A stretch of DNA of 64,000 bases from assembly GCA_027492035.1 (NCBI GenBank), contig JAOZFT010000020.1, positions 75,071 through 139,070 on the forward strand, read 5' to 3'. A program made the translations under genes and the position numbers. Shown here piece by piece: positions 1 to 64,000 of the stretch. The DNA comes from Thermoproteota archaeon (lineage in GTDB: Archaea; Korarchaeota; JAOZGF01; JAOZFZ01). How positions within the stretch are numbered: the first letter of the stretch is position 1; each line of letters opens with the position of its first letter. The notes under the pieces were generated by a model. That model had not been told where the DNA came from and ran no database searches. It saw nothing but the letters and a program-made list of their open reading frames with translations.

Positions 1-1
1 G

Positions 2-1315
2 AAGAAATTATTAGAGTTTGTAATAGAGGAAACTAAAAAAATTGATTCAAAGGTTAAAGTTATAGCTGGTACAGGAGGAAGCAGTACAAAAGAAGCTTTA
101 GAAATGACTAAATTCGCCGAAAAAAGGGGGGCTGACGCTGTATTGGTTTGCTCCCCCTACTATTTCAAAGTTTCAAATAGGAACCTGTATAACCACTACT
201 ACTGCATAGCCCAAGAAACAAGTATCCCAATCATAATTTATAACATTCCTCAACTTACAGGTAACAGCATAGACTGGAGAATAATTGAAGACTTAGCTCA
301 ACTAGACAATATTGTGGGTTTAAAGGACAGCAGTGGGAACATGTCTTACTTAATGACTTGTTTAGAAAAGGCAGGTGACAAAATAAATATTGTATGTGGC
401 TGGGATGAAATAGTTTTCCCAGCCTTAGCTGCAGGCGCAAGTGGAATGATACTTGCAAGTGCAAACATTCTGCCAGATATTTGGGTTGAAATCTATAACA
501 AAATGAAACAAAGCAAGTTAGAGGAAGCTAGAAAGCTTCAATTCAAAATACAAAAAATTCTGAGGTTAATTGTTAAAAGCGGTGCAGTTGGGGTTAAATC
601 TGCTTTAAAAATGATGGGTTTAAATGTTGGAAAAAGCCGCAACCCCTTAGCACTCGGTGGAGAACTGAGTTATGAAGACAAGGAAGAATTAAGGATTGAA
701 CTGGAGAAACTTGGAAAAATTGAAAAAGAAAAAGTTGAAATGGAAATTAAGCCAGGGGCTCCATTGGAAAAAAGGTTTGGTGCAATTGGTATTACTCCGA
801 AAAAAATTAAAGATTTCAGTTTAAAAATAGGTGAAGCCTTATCAGGTTCAGAACCTGAAGTAGCTCACATAGAGGTTTTAATAGGTGAAAAAAATGGTCC
901 AGTAGGAGAAGCATTCGCTAAGGCGAAAGCAGCCCCCTCCCCTGGACATGAGCCACTGATAGCTATTCTTGAGCCTAATTTGCCGGTTAAGCCAGCAACC
1001 TTAATAATACCCACCGTTAAAATTAAGAATTTAAGGTCTGCATCTCTTATTTACGGTGCAGCCCAGGCAGCTGTTGCTAAAGCTGTAGCAGACACTGTTA
1101 AAGAAGGTTACATACCTGAAGAAGAAGCAGATAATTTACTAATTCTGGCAAGTGTTTTCATTCATCCAGCAGCCGTTAACAGGCAGAGAATATACATTAA
1201 TAACTACAAAGCAATGAGACATGCGTTGAGACGCGCTATAGAAAACAGGCCAAACATAAGCGAAATACTAAATGACAAAGAAAAAGCCAAGCATCCCCTC
1301 AAGTATGAACCCTAA
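2..1315 (+). CDS. DapA/NanA-family class I aldolase fused to C-terminal formaldehyde-activating enzyme (Fae) domain; 5'-truncated by the window edge
   Basis: Frame is open from nt 2 (KVIAGTGGSSTKEALEM). Aldolase motifs PYY, IIIYNIP, VGLKDSSG. From about nt 820 Fae motifs GEAL..EVAHIEVLIG, GPVGEAFA, GHEPL, PNLPVKP, GAAQAAVAKAV, VFIHP, NY.A. Confidence 0.9.
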   Translation, partial: KKLLEFVIEETKKIDSKVKVIAGTGGSSTKEALEMTKFAEKRGADAVLVCSPYYFKVSNRNLYNHYYCIAQETSIPIIIYNIPQLTGNSIDWRIIEDLAQLDNIVGLKDSSGNMSYLMTCLEKAGDKINIVCGWDEIVFPALAAGASGMILASANILPDIWVEIYNKMKQSKLEEARKLQFKIQKILRLIVKSGAVGVKSALKMMGLNVGKSRNPLALGGELSYEDKEELRIELEKLGKIEKEKVEMEIKPGAPLEKRFGAIGITPKKIKDFSLKIGEALSGSEPEVAHIEVLIGEKNGPVGEAFAKAKAAPSPGHEPLIAILEPNLPVKPATLIIPTVKIKNLRSASLIYGAAQAAVAKAVADTVKEGYIPEEEADNLLILASVFIHPAAVNRQRIYINNYKAMRHALRRAIENRPNISEILNDKEKAKHPLKYEP

Positions 1316-1689
1316 AACCTTCTTTCTTTTTTTATTCCTGGTTTCTGTGTTGAAAAGTTTTAACTCACTTACTAAACTGTTCAGCGTCATCCTTAACATT
1401 CTAAAACAGAGTAAATACTTCGTGATTTATCGAAGAAATCAAAAAACTGTTTTGGTGAGGAAGTGAAGCTTTAAAACTATGATTTTGCGCCTTTTTTGGC
1501 AGTTAAGCCTTTGCTTGAAATTCTGGTTCTTCGCCCTCACTTGTTTTCTTATAAAGATACAAACTTCATCTCCACTTTTCATGTCAACAGAAAGGTGCGC
1601 AAGCTTGTCTTTATACTGTTACTAAATAAGGCCCCTGTATTTGTCAATTATACTTGTGTAGGTTTTGCCTATTCTGTTCTTTAATTGAA

Positions 1690-3228
1690 TTAACTTCTTT
1701 TGTTTTGGGCGAGGTGCTTTATTGTTTCATAAGTTTGGAATTCTGGCGCGAGTGAGTCGTAAATTTTAAATTTATCGAACGAAAGAATTTTTGCATCTAC
1801 ACCCATTGTGCCTCCGTGGATAGGGTAAACAAATGTAACTTCCTTACGTGTAAAGAAATTGTCAGCTAACGTTAAAAACATCCTTTGCTCCTCCTTACTT
1901 AAGTTTTGGCTAAATACTCCCAAGGGAGTTTTTGTTGTTGCAGCCCAATCTATAAACGCAAACACCGGAACGTTGCCTAACTTTTGTTTAACAATATCTA
2001 ATCTTTTGCTCCATTTCTCTTCATCAAGCTCCATTTTCTTTACTTCCTTAACTGAAGGGCTTAATGTGACAAAGTCAAGGTTTGGGGGAGAGTAAGGGTA
2101 CATTGCTGCACTTAACCAACTGCCAACATAAACATACTTACCTTTTAATTTTCCATAATCGTGGATTTCGTCCACAATTTTACAAGCTGCTTCGTAACTT
2201 TCCTTTACTGCAGAGTGGTTAATGTTTTTTGTGATCTTAAGAAGCAGATTTGCCTGAGCAAAAAGCATGTCAACCCATATAGCATCTGCACCTGCATCAA
2301 TTTGTTTCTCTGCCCAGCTTATGAGAAGCCTTTGAAACCTTGGGTTTGTTATGTCTGGAAAATACGCTGCAGCCTCTTCCGGGCTGTAAAGGCTGCAATC
2401 TAAATCTTTAGAAACCCATAATTGTTTTTTGCCGAATTCACATTGAAATTCCTCCTTTGATACATTAACTCCCCATTTTTGAGGGTCTAGAGCAAGATCC
2501 CATGTTTGGGGATACCCTATAATTTCTCCTGTTTCCGGGTTCCAAACAGCCCCTCTATGGATTATTTGCGCTGGAACTGCTCCGCAAATAATCACGTCAG
2601 GCATCTCCGCCTTTATTTCAGAAATTGTTTTTTCAAGTTTTTCGTAGCTGTAACCGCTGAATTCACATCTCCATCTTGCTTTCTGTGAAGAAAGTTCATT
2701 ACATTTATTTGGGCAGGGGTTCCACCTCCAAAAAGCCCTGAAAATAAAGTCCGTCCTTGTCTCTTTGAACAAGCTTATCATTTCCTCTGTGCTTCTGTCT
2801 ACAACTGCACCGTCAGTTATTCTCTCATACAGAGAAGCAACCCTAACTCTTCTTAATTTCTCCTTCGCTTTAACTTCTAATTCTTTGTAGCTTTGGTTTT
2901 GTTGAGTTTGAGGTAGTTTTTCAATTTTCAAAATCTCAACAGGTACCCACATTTGAATAGTGACTACGTCTTTCCTCACTTTTGCTTTGAAATTTATTCT
3001 TAAACCGTCTTCTCTAAATTCATCTGGTAAATTTAAGGGGTAATATTTTTCACCCTTATCTGTTACAACTCCGTAGAATCCTCCCTCTAAAGGAACATAT
3101 TTTACTGTACCAGTTAATTCAATGATTCCTTGCCCTCCCTGAAACGTGCAGCCCAGCAACAGTATCGTCAATAGAAAACCTATGGTAGCCAAAGCTCTGT
3201 TTTTTATTCCCCTCTCCTCCAAATTCAT
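1690..3228 (-). CDS. Secreted or lipoprotein-like protein: small N-terminal beta domain plus a putative glycoside-hydrolase-like barrel
   Basis: Hydrophobic N-terminus ending LLLGC; motifs LEGGFYG, FIFRAFWRW, QIDAGADAIWVD; 512 aa. Confidence 0.55.
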   Translation of the reverse strand: MNLEERGIKNRALATIGFLLTILLLGCTFQGGQGIIELTGTVKYVPLEGGFYGVVTDKGEKYYPLNLPDEFREDGLRINFKAKVRKDVVTIQMWVPVEILKIEKLPQTQQNQSYKELEVKAKEKLRRVRVASLYERITDGAVVDRSTEEMISLFKETRTDFIFRAFWRWNPCPNKCNELSSQKARWRCEFSGYSYEKLEKTISEIKAEMPDVIICGAVPAQIIHRGAVWNPETGEIIGYPQTWDLALDPQKWGVNVSKEEFQCEFGKKQLWVSKDLDCSLYSPEEAAAYFPDITNPRFQRLLISWAEKQIDAGADAIWVDMLFAQANLLLKITKNINHSAVKESYEAACKIVDEIHDYGKLKGKYVYVGSWLSAAMYPYSPPNLDFVTLSPSVKEVKKMELDEEKWSKRLDIVKQKLGNVPVFAFIDWAATTKTPLGVFSQNLSKEEQRMFLTLADNFFTRKEVTFVYPIHGGTMGVDAKILSFDKFKIYDSLAPEFQTYETIKHLAQNKRS

Positions 3229-3264
3229 TTAATGTTCTAGTGCTACGCCTTTAATCTCCCTCTT

Positions 3265-3280
3265 AAACCGCTAGCGGTTT
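3265..3280. promoter_or_regulatory. Perfect 16-bp palindrome AAACCGCTAGCGGTTT, candidate operator
   Basis: Self-complementary; lies 37-52 bp upstream of the start at 3228, abutting a TATA-like TTTAAAA on the minus strand. Confidence 0.4.
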
Positions 3281-3448
3281 TAAAGTTTTATGGATGAATC
3301 ATTCATTTAAGAAGAATCTTCTCAGAAAATAAACTTTCTCTCTTGAGGAAAATTTCCAAGCTTTGACGCGGGAAAAGGACTACAAAATTAGTAAAGCCTA
3401 AAAATTAGCTAGTTCTGGATTAACGACCTCAACTTGAAACCTTGTTTT

Positions 3449-4708
3449 TTAGTCTGTATTCACTCCCGTAGCATTTTTTAAGTTTTCTTTCAACTTAAAG
3501 GGGACCATACCCTTTCCCACTATTTCTTCCCTTAGTTTAAGCATCATTTCAGGCACATCTATTTCCATTGGGCAATGTTTCTTGCATCTTCCACATAATG
3601 TACATGTATACGCTATTGGAGCTGCTTTTTCCAGTCCTCCCAGTAAGAATCTGGTAAGAATAGCCCCTATGCCTCCCATGTAAACGTGGCCAAAATACCC
3701 TGAAACTAATGAATAAACTGGGCATTCATACAGGCATCCTCCACATCTGAGGCAGTAAAGTGCCTGTCTGTAGACGGGGTCTTTAGCCATTTCCTTTCTT
3801 CCATTATCGAGAAGCACTAGATGAAATTCTTTTGGCCCATGTGCACCGTAAACAATTTTTTTCTCTATGTCTCCTGTTTTGCTTGGGCCTGAGACAATGC
3901 TAACATAAGTTGGTGCTTTATAGTTTGCGTATCTTGTCACTACTTCAACAAGTAACATGGCGTCTGAAAGAGTTGGAATGACCTTCTCTATTCCTGCAAC
4001 CACGATGTGTTTTTCAGGTAAACCTGAGACAAGCCTTGCATTCCCTTCGTTTTCGATTATGAAGACAGACCCTGTTTCAGCTACAACTGCGTTAGCTCCT
4101 GTTAATCCCACATCTGCCTCTACAAATTTTTGTCTAAGGTAATTCCTTACTTCCTTAACAAGTATAGGGATTTCTGCCGGTAACTTTTTTCCTGTGATTT
4201 TTGAAAGCAGTTTTGCCACTTTCTCCCTTGGAATGTGGATGGCTGGTGAAAGTAAGTGCATAGGTTTACTTTTCAGCTGTTGAATTATGAACTCACCAAG
4301 ATCTGTTTCAAAAACTTTGCAACCTATTCTCTCTAGTTCACTGTTAATGTTTAGTTCCTCCATGGTTAAGCTTTTAGACTTAACAACAGTTTCAGCCCCT
4401 TTAACTACGCTTTTAACATATTCTAAAGCCTTATAAGCATTTTCAGCCATGTAAAAGTTTCCCTTAAGATCTTCAACAACGTCTCTCGTTTGCTTAATTA
4501 ATTCCTCAATTCTTAGAAGCGAATTCTTTTTTATTTTTCTGAGTTTAGAGGCTTTCCTTTCTACGTAAGGGTAAAGTTTGAAGGCTTCGTCTCTGTTTCT
4601 TCTATATGACTCAATAGCTCTTTCAAGAGCTGTTCTAAGTGAACTGTTGCGGGCGGCAGAGCCAAGCTTTCTTAAGTAGGAATTATAAATTTCATCGTTA
4701 ACAGACAA
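3449..4708 (-). CDS. lutB: Lactate utilization protein B (LUD domain plus 4Fe-4S)
   Basis: KSKS, ETDLGEFIIQ, ENEGN, GPSKTGDIE, GAHGP, CLRCGGCLYECPVY, CTLCGRCKKHCP. Confidence 0.85.
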   Translation of the reverse strand: MSVNDEIYNSYLRKLGSAARNSSLRTALERAIESYRRNRDEAFKLYPYVERKASKLRKIKKNSLLRIEELIKQTRDVVEDLKGNFYMAENAYKALEYVKSVVKGAETVVKSKSLTMEELNINSELERIGCKVFETDLGEFIIQQLKSKPMHLLSPAIHIPREKVAKLLSKITGKKLPAEIPILVKEVRNYLRQKFVEADVGLTGANAVVAETGSVFIIENEGNARLVSGLPEKHIVVAGIEKVIPTLSDAMLLVEVVTRYANYKAPTYVSIVSGPSKTGDIEKKIVYGAHGPKEFHLVLLDNGRKEMAKDPVYRQALYCLRCGGCLYECPVYSLVSGYFGHVYMGGIGAILTRFLLGGLEKAAPIAYTCTLCGRCKKHCPMEIDVPEMMLKLREEIVGKGMVPFKLKENLKNATGVNTD

Positions 4709-4735
4709 AAATGGGCACCTCTTAATTAGAAAAAA

Positions 4736-5470
4736 TTAGGTGAGGAACCTAATTAAGAGACCGGAAACATTGGTTACTTTCATTTCCCTGTTCAAGAAGA
4801 TGTCGACAGCCCTCCTAATTGTTAAGATACATTGGGGACAAGCAGTAACAATAAGTTTCAGGTCTTTAGGGATTTCATCCTCAATTATAAGTTTCCTTGC
4901 GGCTATTTTAACTGAAAGAGTAGGGAAAAAAGAAGCTAGAAGTCCTCCTCCACCGCAACAAATAGATTTTTCCTTTGTATATTTAGGTTTGTAAAGCTTT
5001 ACATTTGGAATTAAAGAAATTATTTTTCTAGGTTCCTCGTAAACCTCCATGTGTCTACCAAGTTCGCAAGGGTCGTGGTACATTACTTTCTCTTCCTCTA
5101 AGTGTTTAAATTTAGGTTTAATTTTCCCCTTCTTAATCAGCCCCCAAAGAAACTGTGTAACATGAACTACACCAGGTTTAATTTTCAAACCTAACTTTGA
5201 CATGTAGAATTCTTTAAAGGCTCTTTGACAGGCGGGGCAAGGAGTAACAACTAAATTAAACCTATTCAGTGTTTCAATAATTTCTTTAGCGTTTTTCTTT
5301 GCTTTATTTCTGAAGCCACCTATTATTAAAGGGAATCCACAGCATAATTCCTCTTCCAAAGTGGTAACTTCAATATTTAGTTTGTTGAAGAGGGTAAAAA
5401 TGTTATTAAGGTCATTAGGCAAATTTTTTCTATAATTGCAGCCCTGCCATAAAAGAACCTTTTTAACCAA
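4736..5470 (-). CDS. CCG-domain Fe-S protein (LutA/HdrB-like)
   Basis: Two CCG motifs (LCCGFP, ICCGGGG), CPAC, YHDPCELGR; directly upstream of lutB. Confidence 0.8.
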   Translation of the reverse strand: MVKKVLLWQGCNYRKNLPNDLNNIFTLFNKLNIEVTTLEEELCCGFPLIIGGFRNKAKKNAKEIIETLNRFNLVVTPCPACQRAFKEFYMSKLGLKIKPGVVHVTQFLWGLIKKGKIKPKFKHLEEEKVMYHDPCELGRHMEVYEEPRKIISLIPNVKLYKPKYTKEKSICCGGGGLLASFFPTLSVKIAARKLIIEDEIPKDLKLIVTACPQCILTIRRAVDIFLNREMKVTNVSGLLIRFLT

Positions 5471-5745
5471 GTTTTTTCAACCTTAAAGAAAATTATCTAG
5501 ACAACTTTGCTAAATTTTTCTTTCTGTTTAAAAATGTTAACAGTTCTAAAAAAGGAATCCTAAACTTAACACTGGACTCCTTTTAACTTCCTTTAGTTTC
5601 CTATATCTCCTCTACATTACTGTAAAATTGTTGAAAAGAAAGACACAGGTTGAAAAGGAGAAAAAAATAAAAAAATTGTTAGTTGCTGCAGTTTCCTTTG
5701 AAACCTTCGAAACTTCCCAGTACTTGAGAAGAGGGGGGTTCAAAG

Positions 5746-7116
5746 GTGACTGGCACTTTGTCACTGAAGGAAAAAATTCAACGGAAAAAAGCAGTGGTAG
5801 CTGTTTATGGATTAGGCTATGTTGGTTTGCCTCTACTTCTTCAAACAGCAAGTAAAGGGTTTAAAACTGTTGGAGTGGACATAAACAATAAGAAAGTGTT
5901 AAAACTTAAGAAAGGCGAAACTGAAGTTTTAACAAGCCAAGAAAAAAATGTTTTTAAGAAACTAATAGAGGAAGGATTGGTTGAGCTTACGAGTGACGGC
6001 AACTATGCTTCAGACAAAGCTGAAGTGCATATTATTTGCGTCCCTACACCTGTGGACGAAGTAGGAATCCCTGACTTAAAATTTGTTGTTGAAGCAGCTG
6101 AAACCATAAGCAAGGGTTTAAGGGAGGGTGAAATTGTTGTTTCTGAAAGTACAAGCTACCCTGGAACTGTAGACTATGTTATTCGCCCTGTACTTGAAAA
6201 AACAGGTTTAAAAGCAGGTGAAGATTTCTATTTAGCTTTTTCACCGGAAAGGATTTCTCCAGGCGACCCTTACAAGATATCTGAAATCCCCAAAGTTGTC
6301 GGTGGAGTGAACAAGGAAAGCACAGACCTATCCGCCCTCTTCTACCAGCAAATACTGGATGCCCCAGTGATTCCTGTTTCAGACGCTAAAACAGCTGAAA
6401 TGACTAAAATGCTGGAAAACATTTACAGAGTGGTTAACATTGCGTTAATCAATGAGCTTGCAGTGTTTGCAGAGAAACTAGGAATCGACATATGGGAGGT
6501 TATAAGGGCAGCTTCAACAAAACCTTTCGGTTTCCAGTCTTTTCATCCAGGCCCAGGAGTTGGAGGTCACTGCGTACCAGTTGATCCTTTATACTTCTCC
6601 TTCCTTGTAAGGAAGATGGGTAAAATTTCCCATTTCATAGAGTTAGCTACAGAAATAAACAACAAAATGCCTGAGCATGTGGTTGAACTGGTTGAGGCAG
6701 CTTTAAACAGCGTCAAAAAAAGCGTTAAAGGGTCTACCTTATCAATTTACGGTTTAACTTACAAAAAAGATGTCCCAGACCTAAGGAACACTCCTTCAAA
6801 AAAAATAATTAAGTTTTTGTTGGAATTAGGCGCAAAAATAAAGGTTTACGACCCTTACGTAAAAAAAGTAACATTGGGCAATGAAACATTTAAATCAGAA
6901 AAGAATGTTTTTGAATGTGCAAAAGGAAGCGACTGCCTAATTTTCTTAACCGACCACAAAATGTTTAAGTCAATTAACATCGAAGAATTAATTGAAAAAA
7001 TGAAGGAGAAAATAATTGTAGATGGAAGAAACATTTTCGACAGAGAAACATGTGAAAGAAAGGGAATACATTATTTCGCAATCGGGAAACCCATTAAAAA
7101 AAGGGGTAGGGTTTGA
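5746..7116 (+). CDS. Nucleotide-sugar dehydrogenase (UDP-GlcNAc/UDP-ManNAc dehydrogenase family)
   Basis: GLGYVGLP, CVPTP, ESTSYPGT, FSPER, GPGVGGHCVPVDP, GLTYK..DLRNTP. Confidence 0.9.
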   Translation: MTGTLSLKEKIQRKKAVVAVYGLGYVGLPLLLQTASKGFKTVGVDINNKKVLKLKKGETEVLTSQEKNVFKKLIEEGLVELTSDGNYASDKAEVHIICVPTPVDEVGIPDLKFVVEAAETISKGLREGEIVVSESTSYPGTVDYVIRPVLEKTGLKAGEDFYLAFSPERISPGDPYKISEIPKVVGGVNKESTDLSALFYQQILDAPVIPVSDAKTAEMTKMLENIYRVVNIALINELAVFAEKLGIDIWEVIRAASTKPFGFQSFHPGPGVGGHCVPVDPLYFSFLVRKMGKISHFIELATEINNKMPEHVVELVEAALNSVKKSVKGSTLSIYGLTYKKDVPDLRNTPSKKIIKFLLELGAKIKVYDPYVKKVTLGNETFKSEKNVFECAKGSDCLIFLTDHKMFKSINIEELIEKMKEKIIVDGRNIFDRETCERKGIHYFAIGKPIKKRGRV

Positions 7117-7122
7117 TTCTGG

Positions 7123-7536
7123 TTAAACGTGCCATGTTTTAAAAACTCCTTCACCTTTCAGACAAACCCATCCTGTACCGTAGGCTAAAACTTTCGAAAC
7201 AGTGTGCGTAGTTTTTATGTGTACAATCAAGTTTTCACCTGTAACCTGTGCCATCCCTTCACCTTCATAAACCCAGAAGTTCCCTCTCTGAAAAACATTC
7301 CCTGAACCCTTTGTCACAATTTGAGGTTGATGCCCACCATAGTTTTCCACTTCAAGAATTCCTCCTCCCTGAATAAAAACAGTTCCTGAACCCTGTATCA
7401 CTGCTGTACCTATTCCTTTAGCTGCTAAAACTCCTTTCCCGCCAGTAAATAAAGCATTGACAGAACTCGTGGATAGCATCAAGGAAACAAGTAGGGCGAT
7501 AGCTGTTACACTTAAAAAAATTTTTCCTTTATTCAT
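7123..7536 (-). CDS. Secreted glycine-rich hypothetical protein
   Basis: Signal peptide (MNKGKIFLSV...VNA); recurring GxG beta-strand pattern. Confidence 0.6.
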   Translation of the reverse strand: MNKGKIFLSVTAIALLVSLMLSTSSVNALFTGGKGVLAAKGIGTAVIQGSGTVFIQGGGILEVENYGGHQPQIVTKGSGNVFQRGNFWVYEGEGMAQVTGENLIVHIKTTHTVSKVLAYGTGWVCLKGEGVFKTWHV

Positions 7537-7706
7537 TCCTTTACATCCCTCACTAAAAGTTTTATTTTTTATGAAGGAAGCTGGTAAACCTTAAATAAAC
7601 TTTATGAAAGAAGAATATAGATGATTCATTCATTTCTTTACTTTTTCCCTTCCTCAACCATAATTTTATTCTCTTCTTTTAGTTTCTTTGCTGAGGGGGT
7701 TTAAAG

Positions 7707-8303
7707 TTGTTTGAAATATTCGGTTCAGGGAAACCTAAGAGACTATTTGTTGGTGGTTTACATGGAAAAGAGGGTTTAGTGACTCAAAAAGTTTTTTCAG
7801 AGTTGGTTAAGTCAAACTTCACCGTTAAGGAAGGGTGCTTAATTATACGTAACTTTTCATTAAAAACAAGGTATGTAAGCACTTTAGAAAGAGAGTTTTA
7901 CAATACTGAAACAGGGAAGAAGCTTCTTAAATTAATAAGAAGCATTAAACCAGAAATATATGTTGAATTCCATTCTTACCCATCGAAAAGTTACCCAAGT
8001 TTAACAAGTGAGGAAAGGAGGAAAACTAAGGGGGTTCCGCCCTTAATAGATTTAAGCAAAGGCTTATTGTTCGGTTCAGTTTCTCCGCTTATACGCAAAA
8101 CGGAATTTAAGAAAAGAGACTTTTGTGCATTACTGGAAATACCTAAAAAGTTCACTGGTTACAATGAAGTGATAAACCTTTGCAAAATATTCATTAAAGC
8201 TAGAAATAGAGAAGAAATAGTGGAGGAAATGGAGAAAATTTATCCGGAGCAAATGAAACAAGTTCAGAGAAATTACCTTGAATTCTACTCATTAAAAATT
8301 TAA
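7707..8303 (+). CDS. DUF2119-family archaeal protein (M14 zinc-peptidase-like)
   Basis: LFVGGLHGKEG, YVEFHSY, GVPPLIDL, GSVSP; SD-like GAGGGGG upstream. Confidence 0.75.
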   Translation: MFEIFGSGKPKRLFVGGLHGKEGLVTQKVFSELVKSNFTVKEGCLIIRNFSLKTRYVSTLEREFYNTETGKKLLKLIRSIKPEIYVEFHSYPSKSYPSLTSEERRKTKGVPPLIDLSKGLLFGSVSPLIRKTEFKKRDFCALLEIPKKFTGYNEVINLCKIFIKARNREEIVEEMEKIYPEQMKQVQRNYLEFYSLKI

Positions 8304-8631
8304 ATTTTTTATTAAAGCAAGAAAAAGGAATTTCAGGATTTCTGATACAAGGAATCTGTCAAGATGAAACAGTTAAATTTTTTAATTTTAAGAAATAATT
8401 TATATATCGAAAGTGTAATATCAACTTTATTTGGGAATTGATTAAATAAGACAAAAATTAAAAAAGTATTTTTTTTCCTTGGTTGAAACATTTCTTCTTT
8501 AAGACTCTTTTTTTAGCTAAAAAAGCATTCTTCATTTAAAGACTCTTTTATTGACAGAATCCCTCCCAAATCTTTCGGAAACCTGATTTATGAAAACTAT
8601 TTAATTAAGTTCAAGTTTTTCCACATTTTTA

Positions 8632-10575
8632 GTGGGGGATGTTAGGTGGGTGAGTAGGTTGAAAGCTTTGATACTGGCTGCAGGTAAAGGGACAAGGCTT
8701 AGACCATACAGTGAAACCACACCTAAATCCCTGATGGAGCTTGTTCCTGGTTTAACCATTATTGAATTCATTATAGGTCAGTTAAGGAAAGTAGGTGTCA
8801 CAGATATAGTGGTAGTTACCAGAAGTGAACTTGTTGAAAAGTTCAGAAATAAGTTGGGGGACGAAGTAAGTTATGTTTCAGTGGATGGGGGAAAGGATTT
8901 CGGGAACTTGTACACTGTTGAAGAGGCTCTTAGAAAAGTTGAAGACGACCATGTTTTGCTTGTCATGTCGGATCACATATTTGAAAGGGAGCTTTTGAAC
9001 AAATTAGTTAATTGTGGAGACAGTAAACCAGTTATTCTTTGTTTAGACAGGAACCCTAAATGGATGGTTATTAATGAAGGACTTAGAGTAAAAATTAACG
9101 GTTCAGGAGTTGAAAAAGTTGGGAAAGATTTGCCGCCTTACCATGGAGTAGATACCGGTTTATTTCTATTAAGTAATGAAGCCTTCAATTTAGTTTTTGA
9201 AACAGTGAAAAAGCTTGGGTGCAGTTCTAAAATAGCGGATTTAGTTAACGCAGCTGCAGAAAACAGTAAAGTGGGTTATGTTGATGTAACAGGCCATTTA
9301 TGGATGGACATAGACACACCTAAAGACCTTTTAAAGGCACGGAAACTTTATTGGAAAATAAAAGGGAAGGATTTGGTTAAACCCAGCGATGGCCCTGTTT
9401 CTAAACGTTTAAACAGGCCTATTTCCACCAAAATTTCTCTTTTCCTGTACCAGAGGAACAGAGTTACTTCAAATCAAGTTTCCTTTTTAGCTTTTCTTCT
9501 GGGTTTAGCTTCAGCTTCTCTTTTTCTTTTGAACAACCTAGTGCTCGGCGGAATACTAACTTACATATCTTCAGTTTTTGATGGGGTGGATGGTGAACTT
9601 GCAAGGTTAAGGAGCGAAGAATCTTTTTTTGGAGGAGTCCTTGACAGTCTGCTTGACAGATTCGTTGATTTATCCTTGATATTATCGATAGGTATAAATT
9701 ACTTTAGAAACCCTTACCTAAGTCCTTCTTGGGTTGTTTTCCTGGTTTCCTTAGCATCGTTTGGTGTCATCCTGGTAAGTTACGTTTCAAAACTTTTTGG
9801 TTCGAAAGCTGCAAAATTAAGAAGTGGATTCCCTTGGGCTACAAGAGATGTTAGACTTTTTACTTTCACTATTGGGGGGCTAACCATGTTTCCCTTAATT
9901 CCTTTAGTTTTCTGTGCGTTTGCTCCTTTAATTTTCTCCGGTAAAGCCTTACTGACCCTCAGCAGAAAATCCAGCCCCGTTAAAGTAAAAAAGGGGAAAG
10001 TTGAAACTTTGAGACCTCCCCAGCCTCAAATCAAAGTAGTTGAAAACAAGGCTCCTAAGGAGTCACGGCGTCATTTAACAGATTTGTTTTCAAACATCGT
10101 TAAACTCACAGTTTCCTTAGCAGTGATCCGGATACTGCTCTACTCCTTTGGGGGAGTACCTATGATTAACATTTCTTTACTGGAAATAAAGGCTAGTCAC
10201 GTGTTAAACTTGATAAACCTTGTGGTGATTGTTTATTTTGGGTATGGGATACTTACCTCCCTGAAATTCTTTCTAGACATTGCTTCAGATATAGTAGTGA
10301 GTAAGTTAGAGGTGACCAAAACAGCTTACTCAAGGGCCACATTAGACATTCTTTACTTAATAGGTTTAGCGCTGATCTGGTTCGCTGTAAGTCCGTTACT
10401 GGAGAACGTTCCAGAAATAGGGGAATGGCTTAGAATGCCTTTAGGACTACTTATTTTGGCTGTCTTCACCTTAATACTTTATGATTTATCAAGAATATTT
10501 TACAGAAGCCTTAAAGGAGCTTTAAACAAGGTTATAGATGCAGTAACAGAAGCAATAGAAAAATGCACTAAATGA
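8632..10575 (+). CDS. Bifunctional inositol-1-phosphate cytidylyltransferase / di-myo-inositol-phosphate-phosphate synthase (IPCT/DIPPS) with an extra C-terminal membrane domain
   Basis: LAAGKGTRL, MSDH, DTGLF, WMDIDT; DGPVSKRLNRPIS; CDP-alcohol phosphotransferase motif DGVDGELAR..GGVLDSLLDR; TRDVR. The true start may be the GTG a few codons downstream. Confidence 0.85.
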   Translation: MGDVRWVSRLKALILAAGKGTRLRPYSETTPKSLMELVPGLTIIEFIIGQLRKVGVTDIVVVTRSELVEKFRNKLGDEVSYVSVDGGKDFGNLYTVEEALRKVEDDHVLLVMSDHIFERELLNKLVNCGDSKPVILCLDRNPKWMVINEGLRVKINGSGVEKVGKDLPPYHGVDTGLFLLSNEAFNLVFETVKKLGCSSKIADLVNAAAENSKVGYVDVTGHLWMDIDTPKDLLKARKLYWKIKGKDLVKPSDGPVSKRLNRPISTKISLFLYQRNRVTSNQVSFLAFLLGLASASLFLLNNLVLGGILTYISSVFDGVDGELARLRSEESFFGGVLDSLLDRFVDLSLILSIGINYFRNPYLSPSWVVFLVSLASFGVILVSYVSKLFGSKAAKLRSGFPWATRDVRLFTFTIGGLTMFPLIPLVFCAFAPLIFSGKALLTLSRKSSPVKVKKGKVETLRPPQPQIKVVENKAPKESRRHLTDLFSNIVKLTVSLAVIRILLYSFGGVPMINISLLEIKASHVLNLINLVVIVYFGYGILTSLKFFLDIASDIVVSKLEVTKTAYSRATLDILYLIGLALIWFAVSPLLENVPEIGEWLRMPLGLLILAVFTLILYDLSRIFYRSLKGALNKVIDAVTEAIEKCTK

Positions 10576-10719
10576 GTAAAGGATAACTCTTTACCAGTTT
10601 AATTATTCCATATTTTCATCCTGTCTCAAGAAGAAAATTCAATATTTTTAAATCAAAAACCAACAAAAAGATTAAATTTAAACTTATTTTCAAAAAAATG
10701 TTAAAAAAGGTGGTAAGTA

Positions 10720-11664
10720 TTGATTTCTAAGCTAAGGTTTAAAGGAAAAGATTTTCTCACTTTGATGGATTTTAGCAAAGAGGAAATTGATTTTGTGCTC
10801 AAAGTTTCAGAGGAACTGAAAAGTAAATATTTGAGAGGAGAAAAACATAACTATCTTGAGGGAAAAACCATTGCAATGATTTTTGAAAAACCTTCTACAA
10901 GGACAAGGTTTAGTTTCCAAGCTGCAATTGCCCATTTAGGTGCTCAAAGCTTTTATGCTATGCGTTCACAGATGCAACTTGCTAGAGGAGAACCTATAAA
11001 GGACACCGCGAGAGTTTTAGACAGGTACTGTGATGGTTTGGTGATAAGAACCTTTGGTCAAGAAGTAGTAGAGGAATATGCTGCATACATGAGCCACCCA
11101 GTAGTTAATGCTTTAACTGATTTAACGCACCCTTGTCAGGGACTGGCTGATCTTTTAACTATCAAAGAGAAAAAGGGTGATTTCAGCAAGTTAAAATTAG
11201 CTTATACCGGGGACATTTGGAATGTTGCACAAACTTTAATGGTTGCTGCTGCGATTTATGGGATGAAGGCATACTTTGCAAGACCTAAAGGCTATAACCC
11301 GGATAAAAGGATTTGGAAGTTTGTGCAGGAGAAAATGGAGGAAACTGAAGCTGAAGTAGTTTTAACCAGTGACTTAAGCGAAGCTGTCCAAGGAGCTGAC
11401 GTGGTTTATGCCAACACTTGGCACAGTATGGGAGGCCCCGAGAAAGAAAAAGAGAAAAGAATTAAGGACTTTAAACCTTACCAAATAAACAATGAAGTCT
11501 TAAAGGAAGCAAAGAAAGATGCAATATTTATGCATTGTTTACCGGGTTACAGAGGAGAGGAAATGACTGATGAAGTCATTGAAGGCCCCCACAGTGTAGT
11601 TTTCGACCAAGCAGAAAATAGAATGCATACAGAAAAGGCAGTCTTATCACTTTTTATCCCCTAA
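10720..11664 (+). CDS. argF: Ornithine carbamoyltransferase
   Basis: FEKPSTRTR, HPCQ, SMG, FMHCLP, DQAENR. Confidence 0.9.
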   Translation: MISKLRFKGKDFLTLMDFSKEEIDFVLKVSEELKSKYLRGEKHNYLEGKTIAMIFEKPSTRTRFSFQAAIAHLGAQSFYAMRSQMQLARGEPIKDTARVLDRYCDGLVIRTFGQEVVEEYAAYMSHPVVNALTDLTHPCQGLADLLTIKEKKGDFSKLKLAYTGDIWNVAQTLMVAAAIYGMKAYFARPKGYNPDKRIWKFVQEKMEETEAEVVLTSDLSEAVQGADVVYANTWHSMGGPEKEKEKRIKDFKPYQINNEVLKEAKKDAIFMHCLPGYRGEEMTDEVIEGPHSVVFDQAENRMHTEKAVLSLFIP

Positions 11665-11806
11665 AATTCTTCGAAATTTTTCTGTTTTTCCGTGATAAAA
11701 ATAGAATTTTCCTTGATTCTTCCACCCCTCTTCTTTCTTCAACCTGAATCTCTCTAAACTTTTTAGTAAAGTTCTCAGTCTTTGCTAAGAACTAAATTAA
11801 AAGTTT

Positions 11807-13387
11807 TTAAAACAAGTCATAATCTTGCAAGTAGCTCCTACCTGTTTTTAAAGCTATTTCGGCTTTGTTAAGTTCCTTTCCAAGGTATGCAGCATGAGGA
11901 AGGAGGGTAACTAACCCTCTTTTAATTGCTTCCATATACACATCTACAGACTTTTCTCCCCTGATTATAACATCAGGTTTCTCCCTGTTCCGGAAACTGT
12001 AATGTTGCAAAACTATTTCCCTCCTTTCCCTGTCAACATTTATTTTAAAGAAACCTTTTGGGTCTATGGGTGTCTTATATTGTTTTTCAGCCTTTACAAC
12101 CTTAACTTCATTCTCTATTGCAGGGTTATACAGAAGTTCTTTACTTCTCTTTTCTTTAAAGAAAAGGAGATTTATGGCTAAGTCTTTAGGAAAGGTTCCC
12201 CTCTTTCTTGAAATATAAATCATTTTGGAAGCTTTAATTAATTCCTTCACTGCTCCTTTACATTTATTGCTTTGTTCAGTAGTTAAAACCAAGTTTATAC
12301 TTAATTCATTCATTATTGCTGCGAGGATAGCGTTTACACCTATTGAGTCAGCATCTATTGTTTCTGTTATGTTTCCAACTCCGCAAAAGAGCATTTTTTC
12401 CGGATGCTTCCTGTGAAAAGTTTTGAATGTGATTAATGAATCTGTTAAATTCGGCATGTTGACAGGGTTTAAGATTAAGTCGCAAAGGAAATTTTTCACT
12501 CCTTCCTCCCTTGCTTTTTCAATGTTTTCCTCCATAACTTCTATTTTTTCATTTATCTCCACAGGAAAAATCCCTTTTTTGTAATTATACGGTATTATTA
12601 CAGCAGGTGTTTCCCCTAAGTAACTGGCAACCTCTTCTATGTTTCCCCCTTCCAAACTCACCACTAAATCTATACCCTCCTCTACTGCAGCCTTTATTTC
12701 CTTAGAAGAAACTGTGTCAATACTTAAGGGTGCATTACAAACTTTTCTTAAAAAATTAATCAGCTCCTTTACTTTTTCAGGTTTCTCCATGCCTGAAACC
12801 ATGCCTATATCTATTATGTGGGATCCAGAGTTTAAGTAATGTTTAACTTTTCTAATTAACTCTTCCTTAGACAATAAGGGGGCGTCAACTATTTCTGCTG
12901 CCACCTTAAATGGAAGTCTTTGATCAATGACAACTTTACCCCCAATAACAAATGCTTTTTCCTTGTTCAGTAACTCTTTTTCAAGTTTCTTTATTTCATA
13001 AAGTTCAGAGGAGGCTTCTTCCTTCCTCTTTAAATGTAAAATTTCACAGGCTGGAGTTACAGTTGAAAACTTGATTTTCCCCTGTTTAAAAAGGTTAAGA
13101 ATTTCTCCTAAATCTGTTGATAATTTAGGTCCCTTAAAAACAGGTAAACCTAGTTTTTCCCCTATCTCCTTTGTGTCTCCCTTAATTAATCCTGGGACCA
13201 AAATTAAATCAAAACCACGCCCTCTTAAGTCCTCCTTCTCCAGTTGTTTAATAATGTTTTTTATGGGAATTAATGAAGCTACGTCAAAAGGCAGAGTTTT
13301 AATTTCATAATCTACCTCGCTCCTCTTTACACTTTCATGAACAGACTTCTCGGCCAGTTTACCTGTTACAAGCAACACCTTCAACAT
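11807..13387 (-). CDS. Archaeal dihydropteroate-synthase-like protein (MJ0107 family) with C-terminal DUF4346
   Basis: LLVTGKLA, AEIVDA, IDIG, SIDT, GNITE..DADSIGVN, PKDL, DPKGFF, HAAYLGKEL.KAE. Confidence 0.85.
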   Translation of the reverse strand: MLKVLLVTGKLAEKSVHESVKRSEVDYEIKTLPFDVASLIPIKNIIKQLEKEDLRGRGFDLILVPGLIKGDTKEIGEKLGLPVFKGPKLSTDLGEILNLFKQGKIKFSTVTPACEILHLKRKEEASSELYEIKKLEKELLNKEKAFVIGGKVVIDQRLPFKVAAEIVDAPLLSKEELIRKVKHYLNSGSHIIDIGMVSGMEKPEKVKELINFLRKVCNAPLSIDTVSSKEIKAAVEEGIDLVVSLEGGNIEEVASYLGETPAVIIPYNYKKGIFPVEINEKIEVMEENIEKAREEGVKNFLCDLILNPVNMPNLTDSLITFKTFHRKHPEKMLFCGVGNITETIDADSIGVNAILAAIMNELSINLVLTTEQSNKCKGAVKELIKASKMIYISRKRGTFPKDLAINLLFFKEKRSKELLYNPAIENEVKVVKAEKQYKTPIDPKGFFKINVDRERREIVLQHYSFRNREKPDVIIRGEKSVDVYMEAIKRGLVTLLPHAAYLGKELNKAEIALKTGRSYLQDYDLF

Positions 13388-13443
13388 TTTCTACCTCTTA
13401 TTGTTTGTTCTTTACCAATGCTTTCTAAACCTTGCCTAAGCCT

Positions 13444-14199
13444 TTACGTCTCCAGTATTTCATTGATTTTAGTTAGCAACCTGGTAGGTTCTTCAACAAC
13501 CACTACTCCCTTCATTTTTCTTAGTTTATTAACGTTTTCAACATCTACTTCTCTAGTTTCTATTTTTGCTTTCTCCCAACAAGCTACTGCTTGGAAGGGA
13601 CATGCTGAAACACATTTTTCGCAGCCTATACATTTCAAAAGATTTATTTTTGGGCCTTCCTTGGTTGATTCTATAGCCTCAACCGGACAGTTTGTTAAGG
13701 CCGTGCATTCCTTACAGTTTAAACATTTTTCGCGTTTGATTATGCAAGGAAGCGTAATTTCTGTTTCTCCCAGCTTTGAATCCACAGGTAAAACAATCAC
13801 TGGAACTTTGCCTTTCAAAGCTTGGGCGAAAGCATTTGTAACACATGTGTCAGCCACTCCATTAACCATTTTAGCGACGGAGTTTGCTGTAACAGGTGAA
13901 ACAGCAAAAACTTTGTATTTTCTTAGATTGAAACGGCCTGAAAAAACTCCACTAGCCCCATCTGTTTCTCTGCTTACCAATTCTTCGTAATAAAGGCCTG
14001 GGGAAATTTTCTTAATTTTATCTCTTAAACCGTACATTCTGAGAATCTCTAACCCTGCTTCACTAACGAAGGTAGTTACTTTTACACCGTACTTTTGTTT
14101 AATCCCCAACATTATTTGGTAGGTTTCGAAAAGAAAAGTTCCTGAACCTGTAACTCCCCAGGCAAGCTTCAATTCTTCCCTCAATACTTCACCCCTCAA
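13444..14199 (-). CDS. dmrX: Dihydromethanopterin reductase-like Fe-S flavoprotein (DmrX/MJ0208 family)
   Basis: AWGVTGSG, P.TANSVAK..GVADT.VTN, two ferredoxin-type Cys clusters; flanked by pterin biosynthesis genes. Confidence 0.8.
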   Translation of the reverse strand: MRGEVLREELKLAWGVTGSGTFLFETYQIMLGIKQKYGVKVTTFVSEAGLEILRMYGLRDKIKKISPGLYYEELVSRETDGASGVFSGRFNLRKYKVFAVSPVTANSVAKMVNGVADTCVTNAFAQALKGKVPVIVLPVDSKLGETEITLPCIIKREKCLNCKECTALTNCPVEAIESTKEGPKINLLKCIGCEKCVSACPFQAVACWEKAKIETREVDVENVNKLRKMKGVVVVEEPTRLLTKINEILET

Positions 14200-14350
14200 A
14201 TTTTAAACCAACAAATGCTTTTAAGACCATTTTTAAATCCTTAAATGCTTCAATTGTTCTTCTAAAGGAATAAATAAGGGAGTTAAAAGTCATTACGGAA
14301 GTAGCTTATTTCAGGTTTTTAATGGTTTGAGAGATCACTTCCGAAAAAAA

Positions 14351-15289
14351 TTATTTTAACTCAAATTCCTTTCTCAACTGTTCTAAAGTAGCATGGTACT
14401 CAGCCACTAAGTTATGTTCATGAATGCTCTCTAAGTCTTCTTGAATAAGGGAAACTTCTGTTTCATCAGGTAAATTCGGGAATTTATCAATTACTCCCTT
14501 CGCCATGTACCTTATCACATCCTCAGCAAACCTTGCTTTCTTCACAGCTTGCTTAACAACTTCAATTTCATCTTTCTTCTTCAATAATTCAAAAGTTGGG
14601 GCACTCATTGCATTCCTTGCTATCTCGATCAGTGTGTAAGCATTAACAGAATAATTCCCTGGAACCTCAACCACTAACGTAGCGTAGCTTCGCTGCATGT
14701 GGGTTGCAATAAACAGTTTTTCAACAAGCTTCTTCACTTTTTCTTCATTCCCTATATCCCTCTTTAAAGAATCCATTGTCTCCAAGAGAATGCTTTTCTG
14801 GGCGCTGGGGCAAGCAGTTATCCCGCTTACTTTAACCCCTACAGCCTTCTTTATTTTTATTTTCTTTTTTATCCTTTCAGCTTTAGCAGATCCTAGAAGT
14901 ACAGCTCTTTCAAATGTCTCCTTCCCTGTTACAGGTGTTTCAGTAGGATAAACCACATCACCTTGTAAAATAACTTCCGCCTTTCTACAGTAAGGATGCT
15001 TCTGCAAAAGCTCCTTTGCCACTCTGCTGCAGAAAACTTCAATTTTCAATTTTTTCTTTGCATACCTTGAAAGAACCTCAACTATGGCTTCATAATTCCT
15101 TGAAGCATGGATTCCGCGGTAGTCAGGAACTAAGTCAATGAAAGCAGAGACAGAAGGGACAAAAGCTGCTGTTTTATGGTTTATGTCGATAGAAAAAACA
15201 GGCACTCTAATATTTTCAACACCAACCCTTTTAAGATAAATACGAAACAAAGGTTTCTCAACATTTACGTCTGAAATGAGGGAAGGCAA
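14351..15289 (-). CDS. mptA: GTP cyclohydrolase MptA (FolE2 family)
   Basis: RVGV, RGIHASR, GITACP, THMQR, FAED..R, ESIHEHN. Confidence 0.88.
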   Translation of the reverse strand: MPSLISDVNVEKPLFRIYLKRVGVENIRVPVFSIDINHKTAAFVPSVSAFIDLVPDYRGIHASRNYEAIVEVLSRYAKKKLKIEVFCSRVAKELLQKHPYCRKAEVILQGDVVYPTETPVTGKETFERAVLLGSAKAERIKKKIKIKKAVGVKVSGITACPSAQKSILLETMDSLKRDIGNEEKVKKLVEKLFIATHMQRSYATLVVEVPGNYSVNAYTLIEIARNAMSAPTFELLKKKDEIEVVKQAVKKARFAEDVIRYMAKGVIDKFPNLPDETEVSLIQEDLESIHEHNLVAEYHATLEQLRKEFELK

Positions 15290-15511
15290 CTTTAATCAAC
15301 TCTAATTTTTAAAAAGGATAAATAGTTCGGGAATTGAACCTTGAATCCAGTATGAATTCAATCTAAAACCCAAACCCTTCAAGCATCAAATTTAAATTTT
15401 TCCAAAAATGAACCGGAACTTCTTCAACATTTTTCAGTTAGGATAGAACTAGATACTAAAGGTAAAGAAATTTTTTAGGTTTTGACTGTAGATTTTTTTG
15501 GGGGGTTACTT

Positions 15512-16618
15512 ATGGAAAATGAAGCCGTAAAGTTTTTGATGGAAATCACCCGAGTTAAAAGTTTCTCTGGTGAAGAAGAGGAAGTGGCAGGTATTATCAG
15601 GGAGGAAATGGATGAATTAGGGTTTGAAAAAACAGGTGTGGATGAAGTAGGAAATGTTTGGGGCTTGATAAGGGGTAAAAGTGACAGTTACTTAATGTTT
15701 GAAGGACACATGGACACTGTTAAACCAGGTAGAGTTGAAAACTGGGTTTTTCCACCCTTCTCCGGAAAAGTGGTTGATGGAGAAATTTATGGAAGAGGGG
15801 CAGCTGATATGAAGGGATCAATTGCAGCCATGATTTATTCTGCTTCTGAAATAAAGGAACCGGAAAAAGGGTTGATCTGTGCTTTCGTGGTGCATGAGGA
15901 AGATCAGGAAGGCTTCGGCATCAGGCATTTTCTCAAAAATACAGGCATTAAACCTGAAATTGTGGTGTTAGGAGAACCGACAAACTTAAATATTGCGATA
16001 GGCCACAGGGGAAGAGCGGAAATTGTTGTGAAAATTAGAGGCAGGACCGGGCACTCAAGCATGCCCCATCTAGGTGAGAATGCCCTCTTAAAAACTTGTT
16101 CAAAGATTTTGAAACTTAAAAATATTCCTTTGCCTGAAAATAAGGAGTTAGGTTCTGCTTCAATAACTCCTGTCTCGGTTAATTGTTCACCCGGTGAAAT
16201 TCCAATAACTCCAGACTATTGCGAAATTTTACTTGATAGAAGAATAGTTCCAGGGGAAAGTAAACAATCCATTATAGATGAACTTGAAAACTTTCTCCAG
16301 GTAAAGGCTGAGGTAAGGAAGAAGATCATTAAATGTTACACAGGCTTCAAAGAAAAAGTTGACTGTTACTTTCCAGCTTTTTATATCCGGAGAAACGAAA
16401 TAAAAATGTTATCGAAAAAACTGGGTGCTAAACTAATTACTTGGAAATTTGGAACAGATGGTTCCTACACCGCAGGAGTTAAGGAAATTTTAACCTTTGG
16501 ATACGGACCAGGCGAAGAAGAAATGGCTCACGTCCCAAACGAAAAATTAAACCTTAAAAAATTCATGAAAAGTATTTCAGGGTACAAAAAAATTTTCTCT
16601 TTTCTTTCTACCCATTAG
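15512..16618 (+). CDS. M20 metallohydrolase (YgeY/ArgE/LysK-like)
   Basis: GHMDTV, GRGAADMKG, HEEDQEG, GEPT, HSSMP, FGTDG, GPG...AH. ATG at 15512 preferred over the upstream TTG. Confidence 0.85.
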   Translation: MENEAVKFLMEITRVKSFSGEEEEVAGIIREEMDELGFEKTGVDEVGNVWGLIRGKSDSYLMFEGHMDTVKPGRVENWVFPPFSGKVVDGEIYGRGAADMKGSIAAMIYSASEIKEPEKGLICAFVVHEEDQEGFGIRHFLKNTGIKPEIVVLGEPTNLNIAIGHRGRAEIVVKIRGRTGHSSMPHLGENALLKTCSKILKLKNIPLPENKELGSASITPVSVNCSPGEIPITPDYCEILLDRRIVPGESKQSIIDELENFLQVKAEVRKKIIKCYTGFKEKVDCYFPAFYIRRNEIKMLSKKLGAKLITWKFGTDGSYTAGVKEILTFGYGPGEEEMAHVPNEKLNLKKFMKSISGYKKIFSFLSTH

Positions 16619-16672
16619 CAAAACTAAAAAATTAAAATAATAGGGGGAGGAAATGTAAAGGAAGGTGTTTTT

Positions 16673-17617
16673 ATGGCTCAAAACATAGACTGGGCAGGAG
16701 ACGTCTTTATTTCTCATGCCGACGTAAAGAAAGGGATGTCTGTTTCAAGTTTTGTTAAAGAGTTGGGGAAATGTGGTTTCCAAGCTAGAAAAATAGCTAT
16801 GGCTGTTAAAGTACTTTCAGATATGGTGTCAGATAAGGAATGCACTAAGTTTTTAGCTTTAGCAGGAACAATGGTGCCTGGGGGAATGAGGAAAGTCATT
16901 TGTGAATTCTTAAGGGAGAAGTTTTTTGACGTAGTGGTTTCTACAGGTGCAAACCTTACACATGACCTTATTGAAGCTTTTGGTGAAAAACATAAATTCA
17001 TGGATTCTGAAGAAACAGATGTTGAACTCCAAGTGAAAGGAATCAACAGGATCTATAACGTGCTTTTACCTAACAGAGGATATGTTGCGTTAGAGAATGG
17101 GCTGCGTAAATTATTTCCTAAGCTTCCTCAAAAGGAAATGAGTTCTAGAGAATTCCTTTACGAGCTTGGGTTAAAAATAAGAGATAAAAACTCCATACTT
17201 AAAGTTGCAGCTGAAAAAAAAATCCCTGTTTTTGCACCTTCGCTTCCAGATTCAGTTCTAGGTTTCCAGGTTTGGATGTATTCACAGAACCATGACTTAA
17301 CAGTGAACACAACCATCGACCAAGGTGAAGTTCTAGACATTGTTTTTGAATCAGAGAAAACTGGTGCATTAGTAGTTGGGGGAGGTGTTCCAAAGCATTA
17401 CGTGGCAATGGCCGCCCAAATAGCTGACAAACCTTTAAAATATGCTGTACAAATTACTTTAGATAGACCTGAAGGTGGAGGTGTTTCAGGCGCTAAATTA
17501 GAGGAAGCTAAATCATGGAGAAAAGTTCATCCTAAAGCTGAAACTGTTGATTTAGTTTGCGACGCAACTATAGCCTTACCTTTAATTTTAGCAGCTCTAA
17601 AAGACAGGTTAAGGTAG
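16673..17617 (+). CDS. dys: Deoxyhypusine synthase
   Basis: TGANLTHD, INRIYN, GGGVPKH, GGVSGA...EAKSW, DATIALP. Confidence 0.9.
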   Translation: MAQNIDWAGDVFISHADVKKGMSVSSFVKELGKCGFQARKIAMAVKVLSDMVSDKECTKFLALAGTMVPGGMRKVICEFLREKFFDVVVSTGANLTHDLIEAFGEKHKFMDSEETDVELQVKGINRIYNVLLPNRGYVALENGLRKLFPKLPQKEMSSREFLYELGLKIRDKNSILKVAAEKKIPVFAPSLPDSVLGFQVWMYSQNHDLTVNTTIDQGEVLDIVFESEKTGALVVGGGVPKHYVAMAAQIADKPLKYAVQITLDRPEGGGVSGAKLEEAKSWRKVHPKAETVDLVCDATIALPLILAALKDRLR

Positions 17618-17675
17618 ACCCCTTTCTGGTTAAGGGATATGTTTCAGGTATTAGGGAAAACATGGAGATAATAAA

Positions 17676-18450
17676 ATGGATTTATTATTTATCGCACCTA
17701 TGTTGCTCTTTTTCATAGCGTTTATTTTTTCTATGTTGGGCATGAGCGGATCTCAACTTTCTACTCCTATCCTGTTTTGGTTGGGAACGGATTTTAAAAC
17801 ACAAGTAATTCCGCTTGGGATGCTTTTAAATGTTGTTAACAGTGCATCTGCTGCTGGTAGATATGGGAAAAAGAAACTAATTGACTGGAAAGTTGCAGCG
17901 CTTTTTAGTTTCGTTATGATGCTGTTTGCTCCTCTCGATACATGGTTAAATATAAGTTTACCAACAAAACCAGTGATTTTAACCTTCGCAATATTCACTG
18001 CTGCAGCTGCGTTGTTAATGCTTAATAATTTGGAAACCGAGAAAAGAAAGGTCTTGGGAGTTTCTAGTAGTTCAATCCTTGGTTTCTTTGCTGGATTAAT
18101 AGGAAGAGGCGGAGGTAGCTTTGTTGTGCCTTTGTTATATATGGTAGGTTTAGGAGTGAAAACAGCAGCACTTCCGCCTTTGTAGTGACATGTTCAGGTG
18201 TTTTAAGTTTCGTTTCTCATATTTTCACTGCTGCACAGCCTAATTGGATTATATGGATCCTTTGCGCGTTTTCAGTTTTAATGGAGGGCAAGTAGGTTCC
18301 TATGTAATGGCTACAAAATTAAAACCGAAATATACGAAAAAAGTATTTGGAGCAGTGTTGCTTGGAGATGCAGCGATTCTTATTAATCCAAAATTTCTTA
18401 ATAAATTAGGCAACCAAGGTTTCCCTTTTAAGAAAATAATTCTTTTATAA
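17676..18450 (+). pseudogene. TauE/SafE sulfite-exporter pseudogene with two frameshifts
   Basis: ORF 17676-18185 (SMLG.SG, GLIGRGGGSFVVP) continues after a shift near 18170 as TSAFVVTCSGVLSF...WILCAFSVLM and after a shift near 18285 as GQVGSYVMATKLKP...VFGAVLL. Confidence 0.75.
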
Positions 18451-18862
18451 TGTTAAAAGCATATTTTTACAAAACATTTAGGGACTTCTAATGTTTTAGC
18501 TTCACTGCCCAATTTAACTTTTACTTAAGAAACGCAGCAACAAATAAATGAACTTTTTAAGCTTGTACTGCACACTTAAATCAAGTCTCCGCTTACTTTG
18601 TTTATTTTTGATACTTTGAAAAACAACAAAGTTTAACAAAATTTTTAAAGAAGAACATTTCTAAATTATTTTTTCTACTTAGAACACTTCCTAACTTTTT
18701 TCTGGCTTAAAAAATCTTTCACTTGAACCTTTAACCATTGGAAAAATTCATTTAAACTGAAGTTAACAACAGAAAACAATTCTCTTCGCAGCTGGAAAAT
18801 ATAGGAAGAGAAACTGTGAAACAAGTAAAATGTAAATAAATTAGAAGAGGTGATTTTTCACT

Positions 18863-19633
18863 GTGTTTAAGGTACCTATTAAAGAAAACGAGAAATTAAA
18901 AACTGTTGTTGACAGAATTAACAGCAACTCGAAAATTCAAACTCTCTGGAAAAGCGCAAACATTACAGCTATTGATAGACTTAACTTTACAGACCATGGG
19001 CCTACACATGCAAAGATTGTTTCAAACATTGCTTTAAGAATTTTTAGGATATTAAGCAAATACGGAATTGTTTCAAATATTGAAAAAGATTACGAATTAG
19101 CGAAGGAAGATGCTGAAATCGTCATTGTATTAGCTTCTGCTCTTCATGATATTGGAATGGCTGTACACAGAGTTAAACATTACTTTTTCAGTGTAGTTTT
19201 AGCTACTGACCTATTAAATGAAGTTCTTGAAGGAATTTACAGTGAAGAAGTGAAAACAATAATTTCGACAGAGGTTTTGCACGCAATTGTTTCTCATCAC
19301 CACGACATTCATCCTCTGACTTTGGAAGCGGGGATAGTGAGGGTTGCAGATGCTTTAGACATGGCTAAAGGAAGGGCAAGAATCCCTTTTGAAATAGGAA
19401 AAATAAGTATACATTCAGTTTCAGCATTATCTATTGAAGAAATAAAAATAGAAGAAGGTAAAGAGAAACCTGTAGAAATAAAAATTAAAATGAGCAATTC
19501 AAGCGGGATTTTTCAAGTGGATGAATTGTTAAAAAATAAAATCAGGAATTCAGGGCTTGAAAAATACTTACAAGTAAAGGCTGAAATAACAGCTGAAAAA
19601 GAAAAGAAAATAATTGATAAATTCACTCTTTAA
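18863..19633 (+). CDS. HD-domain phosphohydrolase (archaeal type)
   Basis: DHGPTH, LHDIG, SHH, VADALDM.KGRAR, IHSVSA. Confidence 0.85.
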   Translation: MFKVPIKENEKLKTVVDRINSNSKIQTLWKSANITAIDRLNFTDHGPTHAKIVSNIALRIFRILSKYGIVSNIEKDYELAKEDAEIVIVLASALHDIGMAVHRVKHYFFSVVLATDLLNEVLEGIYSEEVKTIISTEVLHAIVSHHHDIHPLTLEAGIVRVADALDMAKGRARIPFEIGKISIHSVSALSIEEIKIEEGKEKPVEIKIKMSNSSGIFQVDELLKNKIRNSGLEKYLQVKAEITAEKEKKIIDKFTL

Positions 19634-19893
19634 CCATGTACAACCAAATAAATTTTTGGAAGAAGGTTTGTGGAAAGTTTAAGTAATAACAGGAATATCT
19701 GCTTCCCTCATTGTTTCCCTATTTCAAAAAAGGCCTTTTTTGGGGAAGGTTAGTTATAGGACTTATGTTTGTGTTAAAAGTTCTTTGTCAAAGAAATGGG
19801 ATGTTTCTTGACACTTTTTCAAGTTTTGCCTCCCTTTATACCTTTTCTCACATGGATTAAGGAATGGTTAATGAAGGGGGATATTTTGCTGAG

Positions 19894-20937
19894 CTACTTG
19901 CTAATAGCCTCTTTCAGCGATTCAGGAAAAGGTTTTTTCAGAATTCCTTTTTCAGTAATTATCCCGGTCAATAGAGATGGGGGAGTAATGTCGAAAGCGT
20001 AATAAATAGCTTCAACTTTTTCGGGAGTTATTCTTTTCCCAAAAATTTCAGTTACTTCTTCGCTTGGCCTCTTTTCTATTTCCACATCCTTTATTTCCGA
20101 GCTTAGGTCTATAGTGCTTGTTGGAGCTACAGAATAGAAAGGTTTCTTGTTTTCTCTGCAGACTAAAGCTAAAGGGTAAGTTCCTATTTTATTTACAACG
20201 TATCCCTCCTTGGTTATTCTGTCAGCACCCACTAAAGCTAAATCAACTTTCTCTTTTTCTAAAATTATACCTATTGAGTTGTCAGTTATTACTTTAACGT
20301 TTATCCCCGCTTTTTGAAGCTCCCAAGCTGTTAACCTTGCTCCTTGAAGATACGGCCTTGTTTCCATAACTATAACATTTATTTCCTTTCCTTCTGACTT
20401 GGCAGTGTATATAGGTGATAAAACTGTACCGTAGTAGCTTGTGGCTAATGAACCTGCGTTACATACTGTTATTACTGTGTCTCCATCCCTAAGAATTTTG
20501 TTTCCATGTACACCAATCAATTTATTTGTTTCCTCATCTTCTAAAGTGATTTTTTTAGCCTCTTCAACAATTTTTTGCTTCATTTCCTCAACAGAAGAAC
20601 AATTTAAGGCTTGGTTATAGATCCTGTTTAAAGCCCAGAAAAGGTTTACGGCTGTGGGCCTTGTCTTCTCCAAAAACTTTTTGGCATTCTCCAATTCTTT
20701 CAAAGCATTTTTTAATTCATCTTCCTTGATTTGTAAAGCAGCTAAAGCTAAACCGTAAGCAGCAGCTACACCAAGTGCAGGGGCGCCTCTTATCTCCATT
20801 CTTTTTATAGCTTCACCCAACCTCCTATAATCTCTAGTTTCTATAAACTCAAGCTTCCAAGGCAGTTTTAACTGGTTAATCAATTTAACTTTACCGTCCA
20901 ACCACTCAATGGTTCTAGGAATTCCTAAATCCATTCC
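19894..20937 (-). CDS. mtnA: Methylthioribose-1-phosphate isomerase
   Basis: IRGAPA, RPTAVNL, CNAGSLAT, ETRP..QGARLT, GADR, NKIGT, FDITP. ATG start (MDLGIPRTIEW) preferred over the TTG at 20964. Confidence 0.88.
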   Translation of the reverse strand, partial: GMDLGIPRTIEWLDGKVKLINQLKLPWKLEFIETRDYRRLGEAIKRMEIRGAPALGVAAAYGLALAALQIKEDELKNALKELENAKKFLEKTRPTAVNLFWALNRIYNQALNCSSVEEMKQKIVEEAKKITLEDEETNKLIGVHGNKILRDGDTVITVCNAGSLATSYYGTVLSPIYTAKSEGKEINVIVMETRPYLQGARLTAWELQKAGINVKVITDNSIGIILEKEKVDLALVGADRITKEGYVVNKIGTYPLALVCRENKKPFYSVAPTSTIDLSSEIKDVEIEKRPSEEVTEIFGKRITPEKVEAIYYAFDITPPSLLTGIITEKGILKKPFPESLKEAISK

Positions 20938-21273
20938 TAAAAACCTCCAAAAATTTTTTGCCAACTCGAAACTTTCCCTTTTACAGTTCCTTCCTTCACA
21001 CCCTCCACAAAACCTGTGAGATTCTGAAAAATAAAAAAATCTGTAGATGGAAAACTTTTAAAAATGAATTTTTAAGTGGATGAAAAAGAAATCTTTAACA
21101 GTACATTAAATGTTAATTAAGAAACTGTTTAAAGTCAGATAAGAAGGAAGAACTTAGTTTAATGACTTAAGCAAATTTTTAGTAGAGTCCAGGCGCCATT
21201 TTTTAAAAAAGGTAATTCTTCTCTAAAGCCCCTATCCCCAGAGAATTTTTCCTGGTGAAAAGGTGAAAAATTT

Positions 21274-22257
21274 TTGAAAGTTTTAGTTACTGGTGCCTCA
21301 GGTTTCATAGGTCATTGCCTCAGTGAAAAATTGAGGCAAGAAGGCTACAATTTAGTTGCAGCGGTACGTAACGTAAAGAAACTTAAAGACATCAAGAACT
21401 TATTTTCAGAAGTTAGAGTTGTTGATTTCAGGAAAAAGGACACTATAAAAAATGTAACAAGGGATGTGGATTCTGTAATACATTTAGCTGCTCATTTCAA
21501 GTTTCACACTGAATGGCGTCTGCTTTACGAAACAAATTTTTTAGGCACTAAACACTTGGTTGAGGATGCTGCTAAGCATAAAGTGGAGAAATTTATTTAT
21601 ACAAGTTCAACTGAAGCCATTGGCCCAGTAGAAAACATACCTGCAACTGAAGACACACCATGCAACCCTTCCTACGACTATGGCAAATCAAAACTAATAA
21701 CTGAACAATACCTTAAAGAAAAAATGAAAGAGGGGTTCCCTGCAACAATTATTAGACCTACAGGAGTTTATGGACCCCGTGACAAATACGTCTCTTACCA
21801 AACAATTAAAGCAATAAACAATGGAAAACTGAGTTTCCTGCCCGGCAAAGGAGACAAATACATCCAATTCACTTACGTCGAAGACGTGGTTCAAGGTTTT
21901 GTCAAAGCTTTAGAAAATGAAAAAAGCACGGGAGAAACATACATAATTTCCAGTGACGATTACTACACTTACAAAGAGGCTTTTCAAGTGATTGCTTCAA
22001 TTTTAAAAGTTAAACCACCAGAAAAAACAATTCCTGTTTGGCTAGCTACATTTATTGTTGGAATAATAGAGTACATTAACAGGTTGAAAGGAGTTGAAGA
22101 TTTCGTTATGCACCGTTCCGTTGTCAGAGACATGCAAACAAACCGGGTTTACAGTAACGAAAAGGCAAAAAAGGAATTAGGTTACAAACCCCTTTACAAC
22201 CTTAGAAAGGGAATGCAGAAAACAATCCAATGGTACAGACAAAGAAACCTGCTTTAA
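21274..22257 (+). CDS. NAD-dependent epimerase/dehydratase (extended SDR)
   Basis: VTGASGFIG, HLAA, TSS, YGKSK, RPTGVYGP. Confidence 0.88.
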   Translation: MKVLVTGASGFIGHCLSEKLRQEGYNLVAAVRNVKKLKDIKNLFSEVRVVDFRKKDTIKNVTRDVDSVIHLAAHFKFHTEWRLLYETNFLGTKHLVEDAAKHKVEKFIYTSSTEAIGPVENIPATEDTPCNPSYDYGKSKLITEQYLKEKMKEGFPATIIRPTGVYGPRDKYVSYQTIKAINNGKLSFLPGKGDKYIQFTYVEDVVQGFVKALENEKSTGETYIISSDDYYTYKEAFQVIASILKVKPPEKTIPVWLATFIVGIIEYINRLKGVEDFVMHRSVVRDMQTNRVYSNEKAKKELGYKPLYNLRKGMQKTIQWYRQRNLL

Positions 22258-22387
22258 TCTATCTCCACAAAGATCAAAGCTTAACTATCCGAGGATTCAC
22301 AATGAATTTACGGCCAATAGAAAAGAGAAAATAAATTTTAAACATAATACGTCATAATTTGAGGTGGTTTTGTAGTGAATATGTTAA

Positions 22388-22625
22388 ATGGTGAGTGAGA
22401 GAGAAATCCTAAAGACTTACATTTCTATGTCTTAACATATTGAAATAGTGAGTAGGTTGAAGGTAACTGGGTCAAATATAAATGTAACAGTTAAAAAGGT
22501 TAGAAAGAAAAATTCTTAATTTACAGAATGTTTTGGAGACAGCTGAAGAACTAGGATTAATAAAGGTGCCAGATGGAAAAATGGTGCTAACAGAGGAGGG
22601 GAAAAAGTTTTTAAGTTTACATTGA
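22388..22625 (+). pseudogene. Possible decayed small HTH/winged-helix protein
   Basis: MVSEREILKTYISMS*HIEIVSRLKVT, then after a frameshift LETAEELGLIK..DGKMVLTEEGKKFL, a wHTH wing-like ending. Confidence 0.3.
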
Positions 22626-23436
22626 AAGGGTTTAGGATAAGATCGTGATTTAATGACCTTTATTGGACTGTTCATTTTAAATAGCTTGGCATTGATAAGA
22701 ATCTACTGACATAATCTATTATTCATTTTTGTTTCTTATTACTATCCTAAAGAAGAGGTATGCATCCCTATCAGCTAAAACCCTGATTGTTTCCTTTATC
22801 AAACCTGGAACTTACTCTCTGGGGATTTTAAAGACTTCTTTCCTTTCCTCTAAATCTTCATGTTTTTCAGGTGTCTTGATTCAGCTCCACCTGGTTTTTC
22901 TTCATCTACTATTTTCAATTTCACTAATGTAGAATTATTTCTGGTCACTTATCAAACTATTTCCTGTTTAAAGGTGAACAACTCTGTTATAAACAAACTT
23001 TTCTTGCTCATTTAATTGTAGAGGTTACTTGAATCCTTATGGTTGTCTCAAGCTCTGGAAGAGTAATAACAGTTGTTGAAGTTGGAGAGTGAGGAGTTAG
23101 AGGGAGATGAGATTAAGGCTAGAAACATACATTCATGTTTGTTAGGGTTTTTGTTTATTTTTCTCGAGTAGAGGGGTGAAGCGATGGATTTTTCCAGGCA
23201 GGGGTTTGGTGAAGTGAGTTTATGGGTTTAATGTGTTGGGAGTTAATTATTTCGGTTTCCTTTTCGGTGCAGGTTAAAAACAGTTTTCTGGTCTTTCTGG
23301 CGGGGTTCAGTACCTTTTTTGTGGATGAATTTTTCAGGTTTAATTTTTGGAAGGATTGAAAATCCTTACCTTATTTACTGAAAATAAATAATTTTTAAAT
23401 AAGGGTGAAGACATCATTTAATTCGGGAAAACGGAA

Positions 23437-25275
23437 ATGTGTAAAGGATTAAATAAGAGACTTATCAGGATTCTCTATGTTGATGATGAAAAAGATTTTC
23501 TTGTCATTGCTAAGCGTTTCTTGGAGAAGAAGTGGGGAGGCAGGTTCCAAGTTACTTCAGCCTCTTCTGTTGAAGAAGCTTACGAAAAAATCAAGGAGAA
23601 AAGATTTGATGTAATAGTTGCCGATTATGTTATGCCTGGGAAAAGTGGTTTAGATTTTCTGAAAGAATTTAGGGAGAAAGACAAGTTAACCCCTTTCATT
23701 CTTTTCACTGGGAGAGGAGGGGAGGAAACTGTTATAAAAGCTTGGAGATTTGGTGCTGATGGGTATGTTAAAAAGGGAACTGATCTTGAAAACATGTTTT
23801 CTGAACTGGTTGACAACATTGAAAGAGCTCTTGAGAGAAATATTTTGCGTAAATATGTTGATAATGCAGATGTTATTTTAAGTATGATTGGTTCAGACTT
23901 TAAAGTATGGTTCATAAATAAGAGGGGCTGTGAAATTTTAGGCATTGAACCAGAGGAAATAGTGGGTAAAGACCCAACTCTATTTATCCCTGAACAATTT
24001 AGGGATGAAGTAGTGAATGTTTTTGAAAGGTTGTTGGCAGGGGAGGAAGATGAATCTCTGAAGTACAGAGAAAACCCTCTCTTTACAAAGGATGGTGAAG
24101 AGAAATGGTTTACTTGGCGTAACATCGTTTTAAGAGACTCTGAAGGCAGACCTATAGGGATACTAAGTTCAGGCAGGGAAATAACAGAATACAAAAAAGC
24201 ACAGCGTGAACTTAAGGAATTAATGGAGCAGTACAGACGCGTTTTTCAAGGTCTCAGGGATGAAATTTATATTGTGGACCAAAACGGCCAAATACTGGAA
24301 ACAAACGATAAAGCATGTTTGGAAACAGGTTTCACGGAAAAAGAATTGTTGGACATGAAGATTTGGGAAATAAATGAGGGAATGACTGAAAAAGATTGGT
24401 TAGCTTTGAAGAGGAAGATTGATGAAAAAGATAAGGATGGGTTTGTTTTTGAAACTAAACATAAAAGGAAGGATGGGTCAATTTATTGGGTGGAGGTAAG
24501 TAGTCAACCGATAATTTATAGAGGGAAGAAAGCTTATTTAGGAGTTAATAGGAACATTTCTGAAAGGAAGGAAGCAGAGGAAAGGTTGGAAGAATTTACT
24601 TACATGGTTTCACATGAATTAAACGCTCCTTTAAGAAGTATAGTGGCTTATGCAACTTTCCTTTTAGAGGATTATAGTGATAAACTGGATGAGCAGGGTA
24701 AGAAGTATCTTGAAAGGCTGAAAGAGAACTCTCTCCGTTTACAAGAAATGATTAAGGATTTGTTAACTTTATCTAGGGTTGGTAGGGGAGCTGTAGAGTT
24801 TGAAAAAGTGGATTTAAACCAGTTAGTTGATGAAGTGAGGGAGTCACTTGGAGAAAGTAGAGGTGAAGTTATTTACAGCAATTTGCCGACGATAGAGGCT
24901 TCAAGGGTTCAAATGAAACAGTTATTTCAGAACTTGATAGATAACGGTTTAAAATTTAATGAATCAAAAAAACCTGTCGTGAAAATAGAGTGCAAAGTAG
25001 AAGGGGAAATGTACCACTTCAAAGTAATAGATAACGGCATAGGAATAAGGAAAGAGAATCAGGAAAAGATTTTTAAACCATTTACTAGGTTGCATCCTTT
25101 AAAGTATAAAGGAACGGGTATAGGTCTCTCAATTTGTAAAAAGATAGTTGAAACACTTGGGGGAAAAATATGGGTTGAAAGTGAACCTAACAAGGGGTCT
25201 GTTTTCCATTTCACTCTACCTAAGAAGAAACATAGTGAAGGAACCCCTCCAAAACTTTTCATCAAAGAGTCTTGA
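23437..25275 (+). CDS. Hybrid sensor histidine kinase (REC-PAS-PAS-HisKA-HATPase)
   Basis: ILYVDDE, ADYVMPGKSG; two PAS/PAC segments; H-box SHELNAPL; NLIDNGLKF, DNGIGI, GTGIGLSIC. Confidence 0.92.
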   Translation: MCKGLNKRLIRILYVDDEKDFLVIAKRFLEKKWGGRFQVTSASSVEEAYEKIKEKRFDVIVADYVMPGKSGLDFLKEFREKDKLTPFILFTGRGGEETVIKAWRFGADGYVKKGTDLENMFSELVDNIERALERNILRKYVDNADVILSMIGSDFKVWFINKRGCEILGIEPEEIVGKDPTLFIPEQFRDEVVNVFERLLAGEEDESLKYRENPLFTKDGEEKWFTWRNIVLRDSEGRPIGILSSGREITEYKKAQRELKELMEQYRRVFQGLRDEIYIVDQNGQILETNDKACLETGFTEKELLDMKIWEINEGMTEKDWLALKRKIDEKDKDGFVFETKHKRKDGSIYWVEVSSQPIIYRGKKAYLGVNRNISERKEAEERLEEFTYMVSHELNAPLRSIVAYATFLLEDYSDKLDEQGKKYLERLKENSLRLQEMIKDLLTLSRVGRGAVEFEKVDLNQLVDEVRESLGESRGEVIYSNLPTIEASRVQMKQLFQNLIDNGLKFNESKKPVVKIECKVEGEMYHFKVIDNGIGIRKENQEKIFKPFTRLHPLKYKGTGIGLSICKKIVETLGGKIWVESEPNKGSVFHFTLPKKKHSEGTPPKLFIKES

Positions 25276-25298
25276 ATTTATTCCTTACCTCTTATTTC

Positions 25299-27326
25299 CT
25301 AAACTTTTACGCTTGTGACCTTTAATAATTCCCTTCTTTGCTCAGCCATCTTTTTCCAAGCTTCGCTTGCAGGCTGAGAAGCTTTTTCAGGGAAAACATC
25401 CACTTTTGTTTCAAGTAAGATCGGGAAGGGGGCTGTTATTCCTAAACCGAAACCTAATGCTTCATGAGTAGCTAAACCTGAAAGGTAACGCTTCATGTAG
25501 TTTCCACCATACTCAGTATACCTTATTACAGCATCTTGATCATTTCCTGATTTTAACCTGAAACACAGCACAGTGTTACATTGCGATATAACTGAGTTAT
25601 GGACGAGAAAGTATCCTTCACCTGCCAAGTACCTGTTTGAGGTTGTTTGCAGGTCGTAAACTATTTTCACTCTTCTTTCATTTATTTTTTCAACCTCTGA
25701 AAAAGATACTTCACTATTTTTCAGCCTCAAAATTTTCATTCCCTTCTTCACATTTGAAGCAAGTGTTTCCTTTACTTGGTTTCTGGACAGTATGTAAAGT
25801 TTATGTTTCGGGGTGCATTCTATTCTGAAGCCATCTTTTGTTTCAATGTCTAAAACCAAGTTTTTCTCCTTCTTTTTCATTAAAGCCTGAACAACAGCCT
25901 CTTTTACAGCAAGTTCTTTGTTTATGTAGGGCAATGTTAATTGACGGCTTGGGAAAAGTATTTCTTCGTTACCAACTTTAACCCTTTCACTATACTGTTT
26001 AACTTCCTCAAACAATTCCTTAATTGGAACCAGTTTGTCTTGTAAAATTATTTCTGTATGTTCTGGTACACATTTTGAGACATACGCGGGTCTTTGGGTG
26101 ACAACTACAAAACCTATGTTGTAGCCTCCTGCTTGGCTGATTGCTTCAATAAAAACTTTATCTACTTTTGTTGCTGAGGGGGAGCCAAGTATGGGGGCTG
26201 TTTTTTCAGGTATAAAGTATTGGGCTTCTTCAACAACCAAAATAACAGCGAAATCTCCCTCTTTCCTTCTTTTGATGCCGTACCTAACTATTTTCTTTAT
26301 TATTTCACGTGTTGTAATGTATTGGTCGTCTAAATTTGAGTCTAGAGAGTAATCAATCACTACCACAGGTTCCTTGTAAATCATTTCAATAATGTCTAAT
26401 TCCTTCTCTTTCTTCTTTTTCAGGAACCCTCCCTTAACTTTTAAAGTCCACTCTAGGTAATCCAAGTCTTTTTCGCTGTTTCTTTTGCTCATTGAGTAAC
26501 TTAATTCACTAGCAACTGTTAAAAGGTTTTTAGGTGTTAACTCCATTTTCCTGTTTAAAACTTCAATCACTGAGTCCCTAACTAACTTACCTACAGAAGT
26601 GTTTTTGTTTAAGCCAAGCCTGTCAACTACCACGTACGGCTCTAAAACTTCGTTTTTTGGAAGAAAGCACCGGTAAGAAAAAACTTTAGCACCGAACCGG
26701 CTTAACACTCCATACTCTCCCCTTCTGTCTAACACAACAAACCTTGGGGGAGGGTCAAAAGTTTCCATTGAATTTTTTATCATGTTTACGACAAAACTGG
26801 ATTTTCCTGACCTGGTCATTCCAGCTATGAACAAGTGGCCTTTAGCCACAGCTCCCAGGTCCAAGTAAATAGGTATGTCGAAGGAAACGGTTTTCCCAAT
26901 AGGTAAGTAAACTCCGTCTTTGTTAAGGTTCCCTTTGCCAAGTAATTTATTTAATAACTCCTTTGAAGGCTCGTAAACTAAAGCCCAGGTGGAAGGCACT
27001 GTTTCAAGTGACCTAAACTTTTTGTTTTCGTTGTCGTAGTAACCTAAAGGTTCAGCTAAGGCTACAAAGTACTCTATGTGTTTTCCATGTATAAAATTTA
27101 TTCCTCTGCTTCCAGCTAAGGGTCCAGCTGACCCTATTTTCATTTCTGGGTTGTAGGGGTAAGAATCAAAAACCCTCAGCAAAACATAGCAGGGGTGAGT
27201 TAAGGAGTGTTTAAGGGGATGTTCAATTAAGTAGTAACCTCCAATTCTTACCTTCTTTCCTTTCAGAACCACAAAGTAAATTTCATCTATTGTGGAGCCT
27301 GAAAGGATTCTTCCGATCTGTTTCAT
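25299..27326 (-). CDS. HerA/DUF87-family ATPase (HAS barrel plus P-loop) containing an intein
   Basis: HLFIAGMTRSGKS (Walker A), LDRRGEY, VVEEAQ (Walker B), TQRP...SQCNT split by the intein; 516 aa after splicing. Confidence 0.88.
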   Translation of the reverse strand: MKQIGRILSGSTIDEIYFVVLKGKKVRIGGYYLIEHPLKHSLTHPCYVLLRVFDSYPYNPEMKIGSAGPLAGSRGINFIHGKHIEYFVALAEPLGYYDNENKKFRSLETVPSTWALVYEPSKELLNKLLGKGNLNKDGVYLPIGKTVSFDIPIYLDLGAVAKGHLFIAGMTRSGKSSFVVNMIKNSMETFDPPPRFVVLDRRGEYGVLSRFGAKVFSYRCFLPKNEVLEPYVVVDRLGLNKNTSVGKLVRDSVIEVLNRKMELTPKNLLTVASELSYSMSKRNSEKDLDYLEWTLKVKGGFLKKKKEKELDIIEMIYKEPVVVIDYSLDSNLDDQYITTREIIKKIVRYGIKRRKEGDFAVILVVEEAQYFIPEKTAPILGSPSATKVDKVFIEAISQAGGYNIGFVVVTQRPAYVSKCVPEHTEIILQDKLVPIKELFEEVKQYSERVKVGNEEILFPSRQLTLPYINKELAVKEAVVQALMKKKEKNLVLDIETKDGFRIECTPKHKLYILSRNQVKETLASNVKKGMKILRLKNSEVSFSEVEKINERRVKIVYDLQTTSNRYLAGEGYFLVHNSVISQCNTVLCFRLKSGNDQDAVIRYTEYGGNYMKRYLSGLATHEALGFGLGITAPFPILLETKVDVFPEKASQPASEAWKKMAEQRRELLKVTSVKV
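25596..26072 (-). mobile_element. Mini-intein (159 aa, Hint domain, no homing endonuclease)
   Basis: Starts CVPEHT, block B IECTPKH (TxxH), block F VYDLQT, ends LVHN followed by Ser. Removal restores TQRPAYVSK-SVISQCNT. Confidence 0.93.
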
Positions 27327-28488
27327 CTACATTTTCACCCCTCACTTTTTCACCGAAGTGCAAATCAAGCAAATCCAAGTCCTTAAGTGAAAAATTCCCT
27401 TCCTCTATTTCGTTAATCAATTCTGAATACAGGGATAAGTATCCCGTGGATACTGCTTCGTCTGTGAGTTTAGATAATGCATCTGCTTCATATATTGGAT
27501 AAGGTAGGCCAGTTAAAGGATCTGATACACCTATTAAAGACGAAACTATTTTATTGAAGCTTTTTAAGAGGTAACTGGGAAACTCAACTCTGTAAACTTT
27601 GTTCTCAACTGTTTTTATGTAGAAAGCGTAAATATTTGCGGCCCCTCTTTCCCCAACCGATTTACCTTTGTAAACATTGCTCATTAACCCTCTTACTTTG
27701 AAAGGGGGAGTGTACTCCCCTTTCTTTAAAACAGGGTTCAACAGGCTCACATCTGGTACAGCAACTCTGTGGAAACCTTTTGAAGTAAACGGAATCTCAG
27801 AAAGCAATTTCTTTGAGTAATGTGTACTTCTACATCTTTTGATGAAACCTATTAAGCCTATGTTTCTTTCTTCGCACTCTTTAATTAAGGAAACAGCTGA
27901 AGAAACTGTTTCCTTAAATAATTCAAGGTAATCAACTGAAGAATAAATTTTGTTTGGGTAATAAACATTGTTTATCAGTAAAGATCCGTCGAAGAAGAGA
28001 ATGTCAGGCTTACATTCCTCAATTAACTTTTTTGCTAATTTAAACTGAAAATAGAAACCCAATAAACCAGCCCTTAACTTAGGAAATTTTTCAGTAACCC
28101 ATATGTCATTGTTGAGGAATGTAATTACCAAGGGCTCTCTAATCAGCTTGAAATCTTTAAAAACAACACCTACAGCTTTTATTGAGGGAAGAAAACCTGA
28201 AACTAAATTTAAACCACTTACACCAGTATCAACACCTGCAAAAACCCCTTTAGAATTCTTTCTCTTAACTTTACCAACATTAACTCTCTCCTTCAAAACC
28301 TCAATTAAATACTTCCTTTGAGAGGCTAACTCCTTCAAACGCAACAAAATTTTCTGGTAATTGTTTACAGGTTCCTCAAGGCTGCTAAACAGTCCTGAAA
28401 CCTCAATTAAAGGTCTAACTCTGCGCTTAACAGAAGTCTCAAAATAGTTCTCGATCACTTCTTTACTTAACGCTGCTTGCGGAATCAT
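27283..28488 (-). CDS. NurA-family nuclease (RNase H fold)
   Basis: AGVDTG, FFDGSL, GFIKR, YRVEFP, GLPYPIYEAD; overlaps the start of the HerA gene by 44 nt. Confidence 0.82.
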   Translation of the reverse strand: MIPQAALSKEVIENYFETSVKRRVRPLIEVSGLFSSLEEPVNNYQKILLRLKELASQRKYLIEVLKERVNVGKVKRKNSKGVFAGVDTGVSGLNLVSGFLPSIKAVGVVFKDFKLIREPLVITFLNNDIWVTEKFPKLRAGLLGFYFQFKLAKKLIEECKPDILFFDGSLLINNVYYPNKIYSSVDYLELFKETVSSAVSLIKECEERNIGLIGFIKRCRSTHYSKKLLSEIPFTSKGFHRVAVPDVSLLNPVLKKGEYTPPFKVRGLMSNVYKGKSVGERGAANIYAFYIKTVENKVYRVEFPSYLLKSFNKIVSSLIGVSDPLTGLPYPIYEADALSKLTDEAVSTGYLSLYSELINEIEEGNFSLKDLDLLDLHFGEKVRGENVDETDRKNPFRLHNR

Positions 28489-28519
28489 GAAGAGTACACC
28501 AGAAAAGAAGCATATTTTT

Positions 28520-28536
28520 TCATATTTTAAATATGA
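28520..28536. promoter_or_regulatory. Inverted repeat TCATATTT-T-AAATATGA over the putative nurA TATA box
   Basis: Perfect 8-bp arms 32-48 bp upstream of the nurA start; AT-rich, so chance cannot be excluded. Confidence 0.35.
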
Positions 28537-28730
28537 CTTATTAATTGTAGAGAGGGAGTTGTTTAAATTGTTAAAAAAGAAGTATTTAAGCTTTTCTCAT
28601 TTTTACATGTTTTTTCCAAGAAAAATTTTTTACCAAGAAAAAAAAGATCTAGAAGAACATTTTTTTGCTTGAATGAAAAAGAAAAAACTTAATCAAGAAA
28701 AATTTTTAAGTATAAAAGAAATAAATTTAT

Positions 28731-28754
28731 ATATCCAAAAAATTTTCTGGATAT
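28731..28754. promoter_or_regulatory. 24-bp near-perfect palindrome ATATCCAAAAAATTTTCTGGATAT, candidate operator
   Basis: 11 of 12 positions complementary; lies between a TATA-like TTTTTAAGTA (about 28703) and the in-frame TTG at 28754. Confidence 0.5.
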
Positions 28755-29542
28755 TGGCGAAGAAATTGACTAAGCAAGTGTACATGTTTCTTCAGGGGTT
28801 AGAGGAGGAGAGAATTTTAGAAGGTTTTAGGGCTTACCCTTCCAGGAAAGTAATAATTGTGAGAAACAGCAACGTTTCAGACTATAACAGGAAAGTAGAG
28901 ACTGTAATCGACAAGTTAGTGGCGAGGATAAAGGAGAAACTTAGATATGTTGTTTCAGATTTTGAGGAAGTTTATATAAATTTTTTTAATTTCATTGAAG
29001 CCTTTAAAGGGTTGGAAAGGGTTATATTCAGGGAAAAAGTGGAGGGAAGAGAAGTTTATGTCAACATTACAGGCGGAACTCGTTTAGTTGCTTCTGCTGC
29101 CCTTTTAGCATGTTTTTTACATGGCGCTAAACCTATTTATGTCTCCGCCAGTGAATACACAAGGATGGAAGTGATTGCTCAGAAGGCTGGGAAAGTTTTT
29201 GAAATACCTTCCATCCCTTTAGATATTCCCTCCGTTTCTTCTAAATCTAATGAAAAGAAAGCATTGATTCTGAAAACTTTATACTATGAAATGAAGGGGT
29301 ATTCACCTTCCTTGGAGAAGTTAGCTGAAAAAATGGGTGAGGCAGCAACTAAAAGAAACCTGGCCTGGATAAGTTATCACGTAAGGCAATTAGAGCAGAA
29401 AGGGCTGGTTCAAACAAGGTTTTTGGGCAGAAAGTTAGCTGTTAAATTAACCAGTGCAGGGGCTTTTTCAGCAATTGCAGCATTCCCCGATTCGCAACCG
29501 TACCGAACAAAGGAGAAACCGGAACTAAAAGTTCATATTTAG
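28754..29542 (+). CDS. CARF-like (Csa3/DUF6293-type) domain plus winged-HTH transcriptional regulator
   Basis: VYVNITGGTR..ASAA CARF-like motif, PIYV; C-terminal SLEKLAEKMG...ISYHVRQLEQKGLV...VKLTSAG. Start placed at the TTG at 28754 rather than 28673. Confidence 0.8.
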   Translation: MAKKLTKQVYMFLQGLEEERILEGFRAYPSRKVIIVRNSNVSDYNRKVETVIDKLVARIKEKLRYVVSDFEEVYINFFNFIEAFKGLERVIFREKVEGREVYVNITGGTRLVASAALLACFLHGAKPIYVSASEYTRMEVIAQKAGKVFEIPSIPLDIPSVSSKSNEKKALILKTLYYEMKGYSPSLEKLAEKMGEAATKRNLAWISYHVRQLEQKGLVQTRFLGRKLAVKLTSAGAFSAIAAFPDSQPYRTKEKPELKVHI

Positions 29543-29555
29543 CTTCTAAAATTTT

Positions 29556-30749
29556 TTAAATGAAGTCGTATTTCTTGCTTTCCTCAACTTTTCCAGCGGC
29601 TTTGATAAGGTCCTCAAAGCTTATTTTCCATTCTCCATCTTTATAAATTTCATATAGTAACACATTGTTCCAGATTTTTTTGTGGGTGCCGAAATATATG
29701 TTACCTGCCTTAATTATTCCTGTTTCAGCCAGTTGATAAACGAAGTCATGAAAAACACTTAAGTCGTAAACTGGTAAGAAAATTAGGAAGAAAAGCCTGT
29801 TTTCATTTTTCACCTTGTCACAAACTGTTCTGTACGGTACTTCCTTTAAAGCATTCAGGAACTTAAGGAGGAAGTTTTCGTTTGAGAAAACAAAATTAAC
29901 CATTAGTAGCAAAGTTTGTTTTGCAGAGTAGGGGAAAATGTAAGGGTGGAACTTCCTTATAATCTTTTCCTCTAAATATGTTTTATACCTCTTAGATAAC
30001 CATGGAAGAAAATTTGTCGGTTCCTCCTTAAAGAGCCTTCCCATTTTTTCAGCTATGTCAACAAATTTTTCTCGTGCATTAAGTTCAAGTCTTGAAATAA
30101 AGAAGAGATCCTTTAGGTTGAATTTAAAAAGTTCTTTCTTTCCTTCATCTATTTTGAAAGGTTCAATTTCATCGATTTTCATAATTAGATCTAACCAGTT
30201 AAAAACGTTCCCACCTATTCTTGTACGTTCTTTCAGGTAATAATTTAAGTTTATGTCAGGGTAGATTGGTTGATGGAGAGTGTAAAAATCAAATTCTTCA
30301 ATAAAAGAGTTTTCTTTGAGGTATTTCAGGTACTTAATCAATTCATATTTCTTTTTTTCGGGGATACTGTACCTTACGTATCCTCCTCTACCGTTTAAGC
30401 CGTCGATTACAGCTAAAAGACGCCAGAAAGGGAGTGGTGTAAGCAGTTCTTCAGTAACGAGTTGTTTACTTAAATTTATTTTTGTTAAAACCCCCAAATG
30501 TTCTAGACCTAGTCTAGTTAAATCAAAAACAGCCTTGAAACCTACAAGTTTTTCACTGTCAAACCTCCTAACCCTATAATTAACTGTTTGTTGAGGTTTA
30601 CCAAGTTTCTCAGCCACAACCGTAAGGTTTCTAGGGCCTGATTTCAACATCTCCGAAATAATCTGTAAATCAAAAGAGTCAAGCTTATCATGAGTGCCGA
30701 AATAATGCTCTAATGTGTAAGGAGGAGCAATTACTTCGTAAGGAGGCAA
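29556..30749 (-). CDS. Large Lrp/AsnC-like winged-helix protein with duplicated HTH modules
   Basis: LDSFDLQII..M..GPRNL..VAEKLG.PQQTVNYRV and a second module DLFFISRLELNAR.KF.DIA. Probable TTG start at 30749 after an SD-like GGAGATGGTG. Confidence 0.7.
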   Translation of the reverse strand: MPPYEVIAPPYTLEHYFGTHDKLDSFDLQIISEMLKSGPRNLTVVAEKLGKPQQTVNYRVRRFDSEKLVGFKAVFDLTRLGLEHLGVLTKINLSKQLVTEELLTPLPFWRLLAVIDGLNGRGGYVRYSIPEKKKYELIKYLKYLKENSFIEEFDFYTLHQPIYPDINLNYYLKERTRIGGNVFNWLDLIMKIDEIEPFKIDEGKKELFKFNLKDLFFISRLELNAREKFVDIAEKMGRLFKEEPTNFLPWLSKRYKTYLEEKIIRKFHPYIFPYSAKQTLLLMVNFVFSNENFLLKFLNALKEVPYRTVCDKVKNENRLFFLIFLPVYDLSVFHDFVYQLAETGIIKAGNIYFGTHKKIWNNVLLYEIYKDGEWKISFEDLIKAAGKVEESKKYDFI

Positions 30750-31070
30750 ATTAAGACACCATCTCCCTCTTTCTCCTAAATACTTTAAAAACACCTCTAC
30801 ACCAAATAAGGCATTAACCTTATATAAACTAAACAATTTTTGAATGATAAACTTTTCCAATTAATTCATTATAAGTAAACTTATTTTACATATTAGTATC
30901 TATTTCTTTTTAAATTCAATGATTTTATCACATGTTATGCAATCAATGTTGTAAAGTTTTGAGGTAACTGTTAAGGTAAAAGAAAAATTTCCACGAAGGC
31001 TTTTTCAGAGCATAGACTTTTTTGCTAAACCTTTTACTGGTTAATTTCTCCGTTCATGTAAGAATTATTT

Positions 31071-31943
31071 TTAACTTTCCCCTTCTACTTTCTCAATTAT
31101 TTTATCAACTATTTCATTGAAGCTTTTTGTGGCTTCTGAGTCAGGATCCTCTACAATGAATGGTACACCGGAGTCTGAACACTGAGATATTCTAGGGTCT
31201 AAAGGAATGCTTCCCAGGAACGGTACTTTAAGTTCTTCGGCTATCTTCCTTCCCCCACCTGAACCAAAAATGTCGTATTTAGAACCGCATTTCGGACAAA
31301 TGAACCCAGCCATGTTCTCTATTACGCCAATCACTGATAAATTCAGTCTCTTAGTGAACCCTATAGATCTTTTAACCACTACTTGGGAAACCTCAGAGGG
31401 AATTGTTACAATTATAACCCCATCTAACCCATGGATTAACTGAGCGATGCTGAGGGGCTCATCGCCAGTACCTGGCGGCAAATCTATCAATAAGTAATCC
31501 AGTGAGCCCCACACAATTTGTGAAAGAAGCTGTCGCAGCGCATTCATTTTCAGGGGGCCTCTCCAAATGAGAGGGGTTTCATCTTGGGGTAAAAGGAAAT
31601 CAAAAGAAACAATTTTCATGTTCAACGGCCCTATCACAGGAAAAATGCCTGTAGGACCTGAACTTAACATGTTCCCTCTCACCCCTAAAATTTTAGGAAT
31701 TGAAGGGCCATGGAAGTCTGCATCCAATATACCTATGAACCTGGCATGTGAAGCAAGTGCTGTTGCTAAATTGGCTGTCACTACGCTTTTACCTACGCCT
31801 CCCTTACCACTTAAAACAGCTATTTTATGTTTCACTTTAGCTAGTTTAGTTTTAATTTTTTCTTTTTCTTCAGTTATCGTTTTAATCTCCATAATTTTCT
31901 CTTTCCGCCCTGAATCTAGGCTACTTCCCTTTTCATGTTCCAT
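31071..31943 (-). CDS. Mrp/NBP35 (ApbC) Fe-S cluster carrier ATPase
   Basis: SGKGGVGKS, DADFHGPS, WRGP, DLPPGTGD, ENM..F.CPKC. Confidence 0.92.
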   Translation of the reverse strand: MEHEKGSSLDSGRKEKIMEIKTITEEKEKIKTKLAKVKHKIAVLSGKGGVGKSVVTANLATALASHARFIGILDADFHGPSIPKILGVRGNMLSSGPTGIFPVIGPLNMKIVSFDFLLPQDETPLIWRGPLKMNALRQLLSQIVWGSLDYLLIDLPPGTGDEPLSIAQLIHGLDGVIIVTIPSEVSQVVVKRSIGFTKRLNLSVIGVIENMAGFICPKCGSKYDIFGSGGGRKIAEELKVPFLGSIPLDPRISQCSDSGVPFIVEDPDSEATKSFNEIVDKIIEKVEGES

Positions 31944-32639
31944 ATTTCCTCACTTCTCTCCTTTTTAGGAATTGTTAAATATTAACTGTTTATAAGTTTA
32001 AAAAAGTAACCTTTTTTATCATGGAAATAAAAATTTATTTTTTGAAAACTTAAACGTTAAGTCCACTTCCTTATTAAAAACCATCACTTCACCTGATTCA
32101 TTGATGTTTCAACATAACTTTCACTGTTCTTTTTTCAAAAGTTTCAGCTGTTAACACTCCCCTACAGCCTAAAATGGATCAAGTATAAATTTTAGCAGAT
32201 ATCAAAGAAATCTTAAAGGTAAGAAATAGAGTCCAAATAAGACACAAGCCAACCGTAAATTCATAAGGGATAGCAAAGTCACAGTTGAATTTTAGAAAAA
32301 GCTGAAGCAATATAGGATAACAGGGATCATGTGGATAAGGATTGTTATTACCCATTTTTAAGACTTTACGTAAATGTCGAAAGAATAGAACTAAACAAAA
32401 GAAGGAGTAACTTATTAACAGGTACAGCAATGTTTCTAGCTGGAAACTTTTAAAATTTTCTTTTGTTTTTAAAAAGATAAAATATTTAAATATAGAGAAA
32501 AATGGGTTGGTGGCGAAAATCTTGAAGAAAACACCTGCAAGGTAACAAGGCAATATGTTTTTTGTTGAAGACATTCTGCTTCTTTAGAAAAATGAAGCTG
32601 AGTTTCTTCATAAGTTAAAAAACTTGTCAGGGGGTTGAA

Positions 32640-33542
32640 TTGGGTTACTTTTTTGATGAAGGATGGTTGAACAAAGAAATTCTGATGTTAAGTGTAGACG
32701 GTTGGGGTAGGGAGAAGTTTAATTCAGCTTTCATAATTAGGGGGGAGAGTGTTGCAGTTATTGAGCCGGGACACCGTGTATCGGCGGAAATTATTTTACA
32801 GGGATTAAAAAGGTTTGGAGTGCCTTTTAAGAGCGTGAAATACATATTTGTAACTCATAGGCATCTTGACCATTTAGCCGGCGGTCCCTTACTTCTTAAG
32901 AACCTCCCAAACAGTGTTTTAGCTGCGCACAAATATTCAATAGAAACATTAAAGAACCCATCCAAAATGAATGAGGCTGCTAAAAAAATTTTTGGTAAAT
33001 ATGCTGGGTTGATAGAGGAAGTTAATGATGAAAACAGACTTGTTGCTTTAAGTGAGGGTGACACGGTCAAATTTGGCGGAGGCTTAGAAATAGAGGCTTT
33101 AGCTACACCTGGCCACACTTCAGGCCATTTATCTTTCTATGAAAGAAAAAATAGGTTTGTTTTCACAGGTGATGCTGCAGGGATCCTCTGCAGCCCCAAC
33201 CCTGTTATTTTACCCACTGCTTTTCACCCCAGTTTCAAGTACTTAAATTATGTGAGTTCAATAAAGAAAATATTGAAGTATAAACCTGAAATAGTTGGTT
33301 TCGCTCATTACGGTGCAGTTGAGGGAAGTGATGCATTAAAAACTTTGGAAGTTAGTTTAAAAACCATTGAGGACTGGGTTAAAACAGCTAAGAAATGTTT
33401 AGGGGGAGAAATACATAAAAAATTAGTTGAAAAGATACGGAAGAGGTACAGCTTTTATTTGGAAGGGTTTCCGTTACCTGTAAAAAATTTCTTTTATGAA
33501 ATGTTCGCTGCAGGCTTAGAAGACGCTATAAAGAGATATTGA
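32640..33542 (+). CDS. Metallo-beta-lactamase-fold hydrolase
   Basis: THRHLDHLAG, TPGHTSGH, FTGDAAG, FAHYG. Confidence 0.88.
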   Translation: MGYFFDEGWLNKEILMLSVDGWGREKFNSAFIIRGESVAVIEPGHRVSAEIILQGLKRFGVPFKSVKYIFVTHRHLDHLAGGPLLLKNLPNSVLAAHKYSIETLKNPSKMNEAAKKIFGKYAGLIEEVNDENRLVALSEGDTVKFGGGLEIEALATPGHTSGHLSFYERKNRFVFTGDAAGILCSPNPVILPTAFHPSFKYLNYVSSIKKILKYKPEIVGFAHYGAVEGSDALKTLEVSLKTIEDWVKTAKKCLGGEIHKKLVEKIRKRYSFYLEGFPLPVKNFFYEMFAAGLEDAIKRY

Positions 33543-33753
33543 AGGCAGTTCTAAATTTATTCTTTCTTATTTTTGCGGAAAAAGGGAAAATGACTTGTTT
33601 TATGTTTAAACTGATGTGTTACGCCTTGCCTTTTTCCCCCATTAATTTTCTTCCCTTTTCCTGGAAAGGCAAAGCCCCATGTCGGGGTTGCACATTAATT
33701 TTTAAAAACTTCCTTTGTTTTCTAAGAAAGGGAGTAAAGGAAATAAGTAAATA

Positions 33754-34191
33754 TTGCAGGTGGTTAAGGTGCAAAGTAAGGAAGAGCAAAACCTAATTTT
33801 TGTTAGGTTATTTCCGGGTGAAGATATTTATGAAGAGTTGGAAAAGGTTTGTAAGAAACATAATGTTGAAACAGCTGTTGTTTTATCTGGCTTGGGGCAA
33901 CTGAAACAGTTTGAACTTGGTTACTTCAAAGAAAAAGGAAATTATACGCCTCAAAAATTTGATGAACCCCATGAACTCCTTTCCTTAACAGGCAACGTTT
34001 CTAAACAAGACGGGGAATACGTTTTCCATCTGCATGCAGCTTTGGGCAACCAAGAAAAAAAGGTTGTTGGGGGACATTTAATCAGAGGCAGGGTAAGTGT
34101 AACGAATGAAATTGTGTTGTTGAAGACAAGTTTGAAAGTTAAGAGAAGAGTAACAGAAACTACAGGCTTAAACGAGTTGTTTCTTGAATAA
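33754..34191 (+). CDS. PPC/DUF296 domain protein
   Basis: RL.PGED, GLGQL, ELLSLTGN, HLH, GGHL, T.E. Confidence 0.88.
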   Translation: MQVVKVQSKEEQNLIFVRLFPGEDIYEELEKVCKKHNVETAVVLSGLGQLKQFELGYFKEKGNYTPQKFDEPHELLSLTGNVSKQDGEYVFHLHAALGNQEKKVVGGHLIRGRVSVTNEIVLLKTSLKVKRRVTETTGLNELFLE

Positions 34192-34604
34192 CTTTATAAG
34201 AATACCTTCTGAACACCCTTTGTTAATAACCTACTCCAGTAGTAAATTTCTTAGTTTAAAAGCCAAACAGCTGAATCTTCTCAAAAGCTTTATAGCAACT
34301 AAATTCTCAACCAATTTATCAAAAATTTGGTTTACTCTAAAGCCTATAGTGGCTGTGACGTCGTTATTAACACAATAAGTTTTTGATGCGTATATAGGCT
34401 TCTTTTATCTTTAAAAAGGGAACATTTACAGAAGTAAAAGTGGAAGGATGTTTAGTTTTTGTTAAAGAGGAAATTAACATTAAATTATCTTTCCTCTTTA
34501 GTTAGGTAATGAAGTTAAATGTTTAGGTAAGGATAAATGGAAACCTATGTTTTGAAGCTTTTCTTTAAGGAGGAAATTAAAAGTTTTCTTCTAGAGTATG
34601 GCGG

Positions 34605-37025
34605 TTAAAGGATTTTTTCGCAGACAGGATGGTTTCTTCCTTCATCAACTTTAACTTCTATTTCATCTGTAACCAAAGTCTCCTTTAAATCCTGTAAACA
34701 GTTTTTCATCATGTGGAAGTGTTTTTTAGGTGTGGAAATAATTACTTTTTTGAGTGGATGTTTAAGTTTAAGGTTGTTTTTTGCTTTGTATTTTCTGACG
34801 GTTGAAACTATGTCCATGATTCCTTTCCAAGTTTCTTCTAACTCTTTGTTTATTAGGGAAATGTCTTGTTCAGGCCACTTTTCTGCATGTACGCTGTCTT
34901 CTTTCTTCCCTGGCAAGTATTGATGGAGTTCTTCACTGAAAAAGGGAGTTATTGGCGCCATCATTTTGGTAAATGTTGAAATTGATTTTTGCAGGGTGTA
35001 AACTGCTGATTTTTTCAGTTGTTCCTTTTTTGAGTAAACTCTCCATTTGACGAGTTCGATGTAGTAGTCACAGAATTCTTCCCAAATGAATTTCCTTAGG
35101 ATCCGCAGCACATTATCAAACCTGTATTTTTCATATTCCCATGTCACTTGGGAAATTATGGTTTGTAATCTTGCAAGGAAACATTTATCTATGGTTTCAA
35201 GCTTATCTGCCCCTATTTCTCGTTGGTTTTTAAGGGTTTCAAGGTGAGGATGGACGAACCTGAATGCATTCCAGAATTTTTGGAGGAAATCGCTTGCGTA
35301 TTTTATGTCTTTCCATTTGAAGGGGAAGTCAGAGCCTATTGTGAAGGATAGCAAGGTTTGTCTAAGTGAGTCTGCACCGTACTTACCAACCACTTCCTCA
35401 GGCATTATGACATTGCCTAAACTGCTTGACATGGCTTTACCGTCTGGGCCGAAAATCATTCCGTTTATTAACAACTCCTTGAAAGGAAGTTTACCTGTCA
35501 AGGAAAGAGATCTGAAAATCGTGTAAAAGGCCCAGGTCCTTATGATTTCAGAACCCTGCTGCCTTAAAGTTGAGGGGTAAGTTTTCTCAAAAAGATCTCT
35601 TTTATCAGGCCAACCGCTAATCACTAACGGAGTTATTGAACTGTCAACCCAGCAGTCACAAACATCCGTCACCCCTTCTATCTCTTCTGAACCGCACCTT
35701 GGGCACTTATCAACAGGGGACGGTTGAACAGCAGGGTACACAGGCAAATCCTCTTTCCTAGCTGGAATCAAGTAATTGCATTTATTACACACCCAGAAGG
35801 GGATAGGTGTACCGAAAGTTCTTTGACGAGAAATCACCCAATCCCACTCTATACTGTCAACCCAACCGAAAAGTTTGTTCAATGATTCTTTAGGCACCCA
35901 CCTCATTTTAGAAGACTCTTCCTTTATTTTTTCCTTGTAAGGTTGAGTTTTTATGAAGAACTGCCACGTTAAAAGAAACTCGACAGGTTTTTGGCAAGTT
36001 GACCTTTCCTTATGAACCAAGACACTGTGTGGAATCCTCTCCCGCTTCAGAAGCAAATCCTCCTTCTCCAAATCCTTAACCATTTTTTCTCTAGCTTCAG
36101 GGATCCTCAATCCATCATATCTGCCACTATTAATCAATTCCCCCCGTTCATTAACAGCCTGAATTATAGGGAGGCTGTGCCTTTTAACCCACTTTATATC
36201 TTGCTCGTCTCCAAACGTGCAAATCATAACTACACCGCTTCCGAAGTCCATGTCCACTTCTTTATCTGTTAAAACAGGTACTTCACGTTTAAACAAGGGA
36301 ACTTCAGCTTTTTTACCATGTAAATGAATGTATCTTTCATCTTGAGGGTGGACAGCTACTGCCACACAGGCATGAAGAAGCTCAGGCCGAGTTGTTGCAA
36401 CGGTTACAGGCTCCCCCTCAACCTTAAAAACTATGTAGTTCAAGAAACCCTCTTCTTGAACATAGCCTATTTCAGCCTGCGCTAAAGCTGTTTTGCAGTA
36501 GGGACACCAATGAACAGGATGTTTCCCCCTGTAAAGCAAGCCCTTCTCAAACATTTCAATCAAAGAAAGTTGAACCTTCCTGTGGTAGCTGGGGTCCATT
36601 GTTTTATATTCAAAACTCCAGTCAGGTATGTAACCTAACCTATGCATGGCGTCTTTCATTTTCTTAATTGCTTTTGCTGTCCAATCCTTGCAGGCCTCCA
36701 AGAAAGAATCCATGTCTTTTGGTTTATACTCTCTCTCCACCTTTAATTCAGTAGGTAGCCCCTGTGTATCCCAGCCTTGGGGCAGTAGGACATTGAACCC
36801 TTTCATTCTTTTGTAACGGGCTACTGTATCGCTGATTATGCAGGCGTAGGACCTTCCTATGTGCAGTTCACCGCTTGTGAAGGGGGGTGGTGTATCAATC
36901 ACAAAAACTTCTTTGCTGTTTTCTCTTGAAAATTTGTAAAGGTCCATTTCCTTCCATTTTTCAACCCATTTAGGTTCCTCCTTAACAGGGTTGTAATGCT
37001 TCGGAAGCTTCTTCGCCTCAGTCAT
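34605..37025 (-). CDS. valS: Valine--tRNA ligase (archaeal type)
   Basis: IDTPPP, GWDTQGLPTE, ATTRPE, GSGVVMICTFGD, DWVISRQR.FG.PIP, QG.EIIRTW; signature motifs read HIGR and AMSSS. Confidence 0.93.
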   Translation of the reverse strand: MTEAKKLPKHYNPVKEEPKWVEKWKEMDLYKFSRENSKEVFVIDTPPPFTSGELHIGRSYACIISDTVARYKRMKGFNVLLPQGWDTQGLPTELKVEREYKPKDMDSFLEACKDWTAKAIKKMKDAMHRLGYIPDWSFEYKTMDPSYHRKVQLSLIEMFEKGLLYRGKHPVHWCPYCKTALAQAEIGYVQEEGFLNYIVFKVEGEPVTVATTRPELLHACVAVAVHPQDERYIHLHGKKAEVPLFKREVPVLTDKEVDMDFGSGVVMICTFGDEQDIKWVKRHSLPIIQAVNERGELINSGRYDGLRIPEAREKMVKDLEKEDLLLKRERIPHSVLVHKERSTCQKPVEFLLTWQFFIKTQPYKEKIKEESSKMRWVPKESLNKLFGWVDSIEWDWVISRQRTFGTPIPFWVCNKCNYLIPARKEDLPVYPAVQPSPVDKCPRCGSEEIEGVTDVCDCWVDSSITPLVISGWPDKRDLFEKTYPSTLRQQGSEIIRTWAFYTIFRSLSLTGKLPFKELLINGMIFGPDGKAMSSSLGNVIMPEEVVGKYGADSLRQTLLSFTIGSDFPFKWKDIKYASDFLQKFWNAFRFVHPHLETLKNQREIGADKLETIDKCFLARLQTIISQVTWEYEKYRFDNVLRILRKFIWEEFCDYYIELVKWRVYSKKEQLKKSAVYTLQKSISTFTKMMAPITPFFSEELHQYLPGKKEDSVHAEKWPEQDISLINKELEETWKGIMDIVSTVRKYKAKNNLKLKHPLKKVIISTPKKHFHMMKNCLQDLKETLVTDEIEVKVDEGRNHPVCEKIL

Positions 37026-37478
37026 AACGTTTCCCTTCTCCTAACCTTTCTTGAAAATACTTAAATGTTTAAAGTCTAAACGTTTAAAAGTTTAAGGTTT
37101 AAACTCATGGATCCTTTATTCAGCACTTAACATTCAACCCTTGCTCAGCACTTGATCAATGCCTCAAATTTTTGTCTAACCCCTTTTATTTAAAAACATT
37201 CCCCTTTAATTTCAATCAAGAAATCGTCTTCCTCCATAATCTTTAGGTTCCTGCAACTTTTTGTAAAATAGGAAACAAGAATAATTTGAGTAATAAAGTA
37301 TTGTTGAAGGAGGGTTTTTCAAGGTTTTCTCAGTTTTCTTTGACGTGTGAGAAAGTGATGTAACTAATTTTTTGTGGCGGATTTGTGGCTTTGGTAAAGG
37401 TTAAATTTAAGTTTTAAAAGGTTTCTTGTTCGATAGAGGAGCTTTATGTAATAGTTTATGGAGTGGTGGAGGTGACGT

Positions 37479-38345
37479 GTGGTGAAGGTGAAGGTTACTG
37501 CCTTGGTTGATTCTGTAACTCATTTTGAGGGGCCTGTTTTGGCTGAGAATGGTTTAGCTTTGTTTGTTGAGGCCGGTGGCACGGAGCCTATTGTTAAGGT
37601 TTTGTTTGACACTGGCATGACCGGTGATGTATTAATTAACAATGCTAGGGAGTTGGGTGTGGATTTGGGTTCAGTTGATGCTGTGGTTATTAGCCATAAC
37701 CATTATGATCATACTGGCGGCCTTGTTAAGGTTTTAAAGGAAATTAATCATGGAGTCCCAGTGTTAGCTCATCCTGATATTTTTAAGCCTAAATACGCTT
37801 TCATGCCTGATTCTGGAAGGAAAAAGTTGACGTACGTGGGCCCCTCTTTCCCAGGAAGGGAAGTAGAGGATGCAGGTGGTTTTTTAGTTTTAGCAAGGAA
37901 CTCTGTTGCTTTGAGTGAAGAGGTTTTAACAACAGGTGAAATTCCTCGAACCACTGACTTTGAATCTGTTAAAGGGTATTACACTGTTGAGGAAGGAAAT
38001 TTTGTTAAGGACCCTTTGGTTGACGACCAAGCTTTACTTATCAAGGTGTCAAAGGATGACTTGGTGGTTTTGTGTGGTTGCTGCCACACTGGAATAATTA
38101 ATACCTTAAGGTATTCTTTAAAGTTAACAAAGGCAAGGAGGGTTAAGGCTGTGATTGGCGGTTTCCACCTTATTGACGCAAGTAAGGAGAGGCTGGATAA
38201 GACTTTAAGGGAGTTAAGTGAAATAAAACCTGAAATTGTTGCGCCTATGCATTGTACAGGCTTTAAGGCGAAGGCTAGAATAGCTGGATTAATGCCTGAA
38301 GCGTTTAAAGAATTTTACGCCGGTGACTCGTTGGAAATCAAGTGA
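37479..38345 (+). CDS. MBL-fold protein of the COG1237/MJ0301-like family
   Basis: AENGL, LFDTG, SHNHYDHTGGL, DDQAL, GCCHTG, GGFHL, MHCTG. Confidence 0.85.
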   Translation: MVKVKVTALVDSVTHFEGPVLAENGLALFVEAGGTEPIVKVLFDTGMTGDVLINNARELGVDLGSVDAVVISHNHYDHTGGLVKVLKEINHGVPVLAHPDIFKPKYAFMPDSGRKKLTYVGPSFPGREVEDAGGFLVLARNSVALSEEVLTTGEIPRTTDFESVKGYYTVEEGNFVKDPLVDDQALLIKVSKDDLVVLCGCCHTGIINTLRYSLKLTKARRVKAVIGGFHLIDASKERLDKTLRELSEIKPEIVAPMHCTGFKAKARIAGLMPEAFKEFYAGDSLEIK

Positions 38346-38386
38346 AAGAGGTGGGTTGTAAGGAATTGCAGGAGGGGGTTATGATT

Positions 38387-39271
38387 TTAAGTTGCTTCTG
38401 CACTGAGTTTCTTCATTATTTTGTTTTTTAGTTTTTTTGCGTATTTGGGGTCCGTGAAAGCTTTTAAGCGCTGTACTGTCGTGTTGTAGCCGTCTATTTG
38501 TTCTTCTTCAAGTTCATTTTGGTTTTCAGCTATTCGGGGATCTATTTCACCTAATTTCTGGATCAGTAGCTCCCTTTCCTCTTTCGGCATTATTCTGCTG
38601 TCTGTCATTGCTGCAGCTCTAGCATAAATTCCTTCGTCAAGTAAGTATTTTAGGGCTTTGAAGGGTAATGTGTAGTATTTCCCTATTGCACCTGTTCTTT
38701 CAGTGAAGCCTTCAGGTGTTGCAGCTTTAAAGGAAACCCTTACGTAAATTTTTGAGGAGAATTCAGCTAAATCCTTCACATAATTTTTGTCAGCACCTAA
38801 GAGGATGCCATTTGTTTCAAGAATGAAGAGTGAGTATTTAGAGGCTGTGACGTGCTGCAGTAGGGAGAGTAAATGTTTTTTGCCAATGGTTGGTTCGCAG
38901 CCTGAAACTCTTAACTTGTCAATTTCAGGTATAACTTTCCTCCAATAACTTGAATAGGTGATTCCTCTCCTTGCTGCTTCGAACAGTTTTTCAGCTGCTT
39001 CTTTTGGAGAGTAAAATTTCCCAAACAGCTCCGGAAAGTCTCTTGACCAATTGCTCCAGCAATAGATGCATCGTAGGCAGCAGCCTACTGCATAACCTGT
39101 TGCTATTCCTCCATATACAGGTACTGAGTAGAAGGCGGTGTATTTTCTTTCTTGGCCGTTAACCCCTTCCCTAGTGACTATTTTCTCTGTTTTCTCAGCT
39201 AACTCTAAGGGGTTAAACGGTTTAAAACCTTGAGTCAGAAAACGCGTATATTCTCCATTCATTTGCTTCAA
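38387..39271 (-). CDS. Radical SAM protein
   Basis: YGGIAT..VGCCLRCIYCW (CxxxCxxC), RVSGCEP, ETNG, RVSFK. Confidence 0.88.
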   Translation of the reverse strand: MKQMNGEYTRFLTQGFKPFNPLELAEKTEKIVTREGVNGQERKYTAFYSVPVYGGIATGYAVGCCLRCIYCWSNWSRDFPELFGKFYSPKEAAEKLFEAARRGITYSSYWRKVIPEIDKLRVSGCEPTIGKKHLLSLLQHVTASKYSLFILETNGILLGADKNYVKDLAEFSSKIYVRVSFKAATPEGFTERTGAIGKYYTLPFKALKYLLDEGIYARAAAMTDSRIMPKEERELLIQKLGEIDPRIAENQNELEEEQIDGYNTTVQRLKAFTDPKYAKKLKNKIMKKLSAEAT

Positions 39272-39704
39272 TTAAATAATTACACCCCTTTACACTTAAA
39301 AAAATGCTGTTAAATAAGGGATATAAAACTGCCACCTGGTTTCTAATTAAAAGGGGGTTCTTTGCATTTCATGTTTTTTTCGGATGGATTTGATTTGTCT
39401 TTATTTTGATTGCAACTGCTTAATTAATTTTTATTTTCCACTACCTTCCATTCGAGTTTAAACTATTTCAACAGAAATGGTTGCTGGTTCTATGTTCCTT
39501 AAATTGGTATTTTTGCATTACTTTTCTTTTTGTAGCTTTTTAAAGGTAACTAGATGCTTTTGCTACTTACGTAGTTCATTTTTTTGAAGGAACATCTTTT
39601 TCTTGAATTTTTAAGTTAAAGCAAAAAATTTTAAAAAAGGTTACTTCTTATTTTAACGGGGAATGTTTGAATTGTGGATTTATTGTTTTAGGCCGTGAAA
39701 GGAG

Positions 39705-39956
39705 TTGTTGGCTCTTATAATGATGAAGGTTTTGCCTGGGAAGGAGTTCTGGGTTATCAGTAGAGCATCGAAGCAGATAAAGGAGCAATTGGTGGAAATA
39801 GATGGAAAACCTTTCATTTACCTTTTCGCTGGCCCCTACGACGTTATAGCTTGCGTTAAAGCTGAAGACACTGCTCAACTTAAAAAAATAATTGATGAGG
39901 TACGTAAGATAAAGGGAGTAGTTGAAACCACGACACATGTTGCCATGGAAAGTTAA
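39705..39956 (+). CDS. Stand-alone Lrp/AsnC ligand-binding (RAM) domain protein
   Basis: GPYDVI..V, I.KIKGVVETTT; SD AGGAG upstream. Confidence 0.8.
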   Translation: MLALIMMKVLPGKEFWVISRASKQIKEQLVEIDGKPFIYLFAGPYDVIACVKAEDTAQLKKIIDEVRKIKGVVETTTHVAMES

Positions 39957-40401
39957 AAACGGAGGGTGAATGTTTCTTCCTTAACTCTTTCCTTTTTTAT
40001 TTTTTAATTTTTCTCTTTCATTTTGAAGATTTTTGGTTACGATGTATTCCCACTGGGTTCATCTTTGGAGTTACTTTCTAAAGTGACCTTTTTTTCCTTA
40101 AGGTTTGTGTTACGTGAACTTTCAAGTATCTTTTTGCCGGTGTATTTTTTGGTTTCACTGTTTCTGTACTGAATAATTTAGGGATCAGGCAGGTTTCATC
40201 CTTCTTAGTTGTAGAACCATCTTACATGCCCCAGTTTATAATGCCAGTTTTTTAAAAAAAGGCTACATGTCATTAGAAATATAGTTGGAAGGATGAAAAT
40301 CTAAAAAATTTATATATGAAAACAAAAAAGAGACACCTGAATCGAAGCAGCAACTAAGGATTAACTTTGGGAGGATTTTTTTCTTTTTAGGTGTAAGTGA
40401 A

Positions 40402-40965
40402 GTGGGTAAAAAGAAGCTGCCCCAGCACAGGAAAAGTCGAGGTAAAACTGGAATTGGAGAAGAGTCGGGGAAAAATAGGGAAACCAAGTTATTAGTTGCA
40501 GTTTTAATGGTTTTGGCAGTTTCTTTTTTTGTTGTCTTCATTGTTTCAATCCGTTATCCAGAGAATAAACCTTCTTTCTCTCTTTATTCCTTGAAAGATG
40601 CTGAGTTTAGTGAGTTCAGGGGTAAGGTAGTGCTAGTTGATTGTTTTGCAACTTGGTGTGACCCTTGCAAAATAGAAGTTGGCCAACTTGTTAAAATAAG
40701 GTCACGATACAGCAAGTCTAAAGTGGTTCTTGTTTCTGTTGCAAGCAAGAGCGACGATGTGGATGAAATCGAGGCTTTTATGGAGGAGTTTGGTGTAACT
40801 TGGAAGGTGGCTAGAGATAATGTAGGTGTGTTTGACAAATATGATATCATTTATATCCCTACGATCTTGATTTTTGACAGGGAGGGTGTCTTGGTTTATA
40901 AGCACGTGGGGTTAACACCTGCCTCAGTTTTGTCTTCAGAAATAGATTCTTTGCTGGATAGTTGA
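40402..40965 (+). CDS. Membrane-anchored TlpA-like thiol-disulfide oxidoreductase
   Basis: One TM helix; GKVVLVDCFATWCDPC; IPT cis-Pro motif. Confidence 0.88.
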   Translation: MGKKKLPQHRKSRGKTGIGEESGKNRETKLLVAVLMVLAVSFFVVFIVSIRYPENKPSFSLYSLKDAEFSEFRGKVVLVDCFATWCDPCKIEVGQLVKIRSRYSKSKVVLVSVASKSDDVDEIEAFMEEFGVTWKVARDNVGVFDKYDIIYIPTILIFDREGVLVYKHVGLTPASVLSSEIDSLLDS

Positions 40966-40996
40966 ATTAGTAAAGGGACTGATTGTTTTGAGCCGC

Positions 40997-41125
40997 ATGT
41001 TTAAGTACAGGGTTATTTTATTGGTTTTGTTTGTTTTAATAACCCTATTAAGTTCAAGAGAGTACTTTAGAATCCTAAATGGTTTCGTTAAACTGATTTG
41101 TCCCTCCTGTATGGGGTTGGGTTAG
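40997..41125 (+). CDS. Small CxxC membrane peptide (CD1871A-like), 42 aa, absent from the ORF track
   Basis: MFKYRVILLVLFVLITLLSSREYFRILNGFVKLICPSCMGLG*: TM helix plus C-terminal ICxxCxGLG, between TlpA and the 4Fe-4S protein. Confidence 0.8.
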   Translation: MFKYRVILLVLFVLITLLSSREYFRILNGFVKLICPSCMGLG

Positions 41126-41138
41126 GAGGGGTTTCATT

Positions 41139-41924
41139 GTGAAACTTGGTGTGAAAAGGAAGGTACTGCAAATTACAGCTTTAATTGTTTCGAATTTGGG
41201 TTTTTTCCGTATTTTAAAGACAGGACTTGTTTGTCCCTTTCTTTATTGCCATGGGTGTCCATTTGCTGTTTTTGGGTGTCCAGTAGGAGTTTTGCAACGT
41301 TTCATTGCAGAGGCTCATGTGCCTTTCTTCACTATAGGTTCATTGGGAGTTTATGGCTTGGTTTTTGGGAGGTTTTTTTGTGGGTGGGCTTGTCCTTTTG
41401 GTGCTTTACAGGATTTGCTTAAAGCCTTAAGGGGAAGGAAAACTTTAGAAACAAGGAGGGTGTGGTACACTAAGTTTATATTTCTTTTTATTGTTCTTGG
41501 GTTGGCGTGGTTTTTTTTAGATACTATTTTTTGCAAGTTTTGTCCTTCAGGTTCCCTTTTTGCTACATTACCAGCTCTTGTACCTCTTCGATTTTTCAAT
41601 AGAGGTTTTTCACCTTCAGGAATATTTCTTTATATACATGTGTTGACTCTTGTACTGACGTTGATTTCAGCCTTATTTATTAGCCATTTCTGGTGCCGTT
41701 ACCTTTGTCCTTTAGGTGCAGTAGTTGGCGGATTTAACAGAGTAAGTTTTTTGACTATAGGTTTGAGGAGTGAAAAATGTCATAAATGCAATGTTTGCCT
41801 CCAAGTCTGTGAAATGGGGATAAAGAGACTAAGTGATGTGGGGAATTCAACAGATTGTACCCTTTGTGGTAGATGCGTTGAAGCTTGCCCTGAAAAGGCG
41901 CTATATTTTATGATAAGAAAGTAA
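41139..41924 (+). CDS. Membrane 4Fe-4S binding protein (NapH/MauN-like)
   Basis: CPFLYCHGCP, GRFFCGWACPFG, FCKFCP, WCRYLCPLG, two ferredoxin motifs. Confidence 0.88.
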   Translation: MKLGVKRKVLQITALIVSNLGFFRILKTGLVCPFLYCHGCPFAVFGCPVGVLQRFIAEAHVPFFTIGSLGVYGLVFGRFFCGWACPFGALQDLLKALRGRKTLETRRVWYTKFIFLFIVLGLAWFFLDTIFCKFCPSGSLFATLPALVPLRFFNRGFSPSGIFLYIHVLTLVLTLISALFISHFWCRYLCPLGAVVGGFNRVSFLTIGLRSEKCHKCNVCLQVCEMGIKRLSDVGNSTDCTLCGRCVEACPEKALYFMIRK

Positions 41925-41942
41925 GTTTGTGGGTGTTTAAAC

Positions 41943-43193
41943 GTGAAACATCCGTCGAAACGAATAATTGGAAGTAAAGGGTCTGAGTTAAGTGGTAAAA
42001 AAATAATTTGCTGCATTACTGGCAGCGTTGCAGCTTTTAAATGTCCTGAAATAGTTAGGGAGTTGATGAGGCACGGAGCTGAAGTTTATGTTTTTATGAC
42101 GGAAGCTTCGACAAAAATAATTCATCCATACTTGATGGAGTGGGCTACAGGGAACCCTGTAGTCACAGAACTCACTGGCAGGATAGAACATGTTTCTTTC
42201 TTCAATGAAAAGCTAGGAAGTGTTGACTTAATTCTTGTTGCACCTGCTACAGCGAATACAATAAGTAAAGTAGCCTGTGGGATAAGTGACACTCCCGTGA
42301 CAGCTTTAATATCAGCTGCATTGGGTGCAAACGTTCCCGTTGTGATGGTGCCAGCTATGCATACTTTACTGTACAGAAACAAAATCTTTCAAAGGAACAT
42401 GGAGAAAGTTAGAGGGATGGGTGTGGAATTCATAAACCCTAGAATGGAGGAAGAAAAGGCTAAGATTGCTGAAACAGAAATTATTGTTGAGAAAGTTATT
42501 GGGAAGTTGTCGAAGAAAGATATGGAAAACTTGAATCTATTAATAACTGCCGGGCCGACTAGGGAAAAACTAGACTCTGTTAGATTTTTAACTAACCCCA
42601 GTTCTGGAAAAATGGGTTTAGCTTTAGCTGAAGAAGCTATAAACAGAGGAGCCTCTGTAACTCTTGTCTACGGCCCCGGGACGCAAAAACCTCCACCAAA
42701 CGTGAAAGTTGTGGAAGTAGTTACTACTGAAGAAATGCTTAACGCTGTAGTTTCAGAGTTAAACTCGAAAAGGTATCACTTAGTTATATTGGCGGCAGCC
42801 CCCTTGGACTTCAAGTTTGAAAAGGAGTTCAGCGGCAAAATCTCCTCTGAAACAGGTTTTCTGGAAGTTAAGCTTGTGCCTTCACCTAAAATTTGGAAGG
42901 AAATAAGGAAATATGGTAAAGACTGTTTCTTTATAGGGTTTAAAGCTGAATATAACGTTTCAAGGGAGAAGTTGATTGAGAAAGCATACAAACGATTGAA
43001 AGAGGCAGGAATGAATTTAATAATTGCCAATGATGTAGGAAGGAAAGGTATTGGTTTCTCTTCAAACTACAACGAAGTTTTCTTGATAGATGAGGAAGGG
43101 AGGGTTAAACATGTGCCTTTTAAACCTAAGAGGGAAGTAGCGAAGGAAATCCTTGATTTAGCTGTTGAAAAATTAAAACTTAAAAGGGGTTAA
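41943..43193 (+). CDS. coaBC: Phosphopantothenoylcysteine decarboxylase/synthetase
   Basis: ITGSVAA, APATANT, PAMH, TAGPTRE.LDSVRF..N.SSGKMG, GFKAE, IAND. Confidence 0.93.
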   Translation: MKHPSKRIIGSKGSELSGKKIICCITGSVAAFKCPEIVRELMRHGAEVYVFMTEASTKIIHPYLMEWATGNPVVTELTGRIEHVSFFNEKLGSVDLILVAPATANTISKVACGISDTPVTALISAALGANVPVVMVPAMHTLLYRNKIFQRNMEKVRGMGVEFINPRMEEEKAKIAETEIIVEKVIGKLSKKDMENLNLLITAGPTREKLDSVRFLTNPSSGKMGLALAEEAINRGASVTLVYGPGTQKPPPNVKVVEVVTTEEMLNAVVSELNSKRYHLVILAAAPLDFKFEKEFSGKISSETGFLEVKLVPSPKIWKEIRKYGKDCFFIGFKAEYNVSREKLIEKAYKRLKEAGMNLIIANDVGRKGIGFSSNYNEVFLIDEEGRVKHVPFKPKREVAKEILDLAVEKLKLKRG

Positions 43194-43230
43194 GTAAAAA
43201 AGTTAGAGAAGGAACAGTATGGGTAACAAT

Positions 43231-44040
43231 TCAGCTGGGAAATTTTAACAGTGCAGAATAAGTTTTAACGTTTCTCTCAGCCAACCTTTCTTCCCTATAC
43301 CTTCTCATTTTCTCAACATCTAAACTTTTAACGGTAACCCCTGGATGAACAGGCTTCATCACCACGGTAACCGGGTACACTATTTCTTTTTCTTCCTCCA
43401 CTTCAAGGTTGACAATTAAGCTTTTGCCGTTGTAGTTAGGTGGAAAAACGGAATTAACACCCACGAAAGGTATCCTGTTTTCCAAAGCTCTGGTTTTTAA
43501 GTATAAATGCCAAGGAGGTACTCCTTCCCTTTTTATCCTGGAGGGGTTGAAAATTAAATCAGCCCCCTTTAAAGCAAGGATTCTTGCAGTTTCAGGGAAA
43601 ACTAAATCATAACAAATCAAAATCCCTACTCTAAGGTTTCTAATTTTGAAAGTGTCCAGTTTTAGACCTGGAGTGAACAGTTTCTTTTCCTCTTTAAATA
43701 AATGGGTTTTAACTTGTTTAAAAATAACTGAACCATTGCTCCCCAAGACCGGACATGAAACAATTTTTCTCCCCATTACCTCCTCTACACATCCCCCTAA
43801 TAAAATAGAAGTACTGTACTCTTCCGCTAATAACCTGAATCTATCGATCAGTTGAGGCATTAGTTTAGCCAATTTGTCAACTGCTTTGTAAGGGTTTCTG
43901 CTTAACCATTGCTCTGGTAAACAAATAATTTCAGCGTTTAACTTAGCAGCTTTCTCCGTAAGCTTTAAACAATCTTCAATATTCTTGCGGATTTCCTGTG
44001 CAATAAATGTCTGGACGACTCCAACCTTAACATTATACAT
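43231..44040 (-). CDS. Carbon-nitrogen hydrolase (nitrilase family)
   Basis: Catalytic triad motifs CLPE, KTHLF, ICYDLVFPE; RALEN. Confidence 0.9.
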   Translation of the reverse strand: MYNVKVGVVQTFIAQEIRKNIEDCLKLTEKAAKLNAEIICLPEQWLSRNPYKAVDKLAKLMPQLIDRFRLLAEEYSTSILLGGCVEEVMGRKIVSCPVLGSNGSVIFKQVKTHLFKEEKKLFTPGLKLDTFKIRNLRVGILICYDLVFPETARILALKGADLIFNPSRIKREGVPPWHLYLKTRALENRIPFVGVNSVFPPNYNGKSLIVNLEVEEEKEIVYPVTVVMKPVHPGVTVKSLDVEKMRRYREERLAERNVKTYSALLKFPS

Positions 44041-44520
44041 TTCTTAAACCCCCAAAATTTTGGTTATCTTAAAAGGATTAGTTAAGGATTCTTAATTCAT
44101 TCCTGTTTTATTTATCTCTAATAGCCATTCATAGGAGCTTAAAAGTTATTTTCTCCCCTTTAATTTCCCTTTCTTCCTCCAGGTTCCATTATAGACCGTT
44201 ACCGAAAACATGTTTTTGAAATTTACTAATAACCCTATTTTCCTTCTATTAACTCAGGTATTGTTACAAGGCTTCTATTCAGCTGAATCTTTTTCCAAAT
44301 CTCTTTCTTCTCCATAAAAAAGATGAATTTTTTACCTGAATAATTTTAAGTGGGTATTGTTTTTCTGGAACAATTTTGCAATTTCCTTCCAAGGAAGGCC
44401 TGAGTTAGAAGAATTAGGAGAGTTGAGATAGGAAACTTTACAAACACTTAGTGTAGGGGGGTTAAGTTGAGGAGGAACAATTAAAGTAATTGAGAAAAAG
44501 GTTTGGGGGGTGTTTTGAAG

Positions 44521-45867
44521 TTATTGAACTATTTTTGGAATTTTTATTTCTTCAGGCTCCCAATCCTTTAGTTGCCCTGCTAAAAATGCTTCATAAGCTG
44601 AGAGGTCAAGCAGTCCATGTCCACAGTTGTTAAAAACAATTACTTTCTCCTTACCTGTTTTTTTACATCTTAAGGCTTCATCTATTACGTATTTAACGAC
44701 GTGAGCTGTTTCGGGTGCAGTTATCATTCCTTCAGTTCTAGCTAGTATTTGGGCAGCTTCAAAAACTTCGGTTTGGTGGTAGGCTACAGATTTCATGTAT
44801 CCCTCCTTAATCAGTAGACAGAGTGAAGGCGCTTTCCCGTGGTATCTCAACCCTCCAGCGTGAATTGGGGGAGGGGCGTATCTGTGCCCTAAAGTATACA
44901 TTTTCAGTAAAGGTGTTTTTTCAGCTGTGTCCCCGTAATCGTATGTGTAAACTCCTCTAGTTGTCGAAGGAACTGCCTTAGGTTCAACAGCTACGAATTC
45001 AGTTTCTGTTTTACCTTTTAATCTATCCATCATGAAAGGATAACTGAATCCTGCGTAATTGGATCCTCCTCCTATACATCCAGCGACGATGTCGGGGTAT
45101 AGATCCATTTTTTCAAATTGTTTTATTGTTTCAAGGCCTACAATTGTTTGGTGAAGTAAGACATGGTTTAAAACAGAGCCTAGGCAGTAACGTGTGTCTT
45201 CATGTGTTAACGTATCCTCTAAAGCTTCACTTATAGCTATTCCGAGTGAACCATGGCTCTCAGAATTCTTCTTCAAAATTTTCCTCCCAAACTCTGTCCT
45301 TTCACTAGGGGAGGGAAAAACCTCGGCTCCCCAAACTTGCATCATTGTTTTCCTGTAGGGTTTCTGAAGATAACTTATTTTCACCATGTAGATAGTGCAT
45401 TTAAGGTCAAAGAATGCACTAGCCATGGCTAAGGCAGAGCCCCACTGCCCCGCTCCTGTTTCAGTTGTCACTCTCTCAATCCCCTGTTTCATGTTGTAGT
45501 ATGCTTGAGGAATGGCAGTGTTAGGTTTATGGCTGCCTGGTGGATTAACATATTCACACTTGTAGAAAATTTTCGCTGGCGTCTTAAGGAATTTTTCAAG
45601 CCTCCTAGCTCTCTTTAAAGGAGTTGGTCTCGGCATTAATTTATATGCTTCCAACACCTCCTCTGGAATTTTTATGAATCTTTGACTAGAAACTTCCTGT
45701 CTAATGAGTTCTTTGGCAAATATCCTTTCAAGTTTAGCTGGGTTAATTGGTTTCAGGTCTACAGGGTCTAAAGGAGGAGGTAAGGGTTCAGGTAAATCCG
45801 GTAAAATATTATACCAGGAAGTTGGCATTTCATCTTGCTCCAAAAAAACAGCATCTGGTATGGCCAT
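44521..45867 (-). CDS. trpB2: Tryptophan synthase beta chain 2 (TrpB2)
   Basis: [51 protein letters not shown]. Confidence 0.93.
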
Positions 45868-45981
45868 CTCTACACAACACCTCCAAATTTTTTAAGAAAC
45901 AGGTCTCGGGATAACGGAAATTTAAAGTAAAGAAACGAAGAATTAATGTTCTGTGTTTTTAGCCGGATTGAAGCCTTGATT

Positions 45982-46023
45982 TTACTGTTTAGTTTTGTAA
46001 GTTGGCCAAACGTTATCCCTCAT
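45982..46023 (-). other. Candidate uORF/leader peptide MRDNVWPTYKTKQ upstream of trpB2
   Basis: ATG at 46023 with AGGAG about 10 nt upstream, one TGG codon, TAA at 45982-45984. Confidence 0.4.
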
Positions 46024-46061
46024 TTCTTTCCAGCTCCTAAATCCTTTTTCGAAGCAGGTAG

Positions 46062-46088
46062 CTATAATGCTCAATCAAGGCATTATAG
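46062..46088. promoter_or_regulatory. Inverted repeat CTATAATGC-N9-GCATTATAG just downstream of a minus-strand TATA-like ATTTAAAT
   Basis: Perfect 9-bp arms; the position fits an operator or 5' hairpin for the trpB2 leader. Confidence 0.45.
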
Positions 46089-46515
46089 TCATATTTAAAT
46101 CTTATATGTTAATTTTTGTACTAAAAAGTCAAATATATAAAAAAAGAAAAATACAATAGGAGGAAAAATAAAAAAATGAAAGTAACGGAAAAATTTTTTA
46201 AAAGAAATGAAAAGAGAACAAAGTTTTTCCCCATACTAAGTAAATTTTTAGTAAACTTAATTTAACAACATTCATCCTTTACTTTAAACTATTCCTCCAC
46301 TCCTTTTCAATTTCCCCTTCTGATTATTATAATTAAGATGTTCTTAGTTAAAATAACCATTTCTCTTATTCTATACTAAAATGTACTTCTGTCTACTCTA
46401 CAAGCTGTTATTTTGGCAAATAGCCAGAAAGTCTAATTAAAACTTCGATAATTCCTTTATAATAAATCGACATGACCGCTAATTTTGTTTAGAGTATTCT
46501 CTCCATCCTATTGCC

Positions 46516-47040
46516 CTATTCTTTTTTTGAGGTTTTAAGATGTAGTTTAGCGGCTTCGCTCAATCTACCTCTACCATATTTCTTCGCAAATTCCATTGCA
46601 ACTTTTTCTACCTTTCCTGATGACCCTTTAGGAATGTGAAGTTTGTATTTCCTATTCAAGGTTTCTAGCTCTCTTAAAAACACATGCTTAGCAACAATGG
46701 AGGCGCTGCAACTGCATAAGTCTTGATTTGATCAAGTTCTCATCGCCAAATTAATTTGAGGTAACATAACTGCATTTTACTTCTGAAAGCATGTTCTCTA
46801 AAAGTTCCTTGCGTGTCTCTATGCTAGAAGTTGGTTTAAAGTTTTAATTTGTCCATAAAATTTATTATATTTTTGAGATTTATCTTTAACTATTTTTTAC
46901 TACCCCTTACCCCTAGCAAAGATAAAAAACGTAGTGTACTTTTATTTACATACACAAGCGGCTATGACCAGTGGACAAAATAGCCTCCCTTTCCTGCTTC
47001 ATCAAGTCTTGTTAGACCTCTCAAAAACAAATTTTGAAAA
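46516..47040 (-). pseudogene. rnhC: Ribonuclease HIII pseudogene
   Basis: Ordered motifs across frames: DEAGKGGYFCPLVIAA, LGVRGSKK, KYNKFY..IKTLNQLLA*RHAR, TSN*FG, AVAA/ASIVAK, IPKGSS, AKLHLKT; multiple stops, frameshifts and deletions. Confidence 0.85.
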
Positions 47041-47567
47041 GAAGTTTGCTTTTAAAGGTGGGAGCAGCCTTAAAGACTCCTCCTTGTTGTCCACCTTAAC
47101 CCACCCCACTGTCTTTTTAATTTCCCCCTAAATCTTTTTTAGTTCTACCTCCAATATAAATGCTAGCAATGCTCTAAATAATGAGGAAGAAGAATTGTGC
47201 AGTTTATACCAAGTTGGAGATGGTGGAATGATTACTCCCCTTAGACTTCAACACCTTTTGAGTATATTCTCCATTCCGTTTTCAAGCATTTTATAAATAA
47301 CCTTTGGGTTTCAGTGCAGCACCAGCAATGAACGGCATTTCCTGAGATCTATGGCTTCATTCAAATAATTCCAACAAAAACCTTTAAAAGCCTTTACTGT
47401 TACAGGTGTCTTTTCTAACCTTCTTTGCTTATTTTTGTTCCAGTCTTTAAATATTGAAAAATTTATGTTTTAATTTCCTAATTATTTTATTCGTTCAAGT
47501 TGCTTCATCAATTATTCACAACACATTTTTTTAAATAAAAGTTTTTCTCAGCGTTTAATATAACGTA

Positions 47568-48806
47568 GTGGAACAGAGGGAGTCAGGGGCAATGCCGAAA
47601 GGAAGCAAGTTTTTAACTTTGTTTAGTTTAGAGTTTCTTGTTCTGTGGCTAGTTGTTTTTGCAGCTTTTTTCGCTGGTTCTTTGTGCAGCCCAACTGTTC
47701 CTTACTTGTTAAAGGAGTTTCTTACACAAGAAGCTGCTGTTGTAGCCATGATTGGGTATTTATCTTCCCTCCTCACCCTTGCAAGAACAGTAAATAATGT
47801 TCTAGGTGCTGTTTTAGCGGACAAAATTGAAAGGGGAGCTATTATCCTTATTTCTCTTGGCTTACTGCCCCTCTCCTTTTTATTGCTTTGGTTTGCAACC
47901 GACACCTGGTGGGTTTTGGCTTCATATCTTTTTTTTGGTTTCGTCTTCGGTCTTTCTATGCCTTCCTTTAATGCTATAGTCGCTGACTTAGCTAAGAAAA
48001 GTAACAGAGCCACTGTTTTCGCCGTGTTTAACCTTTCATGGATTATTGCTCAAATATTAGCCCCTGTAATTGGAGGTTTACTTTCAGATAACTTCTTTTT
48101 GCGTCTACCTTTCATTGCGGCCTTCTTTGTTTCAGTAATGACTTTTTTAACTTACACAGTTTACTTCAAGAAAATGCACAGAAACTTTCCTAACCTCTGG
48201 CTTAAGCCCTACAAAAACAAAGAATCAATTAATGAAGTGGGTTACAGTAACTATTTCAGAAAAAACTTGTATTTGCTGTGCAGTGCACAATTTTTTTCAG
48301 GTTTCAGCAACGGAGTCTTCTTGTTAGCTGTAACAGCTTTCCTAATGTACTCCCTAAAAGCTTCCCCCACCGGAATGGGTGTTTCTTTTTCATTAGGTTG
48401 GGGTGTAGCGACTGCTCTGGCACAAATCCCAGGAGGGAAGGTCAGTGACAAATTTGGCTTTAAAACAACTATCATATCTTTTATTTCAGCAGCGACACCT
48501 TTCTTCCTTTTACTCCCCTTATCCACCACCCTCCTCCAATTTACACTTGTGTTCACTCTTTTATGCTTCATCGGAAACCTTTCCACACCTGCTTTATCTG
48601 CATGGATTGCAAACTTGTTTTCAGCTAGAGAAAGGGGTAGAGGGTACGGTTTAACTTCTGCAGCTTGGGGAGTAGGGGCAGTGATTGGCCCCGCAACAGG
48701 AAGCATTGTTTGGACATTGTCGAAACCCAATTACTTAATTCCGTTCATAGCTGCTGCAGCTTTGCTTCTCTCTCAATTGCCATTAATTGCTTCAATAAGG
48801 GATTAA
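47568..48806 (+). CDS. MFS transporter
   Basis: About 12 TM segments; motif A variants GAVLADKIER and GGKVSDKFGFK; ERGRGYG. ATG at 47592 is an alternative start. Confidence 0.9.
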   Translation: MEQRESGAMPKGSKFLTLFSLEFLVLWLVVFAAFFAGSLCSPTVPYLLKEFLTQEAAVVAMIGYLSSLLTLARTVNNVLGAVLADKIERGAIILISLGLLPLSFLLLWFATDTWWVLASYLFFGFVFGLSMPSFNAIVADLAKKSNRATVFAVFNLSWIIAQILAPVIGGLLSDNFFLRLPFIAAFFVSVMTFLTYTVYFKKMHRNFPNLWLKPYKNKESINEVGYSNYFRKNLYLLCSAQFFSGFSNGVFLLAVTAFLMYSLKASPTGMGVSFSLGWGVATALAQIPGGKVSDKFGFKTTIISFISAATPFFLLLPLSTTLLQFTLVFTLLCFIGNLSTPALSAWIANLFSARERGRGYGLTSAAWGVGAVIGPATGSIVWTLSKPNYLIPFIAAAALLLSQLPLIASIRD

Positions 48807-48837
48807 TTTGAGAAGTTTTCAGTTCTTTTACAGCCCC

Positions 48838-49260
48838 CTATTTTATTTTCTCTAGAATTATGGCTGGACATATTCTTATAACTCCTTCAATACCTTCTAG
48901 TTTTTTCACAAACTTTGAGAGTTCTTCAGAGTTTCTGAACCAGCATTCAGCCATGATCATATGGTCTCCACTTGAAGAGTATAGACTCACCACTTCCTCC
49001 ATTTCCTTTAGTTCCTCGAGAACGGAGAGGTAATTCTCAGGTTTTGTATCTAAACCTATTAAAGAAACAATTTCGAAACCTATTTTTTTAGGATTTATTT
49101 CTATTGTATACCTCCTTATTACTCCTTCTTTCTCTAATTTCTTTATCCTTTTCCTCACTGCTGTTTCAGTAACTCCTAGTTTCTCTGCAATTTTAACCAA
49201 TGAAGTTCTCGAGTTTTCGCGAAGTATTTTGAGCAGTTGAAAGTTTGAAAATCGAACCAT
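48838..49260 (-). CDS. Lrp/AsnC transcriptional regulator (LrpA-like)
   Basis: NSRTS..KIAEKLGVTETAVRKRIKKLE..GVI; SSGDHMIM; RICPAIILE. Confidence 0.9.
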   Translation of the reverse strand: MVRFSNFQLLKILRENSRTSLVKIAEKLGVTETAVRKRIKKLEKEGVIRRYTIEINPKKIGFEIVSLIGLDTKPENYLSVLEELKEMEEVVSLYSSSGDHMIMAECWFRNSEELSKFVKKLEGIEGVIRICPAIILEKIK

Positions 49261-49325
49261 AAATTTATAAATAACAAAACTTTATTTAAATTTAACGAAC
49301 TTTTTAATACGAGAGGGAGGAAAAA

Positions 49326-49973
49326 ATGGAAGCAACAAATAAGTTTCCTTTAATCGGTGATAAGGCTCCAAGTTTTGAAGCACAAACTACACGTGGAAAA
49401 ATAAAGTTCCCAGATGACTACAAAGGAAAATGGGTTGTACTTTTTTCTCATCCAGCAGACTTCACTCCTGTTTGCACAACAGAGTTTGTAGCGTTCCAGA
49501 AAAGATTTGAGGAATTCAAGAAATTAAACTGTGAATTAGTAGGGTTGAGTATAGACCAAGTTTTCAGCCACATAAAATGGGTTGAATGGATCAAGGAAAA
49601 CCTAAAAATTGAAATAAAGTTTCCGGTAATAGCGGATGACACGGGTAGAATTGCTCATTTATATGGAATGATTCACCCAGGTAAAGGAACCAACACTGTA
49701 AGAACAGTTTTTATTATTGATCCTGAAAACACGGTTAGGGCGATACTTTACTATCCGCAAGAATTAGGGAGAAACATGGATGAGATATTGAGAATGATTA
49801 AAGCTTTACAGATTTCAGATTCAAACAATGTGGCGATGCCTGCTAACTGGCCAAACAATGAACTAATAAAGGATGAAGTAATAATACCTCCTGCAAGCAC
49901 CGAGGAAGAGGCAAAAGAAAGAATTAAAAAATACAGTTGCTACGATTGGTGGCTTTGTCACAAAAAACTATAA
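49326..49973 (+). CDS. Peroxiredoxin (archaeal type)
   Basis: [28 protein letters not shown]-terminal CYDWWLC. Confidence 0.93.
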
Positions 49974-50068
49974 AATTTAATTAATAAGTATAGACTCCAC
50001 CCTTAAACTTTTTTTAAAAGTTTTTAAAAACGTTTATTGTTGACTGGGTTTAAAAGGAGGAGAGGTAG

Positions 50069-51250
50069 TTGTTAAAGGAAGTGAAGCCTGGAATTTATTT
50101 TGTGGGTGCAATAGATTGGGATAGGAGACTTTTTGACGAAGTCATTCCTTTACCTGATGGTACAAGTTATAACGCTTACCTTATAGAGGGAAGTGAAAAA
50201 ACAGCACTTATAGACACAGTGGACCCAACTAAGGAGGAGGAGTTCTTGTTAAACCTTAAAAAGTTAGGAGTTAAAAAAATAGACTATATAGTGTCTAATC
50301 ATGCTGAACAAGATCATTCGGGAGCAATCCCTGCCGCGTTAAAACGCTACCCGGAAGCTAAAGTAGTAACTAATCAAAGGTGTGCAAGTATGCTTATGGA
50401 TTTGCTTCCAGTTCCAGAGGATAAGTTTTTGATCGTGAGAGACAAAGAAACATTGTCACTGGGGAATAAAACATTAAAATTTATTTTAGCTCCTTGGGTT
50501 CATTGGCCAGAAACAATGCTTACTTATTTGAAAGAGGACAAGATACTTTTCACCTGCGACTTTTTCGGTTCACACTTGGCTACAAGTAATTTGTATGCTA
50601 GGGATGAAGCAAAAGTTTATGAGTCAGCTAAAAGGTATTATGCAGAAATAATGATGCCTTTCCGAATAAATATAAAGAAAAACATTGAGAAAATAAAGGA
50701 TTTAAAGATTGATATGATTGCACCAAGCCATGGACCAGTATATATCAACCCTAAATTCATTTTAAACGCTTACAAGGACTGGGTGTCTGATAAAGTGAAA
50801 AATGAAGTAATTATACCTTATGTTTCAATGCACGGAAGCACAGGAAAAATGGTTCATTATTTAACTGACCAACTTATGGAGAAGGGTTTAACTGTGAAAC
50901 CTTACAATTTAACCAACACAGATATAGGAGAACTCGCCATTTCACTTGTAGATGCAGCAACTATCGTAATTGCTTCACCCACTGTTTTGTTTGGCCTCCA
51001 CCCCAGTGTTTTATTTGCAACTTACCTTACAAACATTTTAAAACCTAAACTTAAATTTGCAGCAGTTATTGGTTCATATGGTTGGGGAGGAAGGATTGTT
51101 GACCAATTAAAGGCAACATTGAACAACTTAAAGGTTGAATTTCTGGGAACTGTTTTAGTGAGAGGAACCCCTAAAAAGGAAGACCTGGAAAAACTGGATG
51201 AGCTTGCAGAGGAGATAGTGAAGGCACATAATGAATTAAACTTGTTTTGA
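50069..51250 (+). CDS. fprA: FprA-type flavodiiron protein
   Basis: [42 protein letters not shown]. Confidence 0.92.
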
Positions 51251-51267
51251 GGAGGTGTTTTGAAAAT

Positions 51268-51648
51268 ATGGCTGAAAAATTGAAAGTGTACCGGTGCAAT
51301 ATTTGCGGAAACGTGGTTGAAGTCCTGCATTCAGGTGTAGGAGTTCTTGTTTGCTGCGGTAAACCGATGGATTCGTTGAAAGAGAAAACAAAAGGAGATG
51401 AAGGAAAAGAAAAACATGTACCAGTTATTGAAAGAACAGGGAGAACTGTTAAAGTAAAAATCGGTTCGATTCCTCACCCTATGGAAGAAAAACATTACAT
51501 CGAGTGGATAAGTATAACTGTCAACGGTAAAGTTTACAGGAAATTCCTGAACCCTGGAGATAAACCTGAAGCAGAATTTGAAGTTGAAACCGGCGAGGTT
51601 GAAGCTAAAGCTTACTGCAACATTCATGGACTGTGGTCATCTGCCTAA
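51268..51648 (+). CDS. dfx: Desulfoferrodoxin (2Fe superoxide reductase)
   Basis: [31 protein letters not shown]; SD GGAGGTG upstream of the ATG. Confidence 0.93.
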
Positions 51649-51757
51649 AATGTTTTTCAACAGCAAACCGAAAAATTTTCTCAGAAATAGAGAAGGTTAA
51701 GAAACCATAAACATTTAACTCTCCTTTCTTTTTTAGGCATTGATGTAGGGTTTAATA

Positions 51758-52032
51758 ATGGATTCGAACCATTACAACATTAAAACAAAAGTGCTTAAAG
51801 CTATTGAAGAGTTTAACCAGTACAGGTCCCCTGAAGCCAAGGCTGAACTTGTATTCTCTAAAAAAGGACTTAATTGAAGTTAACTTTTCTGGGTATTTCT
51901 GTTACACCTGTGGTTTCTACTATTATTTTTGACGATTTAAAATATGTATTTGAGGATTTCTCTCTAAAAGCCTCAATTGTGGAAGCGAAGGAAAGGGGAA
52001 GCGGAGTAATTGTTAAATTCAAAATTAAATAG
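51758..52032 (+). pseudogene. Small archaeal CxxC protein (about 90 aa) disrupted by two +1 frameshifts
   Basis: ..AIEEFNQYRSPEAKAELV / ..EVNFSGYFCYTCGFYYY / FDDLKYVF..VIVKFKIK*; shifts fall at or near an A6 run (51860-51865) and a T5 run (51926-51930). Confidence 0.65.
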
Positions 52033-52051
52033 AGAGAGAAGAAAAAAGGAG

Positions 52052-52708
52052 TTGAATTATACTGTACAGGAAATAAGTGAGCCTCAGAAGCTACTTAAGA
52101 AAATCGAGGAATTGAAAAGAAGCAAAATAAAAAATTTAGTCAAGGAAAGACTGGAAGAGTTTAAGTTAAACAGCAGAAAATCAAGTGATGAAATATTTAG
52201 TGAGCTTTGTTTCTGTATTTTAACAGCTAACTTCAACGCTGAAAAAACGATAAAAATTCAAACTGAAATCGGGAACGGTTTTTCAAACTTACCCTTGACA
52301 GATTTAATCAATAAATTGAGGCTTCTCAGTTACAGATACCCTGAAACAAGGGCTAAATATATACTAGAAGCTAGAAAACACAAAGACTTACTGAAAGAAA
52401 CAATAAAAAACTTCAAATGCAGCAATAAATTGAGGGAATGGTTAGTGAAAAACGTGAAAGGGTTAGGTTACAAAGAAGCCAGCCACTTCCTCCGGAACAT
52501 TGGATGTTTCAACTTCGCCATTATAGACTTCCATATAATCAATGTTTTAACTGAATACAAATTGATTAAGAAACCCAAGTCCCTCACAAAGAGAAAGTAT
52601 TTGGAAATTGAAAAAGTTTTGTCAAAAATAGCTAAGGAATTAAACCTGAAACTTGGTGAACTTGACCTTTACTTATGGTATCTAGAAACCGGAAAAATCC
52701 TAAAATAA
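52052..52708 (+). CDS. ogg: 8-oxoguanine DNA glycosylase/AP lyase (Ogg2 type)
   Basis: FSELCFCILTAN, RYP..RA.YI, VKGLGYKEASHFLRNIG, IIDFH, LDLYLWY..TGKILK; TTG start after AGGAG. Confidence 0.92.
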   Translation: MNYTVQEISEPQKLLKKIEELKRSKIKNLVKERLEEFKLNSRKSSDEIFSELCFCILTANFNAEKTIKIQTEIGNGFSNLPLTDLINKLRLLSYRYPETRAKYILEARKHKDLLKETIKNFKCSNKLREWLVKNVKGLGYKEASHFLRNIGCFNFAIIDFHIINVLTEYKLIKKPKSLTKRKYLEIEKVLSKIAKELNLKLGELDLYLWYLETGKILK

Positions 52709-52760
52709 ACAGGAAAGAATCAGAAAAATTCTGAGAGTTCATCCCCTCACCTCAAATATA

Positions 52761-52813
52761 GCAGCTTTTTTCACCAGTTCTTTGTGCAGCCCAACTGTTC
52801 CTTACCTGTTAAA
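52761..52813 (+). repeat. 53-bp direct copy of MFS gene positions 47661-47713
   Basis: 49 of 53 nt identical, same strand, offset exactly 5100 bp. Confidence 0.9.
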
Positions 52814-53240
52814 TAAGTTCAAGAAAAATAGATAACTATGTACCCGGAAGGATCTAAGCTGATATTAAACGAGGATGAGGTAAGAAGACACGTAGATACA
52901 TGTGAAGGAACATATAGTCCTATATATTACATAATTACTTTGTTAACAAAATATTTTTGACGATTATTAAAAGTTTTTGGCCGTGAAGCAAAAGTAAATA
53001 TCATAGATCCTGTGAAATCCCTAAAATATCCTCCAGAATTCTGAGGAGAAGCTATTACCCCTGAACATCCACTGTTTATAGGTTTATCTCGCTAAATCTA
53101 TCTGCCTACATTGTAAACCTATAGTAAACCTTTTTTGTTTACGATTCCGTAAACCATTGTAAATAACCGGCTTCACACTAAATGACTCCGACATAGACAT
53201 CTTAGGAACATTCTTACTTGTCTTACATTTAACCGCCATA

Positions 53241-53713
53241 TTCAGTTAAGAACGAGCCTGAATTATTCATGAACATATACCATGTAAGCTGCATACCGAG
53301 CTTTGTCGGGTGAGAACAGTTTCTCTTTCTTCAAACCAGAACTCCTTTGCAAATGCAAAAATTGTTTCCTAAATTTTCAAAATCTATAAGTTTGAAGTTC
53401 CTTTCTTTCTTTTTCAACATAAACTGTTCTCTTCTCCTTTAAATACTCAAGAAACTATCTGTTTCCATAAAAAATTTAAAGGAATAAGCTTTAACCTTCT
53501 CATAACATCTCCAACATTTTCATCTGCTATTACTCCTTTGTTTAATTCTTTGAGTTTCTTTTCAAGAACTAGAGGAGTGAAAAACTCTTTAATGTCAAAT
53601 CCTCTGAGCTTATCCAAGTCAACAGATGGAATATATTCCCAACCTATTACCTCTCCTGAACATCTTTTTTCCGTTATAAGCTTCATATCTCCACTAATTT
53701 CTTCTTTATTCAT
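53241..53713 (-). pseudogene. Decayed hypothetical protein (88-aa ORF plus frameshifted continuation)
   Basis: ORF 53447-53713 is followed in another frame by LEYLKEKRTVYVEKERK..*..PDKARYAAYMVYVHE*; no family recognised. Confidence 0.3.
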
Positions 53714-53938
53714 GTTTACAACTCTTTAAGCCTTATTTCACCACTCATCAATTTTAGTCAATCAAGGGAAAGCAATCAGTAAGGATGAAGTGTTTATGGT
53801 TAAAATCAAAATTTCTCACCCTTAACAAACCCTCTCTCTTTATTATTAAGTTTTTTTTACAGTAACCTTTAAATTCAGAAAGAAACTTCTCCACTCTTTA
53901 GAAAAATCCGTTCACTACTTTGAAGGGAGGGGGTAAAT

Positions 53939-54970
53939 ATTAAGGCAATAGTGAAAGTTAAACCTGGAACTGGCGCTGAATTTTTAGATGTGGAAAAACC
54001 AGTTCCTAAACCTGATGAGGCCCTTATTAAAGTAGAGGCAACTTCTATTTGTGGAACAGATAAACACATTTACTTCTGGGATGAATGGGCGGAGACGCAC
54101 ATTAAAAGGTTCCCGCACATTTTCGGCCACGAATTCGCTGGGAGAATTGTGGAGGTTGGAAGTCAAGTAAAGAATTTCAAGGAAGGAGACTATGTTTCGG
54201 CAGAAACCCATATTTATTGCGGCCACTGCTACCAATGCTTAACAGGTAAACCTCACCTGTGCAAAAACCTGAAAATTCTTGGGATTCATGTGAACGGTTG
54301 TTTCGCAGAGTACTTGACAGTTCCTGAAAAAAATCTTTGGAGGAACAACCCTGAAATACCTCCAGAAGTGGCTTCAATCCAGGAACCATTAGGGAACGCG
54401 GTTCATACTGTACTGTCTGAAGACGTAAACGGTAAAACAGTTGCTGTTTTAGGCTGTGGACCAATAGGTTTAATGGCTATTGGAGTAGCTAAAGCCTTCG
54501 GTGCATCAAAGGTCTTCGCCACAGAAGTCTCTGATTACCGTTTAAAACTGGCTGAAAAAATGGGGGCAGACTTCACATTAAACCCTTTACATGAAGACGT
54601 TGTGAAGGAAGTTTTGGAAAAAACAAGCGGAGACGGTGTAGATGTTGTTTTAGAAATGTCAGGCAGCCCTGAAGCTTTAAAACAAGGGTTAAAAATATTG
54701 ACAGCCGGTGGAAGAATCTCTTTACTGGGTTTTCAGCCAAGAAAAGTTGAGCTAAACCTAACCCGTGACTTAATCCTTAAAGGAGTAAAGGTTTACGGTG
54801 TAACTGGTAGAAGAATCTTCAATACCTGGTTCAAGGGTTCCCGTTTATTAACCAGCGGTTTACTCGACTTAAAACCAATAATAACACATAAATTCCCTTT
54901 AAAAAAATACAGGAAGGGAATGGAGCTACTTAACAAAGGTGAAGCAGCAAAAATCATCCTCATCCCTTAA
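53939..54970 (+). CDS. tdh: L-threonine 3-dehydrogenase
   Basis: ICGTD.HIY.WDEW, GHEFAG, SAETH..CGHCYQC..C, EPLGNAVHT, GCGPIG, EMSG, GVTGR. Probable ATT start at 53939 (ORF track uses GTG at 53951). Confidence 0.92.
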   Translation: MKAIVKVKPGTGAEFLDVEKPVPKPDEALIKVEATSICGTDKHIYFWDEWAETHIKRFPHIFGHEFAGRIVEVGSQVKNFKEGDYVSAETHIYCGHCYQCLTGKPHLCKNLKILGIHVNGCFAEYLTVPEKNLWRNNPEIPPEVASIQEPLGNAVHTVLSEDVNGKTVAVLGCGPIGLMAIGVAKAFGASKVFATEVSDYRLKLAEKMGADFTLNPLHEDVVKEVLEKTSGDGVDVVLEMSGSPEALKQGLKILTAGGRISLLGFQPRKVELNLTRDLILKGVKVYGVTGRRIFNTWFKGSRLLTSGLLDLKPIITHKFPLKKYRKGMELLNKGEAAKIILIP

Positions 54971-55062
54971 CGTTCAGGAAAAAACCTAGATTATGTTGTT
55001 ATTAACAACCCTTCCCAAACTTTTTAAAAAAGGAAAAAAGCCTCTTTGTTCACCTGAAAAAA

Positions 55063-56514
55063 TCATGACAGGTTTCCTTGAGGTGCAGTTACGTTAAACG
55101 TCACATTCCCTGGAAGCATCGGATACGTTCCTTGTTGAACAGCTTCAATTAAGTCGTTGTCTGTAACTGTTCCGGAGCTGTCGCTATCAACCCAGTGAAC
55201 AACAACGTAGTGCTTATCACCTAAACCCATGTGTTGAAGCAAATACTTAGCTGCTGCAACAGTACCGAACCTTGTAACCCCCTCTAAGAAAACCATCGGC
55301 TTACCGTCCATAAACAACAAACCCAGAAATGCATAATCCTCTTTACCAAACATTCCCTTACTGAAACCATAGCTTTCATTACCCACAACAAGCCTTAACC
55401 CGCCACCCTCTCTTTCAAAAGAAACACCCATGTACTGATTGTACTTCTCTGAAACCTTGTTAACTAACGGGCCGCCTATAACCAAGAAAACAGTGCACTT
55501 CCTTGTAAAATTTAACACTTGTTCATCAGACATTTCATCAACAACCAAACCCTCCCTCAAAGCCTCAATTGTCTCCTTAAGCTCCTTAACAGCTGCACCA
55601 TCATTCATCAAACCCTTCAAACCATAAACTGCAACGTAACTTCCAGGTTTATCTAAACTGAAAAAGGTAACAGGGTAAACAGCCTCTATTGAACATTCAG
55701 GAGGTAGTATGGCACAGGGGCAAGGACTATGGGTTCCAAGATCACGAACATCAGTTATACGTAGAACCACAACCTCACGGTAGAAGCTTGGACCCGGCTG
55801 AGCGTAGGTGGTGAAAACATACAGCCAGGCGATTCCCCAGTGTGCGCCTAAATATAGATTTGAATTATGGTGGAAGGTAGGGTTTCCGTTCCGGTCATAC
55901 AAGTAATGATCAAGCTCGCAACCAAATCCATCAACCCACGCGAGGTCTGATGTTACTGTAAAATAAAAATTAGAGACTTCTGGTGGATATGTGAAACCTT
56001 TTTTGCTCCAAACAGGGAAGAGAAGGGTTTCATGGCTGCAGGTTATATTGTACTCTTTATATGGAACCCCAGGGCCATGGGCAGCAGTCCAACCTTCAAA
56101 CTCACCTTGCAGCGTCACCCTTGGACAAACACGGAAGCTGAATGTGTTTGAAGCTCCACTCCAGTCTCTTATTGTTACATGTCCCAGTCCCATCCCCCAA
56201 TTTCGCTCAACGGAGAAACTGTGACTACCTGATCCTCGGTTTATCCACCCGGTGCTTATCGTTCGCCCTGAAGGGGTTTCCACAGTTATTTGAACCCCAT
56301 TCACTCCGGCGGATCAGTAGATAACTAAACTATCTCCTAGGTGTAGGCATGATGAGGAAATGCTTGCTGTTAAGGAGTATGTTTTCTTTGTTGGGTGTAG
56401 GCTGAACAAAACAATTAGGGTTAGCACTAAAACCGTGAACCTTAACCTTTTACCTGAATGCAGAAACAACACCTGCAACACCTTTAAAAAAATATGTTGC
56501 TTAGAGTTAACCAA
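55063..56514 (-). pseudogene. Secreted or surface protein with S-layer-like C-terminal domain, interrupted by an in-frame TGA at 56314-56316
   Basis: ORFs 56314-56514 (signal-peptide-like) and 55063-56304 share a frame: LVIY*SAGVNGVQ. C-terminal IGGPLVN..GVTRFGT.AA..W.D motif. Confidence 0.65.
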
Positions 56515-56617
56515 TCTAAATAAATAATAAAGGGTTTCAGGTAATTTTATTTAAATTTTTCTGTTTAAATACTTAAGCATTAATTCTTGCTTTTCTAAAA
56601 TTTTTTCAAGGAATTTC

Positions 56618-57706
56618 TTACTTTGTTTCATTTACGGCTTTGTTCATTTTTCTAAGGTATTGTATTGCGCATTTATAGGTTGGGAAGCTTCTTAAGCCGC
56701 ATTCAGGGCCTACATAAGGTATTTTTTCAGCTCCAAAGTATTTAGTTAAATTCTTTATTCTTTCCTTTATTGATTCTTCTTTTTCCAGGAAGGTTTCAGG
56801 TTTTGTTTCCCCCTTCCTTATTTTGTTCCATATGTTCCCCACTTCTTGCATAATTTCTGTTTTTTTCAGGTTCGGTTTTTCTTTTTTCAATTTGTTCATT
56901 ATTAGTTTGTCGAAGTCGGTTATGCAAATGCTCCCTTTAAGTTTTTTCTTTCTTTTCTCTAACTGTTCCTTCGTATAGAGTGATTTGTAAAGTGGGTCTT
57001 CCACGTGGGATTCAACAATGTTTAGTGAGTTGATTTCCCAGAAAAGTTTGTCTGACGTGCTGTGAAGGTGAATACCTGTTTCAACCCCTTTATCTTTGCA
57101 GTTTTTAAATATTTTCTCCCAGGCCTTCTTCAGTTTCTCCCTTCCCTTTGCACCGAAATCTATCAGTGGATCATCTATTAAGCCAAAGGTTGGTTCATCC
57201 AAGGTGAAAAATGTAACCTGGCCATATTTCTTCTTGAAAATGTTTTTTTCCGATATTTCCGCTAAAGTTTTCCCTAATTCCTGGATTAGGGATGGATTTC
57301 TATAAGAGAAAAGCTGAGATAAAGTGTAAGGTCCTGTTACACAAACTTTAACGTTGAAAAAACCTGTTTTTTCATATATTTCGCTTGAAAATTCTTTTAT
57401 GGCTTTAACTTCCGGTATTTCACTTACTCCAGGTTTAAGTGAAATTTTGCCTATGGACACGTATCCTTCCTTGATTTTTTCTACACCATCCATCATTTCA
57501 AGAAACATTTCGTTCATGTTTCTGAATTGGGGATAGTTTGGAATGTTGAGGCCTGTTTCGATTTTGTCGATGAAGGAGTCAACCGTTTTTTTGACGAAGT
57601 ATTCATGTTCCTTGTCTTCAACCATGTAAGATAAGGCTTCTTGGAGAAACCTGTCCCTCTTCCCTTCGAAAGGTAGGCTTCCCACGTCTAAAGTTTTTAT
57701 TTCCAT
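56618..57706 (-). CDS. Single-barrel cobalamin-independent methionine synthase-like protein (core MetE fold)
   Basis: DVGS.P, YPQFR, TGPYTL, LDEP, GIHLH, GPECGLRSF. Confidence 0.7.
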   Translation of the reverse strand: MEIKTLDVGSLPFEGKRDRFLQEALSYMVEDKEHEYFVKKTVDSFIDKIETGLNIPNYPQFRNMNEMFLEMMDGVEKIKEGYVSIGKISLKPGVSEIPEVKAIKEFSSEIYEKTGFFNVKVCVTGPYTLSQLFSYRNPSLIQELGKTLAEISEKNIFKKKYGQVTFFTLDEPTFGLIDDPLIDFGAKGREKLKKAWEKIFKNCKDKGVETGIHLHSTSDKLFWEINSLNIVESHVEDPLYKSLYTKEQLEKRKKKLKGSICITDFDKLIMNKLKKEKPNLKKTEIMQEVGNIWNKIRKGETKPETFLEKEESIKERIKNLTKYFGAEKIPYVGPECGLRSFPTYKCAIQYLRKMNKAVNETK

Positions 57707-57741
57707 TTAAGGTTCACCTTCAAAGGGTTATTTTTTGAATT

Positions 57742-58848
57742 TTAACCCTGTAATTTTCTCTTGGTTTTAATTATTGCTTCCACCAAATCTTTCGGTGTTG
57801 CACCGAAAATTTTTAAATCTGTTTCAGCCATAACTTTCTCTATTTTGTTTTTCAAGATTTTTTCTTGGATTAGGGTTCCTATTAATTCTTGTTCAAGCTT
57901 GGTTAGGGCACCTGTGTATGGTTGAGTGAAGAAGTCGCCTGAAATTGAGATTTCACTTATTTTATTTCCATGAATCTCCACAGTTACCCTAATAAGCTTC
58001 TCTGCTTTATGTGTCACTTCACAAACATAGATTCCTCCTCTGACTTTTATGCATCTTGTTTCTGCTGCTTCCTCAAAAAGTTTTTTGTGGGTTATCTTTT
58101 TCCTGAAAATCCATTCTTTACTTTCCCTTTCTTCCAGAAGAGTTCCAAAGTATTTCTTTTCTTTACTTGTTAAAGTTCCTGCTTCAAATTTTATGCCAAG
58201 TTCTTTTTCGAACCCTTCCACAAGTTTCTTCTTGACTTCTTCTCTTGGCGGTTTAAAACCCAATTCATTTTTTAATGAAGTGAGCCATTCATTCATCGAC
58301 TTAGCCAGTTTATTTCTGAATTTTTCATTTGGAACCTTTAATATTTGAGTCATTAATTCAGTTGGGGCTTCAAGTAAAATATCGCCAACTAAAACATTTG
58401 CGTTTTCAACAGTTAAGGCTCCATTAGCTGAGATTTTCTTGTTACGAGTTAAAACGTCATTTATTGGTTTATAAACAGCTTCTAAACCGTAGCTGTGGAT
58501 AACGTAGATCACAGGTTTAAGAAATTTCTCGTAAAATTTAGGGATGTTTTTGGGGCATTCAGGGTTTCCTCTGTTGATCATTATGAAGTAATCTTGTTCC
58601 CAAGGTCCGTCAAGAATTGCTCCACCACCAACTGACCTTCTAACGATGTCAAACCCTTTTTCTTTACAGTAACTTATGTTTATTTCTCTTTCAACTACTT
58701 GGTGGTAACCTATGTTTACAAATGGTTTTTCTGGGTGGTTCAGCAACAAAGTGTTTGGAGCTTCACCTCTGCCAACAGCTAAACCTATTGCTTCATATAG
58801 GTTAGTCATTTGGTATCCGTTAACAGCCCCCAGGTCTATTAAGCGCCA
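57742..58848 (-). CDS. lplA: Lipoate-protein ligase A (with C-terminal domain); start uncertain
   Basis: WRLID upstream of the first ATG (58809), IGYHQ, RR..GGGA, NDV, KKISA.G, ISGDFF. Confidence 0.85.
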   Translation of the reverse strand, partial: WRLIDLGAVNGYQMTNLYEAIGLAVGRGEAPNTLLLNHPEKPFVNIGYHQVVEREINISYCKEKGFDIVRRSVGGGAILDGPWEQDYFIMINRGNPECPKNIPKFYEKFLKPVIYVIHSYGLEAVYKPINDVLTRNKKISANGALTVENANVLVGDILLEAPTELMTQILKVPNEKFRNKLAKSMNEWLTSLKNELGFKPPREEVKKKLVEGFEKELGIKFEAGTLTSKEKKYFGTLLEERESKEWIFRKKITHKKLFEEAAETRCIKVRGGIYVCEVTHKAEKLIRVTVEIHGNKISEISISGDFFTQPYTGALTKLEQELIGTLIQEKILKNKIEKVMAETDLKIFGATPKDLVEAIIKTKRKLQG

Positions 58849-59068
58849 AGAATCTTTTTCAGGTTTTACATTCCTTTTAACACGCTCCTGCCTCCCTTAA
58901 GGATTAAGTTAAACAAAAAAGGTTGTGTTTAATTTTGAAAAACATGTAATTGTTTAGTTGTATAAAAAAAGTTTGTGCAGCTTCATTTTTTTCTCTTTTT
59001 TGAGTTGATGCTTGTAAACAGCAACTCTTGCTCGGTTTTTCCTGTCTCTCAAGGTTCTTCTTCCCAAT

Positions 59069-60235
59069 TTATTTCTCCGAAACTTTTCTTTTGAAGAATT
59101 CTTTCATTCTTTTCAATCCTTCAATTAACTCTTGATTTTTAAGTGCGTAGCAGATCCTTATGTTTCGGAAGCCTTCTTTTTCAAACATTGTACCTGGGGC
59201 TACAGCCACTTGGGCTTCTAGTATCAACTCTTTGGTTAATGTTTCAGAGTCTAAACCGTAATTGCTTATGTCGGGGTAAATAAAGAATCCCCCGTAAGGT
59301 TTTTGAAACTTTAATTTTTTAATTTCACCCAAAGTTTTCAAAGTTATTTTCCTTTTTTCGCTGCATTCTTTAACCATTTTCCTTAAATAAGGGAAGGGAT
59401 CTTCTAAAACTTTAATGCAAGCCTTTTGGACAAAAGTAGCTGGACCTGATACACTGTGTTGCTGGATGACATCCATGGCTTCAATTAATTCCTTTGAACC
59501 AGCTGCGTAACCTATTCGCCAACCTGTCATTGCGAAAATTTTAGAGAAACTTTCAATTAAAATTGTTCTCTCCCTTGCTTCTTCAAAGTTTAGGGGGGAA
59601 TAATGTTTCTTTCCTTCATAAACAAGGGGCCAATCAATTTCGTCTGAAAGAACGTAGAAGTTGTGGTCCACAGCTAAATCTACAATCAGTTTTAAATCTT
59701 CCTTGTTTAAAAGTCCACCCGTGGGGTTGTTGGGCGTGTTAACAACTAAAACCTTTGTTCTGCAAGTTACAGCTTCCTTAATTTTTTCTTCATCCAGCTT
59801 AAAGGGGGGGAGGGTAGGTACTTCCACAACTTCCCCGTTCAAAATCAATGGAATAGATTTGTAGGTAGGCCAGTAAGGTGACAAAAGAATCACTTGGTCT
59901 CCTGGTTCCAGTACAGCGGAGAAAAAGGAGAAAATGCCGAATTTTCCTCCAGGCACAATTATTATTTCGTTTTCAGGGTTGAAAAACAAGTTTCTAGCTT
60001 CTTTAATAAATTTCGAAACAGCTTCTCTTAACTCGTACAGTCCTCTAGTTGGGGCGTAATGGATAAATCCCTCATTTAAAGCTTTAACAGTGGCTGGTAT
60101 GGCTGTTTCAGGTGGGTTGAAGTACGGCTGAGCCACATCAAACCTTATAACTCCACCCTTTTCTTTCTCAACTTTCCTTATTAATTCATTAAAAGAAACA
60201 GGTGAAGCGGGTAGGTGTGAGAAGTTACGCACCAT
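59069..60235 (-). CDS. Class I/II PLP-dependent aminotransferase (aspartate aminotransferase-like)
   Basis: G..ELREA, NTPNNPTG, SDEI, SFSK.FAMTGWRIGY. Confidence 0.9.
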   Translation of the reverse strand: MVRNFSHLPASPVSFNELIRKVEKEKGGVIRFDVAQPYFNPPETAIPATVKALNEGFIHYAPTRGLYELREAVSKFIKEARNLFFNPENEIIIVPGGKFGIFSFFSAVLEPGDQVILLSPYWPTYKSIPLILNGEVVEVPTLPPFKLDEEKIKEAVTCRTKVLVVNTPNNPTGGLLNKEDLKLIVDLAVDHNFYVLSDEIDWPLVYEGKKHYSPLNFEEARERTILIESFSKIFAMTGWRIGYAAGSKELIEAMDVIQQHSVSGPATFVQKACIKVLEDPFPYLRKMVKECSEKRKITLKTLGEIKKLKFQKPYGGFFIYPDISNYGLDSETLTKELILEAQVAVAPGTMFEKEGFRNIRICYALKNQELIEGLKRMKEFFKRKVSEK

Positions 60236-60443
60236 TCAGTAGCACCTTGAACACAAAAAATTTTAAAAACCTTTGTTTAAAAGGGCTTTTAAAAGGCAGT
60301 GTTAAGACAATGCCCTTTAATGTTAAAAAATTTCTTTGTTTTAAAAAGCTTTTTCAAGAAATTTCATGGAAGTTTGAGAGCTGCAGCAGAAAACTTTTTT
60401 AATTTACGAAAAACTTACGCTTCTGTTTTTATTGGTTACAGGT

Positions 60444-61283
60444 TTAGAGGGGTAGTTTCAGCCACGTAAATACACCCATCATTTTCAAAGCCATATACAC
60501 CATTACAGCTATAAATATGTATTTCAGGTTTTTACCAGATATTTTGTGTGCAGTAAAGGCTCCAACTTGGGCCATAGGCACACTTGTAGCTGCTAATAGA
60601 ATCCACTGTAACAAGTTAACGTACCCAATTGAGTAGGGTGGTAAAGAAACACTGCTTCTACCTATTGTGGCTAAACCGTAGTAGATATACGCCAAAACCC
60701 CTCCTATAGAGGTGAAAATCATTAAGGCAGTTGAGGTACCTACTGCTTGATGCATACGGAACTTCAGCGCTAAAACCATAACTGGAACCATTAACACCCC
60801 TCCCCCTATGCCTATTAATCCACAGGAAAAACCAAGAGGGGTAGCCCATAAAATGTACGGAAGCATGTTTTCAGGTGGTTTTTCCTCTACCTTGACAGGT
60901 TTAGCTGTTAGCATCCTGACGGCACCGGCCAGTATAGCTGCTCCAAAAGCTACCTTAAGAATTTGTCCAGGAAGTATTTGAGCAACATATGCCCCAATCC
61001 AGGAAGTTACAGCCCCTGTTACACCCATTGCGACACTTTGTCTCCATAATACAGTGCCTTTTTTGCTGTGTCTATAGGAGCCACTTATTGCAGTAGGTAA
61101 AACAACCGCTAAGTTTGTTCCGAATGCTGTCAATATAGCTACTTTGATGCTGAAACCTTCAGCCAGTAACACATAGTACTGTACAGGTATCATTATGAAA
61201 CATCCACCTACACCTAACAACCCAGACGCAAAACCTACACCTAACCCAGTTACGAGTAAGGCCGCAGCGTAAATCCAAAACAT
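60444..61283 (-). CDS. TauE/SafE sulfite-exporter family membrane protein
   Basis: GLLGVGG..IMIP, GLIGIGGGVLMVP, AVGTS, GYVNL. Confidence 0.9.
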   Translation of the reverse strand: MFWIYAAALLVTGLGVGFASGLLGVGGCFIMIPVQYYVLLAEGFSIKVAILTAFGTNLAVVLPTAISGSYRHSKKGTVLWRQSVAMGVTGAVTSWIGAYVAQILPGQILKVAFGAAILAGAVRMLTAKPVKVEEKPPENMLPYILWATPLGFSCGLIGIGGGVLMVPVMVLALKFRMHQAVGTSTALMIFTSIGGVLAYIYYGLATIGRSSVSLPPYSIGYVNLLQWILLAATSVPMAQVGAFTAHKISGKNLKYIFIAVMVYMALKMMGVFTWLKLPL

Positions 61284-61413
61284 AGTAAAACACCTTTTAG
61301 TTTTTCTTTAAGGAAGAGTAACATAAAAATATTTAAAAATTTTTATATTTCTTTTTCAAGAAAAATCTAAAAAAAGTAACATTTTAAACTCAGCTGAAGC
61401 CTTAATGTAAACC

Positions 61414-61752
61414 ATGCCCCCGAAAAATTTGCTTGAGAAGGCTTTAGTCAGTTACTGTGGAATTTGTTGTTCACTTTGCCCACTTTACACCTTGAAACAA
61501 TGTCCCGGATGTGCTGAGTTGTTTAAGATGCATGGTAAATGTGAAATAGTGAAATGTGCACAATCCAGAAACGTTGATTTCTGTTTTACCTGTCCAGAAT
61601 TCCCTTGCAAATTGTTTGAGGAAGGATTTGACTTGAACTTTGATGAAATCCCTGAGTATGAAACAATTAAGCTTGGCACAGTTAAATGGAAACCTTACAG
61701 TGAAGAATTTATTCACTACATAAAAACGTTTAAATCTGAAAGAGAAAACTAG
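61414..61752 (+). CDS. DUF3795-type Cys-rich protein
   Basis: YCGICCSLC..CPGC..C.IVKCA...FC..C.EFPC. Confidence 0.8.
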   Translation: MPPKNLLEKALVSYCGICCSLCPLYTLKQCPGCAELFKMHGKCEIVKCAQSRNVDFCFTCPEFPCKLFEEGFDLNFDEIPEYETIKLGTVKWKPYSEEFIHYIKTFKSEREN

Positions 61753-61882
61753 TACTGAACATTTTTCAAAGGTTCTGCAGCCGAAAAAGTTTGGGAATAA
61801 AAACTTGAAACCGGAAGATTTTGCACAGTAGGAACTATTTCAAAGGATTAATGTTCTTCAGTGTCTTGATTTTTTTGAAATT

Positions 61883-62794
61883 TTAAAGTAAGTAACTAAC
61901 CACCAGCAAAGCTTGAGTTACTAAAACCATGATGACATTTTGTTTTAAAGCTTCAGTTAATTTATTTAAGGAATTGTAGTGTTTTAAGGTTACACTGCAT
62001 GCCTTGTAAGCGAAAGGAACAGTTGCCAAGGACGCTAAAGCAGTTAATGGCATAAGTTTTGAAATAACAAATAAAATTATTGATATATACGAAACTGTCG
62101 TCAAGGCAGTGTAAAGTTTGCTGGCTTTTCTTCTTCCCAAAAGAATAACTAAGTGTCTCCTTCCAACTTTTTCGTCTGCTTCAGCATCTGGGAATTGGTT
62201 TAACAAGAGAAGATTTGCTGTAAGTATGCCTGGGGCTATTGATGCAGCTAGGGGTTTTAAAATGTTGAAGTAACCAGCCTGTATAATGTAAGTCCCTAAA
62301 ACCATTAATGGGCCAAAGTTTAAGCCGGCGATGAATTCACCTAAGCAGTGCTTGGCGAAGTAATTCGTGTAAAACACTGCTGAAACAGCAGCTACAGCTA
62401 TGATTGGTAAAAGCAGTAAACCTTTAAGGTAAATAAAATAAAGACCTATAGCTAAGCCTGAAATGAAACTTGCCATGCCCATTTTAAACGTTGTTTCGGG
62501 GGAGATTAGTTTAGAAGTTAGAAGCCCGCTTCCGCCGCTGAAAGGAGTTTTCCTTCCACTATTTACAATTTCAGAATCTAAACCGCTTTTGTAATCAAAG
62601 TAGTCATTAAGAACGTTTACGCTTACGTGGGCAAGTAGAACCCCTGTTAATGTTAAGATGAAGAAGAGGGGGTTGAAAAAACCTTGACTATAAGCTACTG
62701 CTGCACCTAAAGAAACTAAAATTGTAGTTAAGAGAAGAAAGGGAGGCCTGGTTTCCAAGAAAAGTATTTTAAGGTCAGTCATAAAATTCTTCAC
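61883..62794 (-). CDS. UbiA/MenA-family prenyltransferase
   Basis: RPPFL, NDYFDYKSGLD, TPFSGGS, GE, NQFPD...D..VGRR.L. Confidence 0.88.
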   Translation of the reverse strand: MKNFMTDLKILFLETRPPFLLLTTILVSLGAAVAYSQGFFNPLFFILTLTGVLLAHVSVNVLNDYFDYKSGLDSEIVNSGRKTPFSGGSGLLTSKLISPETTFKMGMASFISGLAIGLYFIYLKGLLLLPIIAVAAVSAVFYTNYFAKHCLGEFIAGLNFGPLMVLGTYIIQAGYFNILKPLAASIAPGILTANLLLLNQFPDAEADEKVGRRHLVILLGRRKASKLYTALTTVSYISIILFVISKLMPLTALASLATVPFAYKACSVTLKHYNSLNKLTEALKQNVIMVLVTQALLVVSYLL

Positions 62795-62952
62795 CTTTTA
62801 ACAACATCCCTGCTGCTTTTATTAGGTTATGTTTAGAGACAGGGAACCTTTAAAAAGTTTATTTCTTTGAGTGAATCTTCTGTTAAATTGAAATAAAATG
62901 TTTAATAAAAGTTTGATGTATGTCCTGAACTCAGCCCTAACTTTTTAAGTTT

Positions 62953-63516
62953 TCAACTAAGGGATTTTAACAGTCTTTCCCCTAGTACCTTCCTTAGTTT
63001 TTCTAAGTTTTCGCGGTATTCAGGTTCTTTGAGAGGAGTACAAGCTGAAAGTTTAACTTCTCCGTTAAGTAAACTGGAGGCAAAGGCTGAACATGCTTGA
63101 TACCCACATTTCCCGCAATTTATTTTCGGTAAACAAGCATACACTTTCAACCAAGAAATTTTGGAGACCTTAAGGATTTCCTGTTCACTTGGTTTACCCT
63201 TGTTCAAGTATTCATTGTAAGCTTTAGAAATTACTTTCTTAATTTTTTCAAGTATTTCTTGAGCTTCATTAATGTCTTTAGTGTTCGTTACAGCTACTGT
63301 GCCGTCTGGATGTAAAGTGACGAGTCTGTCCCAAACTCTTAACGTAAGTTTGTTTTCACTTTTGAAGTAGTTGCTTTTACCTGGTGGAAACATTAAATAA
63401 ATTGTTGAAATTAAGTCACTGAATTCTTTGTCCGCTTTAGCTATGAACCTAATATATCCTGGGGTTGTGAAACATGGTAGAACCTTCACTATCCTGAATT
63501 CATTAATATATTTCAT
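62953..63516 (-). CDS. Fe-S cluster domain protein (CdhE-like FeS motif)
   Basis: VLPC..PG..R; LPKINCGKCGYQAC.AFA..L...C.P; ATG start MKYINEF preferred. Confidence 0.78.
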   Translation of the reverse strand: MKYINEFRIVKVLPCFTTPGYIRFIAKADKEFSDLISTIYLMFPPGKSNYFKSENKLTLRVWDRLVTLHPDGTVAVTNTKDINEAQEILEKIKKVISKAYNEYLNKGKPSEQEILKVSKISWLKVYACLPKINCGKCGYQACSAFASSLLNGEVKLSACTPLKEPEYRENLEKLRKVLGERLLKSLS

Positions 63517-63829
63517 GATCAACACCTGTCTCTGGTTTAAAGGTGTTTCCAAAGAAAGGTAATGTATCAATAAATCTAAAATTTAAATTATGTTGATATT
63601 TATATCTGCTCTAAAGAGAGAGATGTTGAACAAATTTTAAACTATTTTCTCATTTGCGGAAATTACTTACATTAATCGTAATTGTTCATCGGCGTGTTTT
63701 ACGGATGAAAGCGATGCTTAAGAATCCTTAGAGATAGGGTAAACTTGAAGGAAGACCTAAGGGGGAGGATATAACAAAGGCGACATTTAAAAAAGGGGGT
63801 TTCGAGTGAGGTTTCTGTCCACTGAGAAG

Positions 63830-64000
63830 TTACTCTGTGGGTACATAACCCTTAGAGAATCCCCAAATTATTTCATCCTTAAGGGATTTCCGCACCCATT
63901 TATGTATCAAGTAAAGGAAAGGAATAACCAAGGAAACAACGAATAAACCAAAAATGCCACTGTTCCAGAAACCATGAATAACTATTGCAATCACTAAACC
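63830..64000 (-). CDS. C-terminal fragment of a PrsW/CPBP-like intramembrane metalloprotease, truncated by the window edge
   Basis: Open frame GLVIAIVIHGFWNSGIFGLFVVSLVIPFL..GYVPTE* with an HxxWN motif. Confidence 0.6.
   Translation of the reverse strand, partial: GLVIAIVIHGFWNSGIFGLFVVSLVIPFLYLIHKWVRKSLKDEIIWGFSKGYVPTE

What the first reader, a model, noticed from the sequence alone, without database searches (positions are those of the whole stretch)
2..1315. Class I aldolase fused to Fae: possible pyruvate/formaldehyde link to H4MPT C1 metabolism
Seen: one continuous frame joins a DapA/NanA barrel (Schiff-base Lys in LKDSSG, Tyr in YNIP) to a complete Fae domain retaining the His in EVAHI. 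The loop reads YNIPQLTG, without the Arg of true DHDPS (YNVPxRTG). Known: Fae condenses formaldehyde with H4MPT, and the described Fae fusion is with another formaldehyde aldolase, Hps. Inference: this is an analogous bifunctional enzyme, for example interconverting 4-hydroxy-2-oxobutanoate with pyruvate plus formaldehyde, which would link homoserine or sugar-acid metabolism to methylene-H4MPT. H4MPT biosynthesis genes lie about 10 kb away.
Basis: partly seen in the sequence, partly recalled or inferred. Interest (0 to 1): 0.78.

Follow-up and report, generated by a model that had tools for sequence, protein, structure and literature searches.

The report
Aldolase fused to formaldehyde-activating enzyme
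A conserved archaeal gene joins a pyruvate-type aldolase to the enzyme that loads formaldehyde onto the one-carbon carrier tetrahydromethanopterin; databases name it as a lysine-pathway enzyme, which it almost certainly is not, and its real reaction has not been tested.

Summary
One open frame, 496 aa in full, starts 175 nt before the window. It encodes a DHDPS/NanA-family class I aldolase, a roughly 30-residue disordered linker and a complete Fae domain.

The fusion is not an assembly artefact:
- All 120 listed database homologues carry both domains.
- 30 of 101 sampled Bathyarchaeia genomes have it.
- 13 further clusters at 50% identity exist.

It is not DapA, although it passes NCBI's dapA cut-off and is named so:
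- The aspartate-semialdehyde-binding Arg is never present (0 of 32).
- Its aldolase domain branches apart from DapA.
- No fusion-bearing genome examined has dapB: 0 of 30, three closed genomes and the window's own.

The best-supported mechanism, still untested, interconverts 4-hydroxy-2-oxobutanoate with pyruvate plus formaldehyde, and exchanges the formaldehyde with methylene-H4MPT. Fusion genomes mostly lack aspartate-semialdehyde and homoserine dehydrogenases. One lineage has the order fusion-thrB-thrC.

Several results count against this mechanism. The aldehyde pocket looks NanA/YagE-like. Most fusion genomes have no homoserine kinase. The window's own genome has the ordinary homoserine route. 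I found no paper describing the fusion.

The parts
2..724 (+). Class I (Schiff-base) aldolase domain, DHDPS/NanA family. This stretch holds residues 60-300 of the 496-aa protein. Residues 1-59, with the GSTGEF motif, lie upstream of the window at G000:C21:74895-75071.
   Evidence: PF00701 at 1.7e-58. The full-length protein scores TIGR00674 243.8 bits against a cut-off of 206.15. The model is a TIM barrel with pLDDT mostly above 90. It matches solved DHDPS chains at TM 0.90-0.96 normalised to the target.
239..262 (+). YNIPQLTG loop. Tyr139 is the catalytic Tyr. Leu144 (codon 254-256) stands where DHDPS has the aspartate-semialdehyde-binding Arg.
   Evidence: Alignment to solved DHDPS chains reading YNVPSRT. 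Alignment to E. coli DapA YNVPSRTG, NanA YNIPALSG and YagE YNFPALTG. In 32 family members the position is C 13, V 12, L 6, A 1 and never Arg.
323..325 (+). Codon of Lys167, the Schiff-base lysine, in LKDSSG.
   Evidence: It aligns with the Lys of E. coli DapA (IKEATG) and NanA (LKQTSG). Invariant in 32 of 32. Kept in 12 of 14 representatives at 50% identity.
395..415 (+). CGWDEIV loop of the aldehyde pocket. The family reads G-[H/Y/W]-D-E, where DapA reads G-D-D.
   Evidence: NanA NGYDEIF, YagE CGYDDHL, DapA SGDDAS; position 193 is H 24, Y 6, W 1, S 1; D194 is kept in 31 of 32 and E195 in 32 of 32.
725..820 (+). Inter-domain linker, residues 301-332.
   Evidence: pLDDT is below 50 for residues 305-331. 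It is the least conserved stretch, with mean pairwise identity 0.50 against 0.67 for the aldolase domain and 0.73 for the Fae domain.
821..1315 (+). Formaldehyde-activating enzyme (Fae) domain, residues 333-496, plus the stop codon. The His348 codon is at 866-868 in EVAHIE.
   Evidence: PF08714 at 1.5e-60, covering profile positions 1-158 of 159. TIGR03126 scores 203 bits against a cut-off of 118. It aligns end to end with the solved Fae chain 1y5y_A, residues 6-165 of 169, E = 8.6e-33. His348 is kept in 32 of 32.
11807..15289 (-). Context only: three genes of tetrahydromethanopterin biosynthesis type. They are a pterin-binding/DUF6513/DUF4346 protein, a flavoprotein with a 4Fe-4S domain, and a FolE2/MptA-type GTP cyclohydrolase.
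   Evidence: Pfam hits PF00809, PF14251 and PF20123; PF02441 with Fer4; and PF02649. They show that the organism makes the Fae cofactor. No operon link with the fusion gene is seen.

Best explanation
The gene encodes a bifunctional enzyme of an undescribed, conserved family. It is not DapA.

Shown:
- The N-terminal domain is a DHDPS/NanA-family class I aldolase with an intact Schiff-base Lys and catalytic Tyr/Thr.
- The C-terminal domain is a complete Fae with its conserved His.
- The two are joined by a flexible linker.

Inferred: the aldolase interconverts 4-hydroxy-2-oxobutanoate (HOB) with pyruvate and formaldehyde. The Fae domain interconverts that formaldehyde with 5,10-methylene-H4MPT. 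The net reaction is a reversible hydroxymethyl transfer between methylene-H4MPT and pyruvate. This is the H4MPT, class I counterpart of what PanB does with methylene-folate, and it follows the logic of the known Fae-Hps fusion.

Direction and physiological role are open and may differ between lineages. In the anabolic direction, HOB would be transaminated to homoserine.
For: 1. The fusion is real and under selection.
- All 120 listed homologues carry PF00701 and PF08714, and 119 of them are 58-68% identical to the query.
- 151 genome-contig stretches encode a relative. Of the 80 kept, 79 are titled Bathyarchaeota or Bathyarchaeia.
- 30 of 101 sampled Bathyarchaeia genomes have it.
- It is also in the window's family (G001, 68% identity) and, as tandem pairs, in G020 and G023.
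- Lys167, Tyr139 and His348 are each kept in 32 of 32.

2. It is not DapA.
- Arg is never present at the aspartate-semialdehyde position, 0 of 32.
- dapB over its cut-off occurs in 0 of 30 fusion genomes against 29 of 71 others. It is also missing from 3 of 3 closed fusion genomes and from the window's genome, which is 93% complete.
- A DHDPS homologue beside dapB, with GRTG and SGDDD, was found in 8 of 8 loci fetched.
- In the tree those 8 join E. coli DapA (support 100/95) while the 16 fusion rows lie elsewhere.

3. Chemistry, from established knowledge. Among aldol adducts of pyruvate, only HOB releases formaldehyde. The one named Fae fusion, Fae-Hps (NF009833), also pairs Fae with a formaldehyde aldolase.

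4. Comparative genomics in the Bathyarchaeia sample (built).
- Hom is found in 5 of 30 fusion genomes against 57 of 71 others.
- Asd is found in 8 of 30 against 54 of 71.
- Of the 14 genomes with ThrB but no Hom, 8 carry the fusion. Of the 36 with ThrB and Hom, 1 does.
- In G068, which has neither Hom nor Asd, the order is fusion, thrB, thrC on one strand.

5. Feasibility. Passages read in PMC8879981 and PMC13279387 report that promiscuous pyruvate aldolases plus transaminases turn formaldehyde and pyruvate into homoserine in E. coli strains lacking the aspartate-homoserine route.

6. The cofactor is available. H4MPT-biosynthesis genes lie in the window. Mch is found in 26 of 30 fusion genomes.
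Against: 1. The aldehyde pocket keeps G-[H/Y/W]-D-E and a following Ser, as in E. coli NanA (GYDE) and YagE/YjhH (GYDD). From recall, these residues hold sugar hydroxyls in NanA. Formaldehyde would not need them.

2. 21 of 30 fusion genomes have no GHMP-type ThrB. The alternative TIGR02535 kinase passes its cut-off in only one of them, G068. The closed genome G041 has the fusion but no Hom, no Asd, no ThrB and only a sub-cut-off ThrC-like hit. Homoserine would have no evident fate there.

3. The window's own genome has Asd, Hom, ThrB and ThrC. G001 has Asd and Hom.

4. Four genomes without the fusion show the same pattern of ThrB present with Hom and Asd missing: G067, G108, G117, G128.

5. 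The fusion-thrB-thrC order was seen in one species-level lineage only. Of 4 near-identical metagenome contigs, 2 lack thrB and 1 keeps only a 47-residue remnant. None of 11 contigs at 66-70% identity has thrB or thrC nearby. None of the 80 genome loci has thrB nearby.

6. The conserved neighbours in Bathyarchaeia are a TrmI methyltransferase and an unknown 430-aa protein, not metabolic partners.

7. Among 14 representatives at 50% identity, 7 have a Fae-like domain without the His and without the C-terminal motif, and 2 lack the Lys. In parts of the wider family the Fae moiety cannot be catalytic.

8. The genomes are related to one another. The presence/absence contrasts could therefore reflect lineage history alone.
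Confidence: 0.4

Rival explanations
1. The aldolase domain is a NanA/KDG/KDX-type lyase. It splits a 2-keto-3-deoxy sugar acid into pyruvate and a hydroxylated aldehyde such as glycolaldehyde or glyceraldehyde. The Fae domain then either detoxifies formaldehyde independently or serves mainly as an oligomerisation scaffold.
For: - The pocket motif G-[H/Y/W]-D-E plus Ser matches E. coli NanA, YagE and YjhH rather than DapA.
- In the tree, E. coli NanA falls on the fusion side of the main split (support 93/96).
- NanA models give the next-best NCBIfam scores after dapA and the HpaI-type model.
- 7 of 14 representative subfamilies have a Fae-like domain without the catalytic His, which fits a structural role.
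- 27 of 30 fusion genomes also carry a second, higher-scoring Fae in a 390-610 aa frame. A catalytic Fae is therefore already available to them.
- In G001 the gene upstream on the same strand is a PfkB-family sugar kinase of unresolved specificity.
Against: - The protein reaches no curated cut-off for any sugar-acid lyase: nanA 179.6 of 382, PRK04147 201.2 of 281, archaeal KD(P)G aldolase 153.1 of 390.
- The NanA branch in the tree is very long (3.09) and its placement is flagged as unsure.
- No sugar-acid dehydratase or transporter appears among the conserved neighbours.
- In the window's own subfamily the Fae His, the GHEP stretch and the C-terminal motif are invariant or nearly so. That is hard to explain for a mere scaffold.
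- No known pathway needs such a lyase and Fae together.
Confidence: 0.3
2. It is the organism's true 4-hydroxy-tetrahydrodipicolinate synthase (DapA), as databases name it, fused to Fae for unrelated reasons.
For: - TIGR00674 scores 243.8 bits, above the cut-off of 206.15.
- The best matches among solved structures are DHDPS chains.
- Source names given to homologues read '4-hydroxy-tetrahydrodipicolinate synthase'.
Against: - No Arg at the substrate-binding position in 32 of 32.
- GDD is replaced by G-[H/Y/W]-D-E.
- No dapB in the window's genome, in 3 closed fusion genomes or in any of 30 sampled fusion genomes.
- A genuine DapA beside dapB exists in other Bathyarchaeia and forms a separate clade with E. 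coli DapA.
Confidence: 0.02
3. It replaces PanB. It would transfer a hydroxymethyl group from methylene-H4MPT to 2-oxoisovalerate and give ketopantoate for coenzyme A synthesis.
For: - The window's genome has no PanB match, at 93% completeness.
- The chemistry parallels PanB (from recall).
Against: - The distributions are not complementary. PanB is found in 15 of 30 fusion genomes and 17 of 71 others.
- A fully substituted enamine would be unusual for this aldolase family (inference).
Confidence: 0.03
4. The fusion is an assembly or gene-calling artefact of this genome.
For: No sequencing run could be listed to inspect reads. That blank is not evidence in either direction.
Against: The same architecture, with a collinear full-length alignment, is present in hundreds of independent assemblies, closed chromosomes among them.
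Confidence: 0.005

Closest known systems
Fae-Hps, the bifunctional 5,6,7,8-tetrahydromethanopterin hydro-lyase/3-hexulose-6-phosphate synthase (NCBIfam NF009833)
   Same: A Fae domain is fused to an aldolase in one polypeptide in H4MPT-using archaea. The Fae part of the query scores 187.9 bits on this model. The presumed logic is the same: formaldehyde never leaves the enzyme.
   Different: The domain order is reversed, with Fae C-terminal here. The partner is a Schiff-base, pyruvate-dependent DHDPS-family barrel and not the Hps/OMP-decarboxylase-type barrel. The whole-protein score is below the cut-off (187.9 of 274). Most fusion genomes carry a second Fae in a longer frame as well.
DapA / DHDPS, 4-hydroxy-tetrahydrodipicolinate synthase (TIGR00674, PF00701)
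   Same: Fold, Schiff-base Lys, GxTGE motif and the Tyr pair are shared. It scores above the curated dapA cut-off. It is 34-37% identical to solved DHDPS chains.
   Different: It has no Arg for aspartate semialdehyde, no GDD motif and no dapB partner. It forms a separate clade and carries an extra Fae domain.
E. coli NanA (N-acetylneuraminate lyase) and YagE/YjhH (2-keto-3-deoxy-pentonate/gluconate aldolases)
   Same: The loop YNIPxL[TS]G has Leu where DapA has Arg, and the pocket motif is G-aromatic-D-[E/D]. Passages in PMC13279387 say that E. coli's pyruvate-dependent aldolases cleave 2-oxo-4-hydroxybutyrate to pyruvate and formaldehyde.
   Different: Identity is only 30-32%. Scores are far below the nanA cut-offs. 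There is no sugar-acid gene context, and the Fae domain is extra.
PanB, ketopantoate hydroxymethyltransferase (PF02548); a functional analogue only
   Same: The proposed net reaction, hydroxymethyl transfer from a methylene-pterin to a 2-oxo acid, is of the same type (from recall).
   Different: The fold is unrelated and PanB is metal-dependent. The carrier and the acceptor differ. PanB co-occurs with the fusion in 15 of 30 genomes.
The synthetic 'HOB aldolase' step of the engineered homoserine cycle in E. coli (promiscuous RhmA and others)
   Same: Pyruvate plus formaldehyde gives HOB, which goes on to homoserine and then, through homoserine kinase and threonine synthase, to threonine (passages read in PMC8879981).
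   Different: That route relies on promiscuous side activities, mainly of a class II aldolase, uses free formaldehyde and treats HOB as a non-native metabolite. Here a dedicated, carrier-coupled natural enzyme is proposed but not shown.

Membership tests
DapA (4-hydroxy-tetrahydrodipicolinate synthase) | Score above the curated equivalog cut-off (TIGR00674). | tested here: met
   243.8 bits against 206.15. The standalone paralogue on C20 scores 242.1 bits. Both are only modestly above the cut-off.
DapA (4-hydroxy-tetrahydrodipicolinate synthase) | Arg that binds the carboxylate of aspartate semialdehyde. It is Arg138 in E. coli numbering (the numbering is recalled). | tested here: not met
   Leu in the window's protein. 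In 32 family members the position is C 13, V 12, L 6, A 1. Arg is present in E. coli DapA and in 8 of 8 Bathyarchaeia homologues beside dapB.
DapA (4-hydroxy-tetrahydrodipicolinate synthase) | The next pathway enzyme, DapB, is present in the genome. | tested here: not met
   No match over the cut-off in G000, which is 93% complete, in 3 closed genomes, or in 30 of 30 sampled fusion genomes.
DapA (4-hydroxy-tetrahydrodipicolinate synthase) | Phylogenetic placement with characterised DapA. | tested here: not met
   E. coli DapA groups with the homologues beside dapB (support 100/95). All 16 fusion rows lie across the main split. The tree holds 43 rows of my choosing.
DHDPS/NanA superfamily of class I aldolases (PF00701) | TIM-barrel fold, Schiff-base Lys, catalytic Tyr and GxTGE motif. 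| tested here: met
   PF00701 matches. Lys167, Tyr139 and Thr48 are each kept in 32 of 32. The model matches DHDPS structures at target-normalised TM 0.90-0.96.
Fae (formaldehyde-activating enzyme, PF08714/TIGR03126) | Full-length domain above the curated cut-offs. | tested here: met
   PF08714 scores 204 bits against 27. TIGR03126 scores 203 bits against 118. It aligns with residues 6-165 of the 169-residue chain 1y5y_A.
Fae (formaldehyde-activating enzyme, PF08714/TIGR03126) | Conserved active-site His in the EVAHI motif. It is His22 of the Methylobacterium enzyme (numbering and role are recalled). | tested here: met
   His348 aligns with the His of 1y5y_A. It is kept in 32 of 32 close family members but in only 7 of 14 representatives at 50% identity.
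Fae (formaldehyde-activating enzyme, PF08714/TIGR03126) | Homopentamer with active sites between subunits (recalled), and catalysis with H4MPT. | not testable with these tools
   The organism has H4MPT-biosynthesis-type genes. Oligomeric state and activity need experiments.
NanA (N-acetylneuraminate lyase) | Curated equivalog scores. | tested here: not met
   TIGR00683 scores 179.6 of 382 and NF003164 scores 201.2 of 281.
NanA (N-acetylneuraminate lyase) | Pocket residues: Leu in place of the DapA Arg, and G-Y-D-E. | tested here: met
   The window's protein reads YNIPQLTG and CGWDE, and the family reads G-[H/Y/W]-D-E. E. coli NanA reads YNIPALSG and NGYDE. This is a resemblance in motifs, not membership.
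Archaeal KD(P)G aldolase (NF040954) | Curated equivalog score. | tested here: not met
   153.1 of 390.
Fae-Hps bifunctional enzyme (NF009833) | An Hps domain following Fae, and the curated score. | tested here: not met
   Only profile positions 2-161 of 392 match, at 187.9 of 274 bits. The genome has a separate Hps at C1:7841-8452 and a separate Fae at C20:49129-49602.
Functional replacement of PanB | Complementary distribution with PanB. | tested here: not met
   PanB is found in 15 of 30 fusion genomes and 17 of 71 others.

The most novel reading that the evidence does not exclude
The family is a natural, H4MPT-coupled pyruvate hydroxymethyltransferase. It takes the C1 unit of methylene-H4MPT, made by the Wood-Ljungdahl methyl branch or from methoxy or methyl substrates, and adds it to pyruvate to give 4-hydroxy-2-oxobutanoate. 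Transamination then gives homoserine.

In Bathyarchaeia that have lost aspartate-semialdehyde and homoserine dehydrogenases this would be the only route to homoserine and threonine, as the fusion-thrB-thrC cluster of G068 suggests. Together with serine hydroxymethyltransferase, serine deaminase and threonine cleavage it could close a natural counterpart of the engineered 'homoserine cycle' of C1 assimilation.
Probability: 0.12. Interest if true: 0.9.

Novelty: new variant of a known kind. Interest (0 to 1): 0.66.

Why it matters
Bathyarchaeia are among the most abundant sediment archaea, and their C1 metabolism is inferred almost wholly from annotation.

This gene is systematically named DapA, which wrongly suggests a diaminopimelate lysine pathway in genomes that have no DapB. 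In at least one metabolic survey (passages read in PMC10321748) Fae genes are discussed without any mention of a fusion.

If the enzyme links methylene-H4MPT to pyruvate, it would be a new carbon-carbon bond-forming exit from, or entry into, the archaeal C1 pool. It would also be a natural, carrier-coupled version of a reaction that synthetic biologists now borrow from promiscuous enzymes.

If instead it is a sugar-acid lyase with a recruited Fae-fold scaffold, it is still an unrecognised enzyme family with an unusual architecture.

Either way the question is testable with one recombinant protein.

Tried and rejected
1. DapA reading. Rejected: no Arg, no DapB, separate clade.

2. PanB substitute. 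The window's genome lacks PanB, but PanB co-occurs with the fusion in 15 of 30 genomes. Rejected.

3. Conserved gene neighbourhood as a guide to function.
- I analysed 81 loci: the 80 fetched plus the window's own.
- The commonest neighbours are a TrmI-type tRNA methyltransferase downstream (66 loci) and a divergently transcribed 430-aa protein with no Pfam or NCBIfam match (59 loci).
- Neither neighbours the window's own fusion gene. TrmI lies elsewhere in that genome, on C26, and the 430-aa protein has no match in it.
- A protein-atlas look-up of the 430-aa protein gave only unnamed clusters and low recognition.
- No lead came from this.

4. Homoserine kinase of the alternative type (TIGR02535) as a rescue for the 21 fusion genomes without ThrB. 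It passes its cut-off in 16 of 101 genomes, and G068 is the only fusion genome among them. This does not rescue the idea.

5. Unfused close orthologues in the four non-fusion genomes that have ThrB but no Hom or Asd, plus G059. Only DHDPS homologues at 30-35% identity were found.

6. Wider conservation of fusion-thrB-thrC. It was found only in contigs nearly identical to G068, and thrB is missing or a remnant in 3 of those 4.

7. Complex prediction on the aldolase domain against the Fae domain gave no answer, with score 0.00 in two runs and controls not folded. This is no evidence either way.

8. The look-up of sequencing runs listed no run and no RNA holder. Read laying was therefore not used, so read support and expression remain unchecked.

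9. Literature. No paper describing a DHDPS-Fae or DapA-Fae fusion turned up.
- Searches gave 0 hits.
- One search gave 1 listing (seen as a listing only) and one search gave 3 listings. None is about such a fusion by title or abstract.
- For one search I read passages of PMC10321748 and PMC9723716. Both mention Fae without a fusion.
Gene tables there could list the fusion.

Full report
**What is there.**
- Window 2-1315 (+) is an uninterrupted frame that runs off the 5' end of the window.
- The window is G000:C21:75071-139070. In the contig the gene begins at an ATG 175 nt upstream and encodes 496 aa, P0002.
- Pfam finds DHDPS (PF00701) and Fae (PF08714, profile positions 1-158 of 159).
- NCBIfam gives dapA TIGR00674 at 243.8 bits (cut-off 206.15) and Fae TIGR03126 at 203.1 bits (cut-off 118).
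- An AlphaFold2 model built on 32 family members has mean pLDDT 83.2. It shows two confident domains and a linker, residues 305-331, with pLDDT below 50.
- Foldseek finds DHDPS-family barrels for the N-terminal domain at target-normalised TM 0.90-0.96. No listed solved chain covers both domains: query-normalised TM is at most 0.58.
- The Fae domain aligns with the solved Fae chain 1y5y_A over residues 6-165 of 169.

**The fusion is real and old.**
- All 120 listed hits of the word-index search carry both Pfam domains at 98-100% coverage. One is 99% identical and the other 119 are 58-68% identical.
- Where sources give names, these are '4-hydroxy-tetrahydrodipicolinate synthase' or 'hypothetical protein'. 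The organisms named are Bathyarchaeota/Bathyarchaeia, a 'Thermoproteota archaeon' and Candidatus Atabeyarchaeum deiterrae.
- In the species-representative genomes, 151 stretches encode a relative. Of the 80 kept, 79 are titled Bathyarchaeota or Bathyarchaeia and one Krumholzibacteriaceae.
- 30 of 101 sampled Bathyarchaeia genomes hold a match at E <= 1e-100.
- Among 41 genomes around the window's own, the full fusion is in G000 and in G001 (68% identity). Two tandem copies each are in G020 and G023. G002 has a 105-residue fragment 70% identical to the C-terminus.
- The exhaustive search of 50%-identity representatives lists 13 further full-length two-domain clusters, at 34-52% identity in their alignment to the query.
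- In the close family both domains are conserved (mean pairwise identity 0.67 and 0.73) and the linker less so (0.50).

**The organism.**
- Its ValRS has one relative at 64% identity. All others are near 50%, and the named ones are Bathyarchaeota and Verstraetearchaeota/Methanomethylicia.
- I therefore read the genome as a deep TACK-type lineage outside the main Bathyarchaeia. That is an inference from one protein.

**Not DapA.**
- The loop YNIPQLTG aligns with YNVPSRT(G) of solved DHDPS chains and of E. coli DapA.
- At that position the 32 close family members have Cys, Val, Leu or Ala and never Arg.
- The DapA GDD stretch is replaced by G-[H/Y/W]-D-E.
- The window's genome, 93% complete, has no dapB over the cut-off. 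Neither do three closed Bathyarchaeia chromosomes that carry the fusion.
- In the sample of 101 genomes, dapB is found in 0 of 30 fusion genomes and 29 of 71 others.
- I fetched 8 of the 29 dapB loci. In 8 of 8, a DHDPS homologue lies directly beside dapB and reads Y[IV]IPGRTG and SGDDD.
- In a maximum-likelihood tree of 43 rows that I chose, those eight join E. coli DapA (support 100/95) and the 16 fusion rows lie on the other side of the main split.
- The window's second DHDPS-like gene (C20:38752-39618, YNVPKFTG) also lacks the Arg. It sits in a third clade with standalone homologues of related genomes.

**What the aldolase resembles.**
- The alignment with the four E. coli family members shows Leu, as in NanA, YagE and YjhH, where DapA has Arg.
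- It also shows a pocket loop like NanA (NGYDE) and YagE/YjhH (CGYDD).
- E. coli NanA falls on the fusion side of the tree, but on a very long branch whose place the tool flags as unsure.
- No curated sugar-acid lyase model is reached.

**Testing the formaldehyde idea by comparative genomics.** The same 101 Bathyarchaeia genomes were searched each time, and one search checks the cross-tables.

| Gene | In fusion genomes | In other genomes |
|---|---|---|
| PanB | 15 of 30 | 17 of 71 |
| Homoserine dehydrogenase (Hom) | 5 of 30 | 57 of 71 |
| Archaeal Asd | 8 of 30 | 54 of 71 |
| ThrB | 9 of 30 | 41 of 71 |
| Mch | 26 of 30 | 56 of 71 |

- PanB co-occurs with the fusion, so a PanB-replacement role is rejected.
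- Among the 14 genomes with ThrB but no Hom, 8 carry the fusion. Among the 36 with both, 1 does.
- Six fusion genomes (G055, G068, G092, G123, G129, G141) have ThrB and a ThrC above its cut-off but neither Asd nor Hom.
- In G068 the fusion gene is followed on the same strand by thrB and thrC, with thrC overlapping the end of thrB.
- These data fit a route pyruvate + C1 -> HOB -> homoserine. Passages I read report that this route works in engineered E. coli lacking the aspartate-homoserine pathway (PMC8879981; PMC13279387).

**Results against that reading, in full.**
- 21 of 30 fusion genomes lack ThrB.
- The alternative kinase model passes its cut-off in only one fusion genome, G068.
- The closed genome G041 has the fusion but no Hom, Asd, ThrB or Mch, and only a sub-cut-off ThrC-like hit.
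- Four non-fusion genomes share the pattern of ThrB present with Hom and Asd missing, and they have no close orthologue of the aldolase.
- In the window's phylum, G020 and G023 (tandem fusions) lack Hom but have Asd and no ThrB over the cut-off. G000 and G001 have both Asd and Hom.
- The window's own genome has thrB-thrC on C16.
- The fusion-thrB-thrC order recurs only in contigs 95-99% identical to G068. Two of those have lost thrB and one keeps a remnant.
- All the genomes are kin, so Fisher-type figures overstate the association and I do not quote them as probabilities.

**The wider family is heterogeneous.**
- In 14 representatives at 50% identity the Schiff-base Lys is kept in 12. It is Ala in P0132 and Leu in P0137.
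- The Fae His and the C-terminal RHPFRYxP motif are kept in the same 7.
- The tandem pair in G020 combines one copy with a shortened, His-less Fae-like domain and one with the His.
- The Fae fold may therefore also have a structural role in parts of the family.
- The window's subfamily keeps every catalytic residue examined.

**Context in the window's genome.**
- Upstream on the same strand, 2.4-8.3 kb away, lie a CooF-like ferredoxin, a Prismane/CO-dehydrogenase family protein (636 bits), a pyridine-nucleotide oxidoreductase, a CooC-like ATPase and a DUF763 protein. A 97-aa ferredoxin sits 370 nt before the fusion gene.
- Downstream on the other strand are a 512-aa protein without a Pfam match and LUD/CCG-domain proteins.
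- H4MPT-biosynthesis-type genes lie at 11.8-15.3 kb.
- The genome also has a standalone Fae, which scores higher on the Fae model (278 bits against 203), and a standalone Hps.
- This is a C1-rich setting, but none of it is a conserved operon with the fusion.

**Verdict.**
- Shown: a conserved, mis-named, two-domain enzyme with both catalytic centres intact, and it is not DapA.
- Inferred, at about 0.4: HOB = pyruvate + formaldehyde, coupled to methylene-H4MPT.
- Main rival, at about 0.3: a sugar-acid-type lyase whose Fae domain acts independently or structurally.
- I found no description of the fusion in the searchable literature. Supplements could not be read.

Noticed in passing
G000:C21:66619-72485 (2.4-8.3 kb upstream of the window; locus L204:6620-12483): A cluster on the same strand as the fusion gene: CooF-like ferredoxin, Prismane/CO-dehydrogenase family protein (626 aa, 636 bits), pyridine-nucleotide-disulphide oxidoreductase, CooC-like P-loop ATPase and a DUF763 protein.
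   Followed up: partly
window 1690-3228 (-): A 512-aa protein directly downstream of the fusion gene on the other strand. It has a hydrophobic N-terminus followed by Cys, which looks like a lipoprotein signal, and no Pfam match at E <= 0.001.
   Followed up: no
L085:8534-9823 (-) and 58 other Bathyarchaeia loci: A 430-aa protein transcribed divergently from the fusion gene, with a median gap of 154 nt, in 59 of 81 loci. It has no Pfam or NCBIfam match. The protein atlas gives only unnamed clusters. It has no match in the window's genome.
   Followed up: partly
L092:206-2889 (G020) and L091 (G023): Two fusion genes in tandem with overlapping ends. One copy has a shortened Fae-like domain without the His. 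The other has the His but reads CGSGE in the aldolase pocket. This may be a hetero-oligomeric pair.
   Followed up: partly
P0132 and P0137 (50%-identity representatives): Full-length family members in which the Schiff-base Lys is Ala or Leu, so they cannot work as class I aldolases.
   Followed up: no
L139, L140, L141 (metagenome contigs 95-96% identical to the G068 fusion): thrB is missing between the fusion gene and thrC in two contigs and reduced to a 47-residue remnant in the third. G068 and L138 keep it. This looks like recent gene loss within one species-level lineage.
   Followed up: partly
G000:C20:38752-39618 and C20:49129-49602: The genome's second DHDPS-like gene (YNVPKFTG, also without the Arg, and over the dapA cut-off at 242 bits) and its standalone Fae lie 10 kb apart on one contig. 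The DHDPS-like gene is followed by a gene that looks like a 2-oxoacid:ferredoxin oxidoreductase subunit, judged by its sequence only. With no dapB in the genome, this second 'DapA' is probably mis-named as well.
   Followed up: partly
P0143 (757 aa), P0147 (616 aa), P0159 (600 aa); G108:C50:193370-194191 in a 721-aa frame: Other long proteins in which a DHDPS-family domain is fused to something else. The partner domains were not examined.
   Followed up: no
Bathyarchaeia sample: 27 of 30 fusion genomes also carry a second Fae with a higher model score (228-248 bits) inside a frame of 390-610 aa. This is probably Fae-Hps or other Fae fusions, and the partner domains were not checked.
   Followed up: no
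L121:4052-5185 (-) and L123:4148-5281 (-): In G055 and G123, which have the fusion and ThrB but no Hom or Asd, a 377-aa zinc-type alcohol/threonine-dehydrogenase-like gene is transcribed divergently from thrB-thrC. The family assignment rests on its N-terminal sequence only and no family search was run.
   Followed up: no

Follow-up and report, generated by a model that had tools for sequence, protein, structure and literature searches.

A Csa3-type transcription factor lies divergent from a nurA-herA operon in the 64,000-nucleotide stretch of archaeal DNA analyzed here (the window), and it is rather probable that these three genes form a vertically inherited, autoregulated paralogue of the NurA-HerA DNA end-processing machinery under a factor encoded in cis. 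We establish here the identities of the genes, the folds of the regulator and of NurA, a mini-intein in herA, the paralogy of the pair, and its synteny across the phylum. The module is chromosomal, and its nurA-herA operon would be translationally coupled, with a second, paralogous NurA nuclease and HerA hexameric translocase as its predicted products (Table 1).

Table 1 Features of the nurA-herA module and its surroundings (positions within the window)
Feature	Position	Strand	Remarks
herA paralogue	25299-27326	-	675-aa precursor; ~516 aa predicted post-splicing
mini-intein within herA	25596-26072	-	aa 419-577, 159 aa
nurA paralogue	27283-28488	-	401 aa; Pfam NurA 58.1 bits
shared divergent control region	28489-28765	.	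25% G+C
Csa3-like CARF + wHTH regulator (HFX_2341_N family)	~28754-29542	+	start uncertain
Lrp-like wHTH gene, convergent with the regulator	29556-30860	-	434 aa

The nurA and herA genes overlap by 44 nt and stand head-to-head with the regulator. An earlier, sequence-only reading of this DNA had described the same open reading frames, all of which were recovered where it had placed them, and had found no mre11 or rad50 in the window, as is also the case among the window ORFs scanned (14.3 to 43.2 kb). Its description held in part. The strings DRRGEY and EEAQ in HerA and YEAD in NurA, which it took as departures from housekeeping forms, are present but not unusual, as the genome's other HerA proteins carry DMHSEY with EEAH or DIPGEY with DEAQ. 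The Lrp-like gene, read as a tandem wHTH protein, has a single HTH_AsnC/HTH_24 match (aa 60 to 102), and its two halves are unlike (best E, 0.031). Blastp against the related loci examined matched neither this gene nor the histidine kinase gene convergent on herA, and both were rejected as members of the unit. The genes flanking the trio are housekeeping genes by Pfam scan. Nothing in the window exceeded the Rfam gathering cut-offs, and with Pfam included no CRISPR array or cas gene was detected within it.

The operon encodes a second NurA and a HerA interrupted by a mini-intein

In the genome, NurA was matched three times and DUF87 six times. The sequence-only reading had proposed that the pair is distinct from a canonical locus, and such a locus was found on contig C12, where nurA, orf216, herA, mre11, and rad50 form an operon; the sole match in the genome to its own Mre11 is on this contig. 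The pair in the window is thus a paralogue, and a third nurA-herA pair is located on another contig.

The NurA match to Pfam (58.1 bits; cut-off, 21) covered profile positions 80 to 253 only. When the NurA profile was compared with PDB sequences at E ≤ 1, there was no NurA among the matches, so a fold search was needed. The AF2 model (pLDDT, 82.4) had S. solfataricus NurA as its top Foldseek match (2ygk_A; E, 1.7e-14; TM, 0.72 on target) and also matched the T. kodakarensis HerA-NurA complex (9x1l), which identifies a NurA domain with the RNase H-like fold. Conserved acidic residues are D87 (in GVDTG), D167 (in FFDGS), D246, and D336 (in YEAD), with D87 and D336 invariant in 25 of 25 NurA rows and D167 present in at least 90%. 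In the model, D87, D167, and D336 fall on E82-95, E163-167, and H330-339, and the Glu of the usual DEDx set was not placed. A hexameric HerA ring bound to a NurA dimer is the predicted assembly, to judge from the overlap of the two genes and the resemblance of the NurA model to 9x1l.

HerA matched Pfam DUF87/HerA with 41.2 bits (cut-off, 23.2) and contains Walker A (GMTRSGKS, aa 169) and Walker B (VVEEAQ, aa 364) motifs, which together define the central P-loop domain of an FtsK-HerA superfamily ATPase, as well as DRRGEY (aa 200) and TQRP (aa 410). It is 66% identical to an intein-free, 514-aa orthologue in a related genome (G001). No HAS-barrel was matched at E ≤ 0.01 in the window's HerA; four of the seven orthologues scanned had a match at E ≤ 0.001, with only one of these (L086, 25.1 bits) near the 25.2-bit cut-off. 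The protein falls outside two curated equivalogs, the double-strand break repair helicase HerA (NF040819, 32.5 versus 970 bits) and the anti-phage-associated HerA (NF042943, 55.6 versus 800 bits).

The length of the herA product, 675 aa, is due to a 159-aa mini-intein that interrupts the gene. The sequence-only reading had overlooked this element, which matched Pfam Intein_splicing (38.9 bits; cut-off, 35.8) and NCBIfam intein_Nterm (3.3e-10). Its edges (...TQRPAYVSK|CVPEH...FLVHN|SVIS) provide Cys1, a terminal His-Asn, and a +1 Ser, a block B-like TPKH is present at aa 505, and no endonuclease domain was detected in it. Precisely this insert is missing from the HerA orthologues of two related genomes (G001 and G072). 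The insert has the hallmarks of an intein and, judged by these residues, is predicted to splice; HerA would be active only once splicing has rejoined the region after TQRP. Inteins occur at two conserved sites among the HerA orthologues, the Walker A site in 22 of 25 and the post-TQRP site here. This marks the HerA paralogue as a long-term intein target, and as a source of a compact Cys1 mini-intein that comes from a lineage of thermophiles.

The regulator has the fold of Csa3 and retains a cA4-contact motif

The best Pfam match of the regulator was HFX_2341_N (64.5 bits; cut-off, 30), with Csa3_N at 28.0 bits (cut-off, 27), and it scored below the NCBIfam cut-off for Csa3 (TIGR01884, 48.4 versus 60.2 bits). 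Its AF2 model (pLDDT, 89.1) has the full-length fold of a Rossmann-like CARF domain joined to a winged helix. The top Foldseek matches were to Csa3, namely 2wte_A (1.4e-8, 241 columns), 6wxq, and 6w11 (Csa3 with cA4), aligned over 237 to 241 columns at a sequence identity to Csa3 of about 15%.

Candidate start codons for this gene are TTG 28754, TTG 28766, GTG 28778, and ATG 28784, in addition to the ATG at 28673 that opens the longest ORF and is probably not the true start. Homologues start 4 to 9 residues ahead of the VY[IM]F strand, which places the start at TTG 28754 or 28766. The CARF motif ITGGTR (29066-29083; aa 132 to 137 of the long ORF) matches motif 2 of Csa3, L-x2-G-h-R, in which Gly96 and Arg98 are reported to contact the phosphates of cA4 (PMC8699464). 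At a further Csa3 motif, the window has F-L-Q-G-L-E-E-E-R-I-L-E, in which the Gly and the acidic residues are present and the Thr, Phe, and spaced Arg are out of register. The cA4-contact motif is kept only in the window's clade, degenerate in most lineages, and lost in three families (f3, f4, and f5). In the window's lineage the CARF pocket may still take a small ligand, for which cA4 is the obvious candidate, and ligand control of the regulator is possible there. In most of the phylum the pocket would have decayed, leaving a regulator that acts as a plain DNA-binding protein.

Candidate operators lie in the shared control region

Three exact AGAAAAWTTTTT boxes are located between the divergent genes, at 28619-28630 (+), 28696-28707 (+), and 28737-28748 (-), and a further copy at 28654 differs by one mismatch. 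A palindrome, ATATCCAAAAAATTTTCTGGATAT (28731-28754), encloses the third box and adjoins a TATA-like TTTATATA. On the nurA side there is a TATA-like ATTTAAAATA about 40 nt upstream and a GGTG ahead of the ATG; the TATA and SD assignments were made by eye. The AGAAAAWTTTTT sequence occurs 43 times in the 1.87-Mb genome, and the only 200-bp stretch with three matches is the nurA/regulator intergenic region, although their identification was post hoc and the region is very A+T-rich. The pattern CCAAGAAAAA, allowing one mismatch, was at chance level in the whole window (35 found versus 28.9 expected). A regulator dimer would bind the AGAAAAWTTTTT boxes between both promoters. As one box overlaps the regulator's own TATA/start region, the arrangement of these elements suggests that the regulator probably acts as its own repressor and controls the level of nurA-herA expression.

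Sequence conservation of the window's boxes does not extend to its two nearest relatives, and an alignment of the intergenic regions of the window and these genomes (G001 and G002) revealed no common operator except for a TATTTAAGCTTT element shared by the window and G001. In other lineages, the candidate operator is instead CAAAAT-N4-ATTTTG. The pattern CAAAAT-N2-4-ATTTTG occurred once per genome, at the regulator start, in four of the five related genomes tested, and the sole match in the fifth (G026) lies elsewhere. The lack of conservation of the window's boxes could be read as adjacency without dedicated control, in which the regulator is a global repressor kept in this position for other reasons, much as HFX_2341 of Haloferax is reported to regulate globally and to repress many genes, cas genes among them (PMC11434293). 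A genome-unique palindrome within the shared region in four of five genomes argues against this, as does the divergent arrangement described below, which persists where identity among the regulators is below 20%, and we regard mere adjacency as decidedly improbable.

The three genes are conserved more widely than Cas10 and Cas1

A profile of window-type NurA, built from five genomes, matched 37 of the phylum's 43 genomes at E ≤ 1e-10; the 37 span all five families and include those five. Directly upstream of nurA, all 21 listed loci with enough flank, from five families, have a divergent ORF of 238 to 310 aa. Homology of these ORFs to the window's regulator was detected by blastp for eight and by Pfam HFX_2341_N (E ≤ 0.01) for 7 of the 21, and ORFs of the g4 group aligned with it by hhalign (96.3%; E, 1.5e-9); many had sub-threshold Pfam matches only, and 5 of 21 had none. 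Identity of the regulator falls below 20% in places across loci. The linkage noticed in the sequence-only reading thus recurs in every related locus with enough flank. A search with a 6-row regulator alignment returned three loci only (two 'Thermoproteota archaeon' and one 'Iainarchaeum'), and a homologous-protein search, with five relatives of the regulator and six of NurA, lacked the sensitivity that a census needs.

In a NurA tree of 55 rows, made by a quick method and without resolution at its deep nodes, the 23 regulator-linked rows formed two adjacent clades (99* and 82), split by genus as the taxonomy predicts and apart from the mre11-linked rows. The window's NurA falls outside the mre11-linked group. 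Because the trio is inherited phylum-wide, it resembles a regulated machine for DNA processing rather than a mobile antiviral system. That the trio is kept almost throughout the phylum speaks for a cellular role, and is also compatible with an ancient, fixed immune function.

The genome does contain a type III CRISPR-Cas cassette, on contig C37, with a Cas10 bearing HD and intact GGDD motifs, five RAMP proteins, and Cas6; for CD-NTase, there was a sub-threshold SMODS match only (21.8 bits; cut-off, 26.5). With a GGDD Cas10 in the genome and a kept cA4-contact motif in the regulator, a link to type III signaling is conceivable here. On detection of viral RNA this Cas10 would make cA4, whose binding to the CARF domain would lead the regulator to de-repress nurA-herA, and NurA-HerA would degrade invader or host DNA. 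Consistent with such an antiviral module, the regulator profile matches the cA4 ring nuclease Sso2081 (4e-6), distant CARF-wHTH relatives adjoin an RmuC/MBL/PIN operon and an operon of a PLD-helicase and an Eco57I-like methylase, and HerA-nuclease pairs are known in defence (PADLOC HerA models; TdpAB, PDB 8wfd).

The distribution of the genes does not follow that of Cas10, however, which was found in 21 of 43 genomes, as was Cas1. Five genomes that are 96 to 99% complete (G003, G004, G006, G014, and G025) keep the trio with neither Cas10 nor Cas1 found, G001 (94% complete) has an intact CARF motif and no Cas10 match, and the CARF pocket is decayed in some genomes with a Cas10 match. Loss of the motif from three families, the absence of mobile-element context, and the slowness of transcriptional induction for an abortive effector also stand against it. 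NurA matched no PADLOC family and had no match in plasmids and phages; HerA had partial coverage only (HerA model, 7e-26; 'Type III coevolved' PDLC01055, 5.3e-11), and the regulator matched generic CARF3 models, so that no catalogued system had all its components matched. We consider an antiviral module triggered by cyclic oligoadenylate improbable.

Spacer acquisition would be another connection to CRISPR. In Sulfolobus, Csa3a is reported to bind the promoters of nurA-herA and of adaptation cas genes, and NurA-HerA is proposed to generate prespacer fragments (Liu et al. 2017, PMC5587795); by analogy, the regulator would turn on NurA-HerA to supply DNA fragments. In this case, Cas1 had no match in the window's genome (93% complete), it was detected in no more than 21 of the phylum's 43 genomes against a near-universal trio, and the window lacks cas genes and CRISPR arrays in the scans described above, which makes a helper of adaptation highly improbable.

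Relation to known systems and significance

A close parallel is the Sulfolobus system, in which S. islandicus Csa3a was reported to bind the promoter of the stand-alone nurA-herA operon SiRe_0094/0095 by EMSA (Liu et al. 2017, PMC5587795). Both systems combine a Csa3-type CARF-wHTH factor of the same fold with a nurA-herA pair separate from mre11-rad50. The gene for Csa3a is described as part of a type I-A CRISPR locus, and its product as acting in trans on many promoters (PMC5587795), whereas the regulator gene described here lies far from any cas gene, adjoins its operon divergently, and is co-inherited with that operon across the phylum. HFX_2341 of Haloferax mediterranei, from the best-matching family (PF19810), is likewise reported as a Csa3-like regulator without CRISPR linkage, but as a global repressor, and the words HerA and NurA are absent from the main text of that report (PMC11434293); the window's regulator is locked to nurA-herA. 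The canonical NurA-HerA-Mre11-Rad50 machinery (PDB 2ygk, 3tai, and 9x1l) shares the NurA fold, acidic residues, HerA Walker motifs, and overlapping genes, but the window's pair has no mre11/rad50 partner, forms a separate clade, and has its own regulator. HerA-based anti-phage systems and the type III-associated HerA/NurA (Shah et al. 2018, PMC6546367) similarly combine a HerA-type ATPase with a nuclease, and the window's HerA has partial matches to PADLOC HerA models; they differ in that NurA here is without a PADLOC match, the type III cassette is on another contig, and the distribution is vertical, not patchy. Among the papers listed in literature searches, none described the cis-linked trio or a HerA intein in its title or at the start of its abstract.

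In the preferred reading, that of a cis-regulated paralogue, NurA-HerA would resect or degrade DNA ends like the canonical complex, and its role would be a cellular, vertically inherited one (repair, recombination, or replication-fork processing) and not that of a mobile antiviral effector. The sequence-only reading, a signal-responsive nuclease-translocase module outside CRISPR loci with a possible role in defence, is supported in part: paralogy, linkage, the Csa3 fold, the Gly/Arg motif, and the GGDD Cas10 all agree with it, and the defence role is not supported, with a trio that is present in 37 of 43 genomes and congruent with the tree, against 21 of 43 each for Cas10 and Cas1. A narrower proposal, which we make tentatively and think rather unlikely, concerns the window's lineage and a few others in the phylum. 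There, cA4 or another cyclic nucleotide made by the GGDD-bearing Cas10 would bind the intact CARF pocket and so free nurA-herA transcription. A second gate would be the Cys1 mini-intein, which sits immediately behind TQRP in HerA and would keep the motor inactive until conditions allow splicing. If true, such a doubly gated switch would mean that type III CRISPR signaling is hard-wired in cis to DNA-end processing outside CRISPR loci, and sister lineages would show the same circuit shedding its ligand input.

This case separates a CARF-type regulator beside a nuclease-ATPase pair from an immune system, two things that are easily conflated. The link from Csa3a to nurA-herA that operates in trans in Sulfolobus would here be fixed in cis, and the unit behaves like a core function that is passed down vertically within an archaeal phylum. 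With intact and decayed pockets side by side, mismatches between Cas10 and pocket, and genome-unique operators in four of the five related genomes tested, the regulator family offers a natural experiment in the conversion of a second-messenger sensor to an ordinary repressor.

A Csa3-like regulator lies divergent from an overlapping nurA-herA pair

All ORFs named in the sequence-only reading, which took the locus for a candidate signal-controlled defence or repair system, are present in the window (contig C21:75071-139070), and the source genome is an archaeal MAG of 1.87 Mb in 42 contigs (93% complete). Pfam recovered DUF87/HerA in the herA product (41.2 bits, cut-off 23.2), NurA in the nurA product (58.1 bits, cut-off 21) and HFX_2341_N in the divergent regulator (64.5 bits, cut-off 30), along with weaker matches of the regulator to Csa3_N, Cas_APE2256 and CARF_Card1. 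Among PADLOC models, the herA product gave partial HerA matches (best 7e-26), the regulator matched generic CARF3 models, and NurA had no match. The window HerA fell far below both NCBIfam equivalogs, for repair HerA and for anti-phage HerA, and the regulator scored 48.4 against the NCBIfam Csa3 model TIGR01884, under its cut-off of 60.2. The motifs DRRGEY, EEAQ and YEAD, previously regarded as deviating from housekeeping forms, occur as quoted but lie inside the family range; other HerAs of the same genome carry DMHSEY/EEAH and DIPGEY/DEAQ.

The NurA model (AlphaFold2, pLDDT 82.4) matched S. solfataricus NurA (2ygk, 1.7e-14), the T. kodakarensis HerA-NurA complex and P. furiosus NurA. Of 25 aligned rows, all carry D87 and D336 and at least 90% carry D167; these three residues fall on the expected strands and helix of the model. 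No position could be assigned to the Glu.

Two neighbouring genes fall outside this unit. The convergent gene described as tandem Lrp-like has a single AsnC-type HTH match (aa 60-102, Pfam), about 330 residues otherwise without a Pfam match, and two halves that are unlike each other; with one HTH and no blastp match in related loci, it was rejected as a member of the nurA-herA-regulator unit. The hybrid sensor kinase convergent with herA also had no blastp match in related loci.

Locations of features in the window, elsewhere in its genome and in other genomes (C, contig; L, locus read; G, genome)
Feature	Location	Strand	Description
HD-domain protein	window 18863-19633	+	256 aa
Hybrid sensor kinase	window 23437-25275	+	receiver, two PAS, HisKA, HATPase; ends 23 nt from herA end
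HerA-like ORF	window 25299-27326	-	675 aa
Intein-like insertion in herA	window 25596-26072		159 aa, aa 419-577
NurA ORF	window 27283-28488	-	401 aa; 44-nt overlap with herA
Exact AGAAAAWTTTTT boxes	window 28619, 28696, 28737		last on opposite strand
One-mismatch AGAAAAWTTTTT copy	window 28654		
Palindrome ATATCCAAAAAATTTTCTGGATAT	window 28731-28754		
CARF-like/wHTH ORF	window 28673-29542	opposite to nurA-herA	longest form
Lrp-like wHTH gene	window 29556-30860	-	434 aa; convergent on regulator, 13-nt gap
Canonical operon	C12	one direction	nurA 405 aa, 216-aa ORF, herA 599 aa, mre11 408 aa, rad50 819 aa
216-aa ORF	C12:22131-22781 (L010 10131-10781)		between canonical nurA and herA
Third pair	C31:63293-66917 (L011 7293-10917)		HerA 618 aa, NurA 606 aa
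Type III CRISPR-Cas cassette	C37 (L043) 385-18544		Cas10 880 aa, five RAMP proteins, Cas6
Sole CAAAAT-N2-ATTTTG in G026	G026 C1:100084-100097		
NurA-like frames with TGA, genus g6	G010:C18:24262-24930, G012:C17:151175-151843, G019:C3:61056-61709, G038:C137, G018:C119		
Distant CARF-wHTH gene strings	L033 (G053) 6155-10913; L037 (G060) 1-7145	same strand within each	
HerAs with Walker A-loop intein	L032, L035, L036, L077-L093, L114, L115		

The window pair is one of several NurA/HerA sets in the genome

The whole genome holds six DUF87 and three NurA matches. A separate canonical nurA-herA-mre11-rad50 operon is present on another contig, so the window pair is not the sole copy. The ORF between canonical nurA and herA has no Pfam or NCBIfam match, and 213-aa ORFs come after canonical nurA in both genomes of family f4. 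A third pair also occurs. Its NurA exceeds the usual length by about 200 aa, aligns with the Pfam NurA profile over no more than its first 107 positions, and has a very long branch in the tree.

The trio is conserved across the phylum

Within a phylum sample of 43 genomes from five families, a window-type NurA was found in 37 genomes and all five families (profile of five window-type NurAs, E<=1e-10), a count that includes the five profile-source genomes. At all 21 loci listed with enough flank, nurA and herA overlap and a divergent ORF of 238-310 aa stands directly upstream of nurA. The upstream ORF is homologous to the window regulator by blastp in 8 loci; across the 21, HFX_2341_N was matched at E<=0.01 in seven (above the Pfam cut-off in the sister genome G001 only), various winged-helix models in 14, and no Pfam model in five. 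The most divergent regulators, ten proteins of genus g4, aligned with the window group by hhalign at 96.3% (E 1.5e-9) over 157 columns that take in the latter half of the CARF-like domain together with the wHTH.

Most genomes also retain another NurA, encoded no more than 3 kb from an Mre11 match (12 of 14 'C' rows, by coordinate comparison). In a quick IQ-TREE NurA tree (55 rows, LG+G4, SH-aLRT), whose deep nodes are without resolution and in which several long branches are flagged, the 23 regulator-linked rows form two adjacent clades, one of 17 rows from family f3 (99*) and the other of six rows from f1, f2, f4 and f5 (82). Genera are monophyletic within both, and mre11-linked rows are placed elsewhere. 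Outside the phylum, a close window-type NurA was found in only two of 358 other archaeal genomes (6e-54 and 3e-51); in both the adjoining regulator is absent, and the NurA neighbours are a Cas4-like nuclease in one and an XPD-like helicase in the other. In genus g6, all five genomes have a further NurA-like frame crossed by exactly one in-frame TGA, which could mean that two genes lie side by side, that the codon is recoded or that the genomes share a break.

The shared intergenic region holds candidate operator boxes

Orthologous regions of 23 loci contain the dyad AAAAT-N2-ATTTT in 14 cases and CAAAA-N4-TTTTG in 13. Searched genome-wide in five relatives, CAAAAT-N2-4-ATTTTG has exactly one copy in four of them, each at the regulator start; in the fifth, G026, the sole copy is not at the regulator-linked trio. 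That palindrome lies about 150 nt past the herA 3' end of the third nurA-herA pair of G026. The exact CAAAAT-N2-4-ATTTTG dyad is absent from the window.

In the window, the nurA/regulator intergenic region has three exact AGAAAAWTTTTT boxes, the third of which sits in the palindrome ATATCCAAAAAATTTTCTGGATAT; this palindrome overlaps the TATA-like TTTATATA and abuts the likely regulator start codon. Over the whole window AGAAAAWTTTTT is at chance level (20 found, 18.7 expected); the 1.87-Mb genome has 43 exact copies, and nowhere else do three of them fall within 200 bp. Because the boxes were noticed post hoc in a region with 25% G+C, and neither G001 nor the near relative G002 conserves them, they are only candidate operator sites.

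The putative ligand motif of the regulator is retained in the window lineage and replaced elsewhere

The AlphaFold2 model of the regulator (25 sequences, pLDDT 89.1, pTM 0.71) best fits S. solfataricus Csa3 (2wte, 1.4e-8); this match and those to the cA4 complexes 6wxq and 6w11 span 237-241 columns, with sequence identity near 15%. Its sequence profile reaches the cA4 ring nuclease Sso2081 (4e-6), with ITGGRK aligned to ITGGTR. For Csa3, Charbonneau et al. (PMC8699464) give motif 2 as Leu-x2-Gly-h-Arg, with Gly96 and Arg98 touching cA4 phosphates. The window regulator reads I-T-G-G-T-R at motif 2, a form shared by G001, G002 and a single metagenomic relative, and in other lineages the motif is replaced (ISSSFP, IGAGDK, LNSVSP, VTPGRS, IDSKSP, VVCSGP). 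Motif 1 is only partly recognisable in the window regulator. Judged from this pattern of residues, ligand binding by the window-lineage regulator is plausible, and it has probably been lost across most of the phylum with linkage to nurA-herA still kept.

Distant CARF-wHTH relatives lead same-strand gene strings, one with RmuC, a metallo-beta-lactamase-fold protein, a small ORF and PIN, and the other with a PLD-helicase, a helicase C-terminal protein and an Eco57I-like methylase, which shows that the family is generally associated with DNA-processing genes.

Inteins interrupt HerA at two sites

The herA ORF stood as first read, but its interruption by an intein had been overlooked. The insertion that splits it matches Intein_splicing (Pfam, 38.9 bits, cut-off 35.8) and intein_Nterm (NCBIfam, 3.3e-10), and alignment with 24 orthologues sets its boundaries (slashes) at ...TQRPAYVSK/CVPEH...FLVHN/SVIS. 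The G001 orthologue (514 aa; 66% identical elsewhere) and that of G072 lack the stretch as an exact gap. Of the 25 aligned HerAs, 22 have another insertion of 239-396 aa, with Ser at position 1, inside the Walker A loop (GMTRSGK/S...HN/S). Pfam called it an intein in all five proteins scanned and found none in two insertion-free proteins; an HTH_3-type match lies within it in two of the five. These positions indicate a HerA paralogue invaded at two conserved sites, with the window lineage holding the rarer one.

A cellular role fits the trio better than a mobile immune island

Of the two signalling components sought in the genome, cas10 is present and CD-NTase is represented only by a SMODS match below cut-off. 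The Cas10 belongs to a type III cassette outside the window and has GGDD (YLGGDDGAV) plus an HD motif; the 20 kb read around the cassette showed no tandem array, and Cas1 had no match in the genome. One further ORF of the cassette (218 aa) matches CARF_Card1 weakly, and the HD-domain protein in the window weakly matches the Csm1 model (E 4.4e-4) over the N-terminal portion of that model. The window regulator is the single occurrence of HFX_2341_N in the genome.

Across the phylum, Cas10 (PF22335) and Cas1 (PF01867) are patchy: of the 43 genomes, 21 had a match to the former and likewise 21 to the latter. The trio is kept where neither was found, including in G003, G004, G006, G014 and G025 (96-99% complete). 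G001, the sister genome (94% complete), keeps the CARF motif intact, yet gave no Cas10 match. The window neighbours are housekeeping genes (IF-2B-family protein, epimerase, NUBPL-type ATPase, class I (I/L/M/V) aminoacyl-tRNA synthetase, deoxyhypusine synthase, CoaBC), and NurA had no match in plasmid and phage collections. Because of these observations, a vertically inherited cellular function fits better than a mobile immune island, and they speak against the defence side of the earlier reading.

The nearest published case is S. islandicus Csa3a, which binds the nurA-mre11-rad50-herA promoter and a stand-alone nurA-herA promoter by EMSA (PMC5587795). Among the papers listed in literature searches, none describes a cis-linked trio or a HerA intein in its title or abstract opening. 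The module is real and conserved, and adds a variant to a regulatory relationship already known. In the most likely reading the trio is a paralogous DNA end-processing system under regulation and not a defence system, with a possible lineage-specific tie to cA4 signalling.

What the first reader, a model, noticed from the sequence alone, without database searches (positions are those of the whole stretch)
45868..46100. trpB2 leader with a Trp-codon uORF, long-range helix and U-rich tract: possible archaeal attenuation
Seen on the minus strand, in order: TATA-like ATTTAAAT (about 46093-46100), a 9-bp inverted repeat, SD AGGAG, uORF MRDNVWPTYKTKQ, a pyrimidine/U-rich tract (about 45918-45945), then the trpB2 SD GGAGGTG. 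uORF nucleotides GGGATAACG (46011-46019), just before the TGG codon, are exactly complementary to CGTTATCCC (45908-45916). Known: Trp leader peptides control bacterial trp genes, and a Met-Trp minigene is described for Methanothermobacter trpY. Inference: a ribosome stalled at TGG would block the helix and alter termination or initiation. A single Trp codon could be chance.
Basis: partly seen in the sequence, partly recalled or inferred. Interest (0 to 1): 0.6.

Follow-up and report, generated by a model that had tools for sequence, protein, structure and literature searches.

The report
Tryptophan-codon frameshift leader before trpB2
The short reading frame in front of this archaeon's tryptophan-making gene is real and widely conserved, but it looks less like a bacterial-style attenuator than like a site where ribosomes slip one base forward at a tryptophan codon when tryptophan is scarce and then read on to the gene.

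Summary
The uORF (MRDNVW...) is not chance. The same start-proximal element, start-(G-rich codons 2-3)-NNN-NTT-TGG, lies before trpB2, SerK-like-trpB2 or trpE in 29 of 30 korarchaeal trpB2 loci. It also lies at the 5' end of trpE in 23 of 25 loci of one Bathyarchaeia order.

The proposed long-range helix is no better than shuffled sequence (z -0.72) and is absent in relatives. The 'U-rich tract' lies inside an open reading frame.

The decisive pattern is the frame one base forward of GTT-TGG. In the window it stays open for 45 codons and stops 2 nt before the trpB2 ATG. In 23 of 23 trpB2 leaders it is the only stop-free frame, and it ends at or near the trpB2 start (ATGA-type overlap in 21 Korarchaeum-like leaders). 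At trpE it is the TrpE frame itself, and 6 loci have no ATG/GTG/TTG in that frame upstream of the conserved domain.

All four NUU codons occur before UGG, and the peptide varies. I read this as a prfB/Ty1-like programmed +1 frameshift at a 'hungry' Trp codon that couples Trp-tRNA supply to trp gene translation.

The evidence is purely comparative, with no expression data. Seven literature searches found no description.

The parts
46091..46103 (-). BRE/TATA-like promoter element AAGATTTAAATAT
   Evidence: AGATTTAAATAT is identical in the same-family genome G001, and near-identical boxes (AAGATTTAAATA, AAGGTTTAAATA) precede the Bathyarchaeia trpE leaders. Promoter function is inferred; no start site is mapped.
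46062..46088 (-). 9-bp inverted repeat CTATAATGC-N9-GCATTATAG just downstream of the TATA box, over the expected transcription start; possible operator
   Evidence: longest perfect stem in the leader. G001 has a different inverted repeat (ATATAAC/GTTATAT) at the same place. Function not tested.
46034..46038 (-). Shine-Dalgarno AGGAG of the leader ORF, 10 nt before its ATG
   Evidence: It is complementary to the 16S 3' end ...GGATCACCTCCT of this genome. In the predicted MFE it pairs with AGCTACCT upstream.
46005..46023 (-). Core recoding element ATG AGG GAT AAC GTT TGG C: start codon, SD-like G-rich codons 2-3, spacer codon, slip codon GTT, hungry Trp codon TGG, 3' C
   Evidence: Unique in the genome in this form. 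Conserved in 29 of 30 korarchaeal trpB2 loci and 23 of 25 Bathyarchaeia trpE loci. Nucleotides 1-12 pair with the 16S 3' end at -8.1 kcal/mol, in the top 3.6% of 1065 gene starts of this genome.
45982..46023 (-). Frame-0 leader ORF MRDNVWPTYKTKQ* (the unshifted product)
   Evidence: Frame-0 ORFs are 7-13 codons in the 23 trpB2-type leaders and always stop far upstream of trpB2.
45870..46007 (-). +1-frame continuation (GGC ... GTG TAG), 45 sense codons with no stop and no ATG/GTG/TTG except the last codon; its TAG lies 2 nt before the trpB2 ATG and it runs across the trpB2 SD
   Evidence: An open frame of this length occurs in 7.1% of dinucleotide shuffles of this one leader. The same layout is seen in 23 of 23 trpB2-type leaders.
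45878..45884 (-). trpB2 Shine-Dalgarno GGAGGTG, read as Gly-Gly-Val in the +1 leader frame
   Evidence: +1 peptides of the relatives all end in GG[DEV]...
44521..45867 (-). trpB2 (448 aa), the regulated gene; the only trp gene found in this genome with the queries used
   Evidence: trpE (PF00425) gave no match and trpA (PF00290) none over cut-off in G000, which is 93% complete. No second TrpB in G000: the only other match was 28% identical, E 1.9e-10.
45908..45916 (-).

Best explanation
The trpB2 leader carries a programmed +1 ribosomal frameshift site that uses a Trp codon as its sensor.

Ribosomes start at the leader ATG (46023) and read ATG AGG GAT AAC GTT. They then wait with GUU in the P site for Trp-tRNA at UGG.

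When charged tRNA-Trp is plentiful, UGG is read and the ribosome stops after 13 codons, 114 nt upstream of trpB2. When it is scarce, the empty A site lets the P-site tRNA slip from GUU to UUU. An SD-like stretch just upstream, pairing with the 16S 3' end, probably helps.

GGC is then read, and the ribosome translates a 45-codon spacer frame across the leader and the trpB2 SD. It terminates at a TAG 2 nt before the trpB2 ATG, which promotes TrpB2 translation by termination-reinitiation or ribosome delivery.

In relatives the same site feeds ribosomes directly into TrpE or into a SerK-like protein as a trans-frame fusion.

Shown here:
- conservation of the site and its exclusive link to trp genes;
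- the layout in three frames;
- conservation at the nucleotide level rather than the peptide level.

Inferred: that slippage actually happens, that Trp-tRNA shortage raises it, and that it raises TrpB2 output.
For: (1) Association.
- The exact motif occurs once per genome in 23 of 43 genomes of the phylum, with 0 hits for the reversed control. Every hit lies before trpB2, or in G007 also before trpE.
- With variants allowed, 29 of 30 TrpB2-anchored loci carry it.
- In the order of G043 (a genome titled Bathyarchaeia), 23 of 25 TrpE-anchored loci carry it at the TrpE 5' end.
- In G000 only 1 of 15 relaxed matches has an ATG start, an SD and the short-0/long-+1 layout together.

(2) Frames.
- In 23 of 23 trpB2-type leaders the +1 frame is stop-free from the slip site to the first +1 stop. 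Over that same stretch frames 0 and +2 hold 81 and 47 stops in 847 codons each, and none of the 23 is stop-free in either.
- The first +1 stop overlaps the trpB2 start (ATGA or [AG]TGCTGA) in all 21 Korarchaeum-like leaders. It lies 2 nt before the start in the window and about 30 nt before it in G001.
- Leader lengths differ (30-58 codons) yet stay in phase.
- Seven SerK-type leaders run 144-163 codons in +1 through the SerK-like ORF; six end in NTGA over the trpB2 start and the seventh (L003) in a TGA 5 nt before the next ATG.

(3) No other way into the +1 frame.
- The +1 frame is closed just upstream by TGA (inside ATGAGG) or by TAG.
- Canonical starts inside it are sporadic: none in L002 and L021, and only the last codon in the window.
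- In 6 trpE loci (L164, L202, L260, L262, L267, L270) there is no ATG/GTG/TTG in the TrpE frame before the conserved LES.EG region.

(4) Nucleotide-level, not peptide-level, constraint.
- The slip codon is GTT, CTT, TTT or ATT, always followed by TGG, while residues 2-5 vary: MRYHVW, MGNRLW, MRDNFW, MRDIIW, MGGLLW.
- Nucleotides 1-12 of 17 variants pair with the 16S 3' end at -5.6 to -12.7 kcal/mol, against -2.8 +/- 2.4 for 1065 G000 gene starts.
- The base after TGG is mostly C.

(5) Trp avoidance. TGG occurs once in 847 codons of the +1 spacer frame, against 9 and 10 in 824 codons of the other two frames.

(6) Precedent.
- prfB uses an SD-like AGGGGG, a UAU spacer, CUU UGA and a following C (PMC13245932, passages).
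- Ty1 uses CUU_AGG_C with a slow A-site codon, and 'hungry codon' frameshifting under amino-acid starvation is documented (PMC5009743, passages).
- Stop/start overlaps give strict translational coupling in an archaeon (PMC6728339, abstract).
Against: - No expression, proteomic or ribosome-profiling data exist; no sequencing run could be listed for this DNA.
- For the window alone the open +1 frame is only weakly significant (7.1% of shuffles). The case rests on relatives, which share ancestry.
- The +1 spacer peptide is not conserved: substitutions fall evenly on codon positions (104/90/108), and changed codons are 32 synonymous against 167 non-synonymous. The only coding signatures are stop avoidance, phase and TGG avoidance.
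- The trpB2 SD is strong and not specially sequestered (mean z -0.18; 0 of 23 above 1.64). A frameshift-independent basal translation of TrpB2 is therefore likely, and the gain from coupling is unknown.
- In G001 the +1 stop lies about 30 nt before the trpB2 start, which is long for reinitiation (title of PMC10666635, listing only).
- After the slip, tRNA-Val would mispair at the first position of UUU.
- Four related trpE loci have an ATG in the TrpE frame at +10, and G007 has one at -5. A frameshift is not strictly required in these.
- Part of the motif counts came from patterns that fix RGG, GAT or TTTGG, so they are circular for those bases. The TrpB2- and TrpE-anchored sets are not.
- The anti-SD background is from the AT-rich G000 only.
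Confidence: 0.7

Rival explanations
1. Classical leader-peptide attenuation. A ribosome stalled at TGG prevents the GGGATAACG:CGTTATCCC helix, which changes transcription termination at the U-rich tract or changes trpB2 initiation.
For: The leader ORF, the Trp codon and the 9-bp complementarity are present. Transcription-translation coupling exists in archaea (established knowledge, recalled).
Against: The helix is at chance level (18% of shuffles hold a 9-bp stem; z -0.72). It is not used in the MFE fold and has no counterpart in 22 related leaders. No oligo-T run recurs in the relatives' leaders. The model does not explain the stop-free, in-phase +1 frame or the trpE fusions.
Confidence: 0.04
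2. Translational control by two ORFs without frameshifting. The short frame-0 ORF and the long +1 ORF are initiated separately, the latter at a non-canonical codon or by reinitiation. A ribosome paused at TGG or terminating nearby gates entry into the second ORF, which is coupled to trpB2.
For: Some Korarchaeum-like leaders have an in-frame ATG 5-9 codons into the +1 ORF. In L005 and L008 it follows an AGGAG. Coupling at ATGA overlaps is established (PMC6728339, abstract).
Against: Such starts are not conserved: none in L002 and L021, and only the last codon in the window. Six trpE loci have no canonical start at all in the TrpE frame. The +1 frame is open right from the slip site in every case. 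Invariant TT-TGG with a variable first base is not explained by this model.
Confidence: 0.12
3. A TnaC-like arrest peptide. The nascent M-R-D-x-V-W peptide, together with free tryptophan, stalls the ribosome and so represses downstream translation.
For: Within Korarchaeota and part of Bathyarchaeia the peptide reads M-[GR]-D-x-V-W.
Against: The TrpE- and TrpB2-anchored sets show the peptide is variable (Y, N, G or C at residue 3; V, L, I or F at residue 5), while the nucleotides TT-TGG are fixed. A peptide of 5-6 residues barely enters the exit tunnel (inference). The model does not explain the +1 frame.
Confidence: 0.04
4. Regulation is transcriptional only, through TrpY or another repressor acting at the inverted repeat by the TATA box. 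The leader ORF would be a conserved but passive element.
For: G001 has a divergent TrpY-family gene (177 bits, cut-off 180) and TGTATA-N4-TGTACA before the same BRE/TATA. Bathyarchaeia trpE promoters carry TGTACA-like boxes. G000 encodes a TrpY homologue, 54% identical, on contig C1. TrpY represses trp genes in Methanothermobacter (PMC6737238, passages).
Against: There is no TGTACA in window 45800-47600. Most Korarchaeum-like leaders show no TGTACA box in the 330 nt printed upstream of trpB2 (a subgroup including L011, L013, L017, L019 and L023 does have one), yet all keep the element. TrpY control would add to the leader rather than replace it. A passive element would not keep phase, stop avoidance and NTT-TGG across phyla.
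Confidence: 0.05

Closest known systems
prfB (release factor 2) autoregulatory +1 programmed frameshift of bacteria
   Same: The slip codon is NUU followed by U (CUU U in prfB; GUU, CUU, UUU or AUU followed by U here). [quoted passage not shown] An SD-like G-rich element lies just upstream. C usually follows the A-site codon. The frame-0 product is short (PMC13245932, passages).
   Different: The A-site codon is a sense codon (UGG) read by Trp-tRNA, not a stop read by RF2. The site lies at codons 5-6, directly after the start codon. It is archaeal. In the window the +1 frame is a non-conserved spacer that delivers ribosomes to a separate gene rather than the body of the regulated protein, although it is the body in the trpE and SerK-like relatives.
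Yeast Ty1 CUU_AGG_C and experimental 'hungry codon' frameshifting (Gallant)
   Same: A +1 slip of a P-site tRNA on NUU while a sense codon in the A site waits for a scarce aminoacyl-tRNA (PMC5009743, passages).
   Different: Ty1 relies on a constitutively rare tRNA to set a fixed product ratio. Here the supply of a normal tRNA's charged form would be sensed to control the matching biosynthetic genes. The 2016 review treats a natural role for starvation-induced frameshifting as unclear.
Bacterial trp leader peptide (trpL) attenuation
   Same: A short leader ORF whose Trp codon lets the translating ribosome gauge charged tRNA-Trp and so set expression of trp genes. In some relatives it may be combined with a Trp-binding repressor (TrpY here, TrpR there).
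   Different: There is a single Trp codon, no conserved terminator/antiterminator helices, no U-run terminator, and the output goes through the reading frame and translational coupling.
Termination-reinitiation coupling at overlapping archaeal gene pairs (ATGA, TGATG)
   Same: The +1 leader frame ends in ATGA-type overlaps with trpB2 in 21 of 21 Korarchaeum-like leaders and 2 nt before the ATG in the window (PMC6728339, abstract).
   Different: The upstream 'gene' here can be entered only by a frame change, which makes the coupling conditional.
Tryptophan-shortage frameshifting at Trp codons in human cancer cells
   Same: Limiting tryptophan induces ribosomal frameshifting at Trp codons (PMC13751296; only the start of the abstract in a search listing was seen).
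   Different: There it is described as mistranslation; here it would be an evolved, positioned control element.

Membership tests
prfB/Ty1-type programmed +1 frameshift site | P-site codon that can re-pair one base forward (NUU followed by U) | tested here: met
   GTT T in the window. GTT, CTT, TTT and ATT, each followed by TGG, occur in relatives. Re-pairing of tRNA-Val on UUU would be 2 of 3 positions (inference).
prfB/Ty1-type programmed +1 frameshift site | Slow-to-decode A-site codon linked to the regulated function | tested here: inconclusive
   UGG is invariant and the downstream genes are trpB2, trpE or SerK-like-trpB2. That UGG is slow under Trp shortage was not measurable here.
prfB/Ty1-type programmed +1 frameshift site | SD-like stimulator a few nucleotides upstream of the slip codon | tested here: met
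   Nucleotides 1-12 pair with the 16S 3' end at -8.1 kcal/mol in the window (top 3.6% of 1065 gene starts). 13 of 17 variants fall in the top 4%. Two pairing registers are possible and the background comes from one genome.
prfB/Ty1-type programmed +1 frameshift site | Trans-frame protein demonstrated | not testable with these tools
   No RNA or protein data; no sequencing run was listed.
Leader-peptide transcription attenuator (trpL type) | Leader ORF with regulatory codons | tested here: met
   One Trp codon at position 6. Classical leaders usually have two or more (recalled).
Leader-peptide transcription attenuator (trpL type) | Mutually exclusive conserved helices that overlap the leader ORF | tested here: not met
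0 of 23 leaders have z below -2; mean z +0.91. The helix is not in the MFE fold.
Leader-peptide transcription attenuator (trpL type) | Terminator (for archaea, an oligo-T run) between leader ORF and gene | tested here: not met
   There is no run of five or more T in the window leader between the uORF stop and trpB2, and none recurs in the relatives. The T-rich stretch lies in the open +1 frame.
TnaC-type regulatory arrest peptide | Conserved peptide residues irrespective of codon choice | tested here: not met
   Residues 2-5 vary while the nucleotides TT-TGG are fixed.
TrpY / TRP-box repression | TGTACA boxes at the promoter and a TrpY gene | tested here: inconclusive
   There is no TGTACA in 45800-47600; only AGTACA at 46122-46117. 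A TrpY homologue is unlinked on contig C1. Boxes and a divergent TrpY-family gene are present in G001.
Termination-reinitiation coupled gene pair | Stop of the upstream ORF overlaps, or lies within a few nucleotides of, the downstream start | tested here: met
   TAG-AG-ATG in the window; ATGA or [AG]TGCTGA in 21 of 21 Korarchaeum-like leaders. G001 is an exception at about 30 nt.

The most novel reading that the evidence does not exclude
Archaea from at least two deep lineages (Korarchaeota and Bathyarchaeia) control tryptophan genes by a dedicated recoding switch. If unchecked earlier notes of this scan hold, Asgard and DPANN archaea do so too. A start-proximal NUU-UGG site converts shortage of charged tRNA-Trp directly into a +1 frame change, and only that frame leads to TrpE, SerK-like or TrpB2 synthesis. 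This would be the first natural amino-acid-sensing frameshift operon control and the archaeal counterpart of bacterial attenuation.
Probability: 0.6. Interest if true: 0.92.

Novelty: new variant of a known kind. Interest (0 to 1): 0.88.

Why it matters
How archaea sense amino-acid supply at the level of translation is largely unknown. For tryptophan, the 2019 paper I read states that little is known beyond TrpY (PMC6737238, passage).

A frameshift read-out of tRNA-Trp charging would be a new logic for biosynthetic gene control. It would give a natural function to 'hungry codon' frameshifting, which the 2016 recoding review leaves open (PMC5009743, passage).

It would also explain why trpE genes of many Bathyarchaeia genomes appear to lack a start codon, which is an annotation problem. 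And it offers a compact (about 20 nt), portable amino-acid sensor for synthetic biology.

It is directly testable with simple two-frame reporters.

Tried and rejected
- Rfam: no family matched in the whole window at gathering scores, nor in 45800-47600 at E up to 1.
- Metagenome TrpB2 relatives: 80 loci kept of 197 confirmed, 54-74% identity. 0 of 80 carry the D.VW motif, and 0 carry the generalised layout. Of the 21 upstream regions I printed, many show TGTACA boxes next to a divergent ORF. The leader is therefore lineage-specific and does not travel with TrpB2.
17 of the 80 are archaeal and trp-linked. The other 63 look like chance matches inside long ORFs or unrelated DNA, so the distribution from this scan is incomplete.
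- The exact motif in the class of G043: 4 of 401 sampled genomes. This is an underestimate, because the element varies.
Both were rejected as conserved features.
- Selection on the +1 peptide: none detected.
- aragorn on the genome found only 18 tRNAs and no tRNA-Trp or tRNA-Val, so the anticodons could not be checked.
- Sequencing runs: none was listed and no RNA holder was listed.
- No SerK-like gene was found in G000 by tblastn.
- Small ORFs in the 1.5-kb gap upstream had no Pfam hit.
- Earlier notes of this scan by place and by sequence: nothing. A seven-word look-up also gave nothing.
- Literature: seven accepted full-text searches returned no paper describing a Trp-codon frameshift leader in archaea. 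Supplements were not consulted. Subscription journals are outside the library.
- The sponge mitochondrial frameshift paper (PMC2267718) was seen only in a listing.
Full report
**1. What is in the window**

- a BRE/TATA-like AAGATTTAAATAT at 46103-46091;
- a 9-bp inverted repeat at 46088-46080 and 46070-46062;
- AGGAG at 46038-46034;
- a 13-codon ORF from ATG 46023 to TAA 45984-45982 (MRDNVWPTYKTKQ), with its only TGG at 46008-46006;
- a pyrimidine-rich stretch;
- the exact 9-bp complementarity GGGATAACG (46019-46011) : CGTTATCCC (45916-45908);
- the trpB2 SD GGAGGTG at 45884-45878.

The gene is a TrpB2: NCBIfam NF009057 and TIGR01415 are both over cut-off and Pfam gives PALP. The genome is 1.87 Mb in 42 contigs, 36.6% G+C and 93% complete. 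It gave no trpE match, no trpA match over cut-off and no second TrpB. TrpB2 therefore appears to stand alone, presumably for indole salvage (inference).

**2. The leader ORF is conserved and is tied to trp genes**

I anchored on the TrpB2 protein, not on the motif, and took 30 loci from 30 genomes of the same small phylum (43 genomes held; one record is titled Candidatus Korarchaeum sp.).
- The only same-family genome, G001 (TrpB2 62% identical), has the same AGATTTAAATAT box, an inverted repeat at the same place, and the ORF (M)MRDRVWLNRETSK.
- Nineteen Korarchaeum-like loci have SD GGAGGTG followed by ATG GGG GAT YTA GTT TGG CYN stop (MGDLVW[L/P]). Codon 7 varies (CTC, CTT, CTA, CTG, CCT) and all three stop codons are used.
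- A pattern search found the exact motif once per genome in 23 of 43 genomes, with no hit for the reversed control. Every hit was next to trpB2. G007 had a second copy directly at trpE.
- The loci that seemed to lack the element have variants placed before a SerK-like (ParB-type) ORF that precedes trpB2. These are GTG GGG GAT CTA GTT TGG, ATG GGT GAC CGT CTT TGG, ATG GGT GGT TTA CTT TGG and ATG AAT GTA GGG GAT CTA GTT TGG.

In all, 29 of 30 loci carry the element. The thirtieth (L018) is cut by a contig end about 100 nt upstream.

**3. The element also exists outside the phylum**

Besides 63 chance-looking matches, it returned 10 korarchaeal trpB2 loci and 7 loci titled Bathyarchaeia or Bathyarchaeota, with MRD[NH]VW... 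directly at the 5' end of trpE.

To avoid circularity I then anchored on TrpE (PF00425) in the order of one such genome: 61 genomes sampled, 25 with TrpE. 23 of the 25 loci have the element at the TrpE 5' end. 19 were found by a relaxed regex and 4 by inspection. The other two are partial matches that I did not examine.

The variants are informative: MRYHVW, MRYCVW, MGNRLW, MGYRLW, MRDNFW, MRDIIW, MRNRLW, MRGCVW, MGDSLW and MGDILW. The codon before TGG is GTT, CTT, TTT or ATT, so the 'TT' is fixed while the amino acid is not. Codons 2-3 are G-rich (AGG/GGG + NAT, or GGT GAT, GGT GAC, GGC GAT).

In contrast, none of 80 metagenomic TrpB2 relatives has the element, although some are up to 74% identical and so closer to the window's enzyme than G001. 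In the 21 upstream regions I printed, many show TGTACA boxes beside a divergent ORF.

**4. The three-frame pattern**

In the window, the frame one base forward of GTT-TGG (TTT GGC CAA ...) runs 45 sense codons from 46007 to a TAG at 45872-45870. That TAG is 2 nt before the trpB2 ATG, and the frame passes through the trpB2 SD. It is closed just upstream by the TGA inside ATGAGG. It contains no ATG/GTG/TTG except its last codon.

The same holds in all 23 distinct trpB2-type leaders:
- The +1 frame is stop-free from the slip site for 30-58 codons.
- Over that same stretch frames 0 and +2 carry 81 and 47 stops in 847 codons each, and no leader is stop-free in either frame.
- By construction the stretch ends at the first +1 stop. 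The non-trivial point is where that stop lies. It overlaps the trpB2 start (ATGA or [AG]TGCTGA) in all 21 Korarchaeum-like leaders, lies 2 nt before it in the window and about 30 nt before it in G001.
- Leaders of different length and mostly unalignable sequence thus keep phase.

Dinucleotide shuffles give an open frame in 2-48% of trials per leader (7.1% for the window, 2.8% for G001). That test is conservative, and the leaders are not independent of each other.

In seven SerK-type leaders the +1 frame runs 144-163 codons through the SerK-like ORF. In six it ends in NTGA over the trpB2 start; in L003 it ends in a TGA 5 nt before the next ATG (L004 was not printed by that script).

At trpE the +1 frame is TrpE itself, at 453-474 codons. 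In L164, L202, L260, L262, L267 and L270 there is no canonical start codon in the TrpE frame between the bounding stop and the conserved LES.EG region.

Canonical starts inside the +1 spacer of trpB2 leaders are sporadic and unconserved.

**5. What the conserved nucleotides suggest**

The site has the anatomy of known +1 frameshift sites.
- prfB has the SD-like AGGGGG, a UAU spacer, CUU UGA and a following C (PMC13245932, passages).
- Ty1 has CUU_AGG_C with a slow A-site codon (PMC5009743, passage).
- Here there is G-rich SD-like sequence, a spacer codon, NUU UGG, and mostly C.

The 16S rRNA of this genome ends ...GGATCACCTCCT. Nucleotides 1-12 of 17 motif variants pair with it at -5.6 to -12.7 kcal/mol, against -2.8 +/- 2.4 for 1065 gene starts of this genome. 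The window's value of -8.1 is in the top 3.6%. The background comes from one AT-rich genome, so this comparison is supportive only.

The +1 spacer avoids Trp codons: 1 TGG in 847 codons, against 9 and 10 in 824 codons of the other frames. This is what one expects of a frame that must be read when Trp-tRNA is short.

The spacer peptide itself is not conserved. Substitutions fall evenly on the three codon positions (104/90/108), and changed codons are 32 synonymous against 167 non-synonymous. Translation matters, not the product.

**6.

- The 9-bp helix is not unusual. 18% of shuffled leaders hold at least one such stem.
- The motif:downstream duplex has z -0.72. No related leader shows excess complementarity (mean z +0.91; 0 of 23 below -2).
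- The MFE fold does not use the helix.
- The 'U-rich tract' is part of the +1 ORF.
- The trpB2 SD is not more buried than in shuffled leaders (mean z -0.18).

So the helix and terminator parts of the attenuation idea fail, while the idea of a ribosome-read Trp gauge stands.

**7. Most likely mechanism (about 0.7)**

Ribosomes initiate at the leader ATG. With GUU in the P site they wait for Trp-tRNA at UGG.
- With ample Trp-tRNA they finish the 13-codon ORF far from trpB2.
- With little, the P-site tRNA slips to UUU, GGC is read, and the ribosome translates the spacer up to the TAG next to the trpB2 ATG.

That promotes TrpB2 synthesis by termination-reinitiation. Strict coupling at such overlaps has been shown for Haloferax volcanii (PMC6728339, abstract).

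In trpE and SerK-like contexts the shift is the only, or the main, route into the enzyme's frame.

The sequence layout and its conservation are shown. The slip itself, its dependence on Trp and its size are inferred.

Weak points:
- there are no expression data (no run listed);
- the trpB2 SD is strong and accessible, which predicts basal expression;
- G001 has a 30-nt gap between the +1 stop and the trpB2 start;
- tRNA-Val would mispair at the first position of UUU;
- a few trpE loci offer alternative in-frame ATGs.

**8. Other regulation**

- G001 has a divergent TrpY-family gene (177 bits, cut-off 180) and TGTATA-N4-TGTACA before the shared BRE/TATA.
- Bathyarchaeia trpE promoters also carry TGTACA-like boxes.
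- The window has no TGTACA. Its TrpY homologue sits on another contig.
- A repressor acting at the inverted repeat is possible and would act in addition to the leader, as TrpR and attenuation do in E. coli (recalled).

**9. Novelty**

Seven accepted full-text searches found no description of such a leader. The 2016 recoding review leaves the natural role of starvation-induced frameshifting open. A 2019 paper states that little is known of archaeal Trp regulation beyond TrpY.

Earlier unchecked notes of this scan report look-alike 'tryptophan-sensing frameshift leaders' before trpB2 and trpS in Asgard archaea and before another gene in DPANN archaea. I did not test them; they are leads, not support.

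I class the element as a new variant of a known kind, the autoregulatory +1 frameshift, with a new sensor (a sense codon reporting amino-acid supply), a new output (conditional translational coupling) and a new domain of life.

Noticed in passing
window 46104-47567: About 1.5 kb between the trpB2 promoter and the next gene (an MFS transporter, 47568-48806 +) has no ORF longer than 65 aa. Four small ORFs in it gave no Pfam hit, there was no Rfam hit, and there is no TGTACA box. In G001 and in metagenomic relatives a trpY-type gene occupies the corresponding position, so this could be decayed DNA.
   Followed up: partly
L003, L004, L010, L025-L028, L030 (and L035 1516-1971): In eight korarchaeal genomes a ParB-type ORF (DGHHR motif) lies between the frameshift site and trpB2. 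It is read in the +1 frame and in most cases ends in NTGA over the trpB2 start. Its best NCBIfam hit is ADP-dependent L-serine kinase SerK (76 bits, far below the cut-off). This would fit TrpB2 enzymes that use O-phosphoserine (recalled, not checked). No homologue was found in the window's genome.
   Followed up: partly
G000 contig C1:3227-3733 (outside the window); L002 3130-3642: A TrpY-family regulator is divergent from the trpB2 leader in G001, with TGTATA-N4-TGTACA before the TATA box. Its homologue in the window's genome (54% identical) is unlinked and has no TGTACA nearby.
   Followed up: partly
window 46031-46063; 25 nt upstream of the leader ATG in L005-L024: The SD of the leader ORF is preceded by its own complement. 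In the window this is AGCTACCT..AGGAGCT, paired in the MFE fold. In the Korarchaeum-like leaders the two sides change together (CACCTC/GAGGTG, ACCC/GGGT, CTTC/GAGG, ACCT/AGGT). A small 5' hairpin may limit ribosome loading on the leader. It was judged by eye only.
   Followed up: no
window 46062-46088; L153, L157, L268, L269 just after the TATA box: The arms of the window's inverted repeat (GCATTATAG) resemble a TTATAGTC box that follows the TATA box of several Bathyarchaeia trpE promoters. This could be a shared operator or initiator element.
   Followed up: no
L002 (G001 contig C215): In G001 the leader heads trpB2, followed on the same strand by trpE, a second TrpB-like match (32% identical to the query) and trpA. 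One frameshift leader there may govern a whole trp operon. Only 2 of 43 genomes of the phylum have trpE at all.
   Followed up: partly
L172 (record titled Poseidoniales archaeon), 1601-1620: The exact motif (MRDSVWLNIRR*) lies about 30 nt from a contig end, so the downstream gene is unknown. If it is trp-linked, the element would also occur in a record titled Poseidoniales archaeon.
   Followed up: no
window 48838-49260 (-): An Lrp/AsnC-family regulator (140 aa) lies next to the MFS transporter and a peroxiredoxin gene. No link to the leader is evident.
   Followed up: no
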